Below, one piece after another: positions 1-62,477 of a DNA stretch of 62,477 nucleotides; position 1 is the stretch's first letter; every line of letters begins with the position of its first letter. The notes below the pieces were generated by a model that worked only from the letters and a program-made list of their open reading frames with translations, had not been told where the DNA came from and ran no database searches. This stretch comes from an uncultured Oscillospiraceae bacterium (GTDB lineage: Bacteria; Bacillota; Clostridia; Oscillospirales; Ruminococcaceae), in contig CAJTSP010000002.1 of NCBI GenBank assembly GCA_910578965.1, positions 1 through 62,477 of the forward strand. The letters run 5' to 3'. Both the position numbers and the translations under genes were made by a program.

Positions 1-296
1 CTATAGATCTTTTTACATATTCCCCTTTGCTCCAAAATGCTTGCGGCCTTTTCATTTATCTCTACGGCAGAAATGTCTTGTAATTCCGGCATCAAATATT
101 TTATTGCCACAAGATTCAGCCCAATGTTCGACCCAAGCTCCATAACGCTTCCAATTTTATCACACGCAGAAATAATCTTAGAAAACAGATTTATGTTCCC
201 GCTGACCAATGCCTTATTTGCCTCGGAATTCCTGTCCACATAATCATCCCCAAACTTCCCGTGCCAAAAGCTCTCCTGTTCTGTTTTATACGTCAT
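1..296 (-). CDS. class I SAM-dependent methyltransferase, N-terminal ~98 aa only (resembles the methylase family seen in pseudaminic-acid clusters); 3' end lies beyond the window start
   Basis: Not in the ORF track because it is truncated. Manual minus-strand translation from the ATG at 294-296 gives MTYKTEQESFWHGKFGDDYVDRNSEANKALVSGNINLFSKIISACDKIGSVMELGSNIGLNLVAIKYL... It has an FWxGxFGxxYxxRN N-terminus and an ELGSNIG glycine-rich SAM motif. The start overlaps the stop of the upstream aminotransferase by 11 nt. GC is visibly lower than the neighbours. Confidence 0.6.
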   Translation of the reverse strand, partial: MTYKTEQESFWHGKFGDDYVDRNSEANKALVSGNINLFSKIISACDKIGSVMELGSNIGLNLVAIKYLMPELQDISAVEINEKAASILEQRGICKKIY

Positions 297-1509
297 TTTG
301 CCTACGCTCCTGTTCTTTCTGATAATATTTGATTACGCGCTTAACCGCGTGGATCACATCTTTTACGTCCTGGTCGGTCATCTTTGGGTAAAGCGGGATG
401 CTCATAATGCCCTTGTATACTTCCTCCGCCTGGGGGCACAGTCCCCTTTGGTATCCGAGATGCTGATAATACGGGAACCAGTACACCGGCACATAATGGA
501 TCTGGCATTGCACATTTTCGGCGCTCATGGCATCAAAAAACTCCCTGCGCGTGCAGGCCAGCTTACCCAGGTCCAGGCGGATAATGTACAGGTGCCGGCA
601 GGTATCGGATTGCGAAATTTCCTTTTGCACAATGAGTTCCGGAATCTTTGAAAACGCCTCGTCATACGCCTTGACAATCTCTTTCCTTCGGGCCGCAAAA
701 CGATCCAGCTTTTTCATTTGGCTCGCAATCAGGGCCGCCTGAAAATCGGTAAGCCGGTAGTTGTAGCCCAGCATCACCTGCTCATAGTACCAGGGGCCTT
801 CGTGCGGCGCGCCTTCCATGTCCGCTTGGTCATGCGTAATGCCATGCGTGCGCACCAGCATCAGCTTTTTATAGTATTCTTCGCTGTTGGTGGTAATTGC
901 GCCGCCCTCGCCGCCGGTAATCGTTTTAACCGGGTGGAAGCTGAAGCAGGTCATATCCGCCAGGCTGCCGATAGGTTTCCCGTCATAGCGGGTTGCAATG
1001 GCATGGGCGGCATCCTCAATAAAGACCAGATGGTATTGCTCGCAGATTTCCCGGATTTCTCTATGCTTTACTGCCTGTCCGGTAAAATCCACTGCGACAA
1101 CGGCTTTTGTTTTAGGGGTAATGCAGGCCCGGATGCTTTCAGGGTCAATATTATAGGTATGGGGGTCAATATCTGCAAATACCGGCCTTGCGCCGCAGTA
1201 CAGCGCACAGTTGGCGCTGGCAGCAAAGGTCAGGGGGGTGGTAATCACCTCGTCGCCCGGGCCAATGCCTGCCGCCATGCAGGCACAGTGCAGCGCCGCC
1301 GTCCCATTGCTTACGGCTACCGCAAACCTTGCGCCGGTATACCCTGCCAGCTCCTGCTCAAATTCATCCACCTTGGGCCCGCAGGTAATAAAATCGCTGC
1401 GTAGCACCTCCGCCGCCGCCTGTATGTCGTCCTCGTCAATCCATTGTCGGCCGTAAAATATCTTGCTGTTCCGTACCGGATACCCGCCTTTAATCGCCAG
1501 CTTTTCCAT
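286..1509 (-). CDS. DegT/DnrJ/EryC1/StrS-family PLP-dependent sugar aminotransferase (PseC-like 4-aminotransferase)
   Basis: ORF 286..1527. Motifs: YGRQWIDEDDIQAAAEVLRSDFITCGPKV, AVSNGTAALH, and FSFHPVK containing the PLP lysine. The GGAGG inside the first codons favours the internal ATG at 1509 (MEKLAIKGG...). Confidence 0.9.
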   Translation of the reverse strand: MEKLAIKGGYPVRNSKIFYGRQWIDEDDIQAAAEVLRSDFITCGPKVDEFEQELAGYTGARFAVAVSNGTAALHCACMAAGIGPGDEVITTPLTFAASANCALYCGARPVFADIDPHTYNIDPESIRACITPKTKAVVAVDFTGQAVKHREIREICEQYHLVFIEDAAHAIATRYDGKPIGSLADMTCFSFHPVKTITGGEGGAITTNSEEYYKKLMLVRTHGITHDQADMEGAPHEGPWYYEQVMLGYNYRLTDFQAALIASQMKKLDRFAARRKEIVKAYDEAFSKIPELIVQKEISQSDTCRHLYIIRLDLGKLACTRREFFDAMSAENVQCQIHYVPVYWFPYYQHLGYQRGLCPQAEEVYKGIMSIPLYPKMTDQDVKDVIHAVKRVIKYYQKEQERRQNDV

Positions 1510-1544
1510 TTGCAAAGCGCCTCCCATCCTGTTTTTGCCGCGGC

Positions 1545-2603
1545 CTACCGCCGCCCCTGCTCGTTGACCAAATACCCGTGCATGTCAATCTCCGAGAGGA
1601 CTTCTTTTTTTTGCGGCAATTGTTTTGCTATCGTTTCCAGCCGGTTTTCGTCCATATCGAGCCTGTCCACCTTTGCATATGCGGCAATCAGGTCCAACGG
1701 GCTGACGCCAAATTTCCCTGCACAGCGGTGGACGGCCTGTAAATAACTTGAATGGAAGCCCGCCAGCCCGCACACGGTGTCTATGGGGTCTGTAATGCCG
1801 GAGCCGACAAACCGGGCGACATATTTTTTCCCCAGCAGGAGCAGCTCGCTGACATCCACATCCTCCTTGCCTCTCATTTTCTGGGAAACCGCAATGAGGT
1901 GCTCTGTTACCGTGTTGCCCGCACTGCGCCCCAGCCCCTGCAGGGATGCGTCGATCAGAGAAAAGCCTATCTCAGCGGCGTACAGACTGTTGGACAGCGC
2001 AAGCCCCAAGTTATTATGCCCATGATACCCCAAAGGCAAGGCAGACACGGCCCGGATCTCCTCATAATACCGCAGGATGTCCGCCGGCAGCATGCTGCCG
2101 GCGGAATCCACAAGGTACACGGCGTCTGCACCGTAGCTTTCCGACTTTTTTACCTGCTGCGCAAACTGCGCCGGTTCCATCACATAGGATTTCATGTAAT
2201 TTGCCATAACCATAACGCCCATCTTTTTGCACAGGCGGATGTACGGCTCGGATTTTTCTATCGCGTCCACATTGGTTCCCACGCGCACAAAATCCAGCCC
2301 GGCCGCACACAGGCGTTCCACCTGCTCCAGGCTTGCCACGCCCGGCACGCAAAACATCCCAACCTTTGCTTTGCAAACGGTTTCCTTTGCAGCCTGCAGG
2401 TATTCCATATCCGTATGCAGCGCGGCGCCATAGCGTGGGCCGCTGGCCCCAATCCCCATGCCGTGCCCGATCTCAATATAGGGGATGCCCAGGCGGTCCA
2501 GGCCGCCGCCAATACACTGCACATCCGTATTGGAAAATTGGAAATTGATCTTATAGCTGCCGTCCCGCAGCGTTACATCCATAATTTGAAAATCATTCAT
2601 CAT
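1545..2603 (-). CDS. HMGL-like / DmpG-type (4-hydroxy-2-oxovalerate aldolase-like) pyruvate aldolase
   Basis: N-terminus IMDVTLRDGSY, typical of the pyruvate carboxyltransferase/HMGL TIM barrel. Also HGHNNLGLALSNSL and 352 aa, the DmpG size. Its start overlaps the upstream stop by 11 nt. Confidence 0.8.
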   Translation of the reverse strand: MMNDFQIMDVTLRDGSYKINFQFSNTDVQCIGGGLDRLGIPYIEIGHGMGIGASGPRYGAALHTDMEYLQAAKETVCKAKVGMFCVPGVASLEQVERLCAAGLDFVRVGTNVDAIEKSEPYIRLCKKMGVMVMANYMKSYVMEPAQFAQQVKKSESYGADAVYLVDSAGSMLPADILRYYEEIRAVSALPLGYHGHNNLGLALSNSLYAAEIGFSLIDASLQGLGRSAGNTVTEHLIAVSQKMRGKEDVDVSELLLLGKKYVARFVGSGITDPIDTVCGLAGFHSSYLQAVHRCAGKFGVSPLDLIAAYAKVDRLDMDENRLETIAKQLPQKKEVLSEIDMHGYLVNEQGRR

Positions 2604-3372
2604 CTTCCTCCCGCGTTAAAAAACGGGGCCTTGCTTTCAGGGTTTCGGTAATCAGCTCCAGGTAAGCCGCTGCGGGGAAAGACACGATCTCCCCGCGCCC
2701 CAGCGGCGCAGCGCCAAAAAACGGCTGCCGGCGCACAAGCTTGTCCAGGCGGGTAAAGCAGGGGCCGTCCTGCGGGCGGTCGGTATCGTACACATAATGC
2801 ACGGCATAATCGCGCACCCTTTGCCCGCCCGAGACATACACGCCGTTAAACGCCTTGTTGTACCGGTAAGAAACCTTGTTTTGATGCTCGGCATAATGCA
2901 CGAAGGTAGAGCCGCAATCAAAATTAAAGCAGGCGATCCGGCCGTTTTTAGAGAGGAACTTTTCCCAGAAGCTGCCCGCCCCAAATGCTTCGTGGCTCCA
3001 GCTTTTGGTATAAAAGGCAGCGTTTTCCCCCTCCGCCACCACCGAAAAATTGGGGTCGCCGGAGCGCAGCGCCGCGGGCCTTGCCCGCAGGCCTTCCGGA
3101 AGCATGCCGCACTGCGAAGGCGTTGCGTCCGGGTCAAAAACCGTCCCATGGCAAAAGGAATAGGTAAACGACGGCGCAATCAGGGTCCCTTTGGGCCCAA
3201 CCACCGTTAAAACCGCTTTAATAAAAAGGCTGCACAGCTCCTGCGGGCTGCGAGCCCCCTCCAAACGGCCAAAAAAGCCGAGATTGGAGTGGATAAACAC
3301 ATCCTCACCCGCGCACAGGCCGGCCCCGCGCAACGCCGCCAACAGCTCGTCATAGGTATATACTGCGGCCAT
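2593..3372 (-). CDS. AAC(3)-family (Antibiotic_NAT fold) N-acyltransferase
   Basis: 259 aa. Family-typical N-terminus (LLAALRGAGLCAGEDVFIHSNLGFFG) and FTYSFCHG...FDCGSTFVHYAEH layout. Confidence 0.75.
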   Translation of the reverse strand: MAAVYTYDELLAALRGAGLCAGEDVFIHSNLGFFGRLEGARSPQELCSLFIKAVLTVVGPKGTLIAPSFTYSFCHGTVFDPDATPSQCGMLPEGLRARPAALRSGDPNFSVVAEGENAAFYTKSWSHEAFGAGSFWEKFLSKNGRIACFNFDCGSTFVHYAEHQNKVSYRYNKAFNGVYVSGGQRVRDYAVHYVYDTDRPQDGPCFTRLDKLVRRQPFFGAAPLGRGEIVSFPAAAYLELITETLKARPRFLTREEDDE

Positions 3373-3375
3373 CCC

Positions 3376-3636
3376 CTACTCCCCCTGCCTGCCGGCACAG
3401 ATTTCTGCCAGGCCGTTGATGGTTGCAAAAGAGCGGTCCTCAAAGGCATCGCTCGGAAAGGCAACCTGATGCGTTTCCTCCAGCGCCTCAACCAGTTCGA
3501 TAAAGCCAAATGAGTCAAGGTATCCGAGGTCAAAATAATTTTCGTCTGCATGCGCCTCAATTTCCGCCGGGGTGCGGCCCGTCTGCCCGCAAAACCATTC
3601 AATCAGCCACTTTTTTATCTTCTCTTTATAATTCAT
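3376..3636 (-). CDS. acyl/aminoacyl carrier protein (DltC-like small carrier)
   Basis: ORF 3376..3654. LGYLDSFGFIELVEALEE carries the phosphopantetheine-Ser DSF motif. An AAGGAGG lies upstream of the internal ATG at 3636. 86 aa. Confidence 0.8.
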   Translation of the reverse strand: MNYKEKIKKWLIEWFCGQTGRTPAEIEAHADENYFDLGYLDSFGFIELVEALEETHQVAFPSDAFEDRSFATINGLAEICAGRQGE

Positions 3637-4288
3637 GCGAAAGCCTCCTTGCAATTACACGGCACGGGGAGCCGTCGCTCCCCTTCAGCTTTAAGGGCAG
3701 CGCAACGATCTCATAATTGCCGCCGTCCTCCAACTGCTCCGTATTGTTCAGATATTCCACAATAACAACCTGCTTGCCCAGCAGCAGCTTATGGCCCAAG
3801 GAATCCTCTTTTTTTCCGATGGCAGAGGCCGTATCAGGAGACGGCGTGTCAATGGCAAGCATCTCCAGGCCGTTGTCTGTAAGGTACCGCAGGGTCTCCA
3901 GCTCAAAATACGGATAATCCTGATAATAACGGGGAGTTTTCCAGTTGCGGTACCAGCCAAACTTGAACAGCATTTTAGGGGCCACGGCAATTCCCTCCAA
4001 GTCCCCCGGGCAAACGCAGCCACCCGGCGGGATATGGCTCAAATCCGTTACCCGGATGCTGCCGCACAGCTTTTCCAGCGGGATTTCATCCACCCCATAG
4101 GTCCCGTTATAAAAATGCAGCGGCGCGTCCAGATGCGTGGCCGAATGGCTGCCCAGGGTAATGACGGACGTGTTGCGGCCAACCTCCTCCAGCCTGCCCA
4201 GGCGGGCAATGGACGGCGCCGCATGCCAGGCGGTACCGCAGGTCATACAGGTGTTGTCAATCGTCAGCGTTAAATCAATCCAGCTCAT
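3626..4288 (-). CDS. putative cyclase family protein (kynurenine-formamidase-like metal hydrolase)
   Basis: HSATHLDAPLHF matches the HxGTHxDxPxH-type motif of PF04199-like proteins. GGAGGA RBS lies before the ATG at 4288. Confidence 0.8.
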   Translation of the reverse strand: MSWIDLTLTIDNTCMTCGTAWHAAPSIARLGRLEEVGRNTSVITLGSHSATHLDAPLHFYNGTYGVDEIPLEKLCGSIRVTDLSHIPPGGCVCPGDLEGIAVAPKMLFKFGWYRNWKTPRYYQDYPYFELETLRYLTDNGLEMLAIDTPSPDTASAIGKKEDSLGHKLLLGKQVVIVEYLNNTEQLEDGGNYEIVALPLKLKGSDGSPCRVIARRLSHEL

Positions 4289-4391
4289 TTTTCCTCCGCC
4301 CTTCTAACAATGCCTTGGCAACCAGCGCCAGGGCGCCCCACATATGCGGTGGCTGCATAAAAGCAAGGCCGCCAATCCCCAGCGCCCTTTT

Positions 4392-5036
4392 TTACTGCAT
4401 ACCGCCGGCCGGCACGGGCCTGCCGACCGAAATGATCTCAGCGATATCGCCATATCCGCTCGCGGCAAACGATATGCGCAGCGCTTTGCCGTTCACGGAC
4501 AGGTCATCGGCCCCGCTCACGGCAAAGCCCTGCTGCAAAAGCTTTTTTTGCAGATCGGCATGGTGGGTCACAATAAACGCCAGCGCCACCGGGCCCTCCT
4601 GGTCCAGCCATGCCTTTTGCCCGCCGCGTCCCTCCAGCAGGCGTATTTTTACGGGCATCCTGTCCAGAGGGCCCTTGCCCGCCAGCAGGGCCGGGTCATC
4701 CTCTGCCGGGCAAAGGCCAAAGTTTTGCCAAAACGCGGCGCTGCCTGCGGCATCCTGAGTAGGTATCCAGATTTCCGCCTCATCCTGGCGGACCGAGAGC
4801 CCCGACAGGCCGCGGCAGGCGTCATATACAACCACCTCAAGCGGGTAGCCCGCCGGGCTGTCCAGCTTAATCAGCTCATGGCTTGCATGCGGCCTTTGAA
4901 ACAGGGGCTGCTTTGCCGCAATATTGGGCAGCCCCTCCTCCGAAAAACGCACGCTGTACCCGCAAAGCCGCTCAAGCGTTTGCCGGCGCTTTTCTGCCGG
5001 GGTTGCAAGCGTGATATGGTCCAGCATAAGGATCAT
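4392..5036 (-). CDS. VOC/glyoxalase-like family protein (weak call)
   Basis: ORF 4392..5054. The MILMLDHITLA N-terminus is typical of VOC-fold proteins. The internal ATG at 5036 forms an ATGA overlap with the ligase stop. Confidence 0.45.
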   Translation of the reverse strand: MILMLDHITLATPAEKRRQTLERLCGYSVRFSEEGLPNIAAKQPLFQRPHASHELIKLDSPAGYPLEVVVYDACRGLSGLSVRQDEAEIWIPTQDAAGSAAFWQNFGLCPAEDDPALLAGKGPLDRMPVKIRLLEGRGGQKAWLDQEGPVALAFIVTHHADLQKKLLQQGFAVSGADDLSVNGKALRISFAASGYGDIAEIISVGRPVPAGGMQ

Positions 5037-6472
5037 GGATGCGTCATCTCCCATTCCTGCCTCAGCCTTGGCTTATCAATTTTCCCGTTGAGGTTCCTGG
5101 GCAGCTCGGGCAGGTTTACCAGCGCATCCAGCCTATATTTACGGCCTAACCGCTGTTCTATGGCGGCGTTTAACGCGCTGCGCTCCAGCCCCGCCGTCTC
5201 GGCGCCCGCAGTCCAGCATACAATTTGCTCATCGCCCCGCCTTGACACGCCAAGCACAACGCACTGCGCAATGCCAAACACGCTTTGCAGGCATTGTTCG
5301 ATATCGTTGGGGTTGATATTGAGGCCCCCCTTGATAATCAGGTCCTTTTTCCGCCCGCAGACGATTAGCTGCTCCGGGGTCCCGTCGATCAGGTCCCCGG
5401 TGTCGTACCATTCCGGCGGGCGGCAAAGCGGCCTGCCACCATTCCAGTACCCCAAAAACATCCACGGCACCCGGAAGCTGGCCTCGCCGTCCGGCAGGCG
5501 CTTCATTTCCACGCCGTTCAAAAGCCGCCCCACCGAATGGTCCCTTGCGGGGCCGGCCGCACACTGGCTGGTCAAAAACAGTGTTTCCGAAAGGCCGTAG
5601 CTCTGGTACAGCCGTATTCCATAGGCCTGTTCAAAATCCTCTCGAAGCCGCGCGTCCAGCGGCGCGGTCCCAACGCTAAAGGTAATTTTGCGGCCCGCAA
5701 GCGCGTCCCGCCCGCTCCTCTGCCGGTCTACGGTAAGGAGCATCCGCAGCATCGCGGGCGCCATCCAAAAGCAGTTTACCCGGTACTCCGCAACCCTTTT
5801 CCAAAAGGGTACTGCCTCCATCACCGAAAACCGGCGTCCCAATACAATGCGGCAGCCAAACAGGAACGGGAGGAAAATCGTATTCAGGATACCGGCCATA
5901 TAGGTCATGGGCATAGCGTGATAGAAGATATCCCCCTGCGCATAGCCAAGCAGCTCCCCAAAGGACAGCGCGCTCGCAATGAGGCTGCGCAAGGAATGCA
6001 CCACCCCCTTGGGCAGGCCCGTACTGCCGGAGGTATAGGTAATGAGATAGGGTTTTTCAAAATCCGTCTGCGCAAACAGCTCCTCCAGCGGCCGGCCGGC
6101 CGGCTTGCCGGGCTGCGCCGCCTGCTGCAGCGCTTTTTTGAGTGCGCAATCCGGCTCGGCGCCCACCAGCTCGGCGTCAGGATGGCAGGCGCGGATCCGT
6201 TCGATCTCCGCAGGGCTCTTTTGCGGGTCCAACGGGATAATCTCCTTGTTTTCCATCGCGCAGGCAAAATACAGCATGCAGAGGGCCGGCGAATTTTCCA
6301 TACAGGCCATGAGCTGGCGCGCCCGCACCGCCCTAACCTGCTCCGCCATTGCCTGCACCCCGCCAAAAAAGTCCTGGTAGGTATAAACAAAGCCATCCTC
6401 CGCCCGGATCAGAAACGGCCCGTCCGCCGCAAGGGAGCGCATATGCCGCTGCCAATACTCTTTTTCTGTCAT
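5033..6472 (-). CDS. AMP-dependent synthetase/ligase (adenylate-forming acyl- or aminoacyl-carrier ligase)
   Basis: YTSGSTGLPKGV (A3 core), YGLSET, GDLID...GRKKDLIIKGG (A8 region). 479 aa. 4-nt overlap with the upstream gene. Confidence 0.9.
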   Translation of the reverse strand: MTEKEYWQRHMRSLAADGPFLIRAEDGFVYTYQDFFGGVQAMAEQVRAVRARQLMACMENSPALCMLYFACAMENKEIIPLDPQKSPAEIERIRACHPDAELVGAEPDCALKKALQQAAQPGKPAGRPLEELFAQTDFEKPYLITYTSGSTGLPKGVVHSLRSLIASALSFGELLGYAQGDIFYHAMPMTYMAGILNTIFLPFLFGCRIVLGRRFSVMEAVPFWKRVAEYRVNCFWMAPAMLRMLLTVDRQRSGRDALAGRKITFSVGTAPLDARLREDFEQAYGIRLYQSYGLSETLFLTSQCAAGPARDHSVGRLLNGVEMKRLPDGEASFRVPWMFLGYWNGGRPLCRPPEWYDTGDLIDGTPEQLIVCGRKKDLIIKGGLNINPNDIEQCLQSVFGIAQCVVLGVSRRGDEQIVCWTAGAETAGLERSALNAAIEQRLGRKYRLDALVNLPELPRNLNGKIDKPRLRQEWEMTHP

Positions 6473-7776
6473 TGGCCCTTACCCCGCCCTTCGCAGATTT
6501 CCAGCAGCCCGGCTTCTGTCAGCCTGTCCACCAAGGGGATCAGGGTTTCCAGCGGCGCGTGGATCGTATCGCTGATGGCAATCAGGTCCATGCTCCCGTC
6601 TGCATAAGCAATCAGGTTCATCATGTCCCGCACCGCATCCGCCGACCCCTTATAGCTTTCCGTCGGGTACAGGCCCCTTTTCCCAAGCTGCGGCTCGCAC
6701 AGGCAGCTTACCCGATAATACCGATTATATTCCAGCCCGCGCAGGCATTTCCGGTAAACGTCCAGCGCCCCCTGAAGCCCCTCGGGCGAAATCAGGGACA
6801 GGTCGTCCGCCGAGGTATGATATTCGGGATACTCACCAAACTTGCTGCGGCAGATGGAGCAAACCGGCAGGTCCACGCCGGGCGCGTTGTACTGCCGCTC
6901 ATCCGACCCTCGCTTTAGGTAGGAGTAGGTGACGTACCCCGGCGCATGGGTGCGCAGTACGTTCCGGGCTACCCGGTCCGCCAGGGTATCCCCCTTGCGG
7001 GATTCGATATAACTGTATGCACGGTTATCGCCCACACAGGATAGGTTAAACCCGGCGGCCACCGCCCGTTTCAGATGTTCCAGGTTGCGGCTGATATAAA
7101 CGATGGAGCCAAGCGTCTCCGGTACAAATACAAACCGGTAGGCATATCTCCTCACCGGCTGCTTTTCCAGCCAGCAGGCCAGCGCCGCAGCGACACACGG
7201 CCCGGAGAGCTCGTTGTTTGCCATGGACGGATGGCAGATATAGGTGGAAAGCAATATTTCCTGCCCCGCGCCGCCCAAAACCGTCGCCGGCAGGAGGTAT
7301 TCGCCATAGGTAAGAAAACCGGGCTCGAGCGTACTGTCGATATACATACGGTACTGCCCTGCGCGCAGGCCGTCCCGCTGCCTTTTGCTCATGCAAAACC
7401 CAAAGCGGCGCTTATAATAGGACGTCACATACGGGATAACGTCCGGCTGATCCTCCTGCACATAGATGTGCCGTTTCAGCTCCTCAAGGCCAACAATCTG
7501 GTCCACCGGCTCGGAATATCCCATAATGTGCAGGTTATGGTCCTTGAAAGAAACCACCCGCTTGCCCTGCCCGTCTGCAATAAACCCATCCCGGATATTC
7601 CACTCGTCCGGCACCGTCCAATCGAACGCGCGGGTTCCGCTGGGCACCTCATAGATTTGCATATTGGGCATAGTTTCCTGTAAAATTTTCAGCGTTTCAC
7701 GCACCCCGTTGCCTGTAAGGCTGCGGCATATGGGAAACAGCCGCTGTGCCAGCCGGTACATTTCCTTGCCTTCCAT
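6469..7776 (-). CDS. DUF4910/DUF2172-type aminopeptidase-like (M28-fold) protein
   Basis: N-terminus MYRLAQRLFPICRSLTGNGVRETLKIL and the 435-aa size match my recollection of the aminopeptidase-like family that co-occurs with AAC(3)-like genes in glycan loci. GGGAGGGGG RBS. Confidence 0.6.
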   Translation of the reverse strand: MEGKEMYRLAQRLFPICRSLTGNGVRETLKILQETMPNMQIYEVPSGTRAFDWTVPDEWNIRDGFIADGQGKRVVSFKDHNLHIMGYSEPVDQIVGLEELKRHIYVQEDQPDVIPYVTSYYKRRFGFCMSKRQRDGLRAGQYRMYIDSTLEPGFLTYGEYLLPATVLGGAGQEILLSTYICHPSMANNELSGPCVAAALACWLEKQPVRRYAYRFVFVPETLGSIVYISRNLEHLKRAVAAGFNLSCVGDNRAYSYIESRKGDTLADRVARNVLRTHAPGYVTYSYLKRGSDERQYNAPGVDLPVCSICRSKFGEYPEYHTSADDLSLISPEGLQGALDVYRKCLRGLEYNRYYRVSCLCEPQLGKRGLYPTESYKGSADAVRDMMNLIAYADGSMDLIAISDTIHAPLETLIPLVDRLTEAGLLEICEGRGKGQ

Positions 7777-7801
7777 AACCGATACCCCCTCCCTTCGTTT
7801 T

Positions 7802-9466
7802 TCACCGCAGCAGCCCCTGTGCCGTCAAAATGCTACGGATTTCCCGCTCGCCCCTGCGAAACCTCCATGGGGGGACATAATGCTCTTGGGCCTTCATCTT
7901 GTCATGCCGGCGCTTTATAAGCTTATCCTCGTCGTACAGGTACCGGTGCAGCTCTGCATACAGCAAAAGGGTCTGTCTTTTTATGGCGGCTGCCTCCTGC
8001 CGGCGGGCGGCGTTTTGTTCCTGCCGTTCTTTGCGCCAATCGCCTGTTTCCGCCCGCAGGCCAAGAAGCTCGCCCCGCAGGGCGGCGCAGCGCGCAGGGT
8101 CCTTTTTCAGCAGTGCCGCCATGTATTGTATCTGCCGCTTTCCCCTGCGCAGCCTATGGCGCAGCCGGCGCGGCGCTATGTAGCGCAGCCACCCCCAAAA
8201 ACGGTATCGAAGCCAGTAACGCAGCGGGTTTAACACATGGTTCTGCCAGATATGCTTGCGGAGCATATTGCCTATACGCCAGATCCCGCCCTTATAGTAC
8301 AGCAGATGCGGCGGCACTTCCCAAATTGGGCTGCTGAAGCTGTTATCCTGCAAGGTGTCCTCCAAAAAATCACACACCCGCAGATAGGCGTGCCTGTCTG
8401 CGACATCGTAAAAGGAATTCAGCAGGGCCAGGTCCATCCCATAGCGCTTTTGCACGTCGGGGTCCTGCGCATGGCACAGGGTATACGCAAACTGCTCGTA
8501 GGTTTCAACAAAGCCTGTCCCGGTAAAGATCGGCATCTGGCAGCCATGGGGCATGGGGACCGGCCGCAGCACAAAGGTAGGGGTACCGCTGTATAAAGAT
8601 TCTACTGCCGTTGTGCTGTTCCAGTTATAGACCACATCGCAGGCGCGCAGCCAATGCTTGATAGACTCCTGCGGCAGTACAAAAAAGCCCCGCAGCTCCT
8701 TTTGCATTTCCGCCAGCGCCGGATTCGCCATCTCGGAGGGGTGCGGCCTGTAAATGATCTGGACGGATTCGCCCCCCGGCTCGGACAGGACCCGCTTCGC
8801 CCAGGCCAAAAACATTTGCTGGCTGTCCTCGCTGGCCTGGCGGAACGCGTCGGCAGCAGAATCGCTCATCAAAGGGCTGCGGCTGTTCAGCCTGGGCATA
8901 TTGACAAACACAAAGGAGGATATAAACAGCGCCGTTTTCTTGGCCGGGTCCAACCCATATTTTTCAAACAGCGTTTTCCTCGGGATAAAAAAGCCCCGAA
9001 ATTCCGGCCTGTAAAAATCCAGCGTGACATAGCCCGCCACACAAATATTTTGGGGTTCCACGCCCACTATGTCCGTAAGGCGTGTACAATTTGCCCCCCC
9101 CCAGGCTACATATCGTACGTGGTGCTGCAACACCCCGGAGGCATTCCACTCCGCCTGCGCCCATTGCTCGGCAGATTCGCTTTCCAGCGTGCTGTTCAAA
9201 GGTATCTGTTCCCATTGCAGGTTGACAACCTTTTCAAACGAGCCGACAAAACCCGTAAAGGTCCTGTACACGGTATCCTTATAGCAGGTGGCAATTGCCG
9301 CCACGCGGGTTTTATACCGCGGGTACAGCAAATGGGTGTAGCTGTGCCAAAAGCTCTGATAGGCAACCCGATAGCCGCGGCGCTTTAATTCCGCTCCCAG
9401 CAGGCACAGGTTATCGTATTCCCTGTTTTTCACGTCGTACACAAACAAAAAATCTACTTCCCGCAA
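7802..9466 (-). CDS. surface-carbohydrate biosynthesis protein, GT-B-like (paralog A), with basic coiled-coil C-terminal tail
   Basis: 554 aa, TTG start with GGGAGGCGGG RBS. The N-terminal ~420 aa is collinear with ORF 9579..11225 (DFLFVYDVKNREYDNLCLLGAELKRRGY vs DFLFIYEVKARELENVCLLACELERRGY). The tail is rich in R/K/E/Q heptad-like sequence. Confidence 0.6.
   Translation of the reverse strand: MREVDFLFVYDVKNREYDNLCLLGAELKRRGYRVAYQSFWHSYTHLLYPRYKTRVAAIATCYKDTVYRTFTGFVGSFEKVVNLQWEQIPLNSTLESESAEQWAQAEWNASGVLQHHVRYVAWGGANCTRLTDIVGVEPQNICVAGYVTLDFYRPEFRGFFIPRKTLFEKYGLDPAKKTALFISSFVFVNMPRLNSRSPLMSDSAADAFRQASEDSQQMFLAWAKRVLSEPGGESVQIIYRPHPSEMANPALAEMQKELRGFFVLPQESIKHWLRACDVVYNWNSTTAVESLYSGTPTFVLRPVPMPHGCQMPIFTGTGFVETYEQFAYTLCHAQDPDVQKRYGMDLALLNSFYDVADRHAYLRVCDFLEDTLQDNSFSSPIWEVPPHLLYYKGGIWRIGNMLRKHIWQNHVLNPLRYWLRYRFWGWLRYIAPRRLRHRLRRGKRQIQYMAALLKKDPARCAALRGELLGLRAETGDWRKERQEQNAARRQEAAAIKRQTLLLYAELHRYLYDEDKLIKRRHDKMKAQEHYVPPWRFRRGEREIRSILTAQGLLR
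9094..9102 (-). repeat. homopolymeric G9 (C9 on the plus strand) tract inside CDS 7802..9466
   Basis: The plus strand reads ttgcccccccccagg. On the coding strand TGG GGG GGG GCA encodes WGGA. The paralog has only G6 at the equivalent WGEA position (about 10870). Confidence 0.9.
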
Positions 9467-9578
9467 AGGTTTCCCGCCTCCCGCATATGCATAATATCCC
9501 CATGCCTTTATATTTCCAGCCGCCCCCGGCAGGCGCCGCTTTTTGCCTTATGGGGGGCAAAAGCGGATTGGTCCCGGT

Positions 9579-11225
9579 TCAAGTGGCTTCCAAGCACTCC
9601 CGCAGGCGGCTTTTTATCCGCCGGATCTCACGCTGCGACGCGCGATTCAGCCGGTATTTGGAAGCGTCGTACCTTCGTTTCTGCGCCGTATCCCGGTTTT
9701 GCTTTTCGCGGCGCAGCTCGCTGAGCAAACGCTGCTGCATCTGATCAACCTCTGCCTTATCGGCCTGCCAGCGCCTGTTCTCTTCCTGTAGCCTCTGCCC
9801 AAGCTGTTCGTGCTGCCACGCTGCCGCCCGACAGCGTTTTTCCCCTTTTTCACTGCGCCGCAGCCAGCGCCCCACAGGCGTATGCAGGATTGCCAGGCGG
9901 CCTACCCAACTGCCAAAGCGCCAAAAAACAGAATAGGCTTTATATAAGGCCCCGGGCATGCCTTTCGGCCTTGGCGGCCGGGCGGCGCGCAGCCAGACGA
10001 TGGGCCAGTAGCACACACGGTAACGCAGCGTATGCACAAAACGATTTTTCCAGGGGTAGACAACCCGGTACTCCAGCCACATCCGCAGGTATGGTACGTC
10101 GGTATAGGGCGCCGCCGCCGGGCTTTTATAGGCGGGGTCGGCATGGGTTTCCTCCAGCCACCCGCAGATGTTTTGGTAAACGGGCGTTTCGCCGGTATCC
10201 GCATACCACGCGCGCAGGGCCTGCGGCCGGGCTGTGCCCGCCTTTTTTTCACTACCGGCAGCAGAGGCCCGAAAATCCTCGTAGCGGCAGACGGCCGCAC
10301 AACCGGAAAAGATCGGCATATCGCAGGCCTCCGGTAATGCCACCGGCCGCAGCAGGAAGGTGGGCGTACCGCTCTGCCAGGCTTCCGCAGCCGTTGTGCT
10401 GTTCCAGATATACACACGGTCGCAGGCACAGATCCAATGCTTAACGGCCGGCTGCGCAATGCAGAAGAAGCGGGGGATGCGCCGCGCCATCGCCCGGAGC
10501 GCCGGGTTTTCCGCCTCGCTCGGATGCGGGCGGTAGATAAACTGCAGCCCCGGCTCCTCGCAAAGCAGCCGCTCGATCCACTCCAGCACAATCTGCTGCG
10601 TTTGGGCCGAAACGAGCTTTGTCATCTCCTTCCCGTCCTCGTCTGCAACCGCTTCCAGCTTGGGCGGCAGCTTTACATAGGCAAAGGAGGATATGAACAG
10701 GCAGGTTTTTTTGCCGGCGTCCAGCCCTTCCCTTTCAAACAGGCGGCGGCGTGAAACCAGCATCGGGCGGAACATGGGCCGGTAAAAATCCAGCGTGATA
10801 TACCCGGTCACGCGGGTACAGTCCGGCGCTACCCCAAAGCTCTCCACAAGGCGTTTCTGCCCGGCTTCCCCCCAGCAGACATTCCGCACCTGCTTGGCCG
10901 GCCCCTGGTAGGTCCAGGAGGTTACCTGCCGGGAGCGGTAGGAGTAATTGACCGGCACCTGCTCCCACTGGAGGCAGAAAACCTTTTCGTAATGCGCCGC
11001 AAAGCCGGTAAAGAAGCGATAAACCTCCTCGTTATAACAGGCGGACACCACCAGCGTCGTGCAGGAATAGGCAGGCCTGCTCCGCTTTTTCAGCATGGCC
11101 CAGCTATTCAGGATCGCAGTGGAGTAGCCGCGGCGCTCCAGCTCACAGGCCAGCAGGCAGACATTTTCCAGCTCCCGCGCCTTTACCTCATATATAAACA
11201 GGAAATCCACCTTTTGCGGATGCAC
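9579..11225 (-). CDS. surface-carbohydrate biosynthesis protein, GT-B-like (paralog B), with coiled-coil C-terminal tail
   Basis: 548 aa, GTG start with AGGAGGTGG RBS. Paralogous to 7802..9466. C-terminal tail: QHEQLGQRLQEENRRWQADKAEVDQMQQRLLSELRREKQNR. Confidence 0.6.
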   Translation of the reverse strand: MHPQKVDFLFIYEVKARELENVCLLACELERRGYSTAILNSWAMLKKRSRPAYSCTTLVVSACYNEEVYRFFTGFAAHYEKVFCLQWEQVPVNYSYRSRQVTSWTYQGPAKQVRNVCWGEAGQKRLVESFGVAPDCTRVTGYITLDFYRPMFRPMLVSRRRLFEREGLDAGKKTCLFISSFAYVKLPPKLEAVADEDGKEMTKLVSAQTQQIVLEWIERLLCEEPGLQFIYRPHPSEAENPALRAMARRIPRFFCIAQPAVKHWICACDRVYIWNSTTAAEAWQSGTPTFLLRPVALPEACDMPIFSGCAAVCRYEDFRASAAGSEKKAGTARPQALRAWYADTGETPVYQNICGWLEETHADPAYKSPAAAPYTDVPYLRMWLEYRVVYPWKNRFVHTLRYRVCYWPIVWLRAARPPRPKGMPGALYKAYSVFWRFGSWVGRLAILHTPVGRWLRRSEKGEKRCRAAAWQHEQLGQRLQEENRRWQADKAEVDQMQQRLLSELRREKQNRDTAQKRRYDASKYRLNRASQREIRRIKSRLRECLEAT

Positions 11226-11253
11226 TGCGCCCCACCTCCTGCGTAACCTGCCC

Positions 11254-12648
11254 TTACCGTTTTTTCCGCGCCCGGTATGCCGCCCGGAGCCGGGCGTATG
11301 TTTTTGGCATACAGGCCTTGGCTGCGGAGGCCAGCAGCCCCCTGAGGCCGCCGTACAGCCTTCTGGCGGCCGTCCTTGCCTTGCGGAGGATCACCCGGGC
11401 GGCCTCCTGCGCCATGTAACAGCCTTTTATCCGGTAAAATCCCAGCGATACGGCAAGCGGGCCGCCCGGGCCGGGCCCCGCGCGCTGCCCCACAAGGGCC
11501 CTTAGGTCGCATAAGACCTCTTCCACAAATTTTTCGTAGCTGTATTTCCCGGAGGCTACCACATGTTCATAGCACTGTTCCGCGATTTTTTCACAATAGG
11601 CAGGATCCCGCTCTACCAGATCCATTACCTCGTCCAAATTGGAAAAGTCCTTTTTGATCGGGATATAATCCACATTTGGCTCCAAAACGCCAAAATAATC
11701 GCCCTCCACCAACAACTGGCAGGTATGCGTCATGGCGCATTCAAACACGCGAGGGCCCAATATCCTTGTTTGGATCACGCCTTCCCCGCCCTGGTAGCAG
11801 GCCTGTGCAATTTCCTCCCGCGATGCGCCGGGATGAGCGCGCACATACGCCAGCGTGCGGGCGCGTATCTCCCCATCCGGGTCGAGGATGCTGGAGCCGC
11901 CCAGGCACCCCAGGGCCGCCCGGCAGCGGAGCAGGAAATCAAACCAGGCGCTGCCCGTAATGGTATTGCGGAAGCTGTCCATATAGGTGAGCTTCACATC
12001 CTCCTTGAGGTGCGGATGCTGTGGCAGCCGGGCCCGGAAAGCATTGGCCAGATCGGTTTTTAGCTGGCCGTGGAAGCCAAAGATATAGTTGGCGCTGCCG
12101 GCGCGGTACCCCACGTCAATATCCTTGCGGGGGGATTTTGCCCGCCTTTTTTCCACCCACCTCAGGGTGGCAGGGTCGATGTATCCGGTAAACACCGGAT
12201 GGCACAGGTTTTTTTGCCCCGTCTCCCCCGCAGGAAAGATGACGTCGCAATCGGGCGGGAAGCAACTGGAATATACCCGCTGTACGCCGCAGTCGCGGAT
12301 AAGCGTCCAAAGGGAGCGGGTGTATACGTATTCGTCGTGCGGGATGATTACCTTGACCCCCTGCAGCCCTTGCAGCACCGGCTTGATTCGTTTGTACATC
12401 GCCCAAAAGGACGGCTGGTCAAAGCGCAGCGCAAGGAAGGTATAGTGGAAAATCACCGCGTCAAACGGGATATTGGCCAGGCCCGCCGGTAGCCTGCCCG
12501 TATTTTTGCAGTTGAAGTAGTAGAAGCGGTTCCCCTTGCCGTATCGCCGGAACGAAAACAGATGGTTGTCGTGGGTGCGCACAACGCTGCGCCGGGGCTT
12601 CCAGCAGAGAACCAGGATATTCATCGCCTGCTCATAATGCGGATTCAA
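11254..12648 (-). CDS. glycosyltransferase, CgeB/Glyco_trans_1_2-like C-terminal domain (paralog 1)
   Basis: Collinear with ORF 15840..17150 (FDAVIFHYTFLALRFD, IDVGYRA, LGCLGGSSILDPDGE, FECAMTHTCQLLVEGDY...VDYIPIKKDFSNL). The start is ambiguous: TTG at 12648, or ATG at 12624 (MNILVLCW). Confidence 0.6.
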   Translation of the reverse strand: MNPHYEQAMNILVLCWKPRRSVVRTHDNHLFSFRRYGKGNRFYYFNCKNTGRLPAGLANIPFDAVIFHYTFLALRFDQPSFWAMYKRIKPVLQGLQGVKVIIPHDEYVYTRSLWTLIRDCGVQRVYSSCFPPDCDVIFPAGETGQKNLCHPVFTGYIDPATLRWVEKRRAKSPRKDIDVGYRAGSANYIFGFHGQLKTDLANAFRARLPQHPHLKEDVKLTYMDSFRNTITGSAWFDFLLRCRAALGCLGGSSILDPDGEIRARTLAYVRAHPGASREEIAQACYQGGEGVIQTRILGPRVFECAMTHTCQLLVEGDYFGVLEPNVDYIPIKKDFSNLDEVMDLVERDPAYCEKIAEQCYEHVVASGKYSYEKFVEEVLCDLRALVGQRAGPGPGGPLAVSLGFYRIKGCYMAQEAARVILRKARTAARRLYGGLRGLLASAAKACMPKTYARLRAAYRARKKR

Positions 12649-13417
12649 ACGATCCCCTCAGCTTTCTAAACAGCCGCAGCCCCATCAGCCAGAACAGGCA
12701 GATCCATAGCAGCAGGATCAGCACTCCAAGCAGGTCTGCGTTTTTTTGGTAATACAGGCTGCAGCGGTAAATCTGCACGATCTGATAAAAAGGGTTCAGT
12801 ACAACCAGCGGCTGAAGGAACACGGGGAGCCTCTCGGGGTAATATAGGATCGGCGTAAAGAACATCGTGGTCATCAGCAGCACGCTAAGCACCTGTACAA
12901 TGTCGCGCACAAATACCACAACGGCGCTGACACACAGCCCGATCCCCATAATGAGCAAAAAGGTCAGCGGCACGGCCAGCAGCAGCCACAAAACGTAAAA
13001 GGAAACGCCCAGCCCCGTGGCAACCAGCAGCACGGCGGAAAACACCAGCACAACGCAGATCGACGGAAGCCCCATCATCGAGGCAGCTATCGGGAAATAG
13101 TGCGATTTCACATCAAAGTTTTTCAAAATGGCCCTGTTTGCAACAAGGCTGTTTGCAGAGGACATGATCCCCTCGCTGATAGCCTGCCACGGCCCGTAAC
13201 CGCAGATCAGCCACAGCACGTGCTCCAAAGGGTCCGCGCCGCTGCCGGCAAAAACGAACCCAAACGCAAAGATATACACCCCCATTTGCAGCATGGGGCT
13301 CAGCACTACCCAGGCCCGGCCAATCCGGGTACCGGTAAAGCGCGTGCGGTAGTTCAGCTTCCACAAATTCAAAATCTGTGCCAGCTCCCGCTGCGCAATC
13401 GCTTTCAAACCACTCAT
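12632..13417 (-). CDS. ABC-2 type polysaccharide/teichoic-acid export permease (Wzm/TagG-like)
   Basis: 261 aa with about six hydrophobic segments. ATGA overlap with the upstream ATPase gene. Sits in a glycan-locus context. Confidence 0.85.
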   Translation of the reverse strand: MSGLKAIAQRELAQILNLWKLNYRTRFTGTRIGRAWVVLSPMLQMGVYIFAFGFVFAGSGADPLEHVLWLICGYGPWQAISEGIMSSANSLVANRAILKNFDVKSHYFPIAASMMGLPSICVVLVFSAVLLVATGLGVSFYVLWLLLAVPLTFLLIMGIGLCVSAVVVFVRDIVQVLSVLLMTTMFFTPILYYPERLPVFLQPLVVLNPFYQIVQIYRCSLYYQKNADLLGVLILLLWICLFWLMGLRLFRKLRGSFESAL

Positions 13418-14622
13418 ATGCTTTCCTCTCTGTGCAGCTTTTTCAGCTTAGCGCGGTTATGGTAATACACCTGCGGGCAATCCAGGTAATTGTAATATTG
13501 GTCGTTTACCACCCGGAACAGCGCCGCCCGCTTGGCAAGAAGCACGCCCTTTTGGCGGGCCGCAAGGCTTATCTGATAAGCGCCTGTATTAAAGTTGCAG
13601 TCCTCTATGCGGGTTTCCAGCATTGCGGTGCGTCCCGGCTCCAGTACCAGCCATTGCCCGGTGCTTTCGTGATAGCTGCTTGCAAACAGCAGATACCCCC
13701 GGAGGCTGTAGCAGCTTATCTGCAGGTCGACCTGGTCCAGCGGGGCCTCAGATTGGATTTCCGCTTTCACCCGGATTGCCTGATGGATGCGGATTTCCGC
13801 GCCGGGCTCCCCGTCTTCCCGCAAAACCTGCAGCAGGCCGATACGGACCCGCTCGCCGAAGACGCTGTTTTCGGTTGCTTTTTCCATCTGTGCCAGCATC
13901 TGGCTTTCCTGCTCTTTTTTAACGGAAAGCTCAAACGCCTCGGTCACCCTTGCAGAAGGCCCGTCCATGCGGATACGCCCCTTATCCAGCCAGATGCATC
14001 GGTCCGTGTACTTCCGAATCGTGGACATGGAATGCGACACCATCAGCAGGATTTTCCCCTTCTCGCACAGCTCGCGTGTTTTTGCCTCCGATTTTGCCTT
14101 GAACGCTGCATCCCCCACGCCCAGCACCTCGTCGATCACAAGGATCTCCGGCATCGTAAACAGGATGCAGGCAAAGGACACCTTGGCGATCATGCCGGAG
14201 GAATAAATCTTCATCGGCTGGTCGATGTACTCGCCCAGATCGACAAAATCGATTACCTCCTGGACCCTCCCTGCCAATTCGCTTTCCGGGATACCGGAAA
14301 GGCGGCCGGCCGTCCGGATATTTTCGCGGCCGGTTTCCTCCTGGTTAATGCTGCTGCCTATTTCCATAACCGGCGTTACCTTTCCAGTAACGGCCAACTC
14401 ACCCTCCGTGGCATGGCTGTACCCCGAGAGGATGTTGAGCAGGGTGGATTTTCCCGCGCCGTTGCGCCCGATAATGCCGACACGCTCCCCCTCTTCTATC
14501 CGAAAGCTAATATCCTTGAGGGCCCAGAAATCCGCGCTGCCTTCCTCCTGCCTCCCGAGCCTTAAATACTCTATCGGCGAGGCAAAATAGCGCTTGGAAA
14601 GCCCCCTGCACTCTATATACAT
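13414..14622 (-). CDS. polysaccharide ABC exporter ATP-binding protein (Wzt/TagH-like) with C-terminal beta-rich extension, copy 1
   Basis: Walker A GRNGAGKST, signature YSSGMIAKVSFA, Walker B ILVIDEVL, followed by ~160 extra C-terminal aa. The ATG at 14622 is preceded by AAGGTGGAG (the track ORF extends to 14634). Confidence 0.85.
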   Translation of the reverse strand: MYIECRGLSKRYFASPIEYLRLGRQEEGSADFWALKDISFRIEEGERVGIIGRNGAGKSTLLNILSGYSHATEGELAVTGKVTPVMEIGSSINQEETGRENIRTAGRLSGIPESELAGRVQEVIDFVDLGEYIDQPMKIYSSGMIAKVSFACILFTMPEILVIDEVLGVGDAAFKAKSEAKTRELCEKGKILLMVSHSMSTIRKYTDRCIWLDKGRIRMDGPSARVTEAFELSVKKEQESQMLAQMEKATENSVFGERVRIGLLQVLREDGEPGAEIRIHQAIRVKAEIQSEAPLDQVDLQISCYSLRGYLLFASSYHESTGQWLVLEPGRTAMLETRIEDCNFNTGAYQISLAARQKGVLLAKRAALFRVVNDQYYNYLDCPQVYYHNRAKLKKLHREESI

Positions 14623-15836
14623 ACAACGCTCCACCTTACCTGCTTTTCCAGCAGGGGTTTTTCCTGTTCAAGCATGGCCGGCAGTTCGCCGGCCACATCC
14701 AAACGCATCCAACGCTTTTCGTCATAAATCTTTACAAAAGGGCCCTCCCCGTTTTCCGGCGGGTCCCCAAGGGTCAGCGTGCAAAAATACTCGCCGGGCA
14801 CAAGGTCCGGGTTTTCAAGGGTAATCTGGTAATCATACACGCCCCTGTAGGCAGTAGAAACATTGTTGTCCACCTTGCATATATGGACAATGCCGCCGTG
14901 CTTCTGCCTGCTTTCGATGGAAAAGGCGATGGTCATAATGCGGCTGGGGGGCACGTCGTCTACCCGGAAAGAAAACTCAAAGGTAAAGTTCCCGCCTTTT
15001 GTGTGGGAATAGACGCGCTCGCCCATCCCCTTTTTGTCCAAAAGGGAAATCTGCTGGGCCTTTTGCGCCACGAGGCCCAGATATTCGTTGATCGCCTGAT
15101 AGCTTTTCCCGCAGTAGGTAATGCGCCCGTCCTTGAGATAAAGGCTGTTTTCGCACAGCTTGACAACCGAATCCATATCATGGGTAACAATCACGCCGCT
15201 GGCGCCGTGGCTCAGCAGATGGAACAGGCGTTTCCATGCCTTTCCCTGAAAATATTCATCGCCCACCACCAGTGCCTCGTCGATCAAATAAATATCGGCC
15301 TTCCGGGCGGTGGCCACCGCAAACAGCAGCCGCGCTTTCATGCCCGAGGAATACTCCCGCACCGATTTTTCAAAAAACGGCCCTATCTCGATAAAATCCT
15401 CTATTTCCTCGGTCAGCCGCCGGATTTCGGCCTTTGGCACCTGGAGAAATTCAAAATAATCCCGGCAATATTTGCGTCCCGTAGCATTTGCATCCAAAAA
15501 CACCCCCATCTCAAACAGGGTGGACGGCGTGCTCAGCACCTGCAAAGTGCCTCCCGTAGGCTTATATACGCCGGCCAAAAGCCGCAGCAGCGTGGATTTC
15601 CCCGCACCGTTATGCCCGATAACGCCCAGCAGTTCCCCTTTTTTCACCTGAAAGGTAAGCTCCCGCAAAACCTCGATCTGGCGTGCCTGCCCGCCAAGTA
15701 GCTGCCGCAGCGTTGCGTGCCGCACGTCTGTAAAGCTTTTGCTGAGCCGAACCGCCTGCAGCACCGCGTCCTGCTGCGCCGGCAAAGAAAGGTCTGCTTT
15801 TTGATCCATATTGCCCTCCTTCATCTTCCCCTCCAA
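14613..15836 (-). CDS. polysaccharide ABC exporter ATP-binding protein (Wzt/TagH-like) with a divergent C-terminal extension, copy 2
   Basis: Walker A GHNGAGKST, signature YSSGMKARLLFA, Walker B IYLIDEAL. The C-terminal ~150 aa is unrelated in sequence to copy 1. The start is ambiguous (15836, 15824 or 15809). Confidence 0.85.
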   Translation of the reverse strand: MEGKMKEGNMDQKADLSLPAQQDAVLQAVRLSKSFTDVRHATLRQLLGGQARQIEVLRELTFQVKKGELLGVIGHNGAGKSTLLRLLAGVYKPTGGTLQVLSTPSTLFEMGVFLDANATGRKYCRDYFEFLQVPKAEIRRLTEEIEDFIEIGPFFEKSVREYSSGMKARLLFAVATARKADIYLIDEALVVGDEYFQGKAWKRLFHLLSHGASGVIVTHDMDSVVKLCENSLYLKDGRITYCGKSYQAINEYLGLVAQKAQQISLLDKKGMGERVYSHTKGGNFTFEFSFRVDDVPPSRIMTIAFSIESRQKHGGIVHICKVDNNVSTAYRGVYDYQITLENPDLVPGEYFCTLTLGDPPENGEGPFVKIYDEKRWMRLDVAGELPAMLEQEKPLLEKQVRWSVVCI

Positions 15837-15839
15837 AAG

Positions 15840-17150
15840 CTATAGGTTTCCCGGGTGGCGCCTTTGCCAGAGCTTTTGGTAGAGTGCGGGCGCCGCTTTC
15901 GCCAGCAAAACGGCCAGCCGGTGCCGAAGGTACCGTACCGCCAATACCGCCGTACACCTGCCGTTATTCCACAACAGGGCGGCCTGCAGCGCCAGGCGCC
16001 TCGCCGCGGGCGCCGTCCCGCCGTCCGGGCAGGCGCCCAAAAGGTCTTTGCATATCTTTTGCGCAAAGATACGGTAAGAATACCTGCCCGAGGCCACAAG
16101 ATGCTCATGGCACTGCTCCGCAATCCGTTCGCAGGCCTCTTTATCGCGGATCCGGCCTATAACCTCCTGCAAATTGGAAAAATCCTTTCGTATCGGGATA
16201 TAATCGATCCCTGCGGTTAGGATACCCTGGTAATCGTCCTCAACCAAAATCTGGCAGGTACGTGTCATGGCGCATTCAAAAATTTTGGGGCCAAAGAGAT
16301 GAGATTGTATCCTGCCGTCCTGCCCCGGATAGCAGGCCTGCTCCACCTCGTGATAGGAGGCATCCGGATGGGTCAGCATATATTCCGCGGCGCGCCGCCG
16401 CAGCTCCCCGTCGGGATCCATGAGGCTGGAGCCTCCCAGGCAGCCGATGGCCGTCCTGCAGTTGCACAGGTAGCGAAGCCAGCGGCTGCCCACAATGGTA
16501 TTTACATAGCCGGCGCCGGTCATCTGGATGTCGGTTACCAGGTCCGGGCAGGCGTCAAGCGCCCTGCGCATTTCCAGCGCGACCCGCGTTTTGAGATAGC
16601 CGTGCAGCCCAAAGGCGTAATCCGACCGGAGCGCCCGGTACCCCACATCGATCCGCCGCCTGCCGTAGCTTTTGCGGCGCAGCTTTTTCTCCTGCGTTTC
16701 CTCCACATAGCCCGGCAGCACGGTGCTGCACAGGTTATGCTTGCCGGTTTGGGCATAGGGGAACAGCGTTTCATAATCTTTGGGATAGCAGGTGGCGTAT
16801 ACATGCGCGACATCCAAATCCCGGATCATACGCCAAAGCGCTCTTGTAAACACATATTCATCATGCACAAGAAACACTTTATACCCGCACAGGCGTCTCA
16901 GGGCGGGGAGCAGCCGCTCATACTGCTCCTGGAAATCCCGGTCAAAGCGCGTTGCCAAAAAAGTATAATGAAAAATCACCGCATCAAAGGGATATTGCAG
17001 CACGGGCCCTCCCAGCGAGGCCGGCCCCTGCACATCCAAATAAGTAAACCGGCAGTTTTCCCCATATCGCTTAAAGGCATACAGGTGATCCCGGATGGTG
17101 GCCCGGTCTATCAGCCTAAACCTGCGGTAGATTATCAATACGTCCATCAA
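15840..17150 (-). CDS. glycosyltransferase, CgeB/Glyco_trans_1_2-like C-terminal domain (paralog 2)
   Basis: See 11254..12648. ATGA overlap with the upstream GT4 gene. Confidence 0.6.
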   Translation of the reverse strand: MMDVLIIYRRFRLIDRATIRDHLYAFKRYGENCRFTYLDVQGPASLGGPVLQYPFDAVIFHYTFLATRFDRDFQEQYERLLPALRRLCGYKVFLVHDEYVFTRALWRMIRDLDVAHVYATCYPKDYETLFPYAQTGKHNLCSTVLPGYVEETQEKKLRRKSYGRRRIDVGYRALRSDYAFGLHGYLKTRVALEMRRALDACPDLVTDIQMTGAGYVNTIVGSRWLRYLCNCRTAIGCLGGSSLMDPDGELRRRAAEYMLTHPDASYHEVEQACYPGQDGRIQSHLFGPKIFECAMTRTCQILVEDDYQGILTAGIDYIPIRKDFSNLQEVIGRIRDKEACERIAEQCHEHLVASGRYSYRIFAQKICKDLLGACPDGGTAPAARRLALQAALLWNNGRCTAVLAVRYLRHRLAVLLAKAAPALYQKLWQRRHPGNL

Positions 17151-18289
17151 GCCAAGCTCTCACAATCTGCGTCGTCCTTATACAGCCTGCACAACGCTTT
17201 CCCCATAGTCTCCACATCCGCCGCCCCAATCAGGCGGCGAAAAGCCTCCTGCCGTTTTTGCTGCGCGCGCGCAGCCTCCCCAAAAGCGTCCGCCCATGCT
17301 TTGCAGCCGGCCTTCAGCGCAAGCCGCGTTACATTGCCAAAGCGGCAGGACTCGGGCGGGACGCCGTCTGATACCACACACGGCAGCCCGCTGCACTGTG
17401 CCTCCAGCAGCGCCATCGGCATCCCCTCGTATCTGGACGGCATCACAAACAGATCCATCGCGCAAAAATAGTCCTCCACGTTTTGTACCCGCCCAGTAAA
17501 GGCTACCCTTGGCCCCAGGCCCAGCTCCCGCGCCTTTTGCTCAAGCTTGCCGCGCAGGCTGCCCTCCCCCACAAGCAGCAAAAGGGCGTCGGGGCAGGCC
17601 TTTTGAAAAACCGCAAAGCAGCAAAGCAGGTATTCCAGGTTTTTTTCTTCTTCCAGCCGCCCTACGGCCCCGATTATCCACGCATCCCCTTTGCCCAGCT
17701 TTTGCCTTTGCACGGCACGGCGGGACTGGTCAAATGCAAAGCGCTCCAGCTCGATGCCGTTGGAAAGGATCGTGACACGGCCGGCCTCGATCTGTTTTTG
17801 CGGGAAAAGGAAATATGCCGCAGCCTTAGAGCAGGCAACCATTTTTGTCGCCGTTTTTTGGGCATATTGGCGCACCGCAGCGTATCGCAGCCTGCGAAGC
17901 AGGCTTAGGTTTTCGGCCGGGGAGGTGTGGGAATGAAGAATCCTTACGCGGCACCCCAACGCTTTCAGGCAATGCAGCACGATTACCACCGAATGCGAAC
18001 AGGTGTTCATATGTGTAATCAGCCCCGGTTCTGCACGCAGAAAACGCTTTAGGGCAGGATATTGAAAAAGCAGCGAAAAAAACGTGTCTTTTTTTGTGCC
18101 GTCTGTAAAGCAGCTCACCGCAATCCCGCATTTGCGGTGGCGTTGGACGAGACTGCTGTCGTACCGGCCCAAAACGGCAAGCTCCACTGTCCAGCCTGCC
18201 CGCATCAATTGGGCCGCCGCATTCTCAAAAAAGCTTTCGACCCCGCCGCCATCACACATGGTGGAAAGGATATACCGCACGCTTTTCAA
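17147..18289 (-). CDS. glycosyltransferase family 4 (GT-B, group 1)
   Basis: EGMPMALLEAQCSGLPCVVSD (E-x7-E signature). 380 aa. ATGA overlap with the upstream GT2 gene. Confidence 0.85.
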   Translation of the reverse strand: MKSVRYILSTMCDGGGVESFFENAAAQLMRAGWTVELAVLGRYDSSLVQRHRKCGIAVSCFTDGTKKDTFFSLLFQYPALKRFLRAEPGLITHMNTCSHSVVIVLHCLKALGCRVRILHSHTSPAENLSLLRRLRYAAVRQYAQKTATKMVACSKAAAYFLFPQKQIEAGRVTILSNGIELERFAFDQSRRAVQRQKLGKGDAWIIGAVGRLEEEKNLEYLLCCFAVFQKACPDALLLLVGEGSLRGKLEQKARELGLGPRVAFTGRVQNVEDYFCAMDLFVMPSRYEGMPMALLEAQCSGLPCVVSDGVPPESCRFGNVTRLALKAGCKAWADAFGEAARAQQKRQEAFRRLIGAADVETMGKALCRLYKDDADCESLA

Positions 18290-19191
18290 TTCTGGGTCTC
18301 CTCTCCTCCGGGCGAAAGCCGCCGTATGGCCGGAAAAAAGAACACGCCCCTAAAAAAGCCGCTCCATATAATCCCCAGCTTTTTTAGGCGCTGGCGCCCC
18401 GACCAAAGGACCTGCAGCGAATGCCATAAATCCTTTACAACCAGATAAGCCCATCCCACCGGCCCCTCGCGCCGGAACAGTACAACGTCGTTCCGGTAAA
18501 AATACCGGTACCTGTCCAGCCTGCCGGGCGCATCTGTTGCAATATTGACGGGCGTATTGCTCTGCATGGCATGGATCACGATACTGTCCGGCACCAGGTA
18601 ACAGGGGTATCGCAGCGAAATGCGCCGCGTATATTCCCAATCGTCGCACCAGATAAAAAAATCCTCTATAGGCAGCCCGAGCTCCCTCACACGCGCAGCA
18701 TCCAAAAACAGCGACACAAAAGAGGACATCACTACCGGCGTCAACCCCTGCGCAGTATCCGGCACATCACGAAAAATCGTATCCCGCTGGCGGTTCATCA
18801 CGCAGGGCTGCCCATCCTTCCATAAAACCCGGCTTCCCAAAAAGCCATATGCGCCCTCCTGCGCCGAATCTGCAGCCAAAAGGCGCTGCAACGCAGCCTG
18901 CTGCGGCAGCGTATCGTCATCCATAATCCACAGCTTCTTATAGCCAAGCGACACCGCCATCTCGATTGCCCTGCAAAACCCGCCGGCCCCGCCTAAATTT
19001 TTTTCCGAGCGATAATACCGTATGAACGACTCCGTATATTTTTGCTGCATCATCTGCTGCGTCCCGTCGGAACTGGCATTGTCAAAAACCAAAATATCCG
19101 GCGCAACCGGCTTTTGCTGAACCACCGCCTGCAAGCACTGCTCCAGCAGCGCTTGCCGATTGTAGGTTACGATTACCGCCGCAATTTCCAC
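18286..19191 (-). CDS. glycosyltransferase family 2
   Basis: AAVIVTYNRQALLEQCL...DNASSDGT and WIMDDD motifs. GTG start with GGTGGGAAGGAAG RBS. Confidence 0.85.
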   Translation of the reverse strand: MEIAAVIVTYNRQALLEQCLQAVVQQKPVAPDILVFDNASSDGTQQMMQQKYTESFIRYYRSEKNLGGAGGFCRAIEMAVSLGYKKLWIMDDDTLPQQAALQRLLAADSAQEGAYGFLGSRVLWKDGQPCVMNRQRDTIFRDVPDTAQGLTPVVMSSFVSLFLDAARVRELGLPIEDFFIWCDDWEYTRRISLRYPCYLVPDSIVIHAMQSNTPVNIATDAPGRLDRYRYFYRNDVVLFRREGPVGWAYLVVKDLWHSLQVLWSGRQRLKKLGIIWSGFFRGVFFFPAIRRLSPGGEETQN

Positions 19192-19215
19192 TGCTTCCTT
19201 CCCACCTTCGTTTCA

Positions 19216-19244
19216 TTGACAAGCCCGCCATAAAAGATTATGAT
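19216..19244 (+). promoter_or_regulatory. sigma-A type promoter, TTGACA-17 nt-TATGAT
   Basis: TTGACA at 19216-19221 and TATGAT at 19239-19244, ~47 nt upstream of the ATG at 19291. Confidence 0.6.
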
Positions 19245-19290
19245 GTTTCCAGATCAGGCTGCCGCCGCATTTATCATAAAGGAGCAAGCC

Positions 19291-20559
19291 ATGAAGGTCC
19301 TTTTTTTAATTCATCGGTTCTTCCCCTGCGGGGACGCCGCGACAAAATGTGTAGCCGGGCTGCTCGCCCCCCTGCAGGCGCAGGGAATCGCCGCGGATGT
19401 CCTTTGCGTCACCCCGTATCCGTCTGCGCCTGTATCGGACATCGGCGGCGGCAGGGGGCAGGTCTTTCGTAGCTGGGCCCCCGGGTGTGCGGATCGGGAA
19501 GAATTTCGGCTGCTGCTAAAAAGCTCCCCTGCGGCTGCGGCGGCATGCATAGTGCAAAAGCTCTGGTTTCGGGCTATGCGGCGGCTCATTGCCGCCTTCC
19601 GGCAGAGCGGAATGGACTGGGGGCTCTACCATGCCTTCCGCACCAGGCTAAAAAAGATTTTGCGTACCCGCCGCTATGACGCCGTTATCGCAACGGTCTG
19701 CTGTATCGAGAGCGCATGGGCCGTATATATGCTTTGCCCCGAGGCCCCGTGGTACCTGTACCAGCTTGACCCTTACAGCGAAAACGAGGAAATGGCCCCG
19801 GCATCCCGCGCCGCCCGGCGCCGCATAGAGCAGCGGCTGTATCAAAAGGCTGCCGCGGTGTTTACTACCGGGCCGGTCTATCGGCAAAAGCAGGCGGCAG
19901 GTTTCCCCTTTTTAGAAAAATGCAGCGTCCTGGAGTTCCCGCTCATCCAGCCGCAGCCCGCTCAAAGCGGCCCGGGACATCCCGAAGGCAACATTGTGTG
20001 TGCCTTTACGGGGACCCTGTATCCGGGGATACGCCCGCCCGAAGAGTTTGTGCGGCTGGTATCCAGGCTGAAAATGCCAAAGGCTGTTTTTTGCTGTGCC
20101 GGCAGCAGGCAGCACCTGATAACGCAGGCCCCGGACTACCCGGCCGCCGCACCCTATTTGCGCTGCCTTGGCCGGGTTCCCACCGAAACCGCCGACGCCC
20201 TCGTGGATGCCGCAGATTTCCTTATCAATATCGACAACCGCGCCTCCAATCAGGTGCCCAGCAAGATTTTTGAATATATCAGCACCGGAAAGCCCGTAAT
20301 CAACCTTCACTCCGGCGATACCTGCCCTTCCGGGGCCTACCTCCGGCGTTATCCCCTTGCGCTGGACATAGATTGCACAAGGGACGCGGCCGAAAACGCC
20401 CTATTGCTGGAGCGGTTTTTGACCGATTCGCTGGGGCAGCGCGTCCCCCCTGCCGTTATCCGGGCCAATTTTGCCGAATGCACGCCCGCTTACGTTGCGC
20501 AAAAGATGGCTGCGGTGCTGCTGCACCCAAAACATACGGCTGTCCCGGCCAAAACATAG
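19291..20559 (+). CDS. putative GT-B glycosyltransferase (family uncertain); the only plus-strand gene in the glycan locus
   Basis: ORF 19240..20559. AAAGGAG RBS 7 nt before the internal ATG at 19291 (MKVLFLIHRFFPCGDAA...). GT-B-like layout. Confidence 0.55.
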   Translation: MKVLFLIHRFFPCGDAATKCVAGLLAPLQAQGIAADVLCVTPYPSAPVSDIGGGRGQVFRSWAPGCADREEFRLLLKSSPAAAAACIVQKLWFRAMRRLIAAFRQSGMDWGLYHAFRTRLKKILRTRRYDAVIATVCCIESAWAVYMLCPEAPWYLYQLDPYSENEEMAPASRAARRRIEQRLYQKAAAVFTTGPVYRQKQAAGFPFLEKCSVLEFPLIQPQPAQSGPGHPEGNIVCAFTGTLYPGIRPPEEFVRLVSRLKMPKAVFCCAGSRQHLITQAPDYPAAAPYLRCLGRVPTETADALVDAADFLINIDNRASNQVPSKIFEYISTGKPVINLHSGDTCPSGAYLRRYPLALDIDCTRDAAENALLLERFLTDSLGQRVPPAVIRANFAECTPAYVAQKMAAVLLHPKHTAVPAKT

Positions 20560-20717
20560 CAAAGTATGCGATTGCGGCCGGCGCAGCGGCCCGGCAGAAG
20601 GCGGGGCGCAGGCAGGGGCCTTGCGCATGCGGGCAATATCCGGCGGCCATTTTATTTCTTAGGCACAGCGTCCCTTTTGCGGAACCGCCTCCCGCCCGGC
20701 CGCTTTGCGGCGCCCTG

Positions 20718-21764
20718 TCACCTGCCGTTGGTTGAAAGCGCCGTTTGGACATAGTCGGTAGTCAAAAGCTTTTCAACAACCCCGCCTACATCCAAACGGT
20801 TTGTATTATGGCTCGTATAGGCTTCGTCGGCCATAGTCCGCACCTCGCCCTTTACCACAAATTTATCATAGTTCAGGTCACGGCTGTCTGCCGTAACACG
20901 ATAATACCTCCCCATGTCCTCACTGCGCAGGCGCTCCTCACAGGTCATCAGCGTTTCATATAGCTTTTCGCCATGGCGAGTGCCGATAACGCGGGTACCC
21001 GTATCCCCAAACAGCCGCTGCACGGCTTTGGCAAGGTCGCCGATTGTAGAGGCGTCGGCCTTTTGGATGAACAGATCGCCCGGCCTGGCATTTTGGAACG
21101 CAAACAAAACCAACTGAACGGCCTCATCCAGGCTCATTAAAAAACGGGTCATATCGGGATTGGTAATGGTAATCTCGTGGCCTGCGCGGATCTGGTCGAT
21201 AAACAGCGGGATCACGCTTCCCCTGCTGCACATAACATTGCCGTAGCGGGTGCAGCAAAGTATCGTGCCGCGCTCGGCAGCAGCACGTGCATTGGCGTAT
21301 ACAATATGCTCCATCAGGGCTTTTGTGATCCCCATTGTATTGATGGGATAAGCCGCCTTGTCTGTAGAAAGGAAAACAACGTTTTTTACATGGTTTTCCA
21401 TGGCGGCATGGATGACATTATCCGTACCGATGACATTCGAGCGGACCGCCTCCATCGGGAAAAACTCACAACTCGGAACCTCCTTTAATGCCGCGGCATG
21501 AAACACATAGTCCACCCCCGGCATGGCATCGCATAGGCTGCGCTCGTTGCGTATATCGCCAATGTAAAATTTCACCTTGCCAAAGCATTCCGGGTACAAA
21601 GCCTGCAGCTCATGGCGCATATCGTCCTGTTTTTTTTCGTCGCGGGAGAAAATACGGATTTCCCCAATATCGCCAACAAGAAAATGGCGCAGGACCGTAT
21701 TTCCAAAGCTGCCTGTGCCGCCTGTAATCATCAGGCACTTATCTCGAAACACAGATTTTTCCAT
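20718..21764 (-). CDS. CapE/FnlA/WbjB-type UDP-N-acetylglucosamine 4,6-dehydratase (5-epimerising)
   Basis: LMITGGTGSFGNTVLRHF, EIRIFSRDEKKQDDMR, YVFHAAALKEVPSCEFFPMEAV, STDKAAYPIN, TRYGNVMCSRGSVIPLFIDQI, and a YTSHNT C-terminus. Near-collinear with S. aureus CapE as I remember it. Confidence 0.85.
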   Translation of the reverse strand: MEKSVFRDKCLMITGGTGSFGNTVLRHFLVGDIGEIRIFSRDEKKQDDMRHELQALYPECFGKVKFYIGDIRNERSLCDAMPGVDYVFHAAALKEVPSCEFFPMEAVRSNVIGTDNVIHAAMENHVKNVVFLSTDKAAYPINTMGITKALMEHIVYANARAAAERGTILCCTRYGNVMCSRGSVIPLFIDQIRAGHEITITNPDMTRFLMSLDEAVQLVLFAFQNARPGDLFIQKADASTIGDLAKAVQRLFGDTGTRVIGTRHGEKLYETLMTCEERLRSEDMGRYYRVTADSRDLNYDKFVVKGEVRTMADEAYTSHNTNRLDVGGVVEKLLTTDYVQTALSTNGR

Positions 21765-21798
21765 AAAACTCCTATCCTCCCAAGGGGTATTGCCCTTT

Positions 21799-22593
21799 TT
21801 ATAAATTCAGCTTTACCCTGCAATTTGCACCGGAAGTAACCTTTCGCATAACAAAAGCCGTCCCCTTTTTTAGCCAATGCTGGTTTTCCATATTGATAAC
21901 CGGCAGCTCGGTGTAGGGGCAGCGGTTTTCCTCAATCCAGACATCCAGCAAGCGCTCGGCCACAAAGCCAAAAACACGCTGGTCATAGGGCGTATAGCCC
22001 CGAATGTCCAGCCGGCGCTCCAGCTCAAACAAAATGTCAAAAAGCCAGTTGCAGTATTCATCCAAAAGGTCACGGCGCATAACGAACATATTAAAACGAT
22101 GCCCGGTAGTTTTTTTCATGTAAGCATCATAAAAGGGGATATATGCGCCGTACCTTTCCTGCAGGATCCCTCTTGTTTTATCCAAATTCTCCGCATGGTG
22201 GGCGTGGACATACTGGCTGTAATTGGTTTCAATGACATAATCCCGTTTGCACGGCAAAAGCACGGGCGCGCTTTCCAAACATGCGGCGGCCTTTTCGTAT
22301 CGCAATATGTGCTGCCGCGCCGGGGTAAGCAGCGGCCTTTTTTCACCAAAATAGCGCCGGTAATGGCATAAGCCAATATAGGAATCATCCAGGTTTTTCC
22401 ATGCCCAGTACAGCCCTGTGAGCTCGCAAAAATAAGGGTTCCTTTCGCTGATATTGTCGCCCGTATCGTCCCCTATATAAGGCAACGGCGGGTTTAGGGC
22501 AGACCCAACCTGGACCGGGATATACATCGGATCATCCGGCATTGGGTATTCCTTATGGGTCGCCACAACGATCCGGATTGTCTTGTCAGCCAC
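21799..22593 (-). CDS. DUF4422-family glycosyltransferase
   Basis: IRIVVATHKEYPMPDDPMYIPVQVG...NPYFCELTGLYWAWKN. The probable GTG start at 22593 lies 6 nt after GGAGG (the track ORF extends to 22638). Confidence 0.75.
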   Translation of the reverse strand: MADKTIRIVVATHKEYPMPDDPMYIPVQVGSALNPPLPYIGDDTGDNISERNPYFCELTGLYWAWKNLDDSYIGLCHYRRYFGEKRPLLTPARQHILRYEKAAACLESAPVLLPCKRDYVIETNYSQYVHAHHAENLDKTRGILQERYGAYIPFYDAYMKKTTGHRFNMFVMRRDLLDEYCNWLFDILFELERRLDIRGYTPYDQRVFGFVAERLLDVWIEENRCPYTELPVINMENQHWLKKGTAFVMRKVTSGANCRVKLNL

Positions 22594-22997
22594 ACGTATC
22601 CTCCAAAATCGCTTTCCTTCGGTTCGCCAGCCTGCCAAGGGCGGTTTTCAACGAGGATGCCGGCGGCCGGCCAAAGGCCTCCGCTCGCAAAGCGCCGGGC
22701 GCCGCTATTCCCCTGCAGGCCCTGCGCCCCGGCCCCCAATGCCGAGCCGCGCCCGGCGGCGCGCCATGCAAGGCGGCGCCTGCCTGAAAGCAGGACCCGG
22801 CGCGCCCCTCTGTGCACGGCTTTGGCCGGCCCTATGCAGCAACCGCCTCCTCAAAAGCGCGCCGCTCCCAAAACCGCTCTGCCTGCGCATAGCCGGCAAA
22901 GCCGGGGCAGGCGTTTTGCAGGGTGTCGCCGCTATATACACAGTAACATGTATTATGTTGTAGTATAAACCAGAAAAGCGCGCATTTACCCTGTAAA
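22594..22997 (-). other. ~400-nt GC-rich untranslated leader between the consensus promoter and the first glycan gene
   Basis: No credible ORF (only Arg/Ala/Pro-rich shadow ORFs). Multiple GC-rich self-complementary stretches. Confidence 0.5.
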
Positions 22998-23026
22998 ATT
23001 ATACTCTGTTCGATTTTTTCTGTCAA
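22998..23026 (-). promoter_or_regulatory. perfect consensus sigma-A promoter, TTGACA-17 nt-TATAAT
   Basis: The minus strand reads TTGACAgaaaaaatcgaacagagTATAAT. The -35 is at 23026-23021 and the -10 at 23003-22998. Confidence 0.75.
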
Positions 23027-23078
23027 CCACGCCCCCTCTGTTTTTCGCCTTTTACCGCACATTCCCATTTCCGGTACG

Positions 23079-23111
23079 AAAAAAGCGCACAAAATATCCC
23101 GATTCTGTGCG
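23079..23111 (-). terminator. intrinsic terminator downstream of the AT-rich orphan gene
   Basis: Arms gcgcaca (23085-91) and tgtgcg (23106-11) with a 14-nt loop, followed on the minus strand by T6 (plus-strand A6 at 23079-84). Confidence 0.45.
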
Positions 23112-23321
23112 TTTTCCTCAAAGCAGGTACGATCTGTCCGTTTTTTATTTTATAAACAATGGGCAGCCAGAATTTTCATGCCAAAAACGCGAAAGCCTCA
23201 GATTATTTATTCTGTTGTGTCTCATGTTTTTCCTTGCAGGGGGAGCTTCATCACGGCCAAATCCGCCGCCCCGCACTTTCGCCATGCCTTTTTGCCCCGG
23301 CTCCCCCTGTACCGTCTCCCT

Positions 23322-24917
23322 TCAAAATAGCTGATCCCATTTTTCCGCATTTGCTTTTGACAGCTCGCGTATCATATTATTCTGCTTGTCAACTTCTTGC
23401 TTAGCGTTCCCGCAAAAGAAGTCTTGGATATCGTAATAATTACGCAGTACAAACAATATGCCTAACGTCTTTTCGCTTGAGCTTGCATTGATCTGTAGGA
23501 TTTCATCCTCTATGATAGTGCGGATTTTACCCGAACAATCCAAAAGGGAAGCAACCTTATCAGCAACATTCAGCCGGCGCATTACTGCATCTAAGGAGGC
23601 AAGCATGATTGTTTCGAGCGAGCAAAGCTTTTGCTTGCTGACAGCGTATCCCAAAGCGAGAAAATAGCACAAAAGCTGTATTTTTTTATAATGGACATTC
23701 GGAAATGTCGGGCACAGTTCTTTTGCACGTTCTAAATAAACCAAGGCCTCTTGTACACAATGTAAAATTTTTATCAGTTCTACTTCCGTAAGGGTAAGAA
23801 CCGTTTCATCTATTGTTTTCCCCACACGGATAGGATCCTGCTCAACCTTCAAAAGGGCCCGAATTTCATACATTTCGATATCCGCCAAATTTACATAGGT
23901 CAAATGGCGATGAGGGTTTTTCTTAAGCGCCATGTTCAGATTCTGTTTAGCCAGCTCCATCTCCTTGTTTTTCGAATAAGCGTTATCATTTAGATATGCC
24001 TTTTGCATATATGAAACGCCAAGATCATTGTATACGTTGTATTCATAAACCGAAAAATACTTTAACTCGATTGAATTTATATATTCGTTGATTGATTCCC
24101 TTAAACGAGACTCGCAAGCAGCTTTATCTTCGCCCAAAAAGGTCCCGCATTTATATAGCCAAAAATAGGTTAATCCCTTATAATAGTAATAGGCGCCCTG
24201 CATTTCGACACTTTTGATCAGCGGCCTCGCCTTCTCAAAATATTGAATGGCCGATTTCAGGTTTTTTTGGGACTCTTCGGGATTTTTTGAGCAAAGGTAT
24301 TGGCCAAGCACTACATATGCTCTTGCTTCATGATAGTAAATCGTATATTTTTCTTCGTCGGAGGATTCATAGGTTGCGTCCAGCCAAAGTTGTTCCATCT
24401 TTTTTCCAAACTGAATTACTTGATTTAACAAATCAATGCATTCTGTAGAATCCGGCAAAAGCTCAGAATAATCCCAGCAAGACTGCATTAAAAGCCGGAT
24501 AATATAGCCATTTCTTTGTTCACGTTTATGAAGGTCTTCAAGTTGTTGCTTTTTAAACCTAAAAAACGCGTTGTTATCTAAAAAATAAATCGCGCTTATT
24601 TCTTCGTTCAAATGGAGGGTTTCCAGCGCTTCCTCTGCTTCAAGGAGCTTTTCTTCCAGCTCTTTAAGCTTTTGCTCCCGGTTGATTCCAATAAGTGTTG
24701 AAATAATGCTGACAAAGGCAATGGCTGCCGCTGTTATGGTTAAGGTTATCTCCTGCAAAGACTCCAAACGGCTTATGTCGGGAGCACGGCCAAACATAAT
24801 AACGTATAAAACGCAAAGCGAAAACACAATAACAAGGCCCGATATAACAAACAGCAATATTTTTATTCCATTCAATGCGCTCATTGAACCCTTTTGCGTA
24901 TTGTTTTTGCTTTTCAT
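23322..24917 (-). CDS. orphan membrane-anchored helical-repeat (TPR-like) protein, function unknown
   Basis: 531 aa. Two N-terminal TM helices (ILLFVISGLVIVFSLCVLYVIMF; ITLTITAAAIAFVSIISTLIG), a coiled coil (KLKELEEKLLEAEEALETL), then Y/L/A-rich helical repeats. K/N/Y/I/E-rich AT-rich codon usage unlike all neighbours. AAGGTGA RBS. Confidence 0.8.
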   Translation of the reverse strand: MKSKNNTQKGSMSALNGIKILLFVISGLVIVFSLCVLYVIMFGRAPDISRLESLQEITLTITAAAIAFVSIISTLIGINREQKLKELEEKLLEAEEALETLHLNEEISAIYFLDNNAFFRFKKQQLEDLHKREQRNGYIIRLLMQSCWDYSELLPDSTECIDLLNQVIQFGKKMEQLWLDATYESSDEEKYTIYYHEARAYVVLGQYLCSKNPEESQKNLKSAIQYFEKARPLIKSVEMQGAYYYYKGLTYFWLYKCGTFLGEDKAACESRLRESINEYINSIELKYFSVYEYNVYNDLGVSYMQKAYLNDNAYSKNKEMELAKQNLNMALKKNPHRHLTYVNLADIEMYEIRALLKVEQDPIRVGKTIDETVLTLTEVELIKILHCVQEALVYLERAKELCPTFPNVHYKKIQLLCYFLALGYAVSKQKLCSLETIMLASLDAVMRRLNVADKVASLLDCSGKIRTIIEDEILQINASSSEKTLGILFVLRNYYDIQDFFCGNAKQEVDKQNNMIRELSKANAEKWDQLF

Positions 24918-25151
24918 TCGGCATCACCTTTACGTATAACTTCCTGTCCCTTTTGCAAGAAACGCCATGTCGTTTTATAATCCACGCCAGCCCATGCTTT
25001 TGAGCAATCCTATATAAAACGCCTTAACCGCTTTATTCGGGGCGAAAACAGCCGGTTTTTGCTCCGAATCCAGTTTTTTGCACCATCAAAATCTTTTTCA
25101 GGCTGCGCAGATATGCCAGCCACCGGCCTTATGGTGGACATTTTCTCTAGG

Positions 25152-25187
25152 CAAAAAGAAGCCGGGCAGGTAAAGCGCCTGCCCGGC
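25152..25187 (-). terminator. intrinsic terminator after the Ala-rich protein gene
   Basis: 10-bp arms gccgggcagg (25161-70) and cctgcccggc (25178-87), followed on the minus strand by a T-rich run. Confidence 0.7.
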
Positions 25188-25248
25188 TCCCTTTTGCATC
25201 TGCATATCTTTGCACACCGGCAAGACCGACGCACAGGATTTTAACGGA

Positions 25249-25878
25249 TCAGACGGGGTCGCTCTCGTCCGGCTGCTCGGCTGCAGGGGCCGTCTCTTCG
25301 TCCACGGGGGCCTCGGCGCCCTCAACCTCTCCTTCTCCGTCTCCTTCTGCCGCAAAGCGGGCAGCCACAGCGTTTACGGCGTCCCGGCCTTTCTGCATTA
25401 CAACCGGCGCTTCTTCACGCACCTTGTCGGCCACCGTGCTGGCCACCGCGCCGGCCGCATCGGCCACCGCCTTGCCCGCGCCCGCCAGAGCGGCGCCAAG
25501 GCCCTCGGTATCCACCCCTGCCTTTTGGGCCGCGTCGGCCACGGCATCCTTTACGCGGATACCGGCCTCCTTAGCCTTTTCGCCCGCGCTGGCCAGCGCA
25601 CTGCCGGCCGCCTCCAAAACGGCGGCAGCCCGATCCGCCGGCTCTTCGGCCTCTGCGGACTCTTCGGCCCCGTCGGCCTCCTCCGTTTCGCCGGGCGAGA
25701 CCACTCGCAGGTCGGGATGTTCCCCTTCAGCCAGGGGTTCTTGCTCATTCAGGGCTTCGTCGGCCGGGTCGAGCAGTTCTTCCTCATCCTGGGAAAGCTT
25801 TTTTTCAATAGCCTTTGCTGCAACGGCGGCAGCACCGGCCGCCACACCGATCCCCAGCAGTTTTGACCAAAAACTCAT
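25249..25878 (-). CDS. Ala/Glu-rich low-complexity protein with N-terminal hydrophobic anchor (YtxH-like)
   Basis: ORF 25249..25953. AAAGGAGA RBS before the internal ATG at 25878 (MSFWSKLLGIGVAAGAAAVAAKA...). Repeated AxxAGxAVADAA-type helices and an acidic tail. Confidence 0.65.
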   Translation of the reverse strand: MSFWSKLLGIGVAAGAAAVAAKAIEKKLSQDEEELLDPADEALNEQEPLAEGEHPDLRVVSPGETEEADGAEESAEAEEPADRAAAVLEAAGSALASAGEKAKEAGIRVKDAVADAAQKAGVDTEGLGAALAGAGKAVADAAGAVASTVADKVREEAPVVMQKGRDAVNAVAARFAAEGDGEGEVEGAEAPVDEETAPAAEQPDESDPV

Positions 25879-26035
25879 GGTTGCATTTCTCCTTTCAGTG
25901 TGCGGCCGCCCAGTAATGGGCCGCCGCTCTGTGCCCGCCGTACGCTGACGCAAGGCGCGCGCCGCCGGATTTTCTTTATCATACTACCATCCGGCGCAAA
26001 AATCCAGTGGCTTTAGCATTATTTACAATTTGTTC

Positions 26036-26064
26036 TTGACAAATTCGACACTCGTCGCTATGAT
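26036..26064 (+). promoter_or_regulatory. sigma-A promoter, TTGACA-17 nt-TATGAT, for the T-box leader
   Basis: TTGACA at 26036-41 and TATGAT at 26059-64. Confidence 0.7.
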
Positions 26065-26084
26065 AGGGATAATATCCTCAAAAC

Positions 26085-26380
26085 CGACGTAGAAGAGAAG
26101 AGTAGGTTTTCGGCATTGGCCCCTGCAAGAGAGCCCGGCAGGTGGAAACGGGCGGGGTACAGGAAACCGAACATGGCCTCTGAGTTGCGTGGGCGAGGGG
26201 CAGGAGCCCTAAGCCCGCGACGGGTGCGCCCGTTACCGCGCCGGGCTGTAACCGCCGCGTTTTTTGGCGCGGCGCCGCAGCCACAAAGGCCGTTTCCGCG
26301 AGGGTGCGGCAAACCAAGGTGGTACCGCGGGTTTTTTCGCCCGCCCTTGTTTTTGCGAGCAAGGGCGGGCTTTTTGTTTT
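26085..26380 (+). promoter_or_regulatory. T-box riboswitch leader (probable Met specifier) with terminator/antiterminator
   Basis: Stem I elements AGAGAG and GGTGGAAAC (26128-26150). F-box CCGTTA (about 26229-34). T-box sequence AAACCAAGGTGGTACCGCG (26311-29). Terminator arms gcccgcccttg/caagggcgggc (26339-70) plus a T-run at 26371-80. Candidate AUG specifier at 26173-75. Confidence 0.88.
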
Positions 26381-26481
26381 ACGCCGTACCCGCCCGGCAG
26401 GGCGGCACCCTTTGGAGGCGCTGTTTTCTGGCATTACCGCCTGGCCGCAGCTTTTGAAATAAGGAGCGCTGAATACAGTAT

Positions 26482-27261
26482 ATGATCGAGATCAAACACC
26501 TGACCAAGATTTTCCGCGACGCCTCCGGCGAGGTGGTTGCCTTGCGGGATGCGTCGGCCGTGATTGGAGACGGGGACATCTTTGGCATCATCGGCATGAG
26601 CGGCGCGGGCAAAAGCACCCTGCTGCGCTGTTTGTGCCTGTTGGAGGAGCCCACCGAGGGCGAGGTGCTGCTGGACGGCCAGAGCCTTTCGAGCCTGAAA
26701 GGCGAGGCCCGCCGGGCCGCCCACCGCCAGATGGGGGTGGTGTTCCAGGGGTACAACCTGCTGATGCAGAAGACGGTGGCCGAAAACGTGGCCTTTCCCC
26801 TAAAACTGGAGCGCGGATACGACAAGGCCGCGGCGGCCGCCCGGGTGGCCGAGCTTTTGGAGCTGGTAGGCCTTGCCGACAAGGCGGCCAGCTACCCCAG
26901 CCAGCTTTCGGGCGGGCAGAAGCAGCGGGTGGCGATTGCCCGGGCGCTGGCTGCACGGCCAAGGGTATTGCTGTGCGACGAGCCCACCAGCGCGCTGGAC
27001 CCCCTCACCACCCGCGCCATGTTGCGGCTGCTCAAGGACATCAACGCAAAATTAGGGGTCACCATCGTCATCATCACCCACGAGCTGGCGGTGGTGCGCA
27101 GCATCTGCAACCGGGTAACCGTGATCGATGCAAGCCGGTTTGTGGAGACCGGCGACGTGTACGAGGTATTCAACAACCCACGCAGCGAGATCACCCGGAT
27201 GCTGCTGGGCGGCGTTTTGGAAAACGAACAGGGAGAACGGGAGGTCATGCAGGATGGCTGA
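26482..27261 (+). CDS. metN: methionine ABC transporter ATP-binding protein (short form, no C-terminal NIL domain)
   Basis: GMSGAGKSTLLRC, LSGGQKQRVAIARAL, LLCDEPTSALD. 259 aa. Stop overlaps the metI start. Confidence 0.85.
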   Translation: MIEIKHLTKIFRDASGEVVALRDASAVIGDGDIFGIIGMSGAGKSTLLRCLCLLEEPTEGEVLLDGQSLSSLKGEARRAAHRQMGVVFQGYNLLMQKTVAENVAFPLKLERGYDKAAAAARVAELLELVGLADKAASYPSQLSGGQKQRVAIARALAARPRVLLCDEPTSALDPLTTRAMLRLLKDINAKLGVTIVIITHELAVVRSICNRVTVIDASRFVETGDVYEVFNNPRSEITRMLLGGVLENEQGEREVMQDG

Positions 27262-27922
27262 GTTTTTTGCAAAATATGCGGTGCTGCTGGGCGAGGGCAT
27301 TTTGGAGACCCTGTACATGACCCTGGTGCCCACCCTGTTTGCCTACCTGCTGGGGCTGCCCATGGGGGTGCTGCTGACCGTGACCAAAGCCGGCGGGATA
27401 CGCCCCGCGCCCCGGTTTAACGCATTGTTCGGCTGGGTGGTAAACATCCTGCGCAGCCTGCCGTTTATGATCCTGATGATCTTTATCATCCCCTTTACCC
27501 GGCTGATCGCGGGCACCAGCATCGGGGCCACCGCCGCCTGCGTGCCGCTGACCATTGCCGCCGCCCCCTTTGTAGCCCGGATGGTGGAGCAGAGCCTGGA
27601 GGAGATCGACGCGGGGGTGATTGAGGCCGCCCGCTGCATGGGGGCCGCCGACCTGCAGATCGTGACCCGGGTGCTGCTGGTGGAAAGCGTGCCCAGCCTT
27701 TTGCGCGGGCTTTCGATCAGCACCATCACCCTTTTGGGATACACCGCCATTACCGGCGCGGTGGGCGCGGGGGGGCTGGGCAACATCGCTTTCCGGTTTG
27801 GATACCAGCGTTACCAGGACGATGTGATGTATGTGACGGTGGCGCTGCTGATTTTGCTGGTCTGCGTGATCCAGGCCATCTTTAACCGGCTGGCCTCCCG
27901 CGCCGACAAGCGCAACCGGTAA
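27254..27922 (+). CDS. metI: methionine ABC transporter permease
   Basis: ORF 27128..27922. The internal ATG at 27254 (MAEFFAKYAVLLGEGILETLYMT...) overlaps the metN stop. Five-TM MetI-like layout. Confidence 0.85.
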   Translation: MAEFFAKYAVLLGEGILETLYMTLVPTLFAYLLGLPMGVLLTVTKAGGIRPAPRFNALFGWVVNILRSLPFMILMIFIIPFTRLIAGTSIGATAACVPLTIAAAPFVARMVEQSLEEIDAGVIEAARCMGAADLQIVTRVLLVESVPSLLRGLSISTITLLGYTAITGAVGAGGLGNIAFRFGYQRYQDDVMYVTVALLILLVCVIQAIFNRLASRADKRNR

Positions 27923-28045
27923 ATGCGGCGCGGCCTTTACCGTACCTCTTAAGGCTGTCCCTTTAGGGCGGCTTTTAGGCAGCGGCCTTTCACCGCTGAA
28001 TAAAAACGGGCGTAGAACGCCCAGGAAAGTATGGAGGGAACAAGC

Positions 28046-28873
28046 ATGAAGAAGGTATTGACATTGGTTCTGGCCCTGGCGCTGCTGCTGGCGCTGGCAG
28101 GCTGCGGCGGCGGCACGGGCTACAAGATCGGCATCCCTGCCGACGCCACCAACGGCGCAAGGGCGCTGCTGCTGCTGGAGGCGCAGGGCATTTTGACCAT
28201 GAAGGAAGGCGTTGGGCTTGCCGCCACCGAGCAGGACATTGCCGAAAACCCCTACAATGTGGAAATTGTGGCCATGGAGGCGGCCAACCTGCCGGCCAGC
28301 CTGCCCGACCTTGACCTTGCGGTGATCAACGGCAACTACGCCAGCGGCGCGGGCATTGGGGATTCGGTGCTGGTCACCGAGGATGCCGAGAGCGTGGCCG
28401 CCCAGACCTACGGCAACATCCTGGCCGTAAAGGAGGGGCGCGAAAACGAGCCGGCCATCCAGGCGCTGCTGGCCGTGCTGATGAGCAAGGACGTGCAGGA
28501 CTGGATCGCCGCCAACTACAACGGCATCGTGATGCCGATGGGCGCCCAGGACCTGACCATCCCCCCCATCAGCTCGCCGGTCACGATCAAGGTGGGCGCT
28601 TCGCCCAGCCCCCACGCTGAAATCCTGGAGTATGTCAAGCCGATCCTGGGCCAGCACAACGTGACCCTGGACATTGTAGAGTTTGACGATTACGTGATGC
28701 CCAACACCGGCGTGGAGGACGGCTCGCTCGACGCCAACTACTTCCAGCACCAGCCGTATCTGGACGACTTTAACGCCGAACAGGGCACCCACATCGCCAG
28801 CGTAGGGGTGGTGCACTACGAGCCGATGGGCCTTTACCCCGGCAAGACCGACAGCCTTGATTTTGTAAAGTAA
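28046..28873 (+). CDS. metQ: MetQ/NlpA-family methionine-binding lipoprotein
   Basis: Lipobox LALAGCGG and FDDYVMPNTGVEDGSLDANYFQHQPYLDDFN. GGAGGGA RBS before the ATG at 28046. Confidence 0.85.
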   Translation: MKKVLTLVLALALLLALAGCGGGTGYKIGIPADATNGARALLLLEAQGILTMKEGVGLAATEQDIAENPYNVEIVAMEAANLPASLPDLDLAVINGNYASGAGIGDSVLVTEDAESVAAQTYGNILAVKEGRENEPAIQALLAVLMSKDVQDWIAANYNGIVMPMGAQDLTIPPISSPVTIKVGASPSPHAEILEYVKPILGQHNVTLDIVEFDDYVMPNTGVEDGSLDANYFQHQPYLDDFNAEQGTHIASVGVVHYEPMGLYPGKTDSLDFVK

Positions 28874-28888
28874 CCCCGGCATCGCTTT

Positions 28889-28918
28889 GGCCGCCCCCGT
28901 ATTTTGCAGGGGCGGCCT
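28889..28918 (+). terminator. possible terminator after metQ
   Basis: Arms ggccgcccc (28889-97) and ggggcggcc (28909-17). Only a weak T-rich tail. Confidence 0.35.
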
Positions 28919-29055
28919 TCCTGTGCTTTGGGCCCGGCAGCAAGAGCACGACCCGGGCTTGACAGGAGCCGGAAAAGAGGGTATCATATGAGCGAGTATT
29001 CATATGATTGACGGCACGGCCTACGCGGCCTGCGGATGAGGAGGGGACGACCCGA

Positions 29056-29784
29056 GTGCTGGAGCTTATGCATATCGCCTGGGGGCTGCCGGGCGGCGAG
29101 GAGATCATTAAGGACGTGAGCTTTATCGCGCCTACCGGCAGGCTGGTGGTGGTAACCGGGCCGAACGGCGGCGGCAAAACCAGCCTTGCCAAGCTGATTG
29201 CGGGGCTGGAAACCCCCTCGGCCGGGCATATTTTGCTGGATGGACAGGACATTACCGGGCTGGACATTACCGCCCGTGCGCGGGCCGGGGTGGGCTATGC
29301 CTTCCAGCAGCCGGTGCGTTTTAAGGGGCTGACCGTGCGGGACCTGCTGGAGCTGGCCGCCGGCCGCCCCATGGACGAAACAGCCCTGTGCGAGGTGCTG
29401 GGCAAGGTGGGGCTGTGCGCCAACGAATACATTGGCCGGGAGCTGAACGCCAGCCTCTCGGGTGGGGAGATCAAGCGGATCGAGATTGCCAGCGTGTTGG
29501 CCCGCAAAGCAAAGCTCTCCATTTTTGACGAGCCGGAGGCCGGTATCGACTTGTGGAGCTTTGCCAGGCTGGTGGATACCTTTGAGGAGCTGCGCAAAAA
29601 CGCCGAGGGTACCCTGATGATCATCAGCCACCAGGAGCGCATCCTTGCCATTGCGGACGAGATCGTGGTGATTGCCGAGGGCCGGGTGCGTGCGGCCGGC
29701 CCCCGTGAGGAGATCCTGCCCACCCTGCTGGGCAACGAGCGGGCGGCCCGCTGCCCGCTGGGGAAAGGGAGTGCGGTAGTATGA
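29056..29784 (+). CDS. sufC: SufC-like Fe-S cluster assembly ABC ATPase
   Basis: ORF 29008..29784. GPNGGGKTSL, LSGGEIKRIEIASVL, IFDEPEAGID. GAGGAGGGG RBS favours the GTG at 29056. 4-nt overlap with the next gene. Confidence 0.75.
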   Translation: MLELMHIAWGLPGGEEIIKDVSFIAPTGRLVVVTGPNGGGKTSLAKLIAGLETPSAGHILLDGQDITGLDITARARAGVGYAFQQPVRFKGLTVRDLLELAAGRPMDETALCEVLGKVGLCANEYIGRELNASLSGGEIKRIEIASVLARKAKLSIFDEPEAGIDLWSFARLVDTFEELRKNAEGTLMIISHQERILAIADEIVVIAEGRVRAAGPREEILPTLLGNERAARCPLGKGSAVV

Positions 29785-30707
29785 GCGATATAAACCCCAT
29801 CGCCAAAAACCTTTTGCGGATGGTCTCAGACCTTGACGGGGCCTTTACCGGCGCCTACAACATCCGGCAGGACGGCGAGTGCGCGGGGCGGCAATCCAGC
29901 CCCAACATCCGGCTGGAAAGCAAGGCCGACGGGCCGGGGCTGGTGATCCAGGTGCTGCCCGGCGCCAGGGGCGAAACAGTGTATATCCCCGCCTGCGTGA
30001 CCCACAGTAAGGTGAATGACCTTGTGTACAACGACTTTTTTATCGGCGAGGGGGCCGACGTGACTATTGTGGCCGGCTGCGGGGTACATGCCGACGGCGA
30101 GGAGGACGCGCGCCACAACGGCATCCACCGGTTTTTTGTGGGCCGGGGGGCACATGTGTTGTATAAAGAAAAGCATGTGGGCACCGGCAACGGGGCCGGT
30201 GCGCGCCGGATCGATCCGGTAACCGACATCACCCTGGCCGAAGACGCCTTTCTGGAAATGGATACCGTGCAATTAGGCGGGGTGGACACCACGATGCGCA
30301 AAACCACCGCCAGCCTCGCCGCGCGGGCAAGGCTGATTGTACGGGAGCGGCTTTTGACCGAGGGAGGCCAACAGGCCGAGAGCGATTTTACCGTGACCCT
30401 TACCGGCGAGGACTCCGGGGTAGACCTTATCTCCCGCTCGGTGGCAAAGGGGCGCTCGCGGCAGGTTTTCCGCTCCAACCTGCGGGGGCTTGCGCGCTGT
30501 GCCGGCCATTCGGAGTGCGACGCCATCCTGGCCGACGAGGGCAGCGTGCTGGCCCTGCCGGGGCTGGAGGCGGAGCATCTGGATGCCGCCCTGATCCACG
30601 AGGCCGCCATCGGCAAGATTGCAGGCGAACAGCTTCTCAAGCTGCGCACCCTGGGCCTAACCGAGCAGGAGGCCGAGGAGCGGATTGTGGCGGGATTTCT
30701 AAAATGA
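29781..30707 (+). CDS. SufB/SufD-family Fe-S assembly protein (short, 308 aa)
   Basis: The C-terminus LIHEAAIGKIAGEQLLKLRTLGLTEQEAEERIVAGFL matches the SufB/D signature region. Confidence 0.75.
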   Translation: MSDINPIAKNLLRMVSDLDGAFTGAYNIRQDGECAGRQSSPNIRLESKADGPGLVIQVLPGARGETVYIPACVTHSKVNDLVYNDFFIGEGADVTIVAGCGVHADGEEDARHNGIHRFFVGRGAHVLYKEKHVGTGNGAGARRIDPVTDITLAEDAFLEMDTVQLGGVDTTMRKTTASLAARARLIVRERLLTEGGQQAESDFTVTLTGEDSGVDLISRSVAKGRSRQVFRSNLRGLARCAGHSECDAILADEGSVLALPGLEAEHLDAALIHEAAIGKIAGEQLLKLRTLGLTEQEAEERIVAGFLK

Positions 30708-30816
30708 GCCTTCCTGCGCTGCGCGGCAAAGCCCTTTCGGGGATCCCGCAGCCGGGCAAAAATGCCCTACCGCATCAAGGGGCTGTGCTGGCGCCGCCTT
30801 TTACGGCAAAAAACAA

Positions 30817-30855
30817 CCGGGCAGAAAGCGAACGCTTCCTGCCCGGCATTTTTTC
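30817..30855 (+). terminator. intrinsic terminator after the suf pair
   Basis: Arms ccgggcag (30817-24) and ctgcccgg (30839-46), then caTTTTTT. Confidence 0.65.
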
Positions 30856-31319
30856 GCCCTGCTTATCTGCTACAGGCCGGGCGGGGATGGAACCCGTTGT
30901 TATTTGGAACGGAACAGCAGCTTGTTGATTGCCTCGTCCGGCTTGCCGGCCAGCCGTCTTACTACCACCGTAAGCAGAATATTCAGTACCCGGCAGGGGG
31001 TGCCGATGGAAAAGATGTACATGGTGTTGCAAAAGACCAGCAGCAGGCCGCATAGGCAATGCGGCCCTTATCCACCGCAGCCGCCCTCTGCCGGATCGGC
31101 TCGCCCCCATTCCCGTCGATAGCCTGCCCTCACAATACCTTCATGGCCTTGCTCACTCTTTTCCGATTGCTGCAATCAGGCCGATCTCAACATCCAGGCC
31201 ATCGTATAGCTGTACGCTCGATACACACAGCCTGGCCGGGAACCCGTATCCACAACTGTTGGACGACACCCGGGCAGTTTTTTACCTGCTCGGCATCCCT
31301 CGGTTACACATACAGGTTT

Positions 31320-32084
31320 TTACTTCTTTTTGCCCTTGCCAAACTTACTGAGGTCAAATTTGTACTCGGTGCCATTGCGGATACGCTGGATGTTGGAGCG
31401 GTGCATCCAGATCACCAGCCCGCCCATAACGGCGGCACAGAGGGTGGTAAAAAAAACGTCCCCCCCGCGGTACCAGGCGTACAGGGCGGTAAACACCGGA
31501 TAGAGCGCCGCCGCCGTGATGCTGCACAGGCTCATCATGCGGAAGGCAAAAAATTCGATGGCGAAAACCACCGCCAGCGCCAGCACCACCGGCGGTGCGG
31601 TAGCAAGGATGGCGCCCGCCGCGGTGGCCACCCCCTTGCCTCCTTTAAAGTGGAACCAGATGGGCCAGAGATGCCCCAGCACCGCGCAAAAGGCCGAGAT
31701 GTAAGCGCCTACCAGCGCCGCCTCGGGGTTCAGGTTAACCAAGGTAACCAAAAACCGCCCCAGTAGGGTGGCAACGGCCCCTTTGCCAAGGTCGCCAAGG
31801 ATGGTAAGGCCGGCTGCCTTGCCGCCAAAGGTGCGCAGCATGTTGGTGGTGCCGGCGTTGCCGCTGCCGTGAGCACGGATGTCATCCCTATACATCCGCC
31901 TGCTCACCATAATGCCAAAGTCCAGGCTGCCGATGAGGTAGGCCAGCACCGCACCCAACGCCCACATGCCAACGGTCGGCCAGGATACCTGGGTGGTGAT
32001 AAAAATGGCGGTTGGGCCGTCCGCCCCGCCAATGATCCCAATGCTGCCCTGGGCAAAAGACGGCCGTGTGATTGCGTTTAACAT
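31320..32084 (-). CDS. plsY: glycerol-3-phosphate acyltransferase PlsY with ~39-aa N-terminal extension
   Basis: ORF 31320..32372. AAAGGAGGG RBS before the internal ATG at 32084. HGSGNAGTTN hallmark and a multi-TM layout. Confidence 0.85.
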   Translation of the reverse strand: MLNAITRPSFAQGSIGIIGGADGPTAIFITTQVSWPTVGMWALGAVLAYLIGSLDFGIMVSRRMYRDDIRAHGSGNAGTTNMLRTFGGKAAGLTILGDLGKGAVATLLGRFLVTLVNLNPEAALVGAYISAFCAVLGHLWPIWFHFKGGKGVATAAGAILATAPPVVLALAVVFAIEFFAFRMMSLCSITAAALYPVFTALYAWYRGGDVFFTTLCAAVMGGLVIWMHRSNIQRIRNGTEYKFDLSKFGKGKKK

Positions 32085-32298
32085 TGCTATTCCCTCCTTT
32101 GCAGCCGCTGCTGCTCTGCCGGGCCGGCCCACGTTCCCCTGTCCCGCGGCCGGCTTTTGTGCGGCGCGGCGGCATGCCAGCCCTGTATTGATTCCCCGCC
32201 GAACATTTTTTCGTCCGGCAAAATGGGGGGGGGCTGGGGGACGTGTCCCCCAGATCGGCCCTTTTACGCCGTTGCCCGGGCTCGCCCCTTTTGCGCCC

Positions 32299-33639
32299 CT
32301 ACGGCCTGCCCTTTGCGCCGCCGTCGCCCCGCTCGCGCACCAGCATACGTATTGGCGTGCCCTCAAGGCCAAAGCTCTCCCGGACCTGGTTTTCGAGATA
32401 ACGCTGGTACGAAAAATGGAAAAGCTCCCTGCGGTTTACAAAACACACAAAGGTGGGCGGGCGGGTAGACGCCTGGGTCATATAGAAAATCTTGAGGCGG
32501 CGGCCCTTGTCGCTGGGGGGCTGTACCCGCGCGGTGGCCCGGGCAAGCAGCTCGTTGAGCACCCCGGTGCGCACCCGTAGCGCATTGTTGGCATCCACCG
32601 TCTTAATCATTTCAAACAGCTTATCCACACGCTGGCCGGTTTTGGCGCTAATGAACAGGATGGGCGCGTAGGCCATAAAGCTAAAATCGTTCTCCAGCTT
32701 TTTGCGCATATTTTCCATTGTTTTATCGTCTTTTTCTACCGCGTCCCACTTGTTGACCGCAATGATGCAGGCCTTGCCCTGCTCGTGCGCGTAGCCGGCC
32801 ACCTTGCTGTCCTGCTCGGTAAAGCCCTGGGTGGCGTCGATCAGGACAACGCACACCCGGCTGCGCTCCACCGCCGCCAGGCTGCGCAGCACGCTGTACC
32901 GTTCCACTCCGTCCTCCACCCGGCCCTTTTTGCGCAGGCCGGCGGTATCGGTAAACACAAAGCTGCCAAAGGCATTGTCCACCGGGCTGTCTATTGCGTC
33001 CCGGGTGGTGCCGGCCACATCGGCCACGATCATCCGCTCCTCGCCCAGGATATAGTTGACCAGGCTGGATTTGCCCACGTTGGGCCGGCCGATCACCGCC
33101 ACCGGGATGCGCTCTCCCTCCTCCCGGCCCTCCTCGGGCCAGGCAAGGTGACTGCATACCGCGTCCAGCAAATCGCCGGTGCCGTGCCCGTGCACGCTGG
33201 ACACCGCCACCAGCTCGCCCAAACCCAGCGAATAAAAATCGTACAGCTCGAGCGGCGGCTCGCCCACCCGGTCGCACTTGTTTACCGCCAGCACCACCGG
33301 CTTGCCGCTGCGCTGCAAAAGGGCCGCGATCTCCTGGTCCTGGGCGGTGACCCCGGCCATGAGGTCGGCAACCATAATGATGCAGTCGGCCGAGTCGATG
33401 GCAAGCTGGGCCTGCCGGCGGATGTGCGCCAGGATGCCGTCGTCAACGCCCGGCTCGATGCCGCCGGTGTCGGCCAGCAAAAAGCGGCGGTTCTGCCACT
33501 CGCACTCGGCAAAAATGCGATCCCGGGTGATGCCGGGGGTGTCCTCCACAATAGCCAGCCGCTGGCCGATGAGCTTGTTGAACAGGGTGGATTTGCCCAC
33601 GTTGGGCCGGCCCACCACCGCTACAATGGGTTTTGCCAT
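32299..33639 (-). CDS. der: ribosome biogenesis GTPase Der (EngA)
   Basis: Two G domains (GRPNVGKSTLFN and GRPNVGKSSLVN; DTGG/DTAG; NKCD/NKWD) plus a KH-like C-terminus. Confidence 0.95.
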   Translation of the reverse strand: MAKPIVAVVGRPNVGKSTLFNKLIGQRLAIVEDTPGITRDRIFAECEWQNRRFLLADTGGIEPGVDDGILAHIRRQAQLAIDSADCIIMVADLMAGVTAQDQEIAALLQRSGKPVVLAVNKCDRVGEPPLELYDFYSLGLGELVAVSSVHGHGTGDLLDAVCSHLAWPEEGREEGERIPVAVIGRPNVGKSSLVNYILGEERMIVADVAGTTRDAIDSPVDNAFGSFVFTDTAGLRKKGRVEDGVERYSVLRSLAAVERSRVCVVLIDATQGFTEQDSKVAGYAHEQGKACIIAVNKWDAVEKDDKTMENMRKKLENDFSFMAYAPILFISAKTGQRVDKLFEMIKTVDANNALRVRTGVLNELLARATARVQPPSDKGRRLKIFYMTQASTRPPTFVCFVNRRELFHFSYQRYLENQVRESFGLEGTPIRMLVRERGDGGAKGRP

Positions 33640-33786
33640 ACCTTGCTTCCCTTTCCCCTATATGGCTGCCCGGGCGGTGCGGGCCGGGTTGTGCATCCCA
33701 TGCCAGGCCCCTGCCCGCCTGGGCAGCCATATTGTATATTATACCAACAAAATACTATTTGGATATTAGCGCATCCGCAAAAGGGC

Positions 33787-35100
33787 CTATGGCCGGGCGG
33801 CAATCAGCGCCCGCAGGCAGCCGCCGCCGCCGCTGGGCAGGATCAGCACCCGCACCCCCAAGGCGCGCTCCAACTGCTGCACCGTGATGTCGTCCAAAAA
33901 GCGGTCGCGCTCATCCCGCAGCATGTTTTCGGGCACGCCTAGCAGCCGGCTGTGCAGCCTGCCCCTGCACTGGGCGATGATGTCGGTTGCGGTAACCAGC
34001 CCCGCAACGGCCACGTTGCCGCCAAAAAAATCGTTGCGGATGGGATGCACCCAAAGCGAGACGCCCCGGTGGATGCGGTGGACCGCCGCGGCAAGCTCAT
34101 GGATCAGCGGCGCGGCCATAGTGCCGGTGACAAGGTCGATCCGGCGGGGCACAAGCGGCGTTTTGCGCCGGGCCACAGCCAGCGCGGTTAAAAACTCCTC
34201 CCGGAAGCAGCGCCACATGCCCACCCCGTTTTCCAACTGGGGATACCCCTCGTAAAAAACCGCCGGCGGTATCGGCCGCCCGGCCAGCAGGTACCATTCG
34301 TCCCCTGGGTAGACCAGCCGGCTACCGCAGCGCCGTTTGCATGCATCGCCAGCCTCTTCCAGTATGTCCAGCACCGCACCCGCGCTGGCCGCATCGTATG
34401 GGGTAAGGGGGTAAAGCCCTTTGCGGTAGGCGGTAAGCCCGCTGGGCACCGCCGCAATGCTCTGCACCGCCGGGTACAGCCCGGCAAGGTCCCCAAGGGT
34501 ACGCCGCAGCGCCTCACCATCGTTGATGCCGCGGCAGAGCACCAACTGGCAGTTGAGCGCAATGCCTGCATCGGCAAACTCCTGCAGGTAGCCCAGCACC
34601 TCGCCCGCACGCTTGTTGGCCATCATCCGCACCCGTAGCGCAGGGTCGGTGGTGTGCACCGATACATTGATGGGGCTGATGTGCATCGCCTTGATGCGGT
34701 CTACCTCGCGCCGGTTCAGGTTGGTCAGGGTGATGTAGTTGCCAAACAAAAAGGATAGCCGTTCGTCATCGTCCTTAAAATACAGGCTCTCGCGCAGGCC
34801 GGGAGGCAACTGGTCGATAAAGCAGAACATGCAGTGGTTGGCACAGGAGTGCTTTTGGTCGATGAGGTAGGTGGCAAAGCTGCAGCCCAGCGGCTCGTAC
34901 TCGGCCTTTTGCACTGCCAGATAACGCAGCTTGCCCCCCATTGAGACGGCCAGAGAAAAATCGGCCGCAGCGGTGTAAAACTGGTAGTCCAGCATATCGT
35001 TGAGCTCATGCCCGTCTGCCGAGAGCAATACCGCCCCGGCCGAAAGGCCCAGCCTCTCGGCCACCGAGCCTTTGTCTACCGACTGTACGCGTACCGCCAT
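33787..35100 (-). CDS. DUF512 domain protein (PDZ + radical-SAM-like)
   Basis: N-terminal PDZ-like segment (VDKGSVAERLGLSAGAVLLSADG) and CANHCMFCFIDQLPPG. Sits in the conserved position upstream of der. Confidence 0.75.
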   Translation of the reverse strand: MAVRVQSVDKGSVAERLGLSAGAVLLSADGHELNDMLDYQFYTAAADFSLAVSMGGKLRYLAVQKAEYEPLGCSFATYLIDQKHSCANHCMFCFIDQLPPGLRESLYFKDDDERLSFLFGNYITLTNLNRREVDRIKAMHISPINVSVHTTDPALRVRMMANKRAGEVLGYLQEFADAGIALNCQLVLCRGINDGEALRRTLGDLAGLYPAVQSIAAVPSGLTAYRKGLYPLTPYDAASAGAVLDILEEAGDACKRRCGSRLVYPGDEWYLLAGRPIPPAVFYEGYPQLENGVGMWRCFREEFLTALAVARRKTPLVPRRIDLVTGTMAAPLIHELAAAVHRIHRGVSLWVHPIRNDFFGGNVAVAGLVTATDIIAQCRGRLHSRLLGVPENMLRDERDRFLDDITVQQLERALGVRVLILPSGGGGCLRALIAARP

Positions 35101-35354
35101 GGCCTCCTCCTTCTCCTATAGTTGGCCGCCCGGGCAGGCTTTTTATGCGCGTGGCTACGCAGAAGCCCACGCCGCCCTGCCCCCAAAAATACCGGTCCTG
35201 CGCAGCGGTTCTATAAAGGGGGCAAACCCGCAAATTTCTCTTGGGCGGCCTCTGCCGCCCCGCCAAAACCATCGCAATGCCAAAAGCCGCCCACGCCTGC
35301 CGTGATAAGAAAAAAGAGGAAGGCAAAGCGCCCTCCCCCCTTTTTTGGCCCTGC

Positions 35355-35537
35355 TCAGGCCTCTTTTTTGACGATTTCCTTGCCCTTGTAGTAGCCGCAG
35401 TTGCCGCATACCTGGTGGGGAAGTTTATACTCGCCGCACTGGCTGCATTTTACCAGCGCAGGAGCCTCCAGCTTCCACACAGAGGAGCGGCGTTTGTCGC
35501 GCCGTGCCTTGGAAACCTTTCTCTTGGGTACTGCCAT
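35355..35537 (-). CDS. rpmF: 50S ribosomal protein L32
   Basis: MAVPKRKVSKARRDKRRS...CSQCGEYKLPHQVCGNCGYY. Confidence 0.95.
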   Translation of the reverse strand: MAVPKRKVSKARRDKRRSSVWKLEAPALVKCSQCGEYKLPHQVCGNCGYYKGKEIVKKEA

Positions 35538-35560
35538 GTTAGCACCTCCTCATATGGGAA

Positions 35561-36061
35561 TCAATCGAGCAGTCTTTTCAAACCGGCCAGCCGCGGATCC
35601 GGGCTAGGGCCCTCCTGCGCAACGGCACAGCCGCAACCGGCCAGCCTGGGCCTGCCGCAAACCGGGCACAGGCCCTCGCAGCCCGGCCGGCAGAGCAACA
35701 GCGTCTCGGCCTCAAGCACAAGCTCCTGGTAAACCAGCTCGTCCAGCGGCAAAAGGCCACCAGGCAAAAGCGGGAGTTCCAGCTCGCCGCCGGCAAGGTC
35801 TGCCGGGCGCACCTGCCACTCACGGCAAAAGGCATATGGCCGCCTTGCGGGCGCAAGGCAGCGGGCACACTCCCCTGCCGTTTCGGCCTCGATCTCGCAG
35901 GTAAGGCGCGCACCCTCGGCGGTGGGCAAGGCGCAAAACCGCACCCGTGCCGGCGCCTCGACGCGATAGCCCGGGAAATCCCGCCCGGACAGGTCCAGCG
36001 AAAAAGCTGTTTGGTAAGGCGTACGGCCGCGTTCCAAAAAAGCTTTTAGGTCAAACTGCAT
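35561..36061 (-). CDS. YceD/DUF177 family protein
   Basis: ORF 35561..36088. GAGGTGG RBS before the ATG at 36061. C-terminal CRPGCEGLCPVCG metal motif. The classic yceD-rpmF pairing. Confidence 0.8.
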   Translation of the reverse strand: MQFDLKAFLERGRTPYQTAFSLDLSGRDFPGYRVEAPARVRFCALPTAEGARLTCEIEAETAGECARCLAPARRPYAFCREWQVRPADLAGGELELPLLPGGLLPLDELVYQELVLEAETLLLCRPGCEGLCPVCGRPRLAGCGCAVAQEGPSPDPRLAGLKRLLD

Positions 36062-36164
36062 GATCCACCTCTTGGGAGGGCATAACATCCCCCTGAAACG
36101 GCCGCCTACTCAGTATACCGAAACCGGCGCGCTTTGTCAACACAAAACCGGCAAGAAAAGTGCG

Positions 36165-36204
36165 AAAAAGCCGCCGATACGGGCCGTTTTACGGCCCGTA
36201 TCGG
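36165..36204 (-). terminator. intrinsic terminator after the mini P-loop gene
   Basis: 13-bp arms at 36174-86 and 36192-204, followed by a minus-strand T5 (plus-strand A5 at 36165-69). Confidence 0.7.
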
Positions 36205-36224
36205 CAAAAGCGCAAAATCGAAGG

Positions 36225-36629
36225 TTACAGGTGCTTTTTAACCGAGTCCGGCAGTTCCTCCTCGCTGGCCGAAACGGTCACGGTGACCTTTACCGAATCG
36301 CCGGCCTTAAGCTCGATAGCATCCAGTAGCTGGGCCAGCTTGTCAAAATCGCGCCCGACAATCTTGAGGATGCCGTCGATGTACAGCTCGGTAATGTCGT
36401 AATTGCCGGCCAGCACACCGCACACAAAGCCGTAAAACATCTCACCGCCAGCAATATTGTACTCGTCCACGTCGATCAGGCGGGCCTTATGAACAATGTC
36501 ATAGGTAAGCTTCATGGATTTCTCGATGACCACCACGTTGCCAGACGTCGTTTTGGCGGCGTGGTTGATCTGCTCGATGATCGTTTTGGTTTTACCAGAG
36601 CCTTTGGTACCAACTACCAGTTTGATCAT
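36225..36629 (-). CDS. small stand-alone P-loop NTPase-like protein (134 aa), uncharacterised
   Basis: ORF 36225..36665. AAAGGAGG RBS before the ATG at 36629. Walker A GTKGSGKT at residues 7-14. VVVIEKS is a possible Walker B. Confidence 0.7.
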   Translation of the reverse strand: MIKLVVGTKGSGKTKTIIEQINHAAKTTSGNVVVIEKSMKLTYDIVHKARLIDVDEYNIAGGEMFYGFVCGVLAGNYDITELYIDGILKIVGRDFDKLAQLLDAIELKAGDSVKVTVTVSASEEELPDSVKKHL

Positions 36630-36720
36630 GGGGTTACCTCCTTTAATTTTGCGCGTATTTCGCACCGCGGGCGCTCCCGCCGCGGCAGGGCTCTTTTAAG
36701 AGGATATGCACCGCCCGGGC

Positions 36721-38055
36721 TCAGCGCAGCTTTGCCTCAAGCTCGGCCTTTTGGGCCTCATAGCCAGGCTTGCCCAGCAGGGCAAACATGTTCTTTTTAT
36801 AGCTTTCTACCCCGGGCTGGTCAAAGGGGTTAACCCCCAGCAGATAGCCGCTGACGGCGCAGGCACGCTCAAAGAAATAGATCAGCCGGCCAAGGTTTTC
36901 TTCGTCCAGCCTGTCCACCTCTAAGAGGATATTGGGCACGCCGCCGTCGGTATGGGCCAGGATGGTGCCCTCCATTGCTTTGCGGTTCACCACGCTCATA
37001 TCCTGATCGGCCAGGAAGTTGAGGCCGTCAAAGTTTTCGGCGCTCTTTTCGATAAAGAGATCCTGCGCCGGCTCCCGGATATCCACCACCGTCTCAAACA
37101 TCAGCCGGGCGCCATCCTGCACAAACTGGCCCATCGAATGAAGATCGGTAGAAAAAATCACGCTGGCAGGCATCAAGCCCTTATGATCCTTGCCCTCGCT
37201 CTCGCCAAAGAGCTGCTTGTACCACTCGTTCATCAGGGTGAAGTTGGGCTCGTAGCAGGCCATCAGCTCCACCGATTTGCCCTTGCGGTAAAGGATGTTG
37301 CGGGCCGCGGCGTAACGGTAGCAGTCGTTTTCCGGCGAAAGGCGGCTGTAATCGGCCATAGCGGCGGCAGCGCCGGCCATGAGGCTGTCGATGTCGCAGC
37401 CCGCGCAGGCAATGGGCAAAAGGCCCACCGCGGTGAGCACCGAATAGCGGCCGCCCACATCGTCCGGCACCACAAAGGTCTGCCAGCCCTCGGCGTCAGC
37501 CAACTGCTTGAGGGTGCCGCGGGCTTTGTCGGTGGTGGCATAGATACGGCCCCTTGCCTCCTCCTTGCCCACCGTGTCCTCCAGATATTTCTTAAAGATG
37601 CGGAAAGCCAACGCCGGCTCGGTGGTGGTGCCGGATTTCGAGATAACATTAACGCTCACCCGCTTACCCTCGCAGCAGGCCAGGATGTCCCGCAGGTAGG
37701 CCGGCGAGATCGAGTTGCCCACAAAAAAGATCTGCGGGGTGGTTTTGGCGGTGCAGTTGTACATGCAGCCGCGCAGCGCCTCAATGGCCGCCCGCGCGCC
37801 CAGATAGCTACCGCCGATGCCAATGACCACCAGCACGTCGCTGTCGGCCATAATCTTGGCGGCAGCGGACTTGATGCGGCCAAACTCTTCCTTATCGTAG
37901 TCCCTGGGCAGGCTCGCCCAACCCAAAAAATCGTTGCCGGGACCGTTTTTTGCCTCCAGCAGCGCATGGGCCACCTCTACCTGCGGGTAAATGGCAGAAA
38001 ACTCTTCTTCCCGGATGAAACCCGCCAGATGCTTGCCGTTGAATCGGACACCCAT
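36721..38055 (-). CDS. pgi: glucose-6-phosphate isomerase
   Basis: ORF 36721..38283. GGAGGA RBS before the ATG at 38055. [20 protein letters not shown], and the bacterial short-PGI size of 444 aa. Confidence 0.9.
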
Positions 38056-38299
38056 TGACAATTCCTCCAATTGTACTGCGGGGCCTCCCAAAAGCCCCCC
38101 GCGCGCCCGGCAAAACCAAAGGCGGGCGGGCACGGGCCCCTTTTGTTTTGTTATTATAACTATACCTTTTTGCAGGGTTGCTGTCAAGGCGAAAGCGGGC
38201 GGCAAAAAAGCACGCCCAAAAGGGCGTTTGCGGGCAAAGGCAGCCCTTTTTAGCTGTACCTGCGCCATTATTTTGACCGGCACTTAGGCCGTGCGCGGC

Positions 38300-38332
38300 A
38301 AAAAAAGCAGCGCGGTACGCGCTGCTTTTTTT
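38300..38332 (-). terminator. bidirectional-looking intrinsic terminator after the carboxypeptidase gene
   Basis: aaaaaaaGCAGCGCGgtaCGCGCTGCttttttt at 38300-38332. Confidence 0.8.
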
Positions 38333-38375
38333 GCCGCGGAATACTTTATTGAGCCGCCCTGACGCGCCCTGCAGA

Positions 38376-39566
38376 TCAGAGCACCAAAAGGGCCTCAATC
38401 AGCCGGCGCAGGCTAAGGGCAAAATCCATGCGGGCCACCCCTTCGGCCGCGGTAACCGGGTATTCGCCCAGCAGTGTCCCGCCGGCCAGCACCCGAACGC
38501 TGCCAACCGGCTGGCCGGCCTCTATGGGCGCCTCCAGTGTTTCGGGCAGTTGCATCTCAACGGTCAGCGACGCCCCCTCCCCTTTTTTGAGAAGCAGCCG
38601 GCCGGGTAGCTGGTAAGAGAGGCCGACCTGCTCGGCCCCGCCCCGGCGCACCGGCAGGGCCTGGGGCGCTGAGTCCGGCAGGCTGGCCGCGCCGCTCTCA
38701 AAATTGGCAAAGCCGTAATCGAGCAGGGCGGTGGCGGCGGCAAACCGATCCTCGCTGGAGGGGCTGCCCAGCACCACCGCAATCAGCGAAAGTCCGTCCC
38801 GGGTGGCACTGGCCGAAATGCAGACCCCGGCCCCGCTGGTGGTGCCGGTTTTTAGGCCGGTAATACCCGCGTAGCGCCGTAGCAGCTTGTTGGTGTTGAT
38901 AATCTGGGTCTGCCCGCCGCGCAGGGAATCCATCCAGATGGTGGTGTACTGGGTAACCTCGCTGTGGTGGGTGAGCATCTCTCGGCTCATCACGGCCACG
39001 TCCCGCGCGGTGGACACATGGCCTGCCCGGTCCAGCCCGCAGGCATTCTCAAAATGGGTGGAACTCATGCCCAGCTCCTGCGCCTTCTGGTTCATCATTT
39101 CCACAAACACCGGCTCGGAACCGCCGATCATCTCGGCAACCGCCACCGCCGCATCGTTGGCGCTGGACACGCAGATGGCCTTAAGCATCTCGTCGAGGGT
39201 AAACTGCTCGCCCGGCTCCAGCCAAATCTGGCTGCCACCCATATTGTAAGCATGCTCGGACACCGGTACCGTGTCGGACAGACTGACCCTGCCGGCCTCC
39301 AACGCCTCGAAGGTCAGCAGCAGGGTCATCACCTTGGTAATGGAGGCGATGGGCACCGGCATATCCGGTTCCTTTTCGTACAGGACGGCGCCGGTCGCCT
39401 GGTCGATAAGAATCGCGGCACGGCAGGGCACGTCAAAGGCGGGCAGTTCAAAGCGGGAGGTCTGCACCGCGCCGTCCTCGGCATAAACAGACAGGGCCAG
39501 CGCCGCCGCCAGCGCCAGGATAAGCGCCAGCGCCGCCGCGCGGCGGGCGGAATGTCGCTTTTGCAT
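38376..39566 (-). CDS. D-alanyl-D-alanine carboxypeptidase (PBP5/DacB-type serine peptidase S11)
   Basis: ORF 38376..39704; internal ATG at 39566. Signal peptide, SITKVMT (SxxK), SSAND (SxN), KTGTT (KTG). Confidence 0.9.
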   Translation of the reverse strand: MQKRHSARRAAALALILALAAALALSVYAEDGAVQTSRFELPAFDVPCRAAILIDQATGAVLYEKEPDMPVPIASITKVMTLLLTFEALEAGRVSLSDTVPVSEHAYNMGGSQIWLEPGEQFTLDEMLKAICVSSANDAAVAVAEMIGGSEPVFVEMMNQKAQELGMSSTHFENACGLDRAGHVSTARDVAVMSREMLTHHSEVTQYTTIWMDSLRGGQTQIINTNKLLRRYAGITGLKTGTTSGAGVCISASATRDGLSLIAVVLGSPSSEDRFAAATALLDYGFANFESGAASLPDSAPQALPVRRGGAEQVGLSYQLPGRLLLKKGEGASLTVEMQLPETLEAPIEAGQPVGSVRVLAGGTLLGEYPVTAAEGVARMDFALSLRRLIEALLVL

Positions 39567-39804
39567 CGGGATTCCTTCCTTCCACGAGATACTATTTGTC
39601 CAAAGTATATGCCGCCGCACGGGGAAATATTTTTTCAAAAAACGAAAGCCCGCCAAGCGCCTGCCCTGCCGGCCGCCCCGGCTGGACATGCGCCGCGCCG
39701 GCATGGTATACTCAAAGCAAGGCCCACGGCCTCCGCGCGGGGCTGCCTCCCTCTTTACCCGCCCGCTTTTTGCAACCTGACCTGAAAGGAAGGGACCCCC
39801 TTTT

Positions 39805-41127
39805 ATGCGCGTCCGTTTTTACACCCTGGGCTGCAAGGTAAACCAGCATGAGACCGGCGCGCTGGCCCGGCTTTTTTGCGCCAGCGGCTATGTCCTGGCC
39901 GGGCAACACGAGCCGGCCGACGTGTATGTGGTAAATAGCTGTACCGTAACGGCCGGCGGCGACAAAAAAAGCCGGCAGTGGCTACGCCGCGCCCGGCGGG
40001 AAAACCCCGGCGCGGTAACCGTGTTGGCCGGATGCTACCCGCAGGCGTTTCCCGGGGAGGCCGCCGCAGTGGCCGAAGCGGATGTAGTAACGGGCAACGC
40101 CGACCGGGCGGGGCTTTTGCGGGCGGTGCAAAGGGCGCTGGACACCGGCGAGCGGGTGGTGGATATCCGCCCGCATACCAGGGGCGAAGCCTTTGAGGAG
40201 CTGCCCATCGACCGGCCGCTGGGCCACACCCGGGCCTTTATTAAGGTGGAGGACGGCTGCAACCGGCAGTGCGCCTATTGCGTGATACCCCGCGCGCGCG
40301 GGCTTGTGCGCAGCCGCAGCCGCCAAAACGTGCTGGAGGAGCTGCGCGCCCTCGCCCAAAACGGCTGCCGTGAGGTCGTGTTCTCCGGCATCAACCTGCC
40401 CAGCTACGGGCTGGACACCGGCGACGACCTGGCCGGGCTGGTGGAGGCCGCCGCCGGCGTGGAGGGCATTTGTCGTATCCGGCTGAGCAGCCTGGAGCCG
40501 GACCTCCTGCCGCCGGACACCATTGCCCGGCTGGCTGCGGTACAAAAGCTCTGCCCCCAGTTCCACCTCTCGCTGCAAAGCGGCTGTACCGCCACCCTGC
40601 GCCGGATGCGCCGGGTGTACACGGCCGAAGAGTACGCTGCGGTGGCCGGGGCCCTGCGCAGCGCCTTTGGCGGGCATGCCAGCCTGACCACCGACGTGAT
40701 CGTGGGCTTCCCCGGTGAAAATGAGGAGGAGTTTTGTGAAAGCCTTGCCTTTGTGCGGGCGATGCGCTTTTTGAAGGTACACGTCTTTCCCTATTCGGCC
40801 CGGCCGGGTACTCCGGCGGCAGCGTTTCCTCAGCAGGTGCCAGAGGCCGAAAAGGCTGCCCGGGTGCACCGGATGCAGCAGGCGGCAGACGAGGTGCGGG
40901 CAGAGCTCATCCGCGGCATGGCGGGCGAGAGGGCCGAGGTTTTGCTGGAGGCTTCTTTTTCCGGCACCCTGTTTACCGGCTATACCCGCCGGTACGTACC
41001 GGTGGCGGTAAACGCACCGGGCTGCAAAAAGGGCGAGATTGTACAGGCGGTGCTCGGCGAATGGGACGGCGAGCGCTGCCGCGCCCGGTTTGAAAAGCCT
41101 TTGCAGCCGCACCGCCCCAAAAATTGA
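39805..41127 (+). CDS. mtaB: tRNA t6A37 methylthiotransferase MtaB (radical SAM)
   Basis: FYTLGCKVNQHE N-terminus, CNRQCAYCVIP radical-SAM cluster, TRAM-like C-terminus. Confidence 0.85.
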   Translation: MRVRFYTLGCKVNQHETGALARLFCASGYVLAGQHEPADVYVVNSCTVTAGGDKKSRQWLRRARRENPGAVTVLAGCYPQAFPGEAAAVAEADVVTGNADRAGLLRAVQRALDTGERVVDIRPHTRGEAFEELPIDRPLGHTRAFIKVEDGCNRQCAYCVIPRARGLVRSRSRQNVLEELRALAQNGCREVVFSGINLPSYGLDTGDDLAGLVEAAAGVEGICRIRLSSLEPDLLPPDTIARLAAVQKLCPQFHLSLQSGCTATLRRMRRVYTAEEYAAVAGALRSAFGGHASLTTDVIVGFPGENEEEFCESLAFVRAMRFLKVHVFPYSARPGTPAAAFPQQVPEAEKAARVHRMQQAADEVRAELIRGMAGERAEVLLEASFSGTLFTGYTRRYVPVAVNAPGCKKGEIVQAVLGEWDGERCRARFEKPLQPHRPKN

Positions 41128-41503
41128 CCCGGCCGCGCGGAAGGCTTTGCTGCCGTACCCTCCTTGCCCTCCTGCGGCAAAGGCGCTGTACGGCCGTAAT
41201 GCCCCCACGGTAAACGGGCCGGGCGACCATATCGCCCGCAGCCCGCAAACCGCCTTGCCTCGTTGGGGGCGCCTGCCGGCATTTTTTGCTGCTTTTGGCG
41301 GCAGGCTGCCGTTTTTGCCACATTTCGCGGTGGTTTTTTTACTCTGCCATATTGCTCTTTTGCGGTAAGTATGTTATTGTTTTGACAGGCAGCGCGGCAT
41401 TGCCGGACGGCCCGCGGGGGGTCTTTGCAATCCGCCGTACAGACACAGGACCAATGGGGCACGCGCCCGGGCGGGGCGTCCCCGGAAGGGAGCGCATTGA
41501 TTT

Positions 41504-43021
41504 ATGAGAGGGATCTATACATCGGTAACCGACATCCGCCGCAAGGTGTTTACCGAGGTAGCGCGGATGTCCTACGAGGGCGGCGATTACGCCGATTACG
41601 CCAAGCAGATCAGTAAGCTGCCCTTTAAGATCATCCCGGGCGAGGTGAGCCGCCTGCGTGAGAGCATTTTTTTGGAGCGGGCTATCGTGTCCGAGCGCAT
41701 CCGGCTGGCCATGGGCCTCTCGCTGCGGCCCATCAACGAGCAGGCCCCGGCCACCGAGGGCCTGGAGCACAGCGTAATTGCGGATAAATACTATGACCCG
41801 CCGCTGATCAACATCATCAAATTTGCCTGCAACCGCTGCCCCGAAAAGCTGGTAAAGGTAACCCCCATGTGCCAGCGGTGCCTGGCCCACCCCTGTGTGG
41901 AGGTCTGCCCCAAAAAGGCGGTGGATTTCCGCAACGGGCGCAGCCACATCGACCAGGACAAGTGCATCAAGTGCGGCAAATGCGTAGACGCTTGCCCCTA
42001 CCACGCCATTGTTAAGATGGAACGGCCCTGTGCCGCCGCCTGTGGCATGAACGCCATCCACTCGGACGATCTGGGCCGTGCCGAAATCGATTACGACCGC
42101 TGTGTTTCCTGCGGGATGTGCCTGGTAAACTGCCCGTTTGGCGCCATTGTGGACAAGGGGCAGATTTTCCAATTGATCCAGTCGATCAAGCGGGGAGACC
42201 AGGTATACGCCATTGTGGCCCCTGCCTTTGTGGGGCAGTTCCCCGGCCTGACGCCGGACAAGCTGCGGGCCGCGATGCAGCAACTGGGCTTTGCCAATAC
42301 GGTAGAGGTGGCGGTGGGCGCCGATCTGTGCACCATCGAGGAAGCCAAGGACTTTTTGCGCGAGGTCCCCGAGCACCAGCCCTTTATGGCCACTAGCTGC
42401 TGCCCAAGCTGGAGCGTGATGGCCAAAAAGCTTTTCCCCGAGATGGCAAGCTATATCAGCATGGCGCTGACCCCCATGGTGCTCACCGCGCGGCTGGTAA
42501 AAAAGAAATATCCCGGCTGCCGGGTGGCCTTTATTGGGCCCTGTGCCGCCAAAAAGCTGGAGGCCAGCCGCCGCACCATCCGCAGCGACGTGGATTTTGT
42601 TTTGACCTTTGAGGAACTGATGGGCCTGTTTGAGGCACGCGAGGTCAACTTTGACGACCTTGAGGTGACCACCGAGATGAAGGAAGGCACCGCCGCGGGC
42701 CGCGGCTTTGCCGTAAGCGGCGGGGTAGCCCAGGCTGTGGCCGACACCATCCACCAGTGGGAGCCGGACCGTGAGGTAAAGATCGCCAGCGCCCAGGGCC
42801 TTGCCGAGTGCAAAAAAATGCTCACCCTGGCCCGTGCCGGCAAGTACAACGGTTACCTGCTGGAGGGAATGGGCTGCCCCGGCGGATGCATGGGCGGCGC
42901 GGGCACCCTGGCCGACCCGGCCCGGGCCGCGGCCGAGCTGGCCAAGTACAAGAAGACCGCCCCGATGCAGAACGCCACCGAGAGCCCCTACGAAATCAGT
43001 CTTTCGATGCTGAGCGAGTAA
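41504..43021 (+). CDS. [FeFe]-hydrogenase-like protein (ferredoxin-type clusters + H-cluster domain)
   Basis: CIKCGKCVDACP and CVSCGMCLVNCP 4Fe-4S motifs. H-cluster signatures TSCCPSW, GPCAAKK, EGMGCPGGCMGG. Confidence 0.85.
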   Translation: MRGIYTSVTDIRRKVFTEVARMSYEGGDYADYAKQISKLPFKIIPGEVSRLRESIFLERAIVSERIRLAMGLSLRPINEQAPATEGLEHSVIADKYYDPPLINIIKFACNRCPEKLVKVTPMCQRCLAHPCVEVCPKKAVDFRNGRSHIDQDKCIKCGKCVDACPYHAIVKMERPCAAACGMNAIHSDDLGRAEIDYDRCVSCGMCLVNCPFGAIVDKGQIFQLIQSIKRGDQVYAIVAPAFVGQFPGLTPDKLRAAMQQLGFANTVEVAVGADLCTIEEAKDFLREVPEHQPFMATSCCPSWSVMAKKLFPEMASYISMALTPMVLTARLVKKKYPGCRVAFIGPCAAKKLEASRRTIRSDVDFVLTFEELMGLFEAREVNFDDLEVTTEMKEGTAAGRGFAVSGGVAQAVADTIHQWEPDREVKIASAQGLAECKKMLTLARAGKYNGYLLEGMGCPGGCMGGAGTLADPARAAAELAKYKKTAPMQNATESPYEISLSMLSE

Positions 43022-43045
43022 CCTGTACCCTGCCTGTAAGGACGC

Positions 43046-43091
43046 GGCGCCCCCGACCGGTTTCACCGGCCGGGGGCGCCCTTTCCTTTTG
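43046..43091 (+). terminator. intrinsic terminator after the hydrogenase gene
   Basis: 15-nt arms ggcgcccccgaccgg (43046-60) and ccggccgggggcgcc (43066-80, one internal mismatch), then cTTTccTTTT. Confidence 0.75.
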
Positions 43092-43163
43092 ATTTGCGGC
43101 CCCGCCGCGGGCCTTCAGTAAGCAGGCAGGGCCACAGGGGCGGAAACGCCGTTTTTTGCACAC

Positions 43164-44171
43164 CTATGCCCGCTTATTTTGCCGCGCACAGAGCAACACA
43201 TACCCGGCAAACCATACAATCCCATGAACCGTTAAAATACCCGCGGCCTTTGCCGCCTCTGCCGTATCCCCCCAAGATAGGGCCAGAATCCCTGCAAAGG
43301 CGGGCTGAGAAGGGACGATATTGCAAAGGACCGCCAGCGGCCCGCTCACCCCGGCCAGGGTGCATACGATCGGTACTGCGATAAACACAAGCATAACGAT
43401 CTTGATACAGGCCACGCCGGTCATCAGCCCCTCAGAGAGCCTGCCGATGAACAGGCCAATCAGCGCCGCCACAAAGGAGGACGGAACGACCAGCGCCAAT
43501 ATAATCCCAAAGCCCCGCCAGGACCATTGGAAGCAGATGCACGCCGTCACAACAGACGACAGGCCCCCAAAGAAAAATCCCACCGCGATTTTCTGCAAAA
43601 CATACCGCCCGGGCGTCATGGGCAAAATCTCGTTGATAAAGGCCACACCGTCCTCTTTTTCGGATATGATATTCATGGCGTTGAAGGTACAGCCCATGAA
43701 CATGGCCACCATCAGTACAGCGGGGATAAAAATGCCTTGGAGGCTTTTTAAAATGTCCGGGCGCTCCAGTGTCAACACTTCCGCCCGCCCCGCCGCTTCC
43801 CGCCGCTCATAGAGGGCAGGGAGAGTGGCTGCCGCCTGCCGGAAAATTTCCAGCTCATCCCCGCTGACCGAAGTTTTGAGGCTGTCCCCGTCCGCCTGCA
43901 CGCCAATGACATTGGTAGATGGCTCTTTGACCGCATCGGCCAGTTCCTTCTGGGTCGCATACGCTGTTACCGGGCCGTATCGCTCCAGCCATGCAACCGC
44001 CTGCGGGGGCAGGTCGTTTTCCAGCACGCCAAAGTGCAGCTCGCCCAGGCTGGACAGATCAATGGAACCCATAAAATTCAATGCCACGGCAACCAGGATG
44101 GGCAGCAGGAAGGTCATCAGGCAGAACTTATCCCGCAGGACACTTTTTAGCTGATATTGTAAGCCCTTCAC
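43164..44171 (-). CDS. ABC-2 family transporter permease
   Basis: 335 aa. N-terminal TM, a large loop, then a cluster of C-terminal TMs. Confidence 0.7.
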   Translation of the reverse strand: MKGLQYQLKSVLRDKFCLMTFLLPILVAVALNFMGSIDLSSLGELHFGVLENDLPPQAVAWLERYGPVTAYATQKELADAVKEPSTNVIGVQADGDSLKTSVSGDELEIFRQAAATLPALYERREAAGRAEVLTLERPDILKSLQGIFIPAVLMVAMFMGCTFNAMNIISEKEDGVAFINEILPMTPGRYVLQKIAVGFFFGGLSSVVTACICFQWSWRGFGIILALVVPSSFVAALIGLFIGRLSEGLMTGVACIKIVMLVFIAVPIVCTLAGVSGPLAVLCNIVPSQPAFAGILALSWGDTAEAAKAAGILTVHGIVWFAGYVLLCARQNKRA

Positions 44172-44174
44172 GCC

Positions 44175-45170
44175 TTATCCCTCCTTCCCGATTTCCCGGC
44201 GAAAGGCATGCCGCACCGCCAGAAACAACAGCACGATCACACCGGCAGCGCCAGCATAATAGGCCGACGAAACAGCCTCCCCAAAATAGGCGTTTTTCAG
44301 GCCTATATAGACATGATAGAACGGATGATATCCGATCCAGTCAAATTTGATTGACGTATTGGCAGATAAAAACACGGGGGTCGCAGCGAAAACAGCGATG
44401 GCCAAATAGGCCAGCGTAAATTGCCGGAAGCTTTTCAGCAGCAGGGCGCAGAGCAGACCTACCAGCGCCATCACAAGCGAGAGGAACGCTGTCTGAAGCA
44501 GTACCGCGGGCAGCACCGCCGCCCCGTCGGCAGGCCCTATGTTCAGCAGGGTAAGCAGCACCGCAAAGGCAAGGTCACAGAGCAGGAACACCGCCAGCTT
44601 GGACAGCAGGAACAGCTCTTTTTGCAGCGGCAGGATGGCGTGTACACGGATGACCCCCATGCCTTTTTCCTTAAACAGGACAGCAGCAATCCCCAAAAAG
44701 CCCACGGCGGCCAGCTCAAAAAACAGCAGCTCGCAGGTGATCTCTTTGCGTGCCTTTTGCTCCGGCGTATTTGTGCCAAGCACCTCCGGGGTACGGCCGG
44801 CCGGGGGCCGCAGCAGGGACAGGGCATAGTCCGCCCGATGTTGGTCGATATGTTCCGCCCCCGCATAAAGCACCACCCGCACGGCCCCGGTACCGGCGTC
44901 CAGCCCCACGCCGTTGGCATCAGCCAGCAGGGCGGCGTTCATAGCCTCCAACGAGGGCACCTCCTGTACTATGGGCTGCTTTTCCTCCTGTGTTCCGGCC
45001 GGGTCATACAGATATACCCGGTAGGGCTCCATCTGCATAAAGCGGACATAACCCAGGTTCACATAGGCTGTATAAAGGATCAAAAAGCCCATCGCCATAA
45101 GGAAAAACCTGCCTGACGCCAGCATCCGGCAGTCCTTTTTAAGCAGGGCGCAAAAGCCTGTCCCCATCAT
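44175..45170 (-). CDS. ABC-2 family transporter permease
   Basis: 331 aa, same topology as its neighbour. 4-nt overlap with the ATPase gene. Confidence 0.7.
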   Translation of the reverse strand: MMGTGFCALLKKDCRMLASGRFFLMAMGFLILYTAYVNLGYVRFMQMEPYRVYLYDPAGTQEEKQPIVQEVPSLEAMNAALLADANGVGLDAGTGAVRVVLYAGAEHIDQHRADYALSLLRPPAGRTPEVLGTNTPEQKARKEITCELLFFELAAVGFLGIAAVLFKEKGMGVIRVHAILPLQKELFLLSKLAVFLLCDLAFAVLLTLLNIGPADGAAVLPAVLLQTAFLSLVMALVGLLCALLLKSFRQFTLAYLAIAVFAATPVFLSANTSIKFDWIGYHPFYHVYIGLKNAYFGEAVSSAYYAGAAGVIVLLFLAVRHAFRREIGKEG

Positions 45171-46015
45171 CCCAGCCCCCTGCCTGTATACCGGATAAAC
45201 ATATCCTCTAAGGTCGGCTCCTGGGAGTGGATACTGATGATCTCGTCGTGGGCAAAGGGGATACCCGCCTCCAACTCCGGCGCCCCGATGGTTTTTGTTT
45301 TCCGCTGTCCCCCGACCAGATAGTCGATCACCACCCGGTGGTTGCTGTTTTTCTCTTTCAGACGTTTAGGCGTATCCAGGGCCGCCAGCCTCCCTCCCGA
45401 GATGAAGGCCACACGGTCGCACAAAAGATCGGCGTCCGCCATGTTGTGGGTGGTGATAAAAACCGTCGTGCCCTTTTTGCGCTCCTGCTCAATGATTTTT
45501 CGGAACAGCACCGCGCCGGAGGGGTCAAGGCCGCTGGTGGGCTCGTCCAGGAACAGCAGCCTTGGATTGCTGACAAGAGCCCGGGCCATACTCACCCGCT
45601 GGCGCATCCCCTTGGAGTAGGAGGACACCGGCTTTTTCCAAAAATTCGGTTCCAGGCCCAGCATATGCAGCAGCTCCCCCACGTCCCGCCGCTGCCCTTT
45701 GGGATAGAACGAGGCAAAATAATGCAGGTTATCTACGGCGCTCAGATTGGCGTAGAGGTAAGGGAACTCAAATAGGACGCCAATCTTCTCCAAAAACCCC
45801 TGCCCATGGGCGGCAGAAGCGTCCTGCCCAAACAGGGACACCTTTCCGCCGTAGCCTTTCAAAATCCCGGTGAGGATTTTTTGTGTCGTAGACTTCCCCG
45901 AGCCGTTCGGCCCCAGAAAGCCAAAAATTTCCCCGTCCTCCACGGTGAAGCTCAGGCCGTGGAGGGCCTGCTTGCCCTTGCCATAAGAAAACGTCAGGTC
46001 TTTGGCCTCGATCAT
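45167..46015 (-). CDS. ABC transporter ATP-binding protein
   Basis: GPNGSGKSTT, YSKGMRQRVSMARAL, LFLDEPTSGLD. Confidence 0.9.
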   Translation of the reverse strand: MIEAKDLTFSYGKGKQALHGLSFTVEDGEIFGFLGPNGSGKSTTQKILTGILKGYGGKVSLFGQDASAAHGQGFLEKIGVLFEFPYLYANLSAVDNLHYFASFYPKGQRRDVGELLHMLGLEPNFWKKPVSSYSKGMRQRVSMARALVSNPRLLFLDEPTSGLDPSGAVLFRKIIEQERKKGTTVFITTHNMADADLLCDRVAFISGGRLAALDTPKRLKEKNSNHRVVIDYLVGGQRKTKTIGAPELEAGIPFAHDEIISIHSQEPTLEDMFIRYTGRGLG

Positions 46016-46158
46016 TTGTCATCGCCCCACCTTCCGCACCGGCCTTTTTCCTGCTTTCGCCGGCGCCTGCCCCACCATTTCATAAGCCCGACCTTTAAGG
46101 GGATGGCTATGGCCAGTGCCGCAGCCAGCCACCCGTACCGCGCTAAGCCCGAAAACAT
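46012..46158 (-). CDS. unannotated 48-aa membrane micro-protein, translationally coupled to the ABC ATPase
   Basis: Manual translation: MFSGLARYGWLAAALAIAIPLKVGLMKWWGRRRRKQEKGRCGRWGDDK. AAGGAGGG RBS 6 nt upstream. The stop TGA overlaps the ATPase ATG (ATGA). Too short for the ORF track. Confidence 0.55.
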   Translation of the reverse strand: MFSGLARYGWLAAALAIAIPLKVGLMKWWGRRRRKQEKGRCGRWGDDK

Positions 46159-46244
46159 AAAAACCCTCCTTATCGAAAATGATAGGGATAGTTTATACGG
46201 GCAACGTGAAATTGGCGTGAGGCCGCTGTGAAGCTCGGGTGAAT

Positions 46245-46709
46245 TTATGCCTCCGCCTGCTGTTTTTTCTGTTTCCAGACGGTGGCCAAAATGTCCTTCA
46301 GCACCAGGAAAGCATCCAGCTCGCTATAACCGGTTTCCTGCCTTAACTCCTTAAGCAGCACCTCCAGCCTTTTGGCATAGTATTCCACATCCACCTTCTG
46401 ACGATAGGCCAGCAAAACAGGGAACCTTTTACCCCAAGCCTTTGCCCAATCAATCTTATCCTCCAGGTCGGCAGGGGTCCGCTCGATGGCCTGCTGAATT
46501 TCCTGAACATCCATGTCAAAGTCGATCAGCTCGTCTAAGGACAGACGGTACAGCAGGGCCATTTGTTTGGACTGCCGTATATCCGGGAGCGTTTCACCGG
46601 TTTCCCACTTGGAAACGGTCTGCCGGCTTACCCCCAGCTTTTCCGCTGCCTGTTCCTGAGAAAGGCCGCACCTTTTCCGCGCCTGAAACAGGCTGTTTCC
46701 CAAATTCAT
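46245..46709 (-). CDS. XRE-family HTH transcriptional regulator
   Basis: ORF 46245..46823; internal ATG at 46709 with AAGAGGTG RBS. ARKRCGLSQEQAAEKLGVSRQTVSKWETGETLP. Confidence 0.85.
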   Translation of the reverse strand: MNLGNSLFQARKRCGLSQEQAAEKLGVSRQTVSKWETGETLPDIRQSKQMALLYRLSLDELIDFDMDVQEIQQAIERTPADLEDKIDWAKAWGKRFPVLLAYRQKVDVEYYAKRLEVLLKELRQETGYSELDAFLVLKDILATVWKQKKQQAEA

Positions 46710-46801
46710 AAGCCGCACCTCTTTCTTTTTGGAATGTCTCCAGTATAGGCAATCCCAAAGAGGAAATCCACCAACACAAGCTTGCAGTTCCGCACGGTTT
46801 T

Positions 46802-47890
46802 TTAACAAGGGCAGGCTTCGCACCCCTCAAAGGGAAGGGAGAACCAAAACCGGACCCCGTCGCCCAGGTTTTCTGATCCGTACGCAAAATTCTGCATGGA
46901 CAGGATCTGCGCCACAATCGACAGCCCCAGCCCGGAACCGCCGTACCCTGCATCGCTGCCCCGGTAAAATTTTGCCCATATTTTGGATAGGTCTTTTTCC
47001 GGAATCGCCCGGCCCTGATTAAAAACGGAAAAATGCAGCATCCGGGCCCCTGCCGCCAGCTCCAGCCGCAGGATACCGCCGGGGACTACATTGTTCTTGG
47101 CGTTGACGAGAAGGTTCTCTAAAACCTGCTCCATGCGCCGCCGGTCGGTACACACAAAAGCCTTTTGCTCCGGCAGCTCATATTGCAGCTCAAAACGGGT
47201 GCCCGGGGCATCGGCCAAGAGCCGCCCAGCCACGGTTTCCACCAGCTCCACGAGGTCGAACCGGGTAATATGCAGGCCTGCGGCCCCGCTTTCCAGCGCC
47301 GATAAATCCAATAGGGTCACAAGCAAACCGTTCATGCGCTCCGCCTCGCAAACAATCACCCGGGCGTATTTCTGCTTTTTTGCCTCCTCTGTTTCATCCT
47401 GCAGGCCCTCGGCATAAGCCCGGATAATGCCCAGCGGGGTTTTCATCTCGTGGGACAGGCTGTCTACCAGCTCCCTGCGCTCGGACAGCAAAAGGCGCTC
47501 CCTTTCCACATCCCTTTCAAGCTGCGCATTTGCGGCCTCAAGGCGGGCAAGCGCCTGCTGCAGGCTCTGCGCCATCGTGTTCAGGCTGGCGGCCAGTTCC
47601 CCAAACTCGTCTGCCGACGCCAGGCCGCAGGGGGCCGAAAAGTCCAAAGCAGCCATACGCTTTGCGCAGGCGTTCAGCGTAAAAACCGGCTTTGTAATAA
47701 AACGGCCCATAAAAAAGTCGACCCCTAAAACCAGCGCAAGCAAAAAGGCTGCCCAGATCAAAAAGGATACATCCTCGCCAACGGGCAGGCTGTTGCACAG
47801 TACATAGGAGGCTACCAGGGCGGCCCCTGCCAGCTTGGACAGCATGAGGAGCTTTTTGCGCACGGTAGAAAGCGAAAGCCATTTCTTCAT
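46802..47890 (-). CDS. sensor histidine kinase (intramembrane-sensing type, HAMP-HisKA-HATPase)
   Basis: Two TMs with a very short loop. H-box SHEMKTPLG, N-box LLVNAKNN, G-box GSGLGLSIV. Confidence 0.9.
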   Translation of the reverse strand: MKKWLSLSTVRKKLLMLSKLAGAALVASYVLCNSLPVGEDVSFLIWAAFLLALVLGVDFFMGRFITKPVFTLNACAKRMAALDFSAPCGLASADEFGELAASLNTMAQSLQQALARLEAANAQLERDVERERLLLSERRELVDSLSHEMKTPLGIIRAYAEGLQDETEEAKKQKYARVIVCEAERMNGLLVTLLDLSALESGAAGLHITRFDLVELVETVAGRLLADAPGTRFELQYELPEQKAFVCTDRRRMEQVLENLLVNAKNNVVPGGILRLELAAGARMLHFSVFNQGRAIPEKDLSKIWAKFYRGSDAGYGGSGLGLSIVAQILSMQNFAYGSENLGDGVRFWFSLPFEGCEACPC

Positions 47891-48552
47891 ACGGCCGCCT
47901 CGAATTTGTAGCCGGAACGGATCAGCGTAACAATATGCCTTCCCTCATCCCCCAACTTATGCCGCAGGGTTTTGACATGGGTGTCTACGGTGCGAGTCGT
48001 TCCCTCAAAATCGTAGCCCCAGACCCGGTCTAAGAGCTGCTGACGGCTGAAAACCCGCCCGGGGTTTGCCATAAAAAAGGCAAGCAGTTCATATTCCTTA
48101 TGGGTCAGCGTAAGCTCCAGGCCATCCAGGCAGGCCGTGCGGGCATCGGGCCAGAGCGTGATCTTGCCGGCGCTAATCCCAGGAAACACGGCGGCGGAAC
48201 GGCGCAGCAAAGCATTTACCTTTGCCAGCAGCAGCCTAAGGCTAAAGGGCTTTGTGATATAGTCGTCTGCACCGTAGTCATAGCCTTTCAGCTTATCATC
48301 CTCCGCGCTTTTAGCGGTCAGCATAATGATCGGCATACTGCTCTTTTCCCGGGCCATCCTACAAACCGAAAAGCCGTCCAGGTAGGGCATCATGACATCG
48401 AGGATCATCAAATCCACGGGGCTGTTTTTGAGAACGGCCAGGGCATCCACCCCATCGTCGGCCGTAAGGCAGGTATGGCCGCCTTTTTGTATATAATCCG
48501 CAAGAATATCCTGCAGGGCCTTTTCGTCTTCGACAACAAGAATATTTGCCAT
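47887..48552 (-). CDS. OmpR-family response regulator
   Basis: Receiver domain (ILVVEDE, DLMILDVMMP, K in LTAK) plus a winged-helix C-terminus (RVWGYDFEGTTRTVDTHV). Confidence 0.92.
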   Translation of the reverse strand: MANILVVEDEKALQDILADYIQKGGHTCLTADDGVDALAVLKNSPVDLMILDVMMPYLDGFSVCRMAREKSSMPIIMLTAKSAEDDKLKGYDYGADDYITKPFSLRLLLAKVNALLRRSAAVFPGISAGKITLWPDARTACLDGLELTLTHKEYELLAFFMANPGRVFSRQQLLDRVWGYDFEGTTRTVDTHVKTLRHKLGDEGRHIVTLIRSGYKFEAAV

Positions 48553-48635
48553 TGTATCCGTCCTTTCAGCGGCTGCCTTGTCCCGATGTTTTCGTATTGG
48601 GCGCCCTTGTCAAGCGATGTTTGCAAAGAAACAGC

Positions 48636-48672
48636 AAAAACGCCGGGCCAAACGCAGAGGTTCAGCCCGGCG
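48636..48672 (-). terminator. intrinsic terminator after nanA
   Basis: Arms cgccgggc (48641-48) and gcccggcg (48665-72), followed by a minus-strand T5. Confidence 0.6.
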
Positions 48673-48788
48673 CTCTTTTCCCTTTTGCGCCTCGCCGCAT
48701 TTGAGGGGCGCCGCCGTTTCGGAGGCTTTGGGCTGCCTGCCCGCCGCACCCGGCCCGCCAATACTTTGAGCCGGCGGCCCGGACAGAC

Positions 48789-49700
48789 TTAACAGTATTT
48801 TGCGACGGCGGCCCCGATCATGGCCGCGGCCTCGTCCACAATGGCCGAATCGGCTGGGGCAAGGTTCGGCAGCGGGGCGCGCACCCCGCCCGCGTCCGGC
48901 CCGCCGGTGCGCCGCAAAATTTCCTTCATCACGGCGTAAAGGTTGCCCTTGGCCTCGCACATCTTGTAGATGATGCGGCAGCAGTCGTTTTGGATAGCAC
49001 GGCCCTTTTCCATCTCGCCGGCTTTATAAGCGGCAAAGATGGCCAGATACAGCTCGGGCATGACGGCATAGGTGCCGCCGATGCCGCCGCCCGCGCCGGC
49101 CGCAAGCCCGGAAAAGAGCTGCTCGTCCGGCCCGTTGAACACAAACACGCCGGCGTCCCGCCACATCTGGATGTCCTGCACCGGCATTGAGGAGTTTTTC
49201 ACGGCGACAACCCGGGGGTTTTTAAGCATCTCGGCGAGCAGCGGCCCCGAGAGGGCCACCCCCGCTAACTGCGGGATGTTGTAGATGACAAAATCGGTGT
49301 TTGGCGCGGCGGCCGAAATGTCGTTCCAGTACTGGGCGATGGCCGCCGGCGGCAGGTGGAAGTAGATGGGCGGGATGGCGGCAATAGCGTCCACCCCAAG
49401 GTCTTCGGCATGGGCGGCCAGCTCGCGGCTGTCGGCCGTATTATTGCAGGCCACATGGGCGATGACGGTAAGCTTGCCGCCTACCTCGGCCATTACGTTT
49501 TCGAGCACGGCCTTACGCTCGGCCACGCCCTGGTAGATGCACTCGCCAGAGGAGCCGCCCACATATAGGCCCTTGACCCCCTTTTGCAGCAGCCAGCGCG
49601 CCATAGCGCGCACCGCCGCAGGGCTGATCTCGCCGGCCTCATTATAGCAGGCATAAAACGCGGGGATAATCCCCTCAAATTTCGACAGTTCTTTTGCCAA
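48789..49700 (-). CDS. nanA: N-acetylneuraminate lyase (DHDPS/NAL family)
   Basis: ORF 48789..49754. GLYVGGSSGE and VAVKNSS (Schiff-base Lys region). The AAAGGAGGG inside the 5' end favours the TTG at 49700 ((M)AKELSKFEGIIPAFYA). Confidence 0.8.
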   Translation of the reverse strand: MAKELSKFEGIIPAFYACYNEAGEISPAAVRAMARWLLQKGVKGLYVGGSSGECIYQGVAERKAVLENVMAEVGGKLTVIAHVACNNTADSRELAAHAEDLGVDAIAAIPPIYFHLPPAAIAQYWNDISAAAPNTDFVIYNIPQLAGVALSGPLLAEMLKNPRVVAVKNSSMPVQDIQMWRDAGVFVFNGPDEQLFSGLAAGAGGGIGGTYAVMPELYLAIFAAYKAGEMEKGRAIQNDCCRIIYKMCEAKGNLYAVMKEILRRTGGPDAGGVRAPLPNLAPADSAIVDEAAAMIGAAVAKYC

Positions 49701-49802
49701 GCATAACCCTCCTTTTGCAATCATCCGACGGCCGCCCCGCACCCGGCAGGGCATTGGGCAGGACGGCCGCCCGGGTTTTGGTTTTCCGATTTTGCGCGGG
49801 CC

Positions 49803-50255
49803 TTAGCGAAAGCGCACCTTGAACACCGCCTTGCGCACGGCCTGGGGCCCATCAAGGCAGATTTTGATCCGGTGGGCGTCCTCGGGGAATACCACCAGGA
49901 AATTGCCGGGCAAAAGCACCAGGCTTTGGGCCGCCGTGCCGCGGTAGGCATAAAAATCCGCATTTTCCTTGCGGTCAAACTCGGCCAGGGTATCCGGCGG
50001 GGCAAGCTCCACCCGCTCGCAGCCCTCGAGCATGATATGGATGTCGAGGTAGTTTTTGTGCGCCTCAAAAAAGGTATCCTCCAGCGGCAGGGTCTCGTAG
50101 GCAAAGCCGGTGACGTACACATCGCTGCCGGCAAGCTCCTGCCTTTGGCCGATAACCGCTGCAAGAAACTCCGGAGTAATCCTGGACAGCGCAAGGTCGA
50201 GGTTTGGGTGAATGCCCCGGTAGTTTGCGGCGGCAGCGTTGGGAGCAAAGATCAT
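49803..50255 (-). CDS. YhcH/YjgK/YiaL (DUF386) family protein, NanQ-like sialic acid anomerase/epimerase candidate
   Basis: 150 aa. FFEAHKNYLDIHIMLEGCE and FPEDAHR cupin-like motifs. nan-locus context. Confidence 0.7.
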   Translation of the reverse strand: MIFAPNAAAANYRGIHPNLDLALSRITPEFLAAVIGQRQELAGSDVYVTGFAYETLPLEDTFFEAHKNYLDIHIMLEGCERVELAPPDTLAEFDRKENADFYAYRGTAAQSLVLLPGNFLVVFPEDAHRIKICLDGPQAVRKAVFKVRFR

Positions 50256-50267
50256 ACGGCCGCCCCC

Positions 50268-51155
50268 TTATCCCTTGACCGCGCCCATGGTGATACCCTG
50301 GGTGAAGTATTTCTGGAAGATCAAAAAGACGATGATAATGGGCACCGAGGCCAGCGCCGCGCCGGCCATCAAAAGGCCAAGATCGATGCTGGTTTCGGCC
50401 TGCAGGGTGGCGATGCCGAGCGGGATGGTAAAAAACTCGCCGCTGGCCAGCATAATCAACTGCATAAAGTAGTCGTTCCAGGAGTTGATAAAGGTAAAGA
50501 TGGCCAGCGCGCCGATGCCGGGCTTAATCATGGGCACCACAACGGTGGTAAAGGTTTTGAGCTCGCTGGCGCCGTCGATGCGGGTGGCCTCCAAAATTTC
50601 GCCCGGGATGCCCTCACTGAACTGTTTCATTAAAAAGACGCCAAACGGCCAGCCCACCGTAGGGAATATGACCGCCCAGAGGGTATCATAGAGCTTGAGG
50701 GCCGACATTTCCTTAAGCAGCGGGATGAGGATAACCTGCTTGGGCAGGGCCATGGCGCAGATGATGAGCGAGAACATGAACACCCGCCCGTTGAACCGCT
50801 TTTTAGCCAGGGCGTAGCCGGCCATGGAGGCGGTGGCGCAGGTGAGGATCATAGCCATGACCGACATGAAAACCGTGTTGATAAGCCAGCGGATGGCTGC
50901 GGGTGCGTTGGGCCCGGCAGCCCCGAAAATGCGGAAGAGCGGGGCCGAACGCTTGGCAAACAGCTTGGCAAAGTTGTTAAGGGTCAGCTCGGTGGGGATG
51001 AACACCGGGGTAACCGAGTTGATGTCCTGCCCCGTCTTAAAGGCGCCGGTAACGATCCAGTAGAGCGGGAACAGGAATAAAAAGGCCAGGATGATGAGGA
51101 TCACCGTTGAGACGATACGGTAGGCGCTGATGTTTTTCTTTTTCATACGGCGCAC
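50268..51155 (-). CDS. carbohydrate ABC transporter permease
   Basis: EAA loop EATRIDGASELKTFTTVVVPMIKP. Confidence 0.9.
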   Translation of the reverse strand: MRRMKKKNISAYRIVSTVILIILAFLFLFPLYWIVTGAFKTGQDINSVTPVFIPTELTLNNFAKLFAKRSAPLFRIFGAAGPNAPAAIRWLINTVFMSVMAMILTCATASMAGYALAKKRFNGRVFMFSLIICAMALPKQVILIPLLKEMSALKLYDTLWAVIFPTVGWPFGVFLMKQFSEGIPGEILEATRIDGASELKTFTTVVVPMIKPGIGALAIFTFINSWNDYFMQLIMLASGEFFTIPLGIATLQAETSIDLGLLMAGAALASVPIIIVFLIFQKYFTQGITMGAVKG

Positions 51156-51159
51156 CCCC

Positions 51160-52053
51160 TTACTTTTCTTCGGCCAGCTTAAATTGCAGTGCGCTCAACG
51201 CGCCAATAAAGATGGCAAGGATAACCCCCATCGCATTGGCATAGCCAAAGTGGCCGGACTGCTCGGTAAGCTTAAAGGCCGTGTAGTAGATGTAGTACAT
51301 CACCGTGTTGGTACCCGAGCCGCCCGAGGTGAGCAGTTGGATGAGCGCAAAGCACTGGAAGGAGTTGATGGTGGTGATGACCAGGATGTACAGGGTGGTG
51401 GGCATCATCTGGGGCCATTTGACCCGCCAGAAAGCCTGCATGTCGGTAGCGCCGTCCACCTCGGCGGCCTCGATAAGGGTCTGATCGACATTGCCCAGCG
51501 CCGAGACGTAGAGCACGATGGGCTGGCCCACCGAGGTAGTAAAGAGGATGAGGATAATACACCAGAGGGCGGTTTTGCTGTCGCCCAGCCAGTTGATGTT
51601 TTTGTCAATGACGCCAACACCCTTGAGCACATAGTTAAAGATGCCGTAGTAGTTGTTGTACATCCATTTCCAAACAACCGTAACGGCCACCGAGCCGGTG
51701 ACCACCGGCAGATAAAAGATACACCGGAAGGCCGAGAGAGCCGCGCTGTGCATCTTGTAGATAGCCGAACCGACCCAGAGCGAAAAGGCGCAGACGGCCG
51801 GCACGCTGACAATCACGATCAAAAAGGTGTTGCGCAGCGCCTCAAGGAAGGTAGCGTCCTGCCAGAGCTCCACAAAGTTTTTCAGCCCGATAAAGCTGCC
51901 CAGCACCGACTTGTCGTGCATATTGGCATCGGTAAGGCTGGTAAGGATGCAGATAACCATGGGGATGATAACAAACCCCGCAAAAAAGATAAGGCTGGGC
52001 AGCATAAACAGGTAACCGGCAATGTTCTCCCGGCGCTGTAGCGCCCGGCTCAT
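51160..52053 (-). CDS. carbohydrate ABC transporter permease
   Basis: ORF 51160..52122 (GTG). ATG at 52053 (MSRALQRRENIAGYLFMLPS) is typical. EAA loop EAAEVDGATDMQAFWRVKWP. Confidence 0.88.
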   Translation of the reverse strand: MSRALQRRENIAGYLFMLPSLIFFAGFVIIPMVICILTSLTDANMHDKSVLGSFIGLKNFVELWQDATFLEALRNTFLIVIVSVPAVCAFSLWVGSAIYKMHSAALSAFRCIFYLPVVTGSVAVTVVWKWMYNNYYGIFNYVLKGVGVIDKNINWLGDSKTALWCIILILFTTSVGQPIVLYVSALGNVDQTLIEAAEVDGATDMQAFWRVKWPQMMPTTLYILVITTINSFQCFALIQLLTSGGSGTNTVMYYIYYTAFKLTEQSGHFGYANAMGVILAIFIGALSALQFKLAEEK

Positions 52054-52209
52054 CTTGGTGCCAGATTGTGTTGCCAAAGATAACACCCCTTTCGACGAAA
52101 AGCGGTTTTGCAGCAAAGCCACCCCATAAAGCGCCCTGCGGCCCCCAAAGCAGACGTAAAGCGGCCTTTAGGGCGAGCAGAGGAGGTTGCTTTTATGTGG
52201 CGCTTCTGC

Positions 52210-52251
52210 AAAAAAGCGCGCCCCTCCCCGCGCAGCGCGGGGAGGGGCGCG
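52210..52251 (-). terminator. strong GC hairpin + T-run between the binding-protein and permease genes (intra-operon attenuator)
   Basis: 16-bp stem (52217-32 with 52236-51) and a 3-nt loop, followed by a minus-strand T6 (plus-strand A6 at 52210-15). Confidence 0.7.
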
Positions 52252-52292
52252 TTCCCTTTTTTAGAAAAGCCTGTAGCCTAAAGGCTGCGCAA

Positions 52293-53651
52293 TCAGCCGG
52301 CCGCAGCGGTATTGGCGTTGGCAGCGTACTCGGCCACAACGGTGGCTACGTCGGCGCCCTCGCCGACCTTCTGGAGCATGTTCCACCACTCGGTACGCGC
52401 GCCGGCCCAGCCGGTGGTAACCTGGTAGTAGTCGCCCAGATGAGGCATAAGTACCTGGTACTCGTCCATGATCTCGTTGTCGGCCCAGATGGTGGAAAGA
52501 TCGGTGCCCTCGGCCGCAGAACGAACCGGGAAGTAGTTGGCGGTCTTAACAGCCTCTACGGTGTGCTCGCTATCGCACATGTACTTAATGAACTGCTTGG
52601 CAGCCTCGATGCGGCCCTCGTCGCCGTTATCAAACACGCCGAAGCCCCAGATGCCGCCCTGCAGCTTGGGCTTGCCATCCTCAGAGGGGAAGCCCATAAA
52701 GACGATTTCCTCGCCGTTCATGGTGAGCCCCGCGCCGGTATCGGCCGCGTTGGGGTTGAGCTGCTGGGCAATGTTCCAGCAGAAGGCCATCTTGAGGATG
52801 CCCTGGTAGAAGAGCGCGATCTCATCGCCGCCGGCCAGCGAAGCGTCAAAGTTGATGCCGGCCATGCTGGCAAGCTGCTCGAGGGCCTGCACGTTCTTGG
52901 GGTCGTCCCAGGTGTACTTGCTGTGGGCAGCGTCGGTAAAGGTGCCGCCGTACAGGTTGTTCACCAGCGCGCGGGTGCCCTGGTCGCCGCCCTGGCCTGC
53001 GCAGTAAACCGCAGCCACATCGCCAAACTTGGCGTTCAGCAGCTTGACCGCCTCGATGAAGTCCTCGGTAGTCCAGGTGTGGTTCTCAAGGTCCAGCAGG
53101 CCATCGGCCCCGGCCTCCTTAAAAGCATCCAGGTTGACGGCCATGCAGTGGGCGGTCATAACCAGCGGATACTCGTAGCACTCGCCGGCGGCGTTAACGC
53201 AGGCGCTCATAACCGCCTCGTTGATCTCGCCCTTGTCGGTAGCGTCCAGCATATCGCTCAGATCAACCATGTAGCCGTTGGCGCCCCAGTTGGCAACCAG
53301 GCGCTCGGGGCCTTCCATGACCAGGTCGGGCGCATTGCCGGCCGTGATGGCGGCATTGACCTTGTCGTCGCCGTCCGCGTAGGCCAGGTACTCGACCTTC
53401 ACGGCAATGCCGGTTTCGGCGGTAAAGGCATCGGTCAGGGCCTTGACGGCATCCTCCTTGCCCCAGTCGCCGATGGGATAGGTCCACAGGGTGATCTCAG
53501 AGGCGGCAGCAGGGCTGCCGCCTTCCGCAGGTTCCTGCGGGGTGCTGGCTGCCGGGGTGCTGGCCGCCGGGGTAGAGCTTGCGCCGCCGCCGCAGGCTGC
53601 CAAAGACAGCACCATGACGGCTGCCAGCAAAAATGCGAGAATCTTTTTCAT
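52293..53651 (-). CDS. extracellular solute-binding lipoprotein of the sugar ABC transporter (probable sialic acid binding)
   Basis: Lipobox LSLAACGG and a Ser/Thr/Pro/Ala linker. 452 aa. GGAGGAAAACAC RBS. Confidence 0.88.
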   Translation of the reverse strand: MKKILAFLLAAVMVLSLAACGGGASSTPAASTPAASTPQEPAEGGSPAAASEITLWTYPIGDWGKEDAVKALTDAFTAETGIAVKVEYLAYADGDDKVNAAITAGNAPDLVMEGPERLVANWGANGYMVDLSDMLDATDKGEINEAVMSACVNAAGECYEYPLVMTAHCMAVNLDAFKEAGADGLLDLENHTWTTEDFIEAVKLLNAKFGDVAAVYCAGQGGDQGTRALVNNLYGGTFTDAAHSKYTWDDPKNVQALEQLASMAGINFDASLAGGDEIALFYQGILKMAFCWNIAQQLNPNAADTGAGLTMNGEEIVFMGFPSEDGKPKLQGGIWGFGVFDNGDEGRIEAAKQFIKYMCDSEHTVEAVKTANYFPVRSAAEGTDLSTIWADNEIMDEYQVLMPHLGDYYQVTTGWAGARTEWWNMLQKVGEGADVATVVAEYAANANTAAAG

Positions 53652-54011
53652 GTGTTTTCCTCCTTTGTTTCATTCGCCTGTTTGGTGTTGTAAGAAATAG
53701 CGTGTTCCCATGAACAGATAGTACTAAATTGTGTGCAAAAAGTCAACACTTTTATGAAAGAAATTTTCAACAAAAGGGTTACAGGATTTTTATTTGCGGA
53801 CATGTTCTTTTTTGAAGCTTTTTTCCAGCGCCGGGGCCGGCTCCCAAAAGGGCGCTGGAGCGTATGGACCCCGGCGGCAAATCGGGCCGCAGGCCGGGCG
53901 CGGGCGCGCCTGCAAAGGGGGCCGCAGGCGCGCTTGTAAAAGGCTGTAACGGCGGCCAGGGGCATCCATTCCAGCGTTGGGGCCGGGGCCATCCGCTGGG
54001 CGCGCATCCAA

Positions 54012-54053
54012 CAAAAGGCCCCGGCCGGCTGCAAGGAAAACCGGCCCGGGGCC
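54012..54053 (-). terminator. possible terminator after the RpiR regulator gene
   Basis: Arms at 54017-28 and 54041-53 (one bulge), then a minus-strand TTTTgTT. Confidence 0.5.
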
Positions 54054-54062
54054 GCCAAAAGG

Positions 54063-54917
54063 TTACAGGTGTTTTTCGGCCAAAGCGTCGCTTACCAGCC
54101 GGCGGCGGGCGCGGCAGCTCTCGATGTCCTTGCGGCAGACTTCCGAAAAAAGGATGTCCAGCACAAAGATCATGGCCACCCGCGCGGCTACCGAGCCCTG
54201 CTGGATGGGGGTCTCGTTGGCGCCGCACTGCAATACCACGTCGGCCATGGCCGCGCCGGGGGATTTGGGGAACCGGGTGATCAAAATCAGCTTTGCCCGG
54301 CGGCGGTGCACCAGGCTGGCCGCCTGGATGAGGTCCCGGGTGGAGCCGGAGTAGGAAAAATAGAGCACCACGTCCCCCGGCGAAAGCTGGGCCGCCGCCA
54401 CCGCCTGCATGTGGGAATCGGTGACCGCAAAATACTTGCTGAAGGCGGTGGAAAACAGGTGCGCCGCCTCCTGCGCCATCACCATCGAGCCGCCCTGCCC
54501 CATGCACAGCACCTTGTCGGCCCCGTCCAGCAGCCGGCCGGCGGCCGCGATGGCCTCGGGGCGGATGAGGCTTAGGGTCTCCTCCATGGCGGCAAGGTCG
54601 GCCGAAAAGACCTTTTGGCACATATCGGGGATGCTGTCCTCGGCCAGCACCTCGCCCGAGAGGGGGTTGCCCGTGCCCCGGGCAGCGGCCGCGTTTGCCA
54701 CCGCCAGCCGGAAGGCGTTGTAGCCCTTGCAGGCCAGCCGCTTTACAAACCGGCTGATGGTGGCCTCGGCCACCCCGCAGGCCTCCGCCAGCTCGGAGAT
54801 GGAAAAATACTGGGTCTTGCCCTGGTGGATCATCACATAGTCCGCCACCTTTTTTTCGGCGGCGGTCAGCCCGTAATAGCTGCTGCTGATCCGTTCAAAA
54901 ATATCCTCGGACGGCAT
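54063..54917 (-). CDS. MurR/RpiR-family transcriptional regulator (HTH_6 + SIS)
   Basis: ORF 54063..54935. AAAGGAGGGG RBS before the ATG at 54917. ISELAEACGVAEATISRFVKRL and a SIS GQGGS motif. Confidence 0.88.
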   Translation of the reverse strand: MPSEDIFERISSSYYGLTAAEKKVADYVMIHQGKTQYFSISELAEACGVAEATISRFVKRLACKGYNAFRLAVANAAAARGTGNPLSGEVLAEDSIPDMCQKVFSADLAAMEETLSLIRPEAIAAAGRLLDGADKVLCMGQGGSMVMAQEAAHLFSTAFSKYFAVTDSHMQAVAAAQLSPGDVVLYFSYSGSTRDLIQAASLVHRRRAKLILITRFPKSPGAAMADVVLQCGANETPIQQGSVAARVAMIFVLDILFSEVCRKDIESCRARRRLVSDALAEKHL

Positions 54918-55067
54918 GGGTTCCCCTCCTTTCACCGGGTGTTTTGGGAAATGCCTGTTTTTTGCGCGGGCCGCGGGGTTGCGTCAGGCGCGCGGGCCGC
55001 GGGGTTGGGCCGGCGGGGCGCAGCGTCCCGCCAACGCGCAGCGCCCCGCCGGCGCACGGCGTGCCCG

Positions 55068-56267
55068 TTACCCCAGCAGTCCGCCCAGCATCTGGTCCAC
55101 CATCGATAGCGAGCGGGGCAGGTGGAAGGGGCCCTTGAAGGTGGAGCCCTTGGTGGAGGGCATGGTGGGCTTGCCGTCCCGCCTCAGGTACCCGTACCAC
55201 TCGCCGTACTCGGGGTCGGCAAAATGCTGCCGGCAGTAGTCCACCGTTTTATAGAACCAGTCAAGATACTTCTCCTCGCCGGTATCCCGGTAGAGCATCA
55301 GCGAGGCGATCAGGATCTCGTTGTGGGGCCACCAGAGCTTCATATCGTGCTCGTAGGCCTCGGGCGGCTTGCCCAAACAGTCGGTAAAATACAGCAGGCC
55401 GCCGTACTCCTTGTCCCAGCCGGCCTCGATGGCCCAGTCAAAGATCTGCGCCGCCTTTTGTACCAGCGCCGCATCGCCGGTGCGCTTTGCGTGCTCCAGC
55501 AAAAACCAGACCCCCTCGATGTCGTGCCCGGGGTTCACGGTGCGGCCCTCGGTGTAATAAAGGCGGGGGGTGCCGTCCAGGTCCACGTTTTCCAGCAGGC
55601 ATTTCAGTTCGGGCTTTACATGGTAGCGGAAAATTTCGTCCACACACTGGGCGGCGCGCTCCTCGTACAGCGCCGCGCGCTCGGGGTCCACCCGCTGCAA
55701 AACGCTGGTGACGTTCAGGATGATCATGGGGGTGCCAAAGGCGCGGCCGGAGCGGGTTTCGGGGATGGTTTTGGGCCCCAGGCCGGTGGGGTCGGGCATG
55801 CCGTGGGCAAGGTCCCAGTAAAGGTCGTAGGCGCGGCGGGCGCGGGCAAGGCAGTCGGCCTCGCCGGTAACGCCGTAGTATTCGGCGTTGGCCAGCGCGT
55901 AAAACGCCTCGGAAAAATAATACCGGCGCTGGCGCAGCGGCCGCCCCTCGGCTGTTACGGTAAAGTACATCCGGCCGCCCGCTTCGCGGTTGATGCAGTG
56001 GGCCTCCATAAAATCAAGGCAGCTCTTGCTGGCGGCCAGCCACTCGGGCTTTTTGCCGTACAAATGGCACAGGTAGGCAAAGATCCAGCCGCACCGCCCC
56101 TGCATCCAGACGCTCTTGTCGATGGAATATACCTCGCCGGTGCGGTCCAGGCAGGTGTACACGCCGCCGTGCTCGGCGTCCATGCCGTGGGCAAGCCAGA
56201 ACCTGGTGCAGCGTTCCAGCTCGGTTTGCACCCATGTCCGCACTTTTTGCATTTTCTCACGATCCAT
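55068..56267 (-). CDS. N-acylglucosamine 2-epimerase (AGE / renin-binding-protein family)
   Basis: ORF 55068..56405 (TTG). The ATG at 56267 (MDREKMQKVRTWVQTELERCTRFWLAHGMDAEHGG) is typical for AGE. alpha/alpha-barrel repeat pattern; W/Y-rich. Confidence 0.8.
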   Translation of the reverse strand: MDREKMQKVRTWVQTELERCTRFWLAHGMDAEHGGVYTCLDRTGEVYSIDKSVWMQGRCGWIFAYLCHLYGKKPEWLAASKSCLDFMEAHCINREAGGRMYFTVTAEGRPLRQRRYYFSEAFYALANAEYYGVTGEADCLARARRAYDLYWDLAHGMPDPTGLGPKTIPETRSGRAFGTPMIILNVTSVLQRVDPERAALYEERAAQCVDEIFRYHVKPELKCLLENVDLDGTPRLYYTEGRTVNPGHDIEGVWFLLEHAKRTGDAALVQKAAQIFDWAIEAGWDKEYGGLLYFTDCLGKPPEAYEHDMKLWWPHNEILIASLMLYRDTGEEKYLDWFYKTVDYCRQHFADPEYGEWYGYLRRDGKPTMPSTKGSTFKGPFHLPRSLSMVDQMLGGLLG

Positions 56268-56611
56268 TTTTGCCTGCTCCTTTCGTTTTTTCAAAAAGTG
56301 GAAAACTCTCGTTGAACTTTCACAGTTTGTTTTCTTAGTATAGCATCGATAAAAGTATTTTTCAACAAAAAAGTGTTCAGAAAATTGTTTTCTCTGATTT
56401 GGCAAAAAGGGATGACAGCCGCGCCGGGCCGTGGTATGATACAGCTAAACAGGGGCCGCGCGGCAAGGCGGCCATCACAAGCAAGGCGCTGCCCGGCAAA
56501 GCAGCCCGGCAGCCAAAACAGGGGCCGCGCGGCCGGCCCTTTCCATCCCCCATCCCCCGCAGCAGCAGGAGGCCCCTGCTTTTGCGCCCAACAAAACGGA
56601 GGTAGAAACAG

Positions 56612-57994
56612 ATGAACCACCTTGGCATTGAAGTAAACCCCAAGCACTCCCCCAAGCTGGACCCCAATTACCTGCCCCTTTACCAGTTTAACCACGCCTT
56701 TTTGAAGGGCGCGTCCCATCCGGTGGGCATCGCAGTGGAACGGGCGGACGGCCAGATGGCGGTGTGCGAGACCTTTATCCACGGCACCCCCGAGATGCAG
56801 GAGGCCGACTGCTACTACATCAATCGGCTGGTCAAGACCATCCTGTGGATGAAGGGCGGCTTCAAGATTTATGTGCGCGGCAGCCGGATGATCTGCGAGT
56901 ACCTGCAAAAGGCCTATTCGGCCGAGGGCTGCCAGGCCTTTGACTGGGACTATATGGCAAATGTGTTTGAGCACCCGTTTGAGGTGGTGGCCTGCGAAGC
57001 GCTGCCCGAGGCCAAGGACAGCCCCAAGGCGATCGGCCGGCATCTGGACGGCTGCCGCATCGGGTTTGACGCCGGCGGCTCGGACCGCAAGGTCTCGGCG
57101 GTGATCGACGGCGAGAGCGTCTTTTCCGAGGAGGTGGTCTGGTTCCCCAAGACCAACTCCGACCCGGACTACCATTACAACGGCATCGTGGCGGCCCTCA
57201 AGGCGGCCGCGGCCAAGATGCCCCGGGTGGACGCGGTGGGCGTTTCGAGCGCGGGGGTGTACATCAACAACCGCACCATGAACGCCTCGCTGTTTTTGCA
57301 GGTGCCCAAGGACCTGTTTGACCAGAAGGTCAAGGACATCTACATCCGCGCCATCACCGACACCTTTGGCGATGTGCCCTATGCGGTGGTAAACGACGGG
57401 GACGTCTCGGCACTGGCCGGGGCGATGAGCCTGGAGGACGATAACGTGCTGGGCATCGCCATGGGCACCAGCGAGGCGGTGGGCTATGTGGACCCGCAGG
57501 GCCGCATCACCGGCTGGCTGAACGAGCTGGCCTTTGTGCCGGTGGACGCCGCGCCCGGCGCCATGCGGGACGAGTGGAGCGGCGACATTGGCTGCGGGGT
57601 CAAGTATTTCAGCCAGGATTCGGTCATCAAGCTGGCGCCGGCCGCCGGCATTGAGCTGGACGAGGCCCTCTCCCCCGCCGAAAAGCTCAAGGTGGTGCAG
57701 GGGCTGATGGCCCAGGACGATGCGCGCGCCGCCGACATCTACGCCTCGATCGGCGTTTACCTGGCCCACGCGCTGGCCCTTTACTACGACCTGTACCAGT
57801 ATAAGCATGTGCTGCTGCTGGGCCGGGTGATGTCCGGCAAGGGAGGCGATCTGATCCTGAGCACCTGCAAGGAGGTGCTGGCGGACGAGTACCCCGAGAT
57901 CGCCGCCGTCATCAACCCCACCCTGCCGGACGAGAAGTTCCGCCGGGTGGGCCAGTCGGCCGCGGCCGCCTCGCTGCCCGAGATCGTAAAATAA
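56612..57994 (+). CDS. ROK-family sugar kinase with ~150-aa N-terminal extra domain
   Basis: GFDAGGSDRK (ATP-binding DxGG), VGVSSAGVY, and GIAMGTSEAVG in the ROK core from about residue 155. GGAGG RBS. Confidence 0.75.
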   Translation: MNHLGIEVNPKHSPKLDPNYLPLYQFNHAFLKGASHPVGIAVERADGQMAVCETFIHGTPEMQEADCYYINRLVKTILWMKGGFKIYVRGSRMICEYLQKAYSAEGCQAFDWDYMANVFEHPFEVVACEALPEAKDSPKAIGRHLDGCRIGFDAGGSDRKVSAVIDGESVFSEEVVWFPKTNSDPDYHYNGIVAALKAAAAKMPRVDAVGVSSAGVYINNRTMNASLFLQVPKDLFDQKVKDIYIRAITDTFGDVPYAVVNDGDVSALAGAMSLEDDNVLGIAMGTSEAVGYVDPQGRITGWLNELAFVPVDAAPGAMRDEWSGDIGCGVKYFSQDSVIKLAPAAGIELDEALSPAEKLKVVQGLMAQDDARAADIYASIGVYLAHALALYYDLYQYKHVLLLGRVMSGKGGDLILSTCKEVLADEYPEIAAVINPTLPDEKFRRVGQSAAAASLPEIVK

Positions 57995-58005
57995 GTTTTG
58001 CCTGC

Positions 58006-58040
58006 GCCGGCCCGCTTTGCGGGCCGGCCTATGGTGTTTT
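58006..58040 (+). terminator. possible terminator after the ROK gene
   Basis: gccggcccgc-ttt-gcgggccggc hairpin (58006-28), then ctatggtgTTTT. Confidence 0.45.
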
Positions 58041-58198
58041 AGGGCGCAAACGCGCTAAACCAAGCCATGGCCGGGCGGGGTCCGGCCCCTGCCGGTTTCT
58101 GATTTATTGTGATTGATTGAAAGAAAGGCCGCTTGGCCCGGCGCGCCCGCGCGCGGCCGGGGGCGGCGGCGCAACACGCGCAAAAGGGGTTTTGTTGT

Positions 58199-58879
58199 AT
58201 GAAAAAACACATCGTCTGCCTGGGCGATTCCAACACCCACGGCTACTGCGCCGACCCGGCCGACTGCGCCGACCCCCAGCTTGCCCGCTTTAACGAGGAC
58301 GAACGCTGGACCAAACGGCTGCAAAAGGCGCTGGGGGAGGATTACCTGGTGCTGGAGGAGGGGCTTTCGGGCCGCACCACCGTCTTCAGCGACCCGCTGT
58401 ACGAGGGGCTGGACGCCTTGAGCTACCTTTGGCCCTGCCTGAAAAGCCACGAGCCGGTAAGCCTTTTGGTGATCATGCTGGGCACCAACGACACCAAGGA
58501 GCGTTTTGGCATGAACGCCTTTGCCATCGGCCTTGGCATGCGCCGGCTGGTACAGAAGGCGCAGACCATCGACTGCTGGGGCCCCGGCGGCCGGCCCAAC
58601 ATCCTGATCGTGGCCCCGCCCATCATCGGCGAGGGGGTGCTTACCAGCCCGGTGGCGGACGAGATGGGCACCATGGGCCCCGGCTGCGTGGAAAAATCCC
58701 GCAGGGTGCCGGCCGAGTTCCGGCGCATCGCGGCCGAAAACGGCTGCCATTTTTTGGATGCCAACGAGCTGGGCTGCGAATTTAACCAGATCGACTTTAT
58801 GCACCTGACCAAAAAGGGCCATGCCCGGCTGGCCGAGGCGCTGGCCGGGCGGATCCCCGCGCTGTTGGCCGATGTTTAA
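58199..58879 (+). CDS. SGNH/GDSL hydrolase (candidate sialate O-acetylesterase)
   Basis: ORF 58133..58879; ATG at 58199 (MKKHIVCLGDSNTHG). Block I GDS, block III LGTNDTK, block V DFMHL. Confidence 0.8.
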   Translation: MKKHIVCLGDSNTHGYCADPADCADPQLARFNEDERWTKRLQKALGEDYLVLEEGLSGRTTVFSDPLYEGLDALSYLWPCLKSHEPVSLLVIMLGTNDTKERFGMNAFAIGLGMRRLVQKAQTIDCWGPGGRPNILIVAPPIIGEGVLTSPVADEMGTMGPGCVEKSRRVPAEFRRIAAENGCHFLDANELGCEFNQIDFMHLTKKGHARLAEALAGRIPALLADV

Positions 58880-59504
58880 CCCGGAGGCGTTTTTTTGGCG
58901 CTGGTGCAGCCATCTTTTGGACCTGATGGTGCTGAGCCTTTTCTGGTTTTTTGCCAGCCTGCCGCTGTTTACCATCGGCGCGGCCAGCACCGCCCTGTAC
59001 GACGCGGCGGTGCACGGCGTGCGCCGGGGCGAAGCGGGCGGCTACCGCCGCTTTTGGCGCACCTTTGCCGCCGAGTTCAAAACCGCCCTGCCCGCCACCC
59101 TGCTGTTTGGGGCGCTGCTGGCGGCGGTGTGGGCGGGCTACAACCTGATGGGCTTTTTGATGGCCCGGCAGCCCGCCGCCCAGGCCGGCCTTGCGGCCTA
59201 CGCGGTGCTGGGCCTTGTGCTGATGGGCTACCTTTGCTGGCTGTTTGCGCTGCTTTCCCGGTACGAGTTCCGCTTTGCCGCGCTCTGCCGTACGGCCTGG
59301 CAGTTCTGCATCCTTCACCTGCCCCGCACCGCCGCGCTGGCTTTGAGCCTTGCGGGCAGCGTCTGGCTGTGCACCCGGTTTATTGTGCCGCTCTTTTTTG
59401 TCCCCTGCATGCAGGCGCTGCTGGCGGCCATGCTCATCGAGCCGGCCTTTGAAAAACACACCCCGGCCCCGGACGGGCCGGACAGCGGGCCGGGCGGGGA
59501 ATAG
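58872..59504 (+). CDS. YesL/DUF624 family membrane protein
   Basis: ORF 58821..59504. The ATG at 58872 overlaps the SGNH stop. LMVLSLFWFFASLPLFTIGAASTALY is typical of DUF624. Confidence 0.7.
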   Translation: MFNPEAFFWRWCSHLLDLMVLSLFWFFASLPLFTIGAASTALYDAAVHGVRRGEAGGYRRFWRTFAAEFKTALPATLLFGALLAAVWAGYNLMGFLMARQPAAQAGLAAYAVLGLVLMGYLCWLFALLSRYEFRFAALCRTAWQFCILHLPRTAALALSLAGSVWLCTRFIVPLFFVPCMQALLAAMLIEPAFEKHTPAPDGPDSGPGGE

Positions 59505-59580
59505 CCCGCCGCGCGGGGCCGGAATATGCGCTTTGCGCAAGCATCAAGGACGCCCTTACCATCCAGCATTAAAAACGCAA

Positions 59581-59618
59581 GCAAAGCGGCTCGGGCATGT
59601 TTGCCCGAGCCGCTTTGC
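59581..59618. terminator. 17-bp perfect hairpin between convergent genes (bidirectional terminator)
   Basis: gcaaagcggctcgggca-tgtt-tgcccgagccgctttgc. A-rich 5' flank and T-rich 3' flank. Confidence 0.8.
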
Positions 59619-59624
59619 TTTATG

Positions 59625-62237
59625 TCATAGCTCCCTCATAATTTCTACAAACTGCTCAAGCTTATAGGCCCCGTCAATCCCAAAATCCTTGTCCTTAAAT
59701 ACCATAAAATAGCGATAGTTCGGCCCCGCCTGCGCCTGCCACTGGCGGCCAAGCTCCAGCTTCATCTTGCTGTCGCTGTTATCCCGGTCATCGCCCTTAA
59801 ACTCAATCAGCACCAGCTTCCCGGCCTTTGTCATGACCATGAAATCAGGATAATGGTTGATGTTCCCATTAAGTCGGAAGCCCTTGCGCTCAATGATCCG
59901 GTGCCACCACCTGATGTTGCCCAGCCCCACCACAATGTCAATCAGGTTTCGCTCCTCCTGGTTCATATCGTCCTTCTCGGCATCGTATAGGGAATACGGG
60001 ATCGTATCAATCGTCTCAGCGGGGGTAATAACCTGCGGCAAAGTATAGGACTCCCTGCATACCACCTTCCCGCTGTCCAGCCACTTCTTGAATTGAGCCG
60101 TCCGGTAAACCCGCTCCAGCCCGTCAATCTTGTGCTGGATTTTTCGCGCATAGGTGGCAATCGCCGTTTCCATCGCCGCCAGCTCGTCCTCCGTCATGTT
60201 CTCCACTACGCGATGGACATATGCGCTGATCTCCTGGGCGGCATAGCGGTCATTCCGGTTGAGGTTTCCGCAAATCAGATCAACACATTTCTGTACCTTC
60301 TTCTCCGGCGGCAGTTTCGCCAATCGTTCTCGGATATACTCGCTTTCCTCCTTGGAGGCCCGCATATACTTGGGGATTGCCTCGCCCTTCTCCTGGATAT
60401 CCACCCGGTACATCTCGCCGGTGGCCAGTTCAAAACTGATCTGCGCGTCCTGGCCGCTGAGAGAAAACCCCTCCGACAGATTTTCCGCCTCCAGCAACTC
60501 ATACTCCCCGCCGAACAAATCAGGTGTACCTTTGAGGAAAAACTGCGGAATACGCAAAGCGGAAGCTTCCGCTGCAAACGGAGGCTGCATGGCGTTTTGG
60601 TTCAACATCTCTCCCAGCTCTCCTCCCCAAAAGCCTGAGCTGCCGTTCTTCTTCATCTCCGCATCGTAGCTGTCCGCCTGACGCTGCGCGTTCTGGAGCA
60701 TCTCTCTGAGGGGAGAATCAGGCTGCTCGGTTCCGCCCTTTAGGGCCTTTTTTACTGCCTCCGTATCAACATCATCAAACGAATCTGTTTCTGCGGCGGG
60801 AGCGTTGCCGCCGAGTTCCATCTGTGCCGCTTCATCCGGCTTAGGCGCGGGAGCGGGATCGGGGGCTTCGCCCACCCGGAAGTCCTTCCGGCTGAATCCC
60901 GCCATATTCAAACCGCTCACAATACTGTCCAGAGTATTCCTGAAATCGTTGGAGCAGGTAAACACATAGGACATATTCAGCAGCGGAGAATTGTGCCGTT
61001 TTGCATAGGGCTGGCGGAGGATACGGCCCAAAATCTGCTCCACATCCACCTTGGAGGTCTTATTCGCCAATGACGCCAGAATGTACGCAAAGGGGCAGTC
61101 CCACCCTTCCTTGAGGGCGTTGACCGTGATAATGTACCGGATCGGACAATCCCGGCTCATGAGGTCCGTGTTCCCCAGCTCGTCCACCTTGGAGGTTTTG
61201 ACCGCGATCTCCTCTTTTGGAATCCCCATATCCACCAGCATGGCTTTGATCTTATCAAAGGTTTCGCTGTCCTCGTTGATCTTGGGCTGGGCCTGGAACA
61301 GAACAATAGGGCGTATGTATTCCCCGCCCGCTTCATTCTCCGCTATCGCCTGACGCTCAATGCTGCCCCGAAAATGAATGGCGTCCTGGATCACGCTCTG
61401 GCGGGAGGTGCGGTTATACACCACCACCGGGAGCTTCACCATGTTCTCTTTTTTCAGCTCCCGCGCGTCTACATAGGATAGAATATTGCTGTTCTTTCTG
61501 GGGGTGGCGGTCAAGTCCAGTACAAAGGACGGGTTCAGATTGTTCAGCATTTCCACGCTTAAATCAGACCCGGCGTTGTGGCCCTCGTCCACCACTACCA
61601 CAGGGGACAACTGCCGCAGTACCTGGATCAGCGCCGTGTCCGGCGTATCGGCCAGCAGTACGGTGTCATCCTTGAAATACTGGGCAAATTTCAGCAGGTT
61701 CCCATTCTCCTGATAGACCTTGCGTACATCCTTCTTCTTGCTGTCAATGCGCAGAGAGGCGTAACTCAGCACACAGACCGTAAGCATCTCCCGGACGGTA
61801 TCGGGAGAAAACTGCTGGCCGCTCAGGAGCATTTCCTTCGTATACACGTCCACCCGCCCGGCAAAGTCCGAATTAAGCCGCAGGCGGTATTCGTGGTCCG
61901 GGTTGGACAGGTTCCGAATGGTCTGCGTCAGAATGGAATCCGACGGTACCAGCCACACCACCACCTGGGGCTTGTCCAGAGGCATGGTGTCAAAAATGCG
62001 CTTGAGGGCGGCGCAGGCCATAAAGGTTTTCCCGCCGCCGGTGGGGACTTTCGTACAGACGTGGGGAACGCCGGGAATGGCGGACCTGTAGGCCGGGACG
62101 CCGCCCAGCCCCACGGGGATGTCCTTGTCCATCCAGTAGCCTTTCCAGGCGGCGAACAGTTCGCGGTCCTGGTTCAGATGGCCCAGGTAGGCGGACAGAT
62201 CGTCCATAACCTGCTTTTGATAGGTTTTCAGCTCCAT
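59625..62237 (-). CDS. Type III restriction-enzyme Res-like SF2 helicase with C-terminal PD-(D/E)xK nuclease
   Basis: Motif I KVPTGGGKT, motif II VVVDEGHN, TATP, and motif VI QILGRILRQP. The C-terminus HYPDFMVMTKAGKLVLIEFKGDD has a D...ExK pattern. GGAGG RBS. Confidence 0.8.
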   Translation of the reverse strand: MELKTYQKQVMDDLSAYLGHLNQDRELFAAWKGYWMDKDIPVGLGGVPAYRSAIPGVPHVCTKVPTGGGKTFMACAALKRIFDTMPLDKPQVVVWLVPSDSILTQTIRNLSNPDHEYRLRLNSDFAGRVDVYTKEMLLSGQQFSPDTVREMLTVCVLSYASLRIDSKKKDVRKVYQENGNLLKFAQYFKDDTVLLADTPDTALIQVLRQLSPVVVVDEGHNAGSDLSVEMLNNLNPSFVLDLTATPRKNSNILSYVDARELKKENMVKLPVVVYNRTSRQSVIQDAIHFRGSIERQAIAENEAGGEYIRPIVLFQAQPKINEDSETFDKIKAMLVDMGIPKEEIAVKTSKVDELGNTDLMSRDCPIRYIITVNALKEGWDCPFAYILASLANKTSKVDVEQILGRILRQPYAKRHNSPLLNMSYVFTCSNDFRNTLDSIVSGLNMAGFSRKDFRVGEAPDPAPAPKPDEAAQMELGGNAPAAETDSFDDVDTEAVKKALKGGTEQPDSPLREMLQNAQRQADSYDAEMKKNGSSGFWGGELGEMLNQNAMQPPFAAEASALRIPQFFLKGTPDLFGGEYELLEAENLSEGFSLSGQDAQISFELATGEMYRVDIQEKGEAIPKYMRASKEESEYIRERLAKLPPEKKVQKCVDLICGNLNRNDRYAAQEISAYVHRVVENMTEDELAAMETAIATYARKIQHKIDGLERVYRTAQFKKWLDSGKVVCRESYTLPQVITPAETIDTIPYSLYDAEKDDMNQEERNLIDIVVGLGNIRWWHRIIERKGFRLNGNINHYPDFMVMTKAGKLVLIEFKGDDRDNSDSKMKLELGRQWQAQAGPNYRYFMVFKDKDFGIDGAYKLEQFVEIMREL

Positions 62238-62249
62238 AACGCCGCCTCC

Positions 62250-62477
62250 TCACAGCTTCGAGATGTCCCGTGGGATTTTTTTGAAGGTGATGTGCCACCG
62301 CTCCAACTCTGCTTGACTCAGGGTGCATTGGTCGGCGTAAATCGTGTACCGGCCCGCCTTGGTTTTGATGCTCCCCAGAAAGTCGCGGCCCAAGGTGGTG
62401 AGGCTGTCACGCTCATAATAGAAATAATAGGCGCTGTCCAGGTGGACGCCCATATAATAGGGCTCGTCCTCTTTACC
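62250..62477 (-). CDS. C-terminal fragment of the upstream gene (probably the Mod DNA methyltransferase of the Type III pair); 5' end beyond the window
   Basis: The reading frame is open to the window edge (...GKEDEPYYMGVHLDSAYYFYYERDSL...ITFKKIPRDISKL*). The stop lies 12 nt before res. Mod identity is inferred from position only. Confidence 0.45.
   Translation of the reverse strand, partial: GKEDEPYYMGVHLDSAYYFYYERDSLTTLGRDFLGSIKTKAGRYTIYADQCTLSQAELERWHITFKKIPRDISKL

Follow-up and report, generated by a model that had tools for sequence, protein, structure and literature searches.

The window, a 62,477-nucleotide stretch of DNA from an uncultured Oscillospiraceae bacterium, carries at 1545-7776 what is, on balance, probably a portable seven-gene module tailoring a nonulosonic acid (NulO), here pseudaminic acid (Pse), through ACP-dependent N-acylation (Table 1). 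Pseudaminic and legionaminic (Leg) acids are nine-carbon surface sugars. The seven genes, encoding a DUF4910 protein, an AMP-ligase, a vicinal-oxygen-chelate (VOC) protein, a cyclase-family enzyme, a carrier protein (ACP), an AAC(3)-like enzyme and a DmpG-like aldolase, recur together, mostly in this gene order, in about 20 loci from Clostridia, among them Lachnospiraceae and Oscillospiraceae. Their neighbours there are Pse genes, genes of legionaminic-acid type, flagellin/Maf genes or a sialyltransferase-like gene of family GT52. The block is a conserved unit attached to Pse/Leg gene sets with its catalytic motifs intact, and the carrier-dependent acylation cassette that the initial annotation placed within a surface-glycan operon is supported, the operon being one for a Pse-type sugar.

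Table 1. Coordinates of the cassette and of the surrounding glycan genes in the window
Feature	Position	Strand	Evidence
Pseudaminic-acid-associated methylase, N-terminal fragment, cut by window edge	1-296	-	TIGR03587
PseC aminotransferase	286-1527	-	TIGR03588 equivalog
DmpG-like class II pyruvate aldolase	1545-2603	-	HMGL-like E 6e-33; PRK08195
AAC(3)-fold N-acyltransferase	2593-3372	-	PF02522 Antibiotic_NAT E 2.7e-28
Stand-alone carrier protein (ACP/PCP type), 86 aa from ATG	3376-3636	-	PP-binding E 3e-10
Cyclase-family (kynurenine-formamidase-like) metal hydrolase or cyclase	3626-4288	-	PF04199 E 4e-22
VOC protein (glyoxalase/dioxygenase superfamily)	4392-5036	-	Profile search and AF2 model
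Adenylate-forming ligase	5033-6472	-	AMP-binding E 1.7e-42
DUF4910/DUF2172/HTH_47 protein (M28-like, single-Zn site)	6469-7776	-	Pfam E 1e-100; PDB 3k9t
TIGR04396 "surface carbohydrate biosynthesis" proteins, two paralogues	7802-9466, 9579-11225	-	146 and 141 bits (cutoff 125)
Wzm/Wzt-type ABC exporter	12632-15836	-	ABC2_membrane, ABC_tran, Wzt_C
ABC exporter parts	Permease 12632-13417; ATPases 13414-14634, 14613-15836	-	ABC2_membrane, ABC_tran, Wzt_C
FnlA/CapE/PseB-family UDP-GlcNAc 4,6-dehydratase	20718-21764	-	Polysacc_synt_2 E 1e-100

The eight open reading frames at 286-7776 are intact and co-directional, and ORF and profile checks confirm the gene overlaps and family assignments originally given for them. 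The ligase and DUF4910 genes share a 4-nt ATGA overlap at 6469-6472. The VOC reading frame opens at 5054, but profiles of its homologues start with the Met codon at 5036, which supports a second ATGA overlap, with the ligase gene, at 5033-5036. The carrier and cyclase genes overlap by 11 nt (3626-3636), the AAC(3)-like gene begins 3 nt after the carrier gene, and the aldolase and AAC(3)-like genes overlap by 11 nt, or by 8 nt with the second Met as start. PseC may start at 1509, with gene callers giving 407 aa, and the methylase start at 296 produces an 11-nt overlap with the PseC gene; the 98-aa methylase fragment matches Pse_Me-ase TIGR03587 with an E value of 7e-25. The tight coupling proposed for all eight genes holds for most junctions and fails between the VOC and cyclase genes because of a 103-nt gap, the sole loose junction among the eight.

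All seven genes are present in L007, L010, L011, L013, L014, L019-L023, L029, L031 (the cultured Anaerosporobacter mobilis DSM 15930) and L032, usually in the same order, with AAC(3) identities of 44-84% across these loci. The cyclase and aldolase occur together in 17 loci, are both absent in 3 and are never separated; the VOC gene is absent in L016 and L025 and split in L027. L024 and L026 are reduced to DUF4910-ligase-ACP-AAC3, and in L018 DUF4910-ACP-AAC3 adjoins an FkbH_N protein, a second ACP, an MBOAT protein and a methyltransferase. DUF4910 accompanies ACP and AAC(3) in nearly every locus, these reduced variants included. The cassette core is DUF4910, ACP and the AAC(3)-like enzyme, and the acid-supply part is interchangeable, consisting of ligase, aldolase and cyclase with or without VOC, of the ligase alone, or of FkbH with a methyltransferase. 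Examination of the co-occurrence of ligase, carrier, AAC(3)-like, DUF4910 and aldolase genes across genomes bears out the initial annotation, the block being kept in about 20 loci; the proposed ligase/ACP/AAC(3)-like logic agrees with the strict gene adjacency over these loci, and the aldolase and cyclase (with or without VOC), read as acid builders, co-vary as a sub-module. The count of eight cassette genes is not upheld. In the window, L007, L013 and L032, PseC is the next gene downstream after the cassette, and the seven-gene block is found without adjacent PseC in L010, L011, L014, L019-L023 and L031, also beside legionaminic-acid-like clusters; PseC belongs to the core Pse pathway, outside the portable cassette.

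The window DUF4910 protein comprises DUF4910, DUF2172 and HTH_47 and gives a same-length match to PDB 3k9t (CA_C2195 of Clostridium acetobutylicum) with an E value of 7e-101, and the motifs CHPSMANNE, PET and YHTS are kept in an alignment across 17 loci. DUF4910 is without the Asp and Glu that are catalytic in canonical M28 enzymes (PMC4000134), and the Zn ligand Asp195 of CA_C2195 is replaced by Asn in the window protein, so that a hydrolase activity is only putative; by analogy, the protein is proposed as a putative N-deacetylase that would free an amine for re-acylation. The carrier contains the serine motif LDSFGF, and (D/N)SF is found in 19/19 aligned carriers (DSF in 18, NSF in L018). 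It is a PP-binding carrier, but the earlier label DltC-like is imprecise: it falls far short of the cutoffs of the DltC (26 bits against 68) and AmcB models. In nearly all loci the gene that comes next downstream codes for the AAC(3)-like protein. The latter scores only 68 bits on the AAC_3 equivalog, whose cutoff is 270, matches PDB AAC(3) enzymes and FrbF with E values of 1e-10 to 5e-8, and has homologues in 191 clusters with conserved motifs in the alignment. It would move the acyl group from the acyl-S-carrier to a sugar amine.

The closest solved structures to the ligase are FadD13, malonyl-CoA ligase, MenE and benzoate-CoA ligase; its TSGSTGxPKG motif and C-terminal catalytic Lys are kept in all aligned loci, and its predicted role is to charge the carrier protein with the acid. 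The aldolase scores above the PRK08195 aldolase subfamily cutoff (288 against 229 bits) and below that of the TIGR03217 equivalog (253 against 286). It resembles the 4-hydroxy-2-oxovalerate aldolases DmpG/BphI, matching the DmpG-type structures 1nvm and 8ih7 with E values of about 1e-49 and conserving the TIM-barrel metal ligands (Asp, HxH), and RDGSY and GFH(S/T)SY are kept in 16/16 aligned aldolases with one Phe to Leu change in L016. In a difference from DmpG/BphI, the cassette aldolase comes without the DmpF dehydrogenase partner, and the catalytic residues are swapped in all cassette copies (His21 to Tyr, Tyr291 to His), so that the reaction may differ from that of DmpG; DmpG/BphI act in aromatic meta-cleavage pathways, whereas the cassette enzyme is placed in glycan biosynthesis in strict anaerobes. 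It is a candidate maker of the acid skeleton. The cyclase matches PDB kynurenine formamidases with an E value of 5e-17, and its HxxTHxDAPxH motif is invariant in the alignment. The VOC protein itself has no Pfam or NCBIfam match, but its VOC-like assignment agrees with its relatives (485 representative clusters in the profile search, 17/85 matching PF00903) and with an AF2 model (pLDDT 95.9) that Foldseek relates to glyoxalase-family structures at <=15% identity. Residues H7, K42, E67, F190 and E200 are invariant among its homologues, and within the acid-supply sub-module it is proposed to carry out an optional tailoring step. The seven-gene cassette contains neither a reductase nor an aminotransferase, so the chemistry joining aldolase, cyclase and VOC in the making of a single acid is a guess.

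The setting resembles the canonical PseB-PseC-PseH-PseG-PseI-PseF pathway, with PseC in the window over its equivalog cutoff (TIGR03588, 478 against 423.5 bits) and PseF, PseI and PseG over theirs in L007, in a gene order shared with L032-L035, where these equivalogs also lie beside the cassette; the seven cassette genes are absent from the canonical pathway. Because the window is cut after PseC, the evidence for PseH, PseG, PseI and PseF comes from sister strains alone. The dehydratase, proposed to supply the 4-keto sugar to PseC, falls in the FnlA/PseB family as originally assigned and is nearer FnlA (457 bits) than canonical PseB (297 bits), but both scores are below the equivalog cutoffs. 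The two TIGR04396 paralogues, in which a BFO_1060 family domain scores below cutoff, are candidates for the enzymes that transfer the modified nonulosonic acid. PseI/NeuB lies beside the cassette in L007, L011, L013, L014, L016, L017, L020, L027, L031 and L032; L011 has Leg-like genes, L010 flagellin and Maf genes and L019 a GT52 gene. Several loci have no NulO synthase within 10 kb, and in L019 and L022 the cassette is away from NeuB genes. A separate GNAT, LbH or formyl transferase, in some cases fused to PseI, occurs in 9/9 checked NulO-synthase loci and likewise in the sister strain L032; the PseH-like GNAT of L007 scores 52 bits against a PseH cutoff of 93.

Earlier papers already contain the cassette core, as Cj1295-Cj1297 of Campylobacter jejuni and CA_C2195-2199 of C. 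acetobutylicum. In C. jejuni NCTC 11168 a DUF4910-family gene stands beside an AAC(3)-like gene straight after pseB and pseC (PMC3068675, PMC3025981). The DUF4910-family member Cj1295 is tied genetically to an unusual N-acyl group on Pse, being needed for Pse5(2,3-di-O-methylglyceroyl)7Ac, and its authors propose cleavage at the N5 acetamido group (PMC3068675). The adjoining Cj1296/7 is annotated as an aminoglycoside N3'-acetyltransferase (PMC3025981), and its tract is out of frame in a variant of strain 11168 still making glyceroyl-Pse (PMC3068675 Table 1), so the AAC(3)-like protein may not be an obligatory transferase in C. jejuni. The L018 variant, with FkbH and a methyltransferase, resembles the Cj1295 type. 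Acyl supply differs between the systems, the window using AMP-ligase, DmpG-like aldolase, cyclase and VOC and C. jejuni a glycerate-type (FkbH-like) loader with O-methyltransferases, ACP and FkbH-like genes presumably lying near Cj1295. The glycan of the window is predicted to be an ABC-transporter-dependent polysaccharide, whereas that of C. jejuni is on flagellin. The CA_C2195 neighbourhood (CA_C2186-2199) includes an ACP, aminosugar N-acetyltransferases, a glyoxalase, NeuB and a cytidylyltransferase, and the authors of that study suggested a function in acylating or deacylating sugars (PMC4000134); it has an ATP-grasp ligase and an acetyltransferase-HAD fusion in place of the AMP-ligase, aldolase and cyclase block. 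Neighbours of these last three kinds are listed in the 2014 supplement of Das et al. and were never interpreted. The statement that no characterised pathway has this gene combination is thus contradicted for the core (PMC3068675, PMC3025981, PMC4000134) and stands for the uncharacterised acid-making half. DltA/DltC D-alanylation is also similar, with a stand-alone adenylating enzyme loading a small acid on a small carrier that serves as donor to a glycan, but DltB and DltD are absent from the cassette and the ligase is acyl-CoA-ligase-like, not DltA-like. Other carrier-dependent amino-sugar acylations are those of the aminoglycoside butirosin (BtrI/BtrH) and Vibrio cholerae O1 tetronate (RfbK-N). 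The cassette transferase is of the AAC(3) fold, that of butirosin BtrH-type.

The separate GNAT, LbH or formyl transferases and the DUF4910 protein travelling with ACP-AAC(3) point to deacetylation followed by re-acylation, and such an acyl swap is a better fit to the data than is acylation of the amine that PseC makes. The latter would have the AAC(3)-fold enzyme replace PseH and acylate the 4-amine (N7 of Pse) with no deacetylation and DUF4910 otherwise employed. Natural N7-acylated Pse derivatives such as Tannerella Pse5Am7Gra are in keeping with it, as are PseC directly downstream in four loci including the window and the sub-cutoff GNAT of L007. We nevertheless judge it unlikely, and the simple transfer to the PseC 4-amine first envisaged probably does not occur: nine loci have the cassette without adjacent PseC, the checked NulO-synthase loci own a separate transferase, and a constant DUF4910 is unexplained if no amide is opened. 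The sole characterised family-linked product is moreover N5-acylated (Cj1295, PMC3068675). DUF4910 might instead be a transacylase, as proposed by Das et al. (PMC4000134), swapping acetyl for the carrier-borne acyl in one active site, and the out-of-frame Cj1296/7 with its modification retained (PMC3068675) speaks for this. The AAC(3)-like protein would then have another task, for instance editing, an acetylation akin to self-resistance, or a second modification step. This is improbable, since the adjoining ACP and AAC(3)-like genes are the classic signature of a donor-transferase pair and enzymes of the AAC(3) fold are proven to N-acylate amines from phosphopantetheine thioester donors. We know of no thioester-dependent acyltransferase with the M28 fold.

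Two further readings place the activity elsewhere. Modification of another glycan constituent, whether another amino sugar or by O-acylation, with an indirect NulO link, is very improbable: the Das 2014 supplement does record DUF4910 proteins in clusters of the CDP-sugar C-methyltransferase type that have no NulO genes, and several loci are without a nearby NulO synthase, but most well-flanked loci carry Pse/Leg genes, a GT52 sialyltransferase-like gene or flagellin/Maf, and the only genetic datum for the DUF4910 family concerns a Pse derivative (PMC3068675). Least probable is that the aldolase has the sugar as its substrate and is no acyl-maker, working either as a pyruvate-dependent nonulosonic acid synthase, the alternative raised in the initial annotation, or as a lyase. 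Formally, NulOs belong to the 4-hydroxy-2-oxo acids on which the aldolase family acts, and the cassette is at times away from NeuB genes. This role is unlikely because PseI/NeuB accompanies the cassette in ten loci and because the aldolase is lost jointly with the cyclase in L018, L024 and L026, where sugar genes and the DUF4910-ACP-AAC3 core remain.

In the favoured acyl swap, the FnlA/PseB-like dehydratase and PseC would start a di-N-acylated Pse precursor that would be completed, as in sister strains, with PseH-like GNAT, PseG, PseI and PseF. The DUF4910 Zn enzyme would take off one N-acetyl group, by analogy with Cj1295 most likely the GlcNAc-derived one (N5 of Pse). In parallel the DmpG-like aldolase may make a short pyruvate-derived 4-hydroxy-2-oxo acid, which the cyclase-family enzyme, plus VOC where present, might hydrolyse, cyclise or isomerise. 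The ligase would adenylate the acid and load the 86-aa carrier, and the AAC(3)-fold enzyme would acylate the freed amine, with the phosphopantetheine thioester as donor; the swap could take place on the UDP-hexose, the free NulO or the CMP-NulO. The two TIGR04396 proteins would then draw on the modified CMP-sugar, and Wzm/Wzt would export the glycan. Most likely, the cassette would serve gut Clostridia to swap an N-acetyl group for an unusual, carrier-delivered acyl group on Pse/Leg.

The region at 286-7776 comprises eight minus-strand open reading frames, all intact, and the table lists them with further features of the operon and of homologous loci. Family assignments are backed by Pfam and NCBIfam for every protein of the cassette region save one of 214 amino acids. 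The initial annotation had described a coupled eight-gene run with a DltC-like carrier; the reading frames, overlaps and assignments are as it gave them, but the junction between the VOC and cyclase genes is loose, with a gap of 103 nt, and the label DltC-like is over-specific. A scan for promoters and terminators inside the cassette gave nothing above shuffled background.

Features of the cassette, its operon and homologous loci (L numbers denote loci from other genomes or contigs, with their own coordinates)
Feature	Position	Strand	Remark
DUF4910/DUF2172/HTH_47 protein	6469-7776	-	first in transcription order
Adenylate-forming ligase	5033-6472	-	ATGA overlap with DUF4910 gene
214-aa protein (VOC)	4392-5036	-	ATGA overlap with ligase gene; profiles of relatives begin at same Met
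Cyclase-family protein	3626-4288	-	103-nt gap after VOC gene
86-aa carrier, LDSFGF motif	3376-3636	-	11-nt overlap with cyclase gene
AAC(3)-fold protein	2593-3372	-	3-nt gap after carrier gene
DmpG/HMGL-type aldolase	1545-2603	-	11-nt overlap with AAC(3)-like gene
PseC	286-1527	-	17-35-nt gap after aldolase gene, set by choice of PseC start
Pse-associated methylase	from 296	-	after PseC; truncated by window edge
Two paralogous TIGR04396 "surface carbohydrate biosynthesis" proteins (554 and 548 aa)	7802-9466, 9579-11225	-	tandem, upstream in operon
FnlA/PseB-family dehydratase	20718-21764		
Extra tailoring genes	L013 5645-6037, 9317-9976; L031 5061-6092; L010 5038-5718; L024 10815-11501		
Formyltransferase-like genes	L007 15515-16135; L011 4670-5578; L016 4484-5251; L027 13504-14091		
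Pseudaminic acid synthase (NeuB + SAF) with C-terminal GNAT	L014 14359-15855; L020 1059-2564		fused
Pseudaminic acid synthase with formyltransferase domain	L017 5817-7448		fused
Large serine recombinase	L032 19448-20645		sister strain

The distribution of the cassette was followed through neighbourhood look-ups of AAC(3)-like homologues, a scan of species-representative genomes driven by the AAC(3) alignment (18 loci) and tblastn mapping. The genes for DUF4910, ligase, VOC, cyclase, carrier (ACP), AAC(3)-like and aldolase proteins recur as a group, mostly in one order, and the seven-gene block is conserved in Lachnospiraceae, Acetatifactor, Flavonifractor and other Clostridia, as well as in Anaerosporobacter mobilis DSM 15930, a cultured strain whose locus (L031) also encodes PseB, PseC, PseH, PseG, PseI and PseF. 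PseC, initially counted as a member of the unit, falls outside the recurring block. The block is linked to genes for nonulosonic acids (NulOs), adjoining pseudaminic acid (Pse) genes in L007, L013, L014, L016, L017, L020, L027, L031 and L032, a legionaminic acid (Leg)-like set in L011, and flagellin and Maf genes in L010.

Cyclase and aldolase are always both present or both absent, with zero exceptions among the loci seen, and the VOC gene is missing from L016 and L025, which leave no space for it, and split in L027. Two loci (L024 and L026) are reduced to DUF4910-ligase-ACP-AAC3, and in a Melainabacteria MAG (L018) DUF4910-ACP-AAC3 stands beside an FkbH_N protein, a second ACP, an MBOAT protein and a methyltransferase, the only locus with this FkbH version of acid supply. 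These patterns of loss and exchange point to a core formed by DUF4910, ACP and the AAC(3)-like protein, with the other genes forming an exchangeable acid-supply part. Extra tailoring genes lie in or beside some cassettes, which implies several related acyl products. They encode a MaoC dehydratase, a radical SAM/SPASM protein in the Anaerosporobacter mobilis version, and a class I methyltransferase, whose gene in L013 separates the ACP gene from the AAC(3) gene.

The TIGR04396 pair carries long Arg/Lys/Gln-rich C-terminal tails that match no family. Further upstream the operon encodes unknown proteins, a Wzm/Wzt ABC exporter, GT4 and GT2 glycosyltransferases, the FnlA/PseB-family dehydratase and a DUF4422 protein; two of the operon proteins (11254-12648 and 15840-17150) gave zero Pfam or NCBIfam matches. 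PseC passes its equivalog model TIGR03588 (478 bits, cutoff 423.5), and the dehydratase scores 297 bits on the PseB model (cutoff 408) and 457 bits on that for FnlA (cutoff 730). PseB- and FnlA-type dehydratases yield the same 4-keto intermediate. PseH, PseG, PseI and PseF are not found in the window, which stops within the gene following PseC. The window and all public contigs with the identical operon (L001-L006) break off 150-340 nt into this methylase gene, and an exact DNA search of metagenome contigs for sequence beyond the left end of the window returned no match; the stop looks like an assembly break at a repeat or strain-variable junction. In sister strains (L007 and L032-L035) the methylase is absent and PseF directly follows PseC, the same operon running on as PseC-PseF-PseI-GNAT-PseG-Glf and then a recombinase. 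PseF, PseI and PseG of L007 score above their cutoffs and a PseH-like gene below, with the same layout in L032-L035. The large serine recombinase gene immediately after the glycan operon in these strains is a hint of mobility, either of the entire locus or of its 3' portion. The continuation through Pse genes, taken together with the ABC exporter, indicates that the operon product would be a Pse-containing polysaccharide exported by the ABC transporter. A single helicase that falls in one 90% cluster with Anaerotruncus sp. G3(2012) makes an Anaerotruncus-like Oscillospiraceae of the rodent gut the probable host.

Some of the associated NulO genes are themselves fused, with a C-terminal GNAT or a formyltransferase domain joined to the pseudaminic acid synthase, which suggests that the N-acylation and condensation steps are coupled. 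Roughly half of the cassette loci have genes resembling sugar N-formyltransferases next to the Pse or Leg genes, some alongside a GNAT, with just two amines available for formylation.

The core of the module has been encountered previously. CA_C2195, a DUF4910 protein of Clostridium acetobutylicum, is linked to an ACP, aminosugar N-acetyltransferases, a glyoxalase, NeuB and a cytidylyltransferase, and sugar transacylation or deacylation was proposed for it (Das et al. 2014, PMC4000134). The supplement of that study lists, uncommented, an aldolase and AMP-ligase as neighbours in Grimontia, a cyclase and AAC(3) in Vibrio coralliilyticus, and Nmar_0140 (PMC4000134). In Campylobacter jejuni, flagellin carrying Pse5(2,3-di-O-methylglyceroyl)7Ac requires Cj1295, a member of the DUF4910 family, for which cleavage of the N5 acetamido group was put forward (Hitchen et al. 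2010, PMC3068675). The adjoining Cj1296/7 carries the annotation aminoglycoside N3'-acetyltransferase (PMC3025981), and its tract is out of frame in a C. jejuni variant that still makes the glyceroyl-Pse modification (PMC3068675). DUF4910, ACP, AAC(3)-like protein and NulO linkage, the elements of the Cj1295/CA_C2195-type core, are all present in the window or its sister loci. In a clear difference from the glycerate donor of the Cj1295 type with its FkbH-like loader and O-methyltransferases, no FkbH or HAD gene occurs in 286-7776, where the loader is an AMP-ligase accompanied by aldolase, cyclase and VOC proteins. The literature search returned no paper on this ligase/aldolase/cyclase/VOC version, and no biochemical follow-up of Cj1295 since 2010 was found in the searchable literature. 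A Shewanella flagellin cluster (sfmABCDE) was set aside, as Cj1295 is cited there but the gene content differs. The cassette is an uncharacterised variant of a known, poorly understood kind of NulO tailoring module. The finding of the initial annotation is real and its general idea, a carrier-dependent acylation, is supported, but the unit it drew, the likely target and the novelty it claimed call for revision; the core is already known from Cj1295 and CA_C2195.

The window DUF4910 protein combines DUF4910, DUF2172 and HTH_47 (Pfam E 1e-100) and matches the CA_C2195 structure (PDB 3k9t) at E 7e-101 over residues 3-380. Canonical M28 catalytic residues are absent from DUF4910 (PMC4000134). Residues 181-192 (window numbering) read CHPSMANNE(L/C)SG in the cassette-linked proteins compared with CNDNLSG in CA_C2195, so that the Zn ligand Asp195 is replaced by Asn followed by an invariant Glu, with Asp kept in L024 and L026; the two His residues are kept throughout the cassette loci.

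The AAC(3)-like protein (PF02522) and the carrier (PF00550) are matched in the same operon, and their adjacency is kept in about 20 loci. The AAC(3)-like homologues form 191 clusters with 43-84% identity among the matches listed. Scoring 68 bits on the AAC_3 equivalog NF033082 (cutoff 270) and far under the cutoff of all subfamily models, the protein has only fold and domain in common with aminoglycoside-resistance AAC(3). The Dlt system is not matched: the carrier scores 26 bits on the DltC model (cutoff 68), the best 25 ligase hits are all of acyl-CoA-ligase type with no DltA model among them, and no MBOAT or DltD gene lies within the cassette. The P-loop and C-terminal Lys of the ligase and the carrier Ser are intact throughout the cassette loci.

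The aldolase matches the solved DmpG-type structures 1nvm and 8ih7 (E about 1e-49) and the subfamily PRK08195, and falls below the cutoff of the equivalog TIGR03217 (253 bits, cutoff 286). All cassette aldolases show a reciprocal swap of catalytic residues in which DmpG His21 becomes Tyr and Tyr291 becomes His, the motifs at residues 13-17 and 281-287 reading RDGSY and GFH(S/T)SY compared with RDGSH and GVYSSF in DmpG. A Bacteroides structural-genomics aldolase (3dxi) likewise has Tyr at the first swapped site. The operon contains no acetaldehyde dehydrogenase gene for a DmpF partner. The Asp and HxH metal ligands of the aldolase and the HxxTHxDAPxH motif of the cyclase are kept throughout the cassette loci. 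The cyclase was also considered as a deformylase of the formyl group supplied by neighbouring genes, a main role rejected because several full-cassette loci (L013, L014, L020 and L031) have no formyltransferase and because the presence of the cyclase tracks that of the aldolase and not that of the formyltransferases.

A profile search with the 214-amino acid protein recovered 485 representative clusters, and PF00903 is matched by 17 of 85 relatives. The AF2 model reached pLDDT 95.9 with the 85-sequence alignment, compared with 47 for a discarded model built with 8 close sequences, and matches glyoxalase-family structures with Foldseek probability 1.0 at 15% identity or less. His7, Lys42, Glu67, Phe190 and Glu200 are invariant. 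By profile and modelled fold the protein is assigned as a divergent member of the VOC superfamily (glyoxalase/bleomycin-resistance/dioxygenase), which has paired beta-alpha-beta-beta-beta modules and His/Glu metal ligands; an isomerase or epimerase is more likely than a dioxygenase as the hosts are strict anaerobes. Loading of the carrier thiol from a 2-oxoaldehyde by a glyoxalase-I-like VOC protein is not favoured, the VOC being dispensable in L016 and L025 and a ligase being always present in these cassettes.

Wherever a NulO synthase is seen, the locus has a GNAT, hexapeptide or formyl transferase of its own, in some cases fused to PseI, and DUF4910 accompanies ACP-AAC(3) in nearly every locus; these two features favour, from gene content, an acyl swap on a NulO as the role of the cassette. 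DUF4910 would strip one N-acetyl group, probably at N5 by analogy with Cj1295, and the AAC(3)-fold enzyme would re-acylate the freed amine from an acyl-S-carrier charged by the ligase, with the acid made or tailored by aldolase, cyclase and optionally VOC. A short 4-hydroxy-2-oxo acid from pyruvate and an aldehyde is the most economical, if weakly grounded, guess for this acid; enzymes for redox or amino-transfer steps are lacking from the cassette. That the module places a pyruvate-aldol-derived, possibly cyclised and hitherto undescribed N-acyl group on Pse/Leg in gut Clostridia is put forward tentatively, as a possibility short of an even chance.

The version of the initial annotation, in which the AAC(3)-like protein replaces PseH and acts on the amine made by the adjoining PseC, is doubtful given the acyltransferases already found beside the NulO synthases. 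Transacylation by DUF4910 itself, one of the two activities suggested for CA_C2195, is unlikely. In Acetatifactor MAGs (L019, 3323-6862; also L021 and L023) the cassette forms a small island with GT52 sialyltransferase-like and GT2 genes, flanked by housekeeping genes such as holB and pyruvate kinase and remote from any NulO synthase. Action on another glycan constituent is rated quite improbable. An aldolase serving as NulO synthase or lyase has the slimmest chance, since these loci also have PseI and the aldolase tracks the cyclase, not the sugar genes.

NulOs on flagellins, capsules and S-layers influence motility, phage binding and immune recognition, and owe their structural diversity mainly to their N-acyl groups. 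How groups beyond acetyl, formyl and acetimidoyl are installed is poorly understood, with Cj1295 as the one genetic lead, and the loci compared here define a conserved core with swappable acid-supply parts. If the reading of an aldol-derived N-acyl group is true, DUF4910 would be the first nonulosonic acid N-deacetylase, an acyl-carrier protein would be demonstrated as donor for the AAC(3) fold, and a DmpG-type aldolase with swapped His/Tyr would be demonstrated in glycan biosynthesis; with a 4-hydroxy-2-oxopentanoyl group the Pse residue would have a calculated mass of about 388 Da compared with 316 Da. The cultured carrier Anaerosporobacter mobilis DSM 15930 opens the pathway to direct testing, and the module may serve as a tool for new CMP-NulO analogues. 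In inflammatory bowel disease, prominent antigens include the flagellins of Lachnospiraceae, and the ligase/aldolase/cyclase/VOC version of the module is common across gut Lachnospiraceae and Oscillospiraceae.

What the first reader, a model, noticed from the sequence alone, without database searches (positions are those of the whole stretch)
12632..15836. One Wzm permease but two tandem Wzt-type ATPases with unrelated C-terminal extensions
**Seen.** A single ABC-2 permease gene is preceded by two ATPase genes of 402 and ~400 aa, overlapping each other by ~10 nt. Both have intact Walker A, signature and Walker B motifs. Both carry ~150-aa C-terminal extensions that do not resemble each other (...RIGLLQVLREDGEPGAEIRIHQAIRVKAEIQ... 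against ...GGNFTFEFSFRVDDVPPSRIMTIAFSIESRQ...).

**Established.** Wzt C-terminal beta-sandwich domains bind the capped terminus of the glycan to be exported, and Wzm2Wzt2 is normally homodimeric in the ATPase.

**Inference.** There are two options. Either the exporter uses a heterodimeric ATPase with two different glycan-recognition modules, or two alternative exporters share one permease and select two differently capped polymers. The second fits the other gene duplications in the locus.
Basis: partly seen in the sequence, partly recalled or inferred. Interest (0 to 1): 0.6.

Follow-up and report, generated by a model that had tools for sequence, protein, structure and literature searches.

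The report
Paired unlike Wzt ATPases, one permease
This sugar-polymer export pump has one channel gene and two different motor (ATPase) genes that are always inherited together across distant bacteria, so it probably runs on a built-in mixed motor pair; this version of a well-known transporter has been annotated (for example in Bordetella) but never studied.

Summary
On the minus strand lie WztA (14613-15836, likely start 15809), WztB (13414-14622) and Wzm (12632-13417), with 10-nt and 4-nt overlaps. Both ATPases keep every catalytic motif.

One claim is wrong. The C-terminal domains are not unrelated: both are very diverged Wzt-type carbohydrate-binding sandwiches (hhalign 98% each to solo-Wzt CBDs, 93% to each other; both models best match full-length A. 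aeolicus Wzt).

The pair is ancient, not a local duplication:
- The nucleotide-binding domains (NBDs) are 32% identical.
- All 41 A-type loci examined carry a B-type gene (39 directly downstream), as do 3 of 3 loci found from the B side. Hosts include Clostridia, Beta-, Gamma- and Deltaproteobacteria, Legionella and a Bordetella bronchiseptica-type wbm locus.
- 79 of 80 generic Wzt loci have one ATPase.
- A and B each form one clade with mirrored topology (Mantel r 0.97).

Fixed reciprocal asymmetries exist: A has a ~20-residue shorter NBD-CBD linker and Asn→Tyr in the ENI motif; most B partners have Q-loop Glu→Thr.

Best reading: an obligate WztA/WztB heterodimer on Wzm2 (about 0.7). This scan met the same module before in other genomes.

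The parts
14613..15836 (-). WztA: A-type Wzt ATPase. The longest ORF is 407 aa from TTG 15836; the probable start is ATG 15809 (398 aa) behind AAGGAGG. The NBD spans about 15767-15081 and the diverged Wzt-type CBD about 15050-14616.
   Evidence: PF00005 73.8 bits. All catalytic residues are invariant across 102 A-type sequences. Model pLDDT 88.5, best match 8DNE/8DKU/7K2T over ~400 columns. CTD vs solo-Wzt CBD hhalign 98.3%.
13414..14634 (-). WztB: B-type (canonical-like) Wzt ATPase. The probable start is ATG 14622 (402 aa) behind AAGGTGGAG. The NBD spans about 14622-13933, a long hinge/linker helix covers residues 223-251, and the Wzt_C CBD spans about 13848-13507.
   Evidence: PF00005 78.3 bits. 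PF14524 Wzt_C 31.4 bits (cut-off 30.4). Model pLDDT 84.3, best match full-length A. aeolicus Wzt (E 6e-37).
14613..14622 (-). 10-nt overlap of the WztA stop (TAG 14615-14613) with the WztB start (ATG 14622-14620). This junction suggests translational coupling.
   Evidence: The same kind of junction (overlap of 4-31 nt or a 1-nt gap) appears in the called genes of L001, L003, L005, L087, L088, L089 and L208-L211.
12632..13417 (-). Wzm: ABC-2 type permease, 261 aa with about 6 TM segments. Its ATG overlaps the WztB stop (ATGA).
   Evidence: PF01061 56.2 bits; weak NF050109 galactan Wzm match.
11254..12648 (-). P4: 464-aa protein of an unnamed family, with sub-threshold GT-B-like hits only. It lies directly after Wzm. 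A member of this family follows the A-B-Wzm module in most loci.
   Evidence: It is 49% identical to P5. Homologues lie downstream of the module in L009, L089, L087, L088, L005, L208 and 20 of 31 loci in L171-L201. None is found in the 80 generic Wzt loci.
15840..17150 (-). P5: 436-aa paralogue of P4, directly upstream of WztA. This second copy was found next to the module only in the window and its nearest relatives L001-L004 (L208 carries the domain in two larger downstream proteins).

Best explanation
WztA and WztB are the two unlike ATPase subunits of one exporter, with composition Wzm2-WztA-WztB. The exporter carries a finished, lipid-linked cell-wall glycopolymer across the single membrane of this Gram-positive-type bacterium.

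Each subunit supplies a catalytically competent nucleotide-binding domain and its own Wzt-type carbohydrate-binding domain (CBD). The two CBDs pair as a heterodimer. Homodimeric A. aeolicus Wzt has to create asymmetry conformationally: the CBD dimer sits on one NBD, one linker is folded and the other extended, and there is a single glycan-cap site. In the A/B pair that asymmetry is written into the genes. A has an NBD-CBD linker about 20 residues shorter than normal and an altered ENI motif. B keeps the canonical linker.

Shown here: gene anatomy, intact motifs, CBD homology and fold, strict co-occurrence, co-phylogeny, and the fixed asymmetries. Inferred: physical heterodimerisation, 2:1:1 stoichiometry, which CBD reads the glycan terminus, and the nature of the cargo.
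For: 1. B-type is present in all 41 A-type loci. It lies directly downstream in 39, 1.5 kb downstream in L189, and appears only as a fragment at a contig end in L177.
2. All 3 look-ups that started from B-type hits show A-B-Wzm.
3. As a control, 79 of 80 generic Wzt loci have one ATPase, usually placed directly after the permease where one was detected.
4. In the NBD tree, the A clade (27 rows) has SH-aLRT 97. The B-partner clade (16 rows) has 99 and excludes all 81 solo Wzt. The two clades share the same internal pairing.
5. Mantel r is 0.968 over 39 pairs, reached by 0 of 5000 permutations.
6. A/B junctions overlap or are 1 nt apart, with a good Shine-Dalgarno sequence inside A's 3' end.
7. 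All catalytic residues are invariant in both families.
8. dN/dS against L001 is 0.13 for A and 0.087 for B; the CTDs give 0.19 and 0.16.
9. Fixed asymmetries:
   - Hinge-to-core-strand spacing is 27-34 residues in A and 49-52 in B in 39 of 39 pairs. Solo Wzt has a median of 48.
   - The ENI Asn is Tyr or Phe in A in 39 of 39, against Asn in 81 of 81 solo Wzt and 38 of 39 B.
   - The Q-loop Glu is Thr in 31 of 39 B partners, against Glu in 39 of 39 A.
10. The pair occurs in loci with quite different sugar chemistry and with a single P4-like gene.
11. Published cryo-EM of the homodimer shows functional asymmetry and a single cap site (PMC9445017).
12. The own genome has no spare permease for a second ATPase.
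Against: - There is no direct evidence of a physical A-B complex. The tools here fold single chains only, so A:B could not be compared with A:A or B:B.
- Co-inheritance and co-phylogeny are expected for any two tightly linked genes of one operon. They show a shared unit, not contact.
- Both ATP sites look canonical in this window (B keeps the Q-loop Glu), so the degenerate-site hallmark of many ABC heterodimers is missing here.
- A symmetric Wzm2 carrying two unlike ATPases has no precedent that I know of among type V (ABC-2) exporters.
- The loci are related by descent and by transfer, so the counts overstate independence.
Confidence: 0.7

Rival explanations
1. Two alternative homodimeric exporters (Wzm2-A2 and Wzm2-B2) share one permease. 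Each reads a differently terminated polymer through its own CBD.
For: Both ATPases are fully competent and each has its own CBD, with about 10% identity between the two CBDs. Both CTDs evolve fast between loci, about 20-23% identity in distant pairs, as expected of specificity domains. This window has paralogous P4/P5 and 550-aa gene pairs that could make or terminate two products.
Against: - The pair is kept in 41 of 41 loci, including loci with a single P4-like gene and a single set of transferases. The model would therefore need every host to make two glycoforms.
- Neither type was found alone, and the B-partner clade excludes solo Wzt.
- The fixed short linker in A against the canonical linker in B, and the reciprocal motif changes, are hard to explain for two independent symmetric homodimers.
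- Overlapping genes suggest equimolar synthesis.
Confidence: 0.12
2. Only B (the canonical-like Wzt) forms the transporter, as B2-Wzm2. A is an accessory ATPase with a CBD. It would act upstream, for example by holding the growing or capped chain, or by coupling the P4-like polymerase or terminator to export, or it would regulate B.
For: - A is the derived partner. It sits on a long stem branch, has a shortened linker, and has replaced the ENI Asn, which lies in the region that meets the permease coupling helix in ABC transporters (the coupling-helix role is general ABC knowledge).
- A P4-like protein accompanies the module in most loci.
Against: - A keeps the signature motif and D-loop invariant, and these only matter in an NBD sandwich dimer.
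- A's closest structural matches are transporter-bound Wzt chains.
- No membrane or polymerase-binding domain is present in A.
- An A2 soluble ATPase with a Wzt CBD has no known precedent.
Confidence: 0.1

Closest known systems
Aquifex aeolicus WzmWzt O-antigen ABC transporter (PDB 7K2T, 8DKU, 8DNE, 8DL0; Spellmon et al. 2022, PMC9445017)
   Same: It has an ABC-2 permease plus a Wzt ATPase built from an NBD, a hinge helix and a C-terminal beta-sandwich CBD. Both window ATPases best match these chains over ~400 columns. They share the YSSGM signature and the Glu-type Q-loop. The solved transporter works asymmetrically, with the CBD dimer on one NBD and a single cap site.
   Different: The solved transporter has one Wzt gene and a homodimer. 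Here there are two anciently diverged Wzt genes (32% NBD identity, ~10% CBD identity) with fixed differences in linker length and motifs. The gene order is ATPase-ATPase-permease instead of permease-ATPase. The host is a monoderm, so the cargo is not an LPS O antigen.
Bordetella bronchiseptica/parapertussis wbm O-antigen locus, transporter genes wbmL, wbmM, wbmN (Preston et al. 1999 as cited in PMC3849452 and PMC2615507)
   Same: Three genes are said to encode the ABC transporter. A protein named from B. bronchiseptica is A-type, and its locus reads A (389 aa), B (402 aa, overlapping), Wzm (263 aa), then two P4-like-domain proteins, inside a WbmS-like/formyltransferase/Asn-synthase cluster. 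B. pseudohinzii shows the same layout.
   Different: The window's A and B NBDs are about 41% and 45% identical to the Bordetella ones. The surrounding sugar pathway differs: pseudaminic-acid-type here, 2,3-diacetamido uronic acid there. The host is Gram-positive-type. In the papers I could read, the genes are treated as 'wzm and wzt components' without addressing two unlike ATPases. I did not map the names wbmN, wbmM and wbmL onto A, B and Wzm myself.
[quoted passage not shown] 2012, PMC3541218)
   Same: This is a published passing note of two wzt genes with one wzm in an O-antigen cluster. Burkholderia multivorans carries the A-B-Wzm module (L174).
   Different: The locus tags quoted there place wzm between the two wzt genes, which is a different order. 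No sequences were compared here, so membership of the A/B families is untested.
TagGH/TarGH wall teichoic acid exporters (PDB 6JBH, 7DD0, 9CFL)
   Same: They belong to the same NBD subfamily (126-161 bits), have an ABC-2 permease, and export a lipid-linked wall polymer in monoderm bacteria.
   Different: TarH has no Wzt_C CBD. Each system has one ATPase gene forming a homodimer. The long TagH proteins of Bacilli fall outside both the A and B clades.
ABC systems with two unlike ATPase genes, such as EcfA/EcfA' of ECF transporters or OppD/OppF (from general knowledge)
   Same: Two adjacent, co-inherited, both-canonical NBD genes form one heterodimeric motor.
   Different: Those are importers with non-identical membrane partners. 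Here a presumably symmetric Wzm2 channel would carry the unlike pair, and each NBD has its own substrate-reading domain.

Membership tests
Wzm-Wzt ABC-transporter-dependent glycan exporters | ABC-2 type polytopic permease (Wzm) encoded with the ATPase | tested here: met
   PF01061 56.2 bits (cut-off 26.9), about 6 TM segments, 4-nt overlap with WztB.
Wzm-Wzt ABC-transporter-dependent glycan exporters | NBD of the Wzt/TagH subfamily with intact Walker A, YSSGM signature, Walker B D-E and H-loop | tested here: met
   Met by both A and B. Best PDB sequence matches are TarH, Wzt and RfbE (E 1e-35 to 1e-46). Motif columns are invariant.
Wzm-Wzt ABC-transporter-dependent glycan exporters | C-terminal Wzt_C beta-sandwich carbohydrate-binding domain (CBD-dependent subclass) | tested here: met
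   B reaches Pfam PF14524 at 31.4 bits, just over the 30.4 cut-off. A has no Pfam hit itself, but hhalign gives 98.3% to solo-Wzt CBDs, its fold matches full-length Wzt, and several A-type relatives carry a PF14524 call.
Wzm-Wzt ABC-transporter-dependent glycan exporters | One ATPase gene per permease, forming a Wzt homodimer (Wzm2Wzt2) | tested here: not met
   Two distinct ATPase genes accompany one permease here and in 41 of 41 A-type loci. Actual subunit composition is not testable with these tools.
Wzm-Wzt ABC-transporter-dependent glycan exporters | Binding of a chemically capped glycan terminus by the CBD | not testable with these tools
   Pocket residues are not conserved between systems, and no ligand or cap chemistry is known for this organism.
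A-B-Wzm two-ATPase module (Bordetella wbm-type trio) | A-type ATPase: own NBD clade, ENI Asn replaced by Tyr/Phe, and a short (27-34 residue) hinge-to-CBD spacing | tested here: met
   The window's A lies in the A clade (SH-aLRT 97), has TGRKY and a spacing of 32 residues.
A-B-Wzm two-ATPase module (Bordetella wbm-type trio) | B-type ATPase of the partner clade directly downstream, overlapping A, with canonical (49-52 residue) spacing | tested here: met
   The window's B lies in the B-partner clade (99), has a spacing of 50 residues and a 10-nt overlap with A.
A-B-Wzm two-ATPase module (Bordetella wbm-type trio) | Physical A-B heterodimer on Wzm2 | not testable with these tools
   Only single-chain structure prediction is available, and no biochemical data were found in the literature searched.
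TagGH/TarGH wall teichoic acid exporters | ATPase without a Wzt_C CBD, a single ATPase gene, and a teichoic-acid synthesis context (TagF/TarL-type polymerases) | tested here: not met
   Both ATPases carry CBDs. No Pfam teichoic-acid polymerase hit was found in the neighbouring genes. NCBIfam TagH models score far below their cut-offs.

The most novel reading that the evidence does not exclude
The A/B pair is a hard-wired asymmetric Wzt. It would be the first type V (ABC-2) glycan exporter with a heterodimeric motor on a symmetric channel, with labour divided between the subunits. One subunit (A: short linker, invariant hinge Tyr, altered permease-facing ENI motif) would hold the CBD heterodimer and form the single cap-reading site. 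The other (B: canonical long linker, often a Thr Q-loop) would reach across and supply the second, possibly slower, ATP site. If so, this natural system separates genetically the two roles that are superimposed in the homodimer, so each can be mutated independently.
Probability: 0.5. Interest if true: 0.72.

Novelty: new variant of a known kind. Interest (0 to 1): 0.6.

Why it matters
Wzm-Wzt transporters export O antigens, teichoic-acid-like polymers, mycobacterial galactan and S-layer glycans, and they are drug and vaccine targets. Every solved or studied example is a homodimer of one Wzt. Cryo-EM nevertheless shows that the homodimer behaves asymmetrically, with only one of its two carbohydrate-binding domains engaging the polymer.

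A widespread natural version with two different ATPase subunits would let the roles of the two ATP sites, the two linkers and the two binding domains be dissected by mutating one gene at a time. That is impossible in a homodimer. It would also change how these loci are annotated: two 'wzt' genes are not a redundancy. The module sits in O-antigen loci of Bordetella, Achromobacter, Burkholderia and Legionella as well as in gut Clostridia.

For this window specifically, the result is a new member of that family in a Gram-positive-type host.

Tried and rejected
- Recent tandem duplication: rejected. The NBDs are 32% identical, the CBDs about 10%, and A and B fall in separate, deeply split clades.
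- One copy degenerate: rejected. All catalytic residues are invariant in both families, and dN/dS is 0.09-0.13.
- Unrelated C-terminal domains: rejected by hhalign and fold matches.
- 'A's CBD is a conserved scaffold while B's is the variable specificity domain': not supported. Both CTDs diverge at similar rates, 23% vs 20% identity in distant pairs.
- Link to the locus's other duplications: rejected. Loci such as L009 and L089 have the pair with a single P4-like gene.
- Taxonomic sampling of the window's phylum (400 genomes) found no other A-type at E<=1e-45, so it gave no comparative data. Only 4 candidates per genome were scored, so this is weak evidence of rarity.
- The alignment-based locus search returned generic Wzt loci because the conserved patterns were Walker-type. 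I used them as the control set instead.
- Assigning the hinge residue 'Tyr233' of the A. aeolicus paper to a column: the PDB SEQRES numbering appears offset by one from the paper's numbering (E167 vs index 168). I therefore claim only that the conserved hinge aromatic is Tyr in all A-type sequences and Tyr or Phe in B.
- Naming the P4/P5 family: only sub-threshold Glyco_trans_1_2 and GT90 hits, and no PDB sequence match.
- L177 shows a B-like fragment on the opposite strand at a contig end. I left this unresolved as a possible assembly artefact.


Full report
**What is there**

On the minus strand, three genes run head to tail.
- WztA occupies 14613-15836. The longest ORF starts at a TTG, but the ATG at 15809 follows a perfect AAGGAGG and matches the 398-aa product on record.
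- WztB occupies 13414-14634. The ATG at 14622 follows AAGGTGGAG and gives 402 aa.
- Wzm, an ABC-2 permease of 261 aa, occupies 12632-13417.
- A's stop lies 10 nt inside B. B's stop overlaps the Wzm start as ATGA.

Pfam finds ABC_tran in both ATPases and ABC2_membrane in the permease. Wzt_C is called only in B, just over threshold at 31.4 against 30.4 bits. NCBIfam and PDB sequence searches place both NBDs in the Wzt/TagH/RfbE subfamily. Walker A, the YSSGM signature, Walker B D-E, the D-loop and the H-loop His are intact in both.

The genome is 2.79 Mb and 94.5% complete. It holds three ABC-2 permeases of this type and four such ATPases, and the other two systems are 1:1.

**The C-terminal domains are homologous, not unrelated**

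BLASTP sees nothing between the two CTDs. Three other lines of evidence show they are related.
- The AlphaFold model of A (102-sequence alignment, pLDDT 88.5) has an all-beta domain at residues ~254-373.
- The model of B (pLDDT 84.3) has a 29-residue helix followed by a beta domain at 259-372.
- Both models best match full-length A. aeolicus Wzt chains (8DNE, 8DKU, 7K2T) over about 400 columns, NBD and CBD together. E is 1e-29 to 1e-30 for A and 1e-35 to 6e-37 for B, better than NBD-only chains.

Profile-profile comparison gives:

| Comparison | Probability | E-value |
|---|---|---|
| A-CTD vs CBDs of 51 solo Wzt | 98.3% | 1e-14 |
| B-CTD vs the same set | 98.3% | 2e-14 |
| A-CTD vs B-CTD | 92.8% | 4e-7 |

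The A-CTD to B-CTD alignment covers 80 columns at 10% identity, including the shared L-x-P/T-G-x-Y strand. Some A-type relatives carry a direct Pfam Wzt_C call.

**The pair is an ancient, co-inherited module**

The NBDs of A and B are only 32% identical. A's relatives form a distinct group of ~385-aa proteins.

Every locus I could fetch that holds an A-type gene also holds a B-type gene.
- The window's near relatives L001-L004, at 85% and 63% identity.
- Distant loci L005-L009 and L087-L089, at 36-41% identity. These come from Lachnospiraceae and Deltaproteobacteria MAGs, Achromobacter xylosoxidans and Dechloromonas.
- 31 loci found with the Achromobacter A protein. One of them, L190, is the same record as L088. 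Hosts include Bordetella pseudohinzii, Burkholderia multivorans, Trinickia, Cupriavidus, Polaromonas, Accumulibacter, four Legionella species, Methylococcaceae, Nitrospirae, Bacteriovoracaceae and an uncultured Clostridia MAG.
- A B. bronchiseptica-type wbm locus, L208.

That makes 41 distinct loci including the window. B lies directly downstream in 39. In L189 it lies 1.5 kb downstream. In L177 only a fragment is seen at a contig end.

Starting instead from three B-type hits found with B as query, all three loci read A-B-Wzm, and the upstream gene is A-type.

Wzm follows B directly in most loci. In L007 it lies about 17 kb upstream on the same contig.

As a control, 80 generic Wzt loci retrieved by Walker-type patterns were examined. 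79 have a single ATPase, usually placed directly after the permease where one was detected; one (L110) has two B-like genes 1.6 kb apart. None has an A-type gene.

**Phylogeny and co-divergence**

An NBD tree of 128 sequences (IQ-TREE quick, LG+G4) places all 27 A-type rows in one clade on a long stem (SH-aLRT 97). All 16 B partners fall in another clade (99) that contains none of the 81 solo Wzt. The internal branching of the two clades matches pair by pair.

| Measure | Value |
|---|---|
| Pairwise identity correlation, 15 pairs, NBDs | r = 0.92 |
| Pairwise identity correlation, 15 pairs, CTDs | r = 0.91 |
| Mantel r, 39 pairs | 0.968 (0 of 5000 permutations as high) |
| Mantel r, 34 non-redundant pairs | 0.961 |

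This demonstrates inheritance and transfer as a unit. On its own it does not prove physical contact.

**Neither gene is decaying**

Across 102 A-type sequences, and across the 39 pairs, all catalytic residues are invariant in both families. Against L001, dN/dS is 0.13 for A, 0.087 for B and 0.061 for Wzm. The CTDs alone give 0.19 and 0.16.

**Fixed reciprocal asymmetries**

| Feature | A | B | Solo Wzt |
|---|---|---|---|
| Residues from hinge aromatic to core CBD strand | 27-34 | 49-52 | median 48 (IQR 45-50) |
| Asn of the TGxEN/ENI motif | Tyr or Phe in 39/39 | Asn in 38/39 | Asn in 81/81 |
| Q-loop Glu (replaces the usual Gln in this subfamily) | Glu in 39/39 | Thr in 31/39 | Glu in 68/81 |

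- B's spacing exceeds A's by 16-24 residues in 39 of 39 pairs. A is therefore the derived, shortened partner.
- The window's own B keeps the Q-loop Glu.

These are lineage-wide, complementary specialisations of the kind seen in subunits that work as a fixed pair.

**Connection to known mechanism**

Spellmon et al. 2022 (PMC9445017) report the following for the homodimeric A. aeolicus transporter.
- The CBD dimer sits on only one NBD, straddling its hinge helix.
- One NBD-CBD linker folds into a hairpin while the other is extended over about 24 Å.
- Only one CBD, together with that NBD's hinge helix, binds the O-antigen cap.

The A/B pair has one short and one canonical linker. It looks like a genetic fixation of that asymmetry. 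Which subunit carries the reading site cannot be decided here.

**Context in this organism**

No LpxC and no Omp85/BamA were found, but two LCP-family ligases are present. The host is therefore a monoderm. The cargo is most likely a lipid-linked wall glycopolymer rather than an LPS O antigen.

The locus carries the following:
- GT2, GT4 and DUF4422 transferases.
- A PseB-like dehydratase and a DegT aminotransferase.
- An acyl-tailoring cassette.
- Two TIGR04396-family paralogues.

I did not test that.

**A frequent companion gene**

P4 (11254-12648) and P5 (15840-17150) are 49% identical and have no family assignment above threshold.

A protein or domain of this family follows the A-B-Wzm module in these loci:
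- L009, L089, L087, L088 and L005.
- L208, where it occurs in two proteins.
- At least 20 of the 31 loci L171-L201, where detection was limited by the 4-kb flank.

BLAST found no such gene in L007 or L008 within the fetched flanks. It found none in the 80 generic Wzt loci either.

A second adjacent P4-like gene (P5) was found only in the window and its closest relatives L001-L004. The A/B pair is therefore not tied to that duplication.

**Literature**

I found no paper analysing a heteromeric Wzt. There are passing mentions.
- wbmL, wbmM and wbmN 'comprise' the Bordetella O-antigen ABC transporter (PMC3849452). Elsewhere they are summarised as 'wzm and wzt components' (PMC2615507).
- Two wzt occur in a Massilia genome (PMC9834719).

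The searchable library covers open-access papers only.

**Earlier notes of this scan**

Earlier follow-ups in this scan reached the same reading on other genomes. I treated these notes as leads. The Bordetella link I checked myself.

**Verdict**

The best explanation is an obligate WztA/WztB heterodimer on Wzm2 (about 0.7). Its rivals are two alternative homodimers (about 0.12) and an accessory role for A (about 0.1). It is a new variant of a known kind: annotated in well-known loci, but uncharacterised.

Noticed in passing
window 11254-12648 and 15840-17150; L009:9147-10604, L089:10134-11429, L087:9843-12728, L208:12388-17458: An unnamed protein family (P4/P5; only sub-threshold GT-B-like hits) accompanies the A-B-Wzm module in most loci, from Clostridia to Bordetella. 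It is absent from the 80 generic Wzt loci. It is a candidate polymerase or chain terminator specific to this transporter type.
   Followed up: partly
window 7802-9466 and 9579-11225: Two adjacent ~550-aa paralogues (36% identical) of the TIGR04396 'surface carbohydrate biosynthesis' family carry long basic C-terminal tails. In the related locus L003 the counterpart of the second paralogue (7802-9466) is split into two ORFs of 227 and 337 aa.
   Followed up: partly
G000:C68:10019-11586 and G000:C25:6674-8155 (own genome, outside the window): There are two further Wzm/TagG-type permease plus ATPase systems, each 1:1. One has a 754-aa open frame for the ATPase (TagH-like, long C-terminal part). 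The organism therefore exports at least three polymers by this route.
   Followed up: no
L177:5154-5537: A B-type NBD fragment lies on the opposite strand directly after an A-type gene, at the very end of a MAG contig. It is either a real inversion or an assembly artefact.
   Followed up: no
L189:5146-6669 (Legionella septentrionalis): This is the only locus in which A and B are separated, by about 1.5 kb. What is inserted there was not examined.
   Followed up: no
L110 (Pyrinomonadaceae MAG) 1787-3247 and 4845-6122: This generic locus has two B-like or solo-type Wzt genes 1.6 kb apart and no A-type gene. It may be an independent, different kind of two-Wzt arrangement.
   Followed up: no
window 43380-43739: A weak ABC2_membrane match (22 bits, below cut-off) lies in a second, unrelated ABC-2 system of the window. 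Earlier scan notes describe it as part of a Bce/LanFEG-like module.
   Followed up: no
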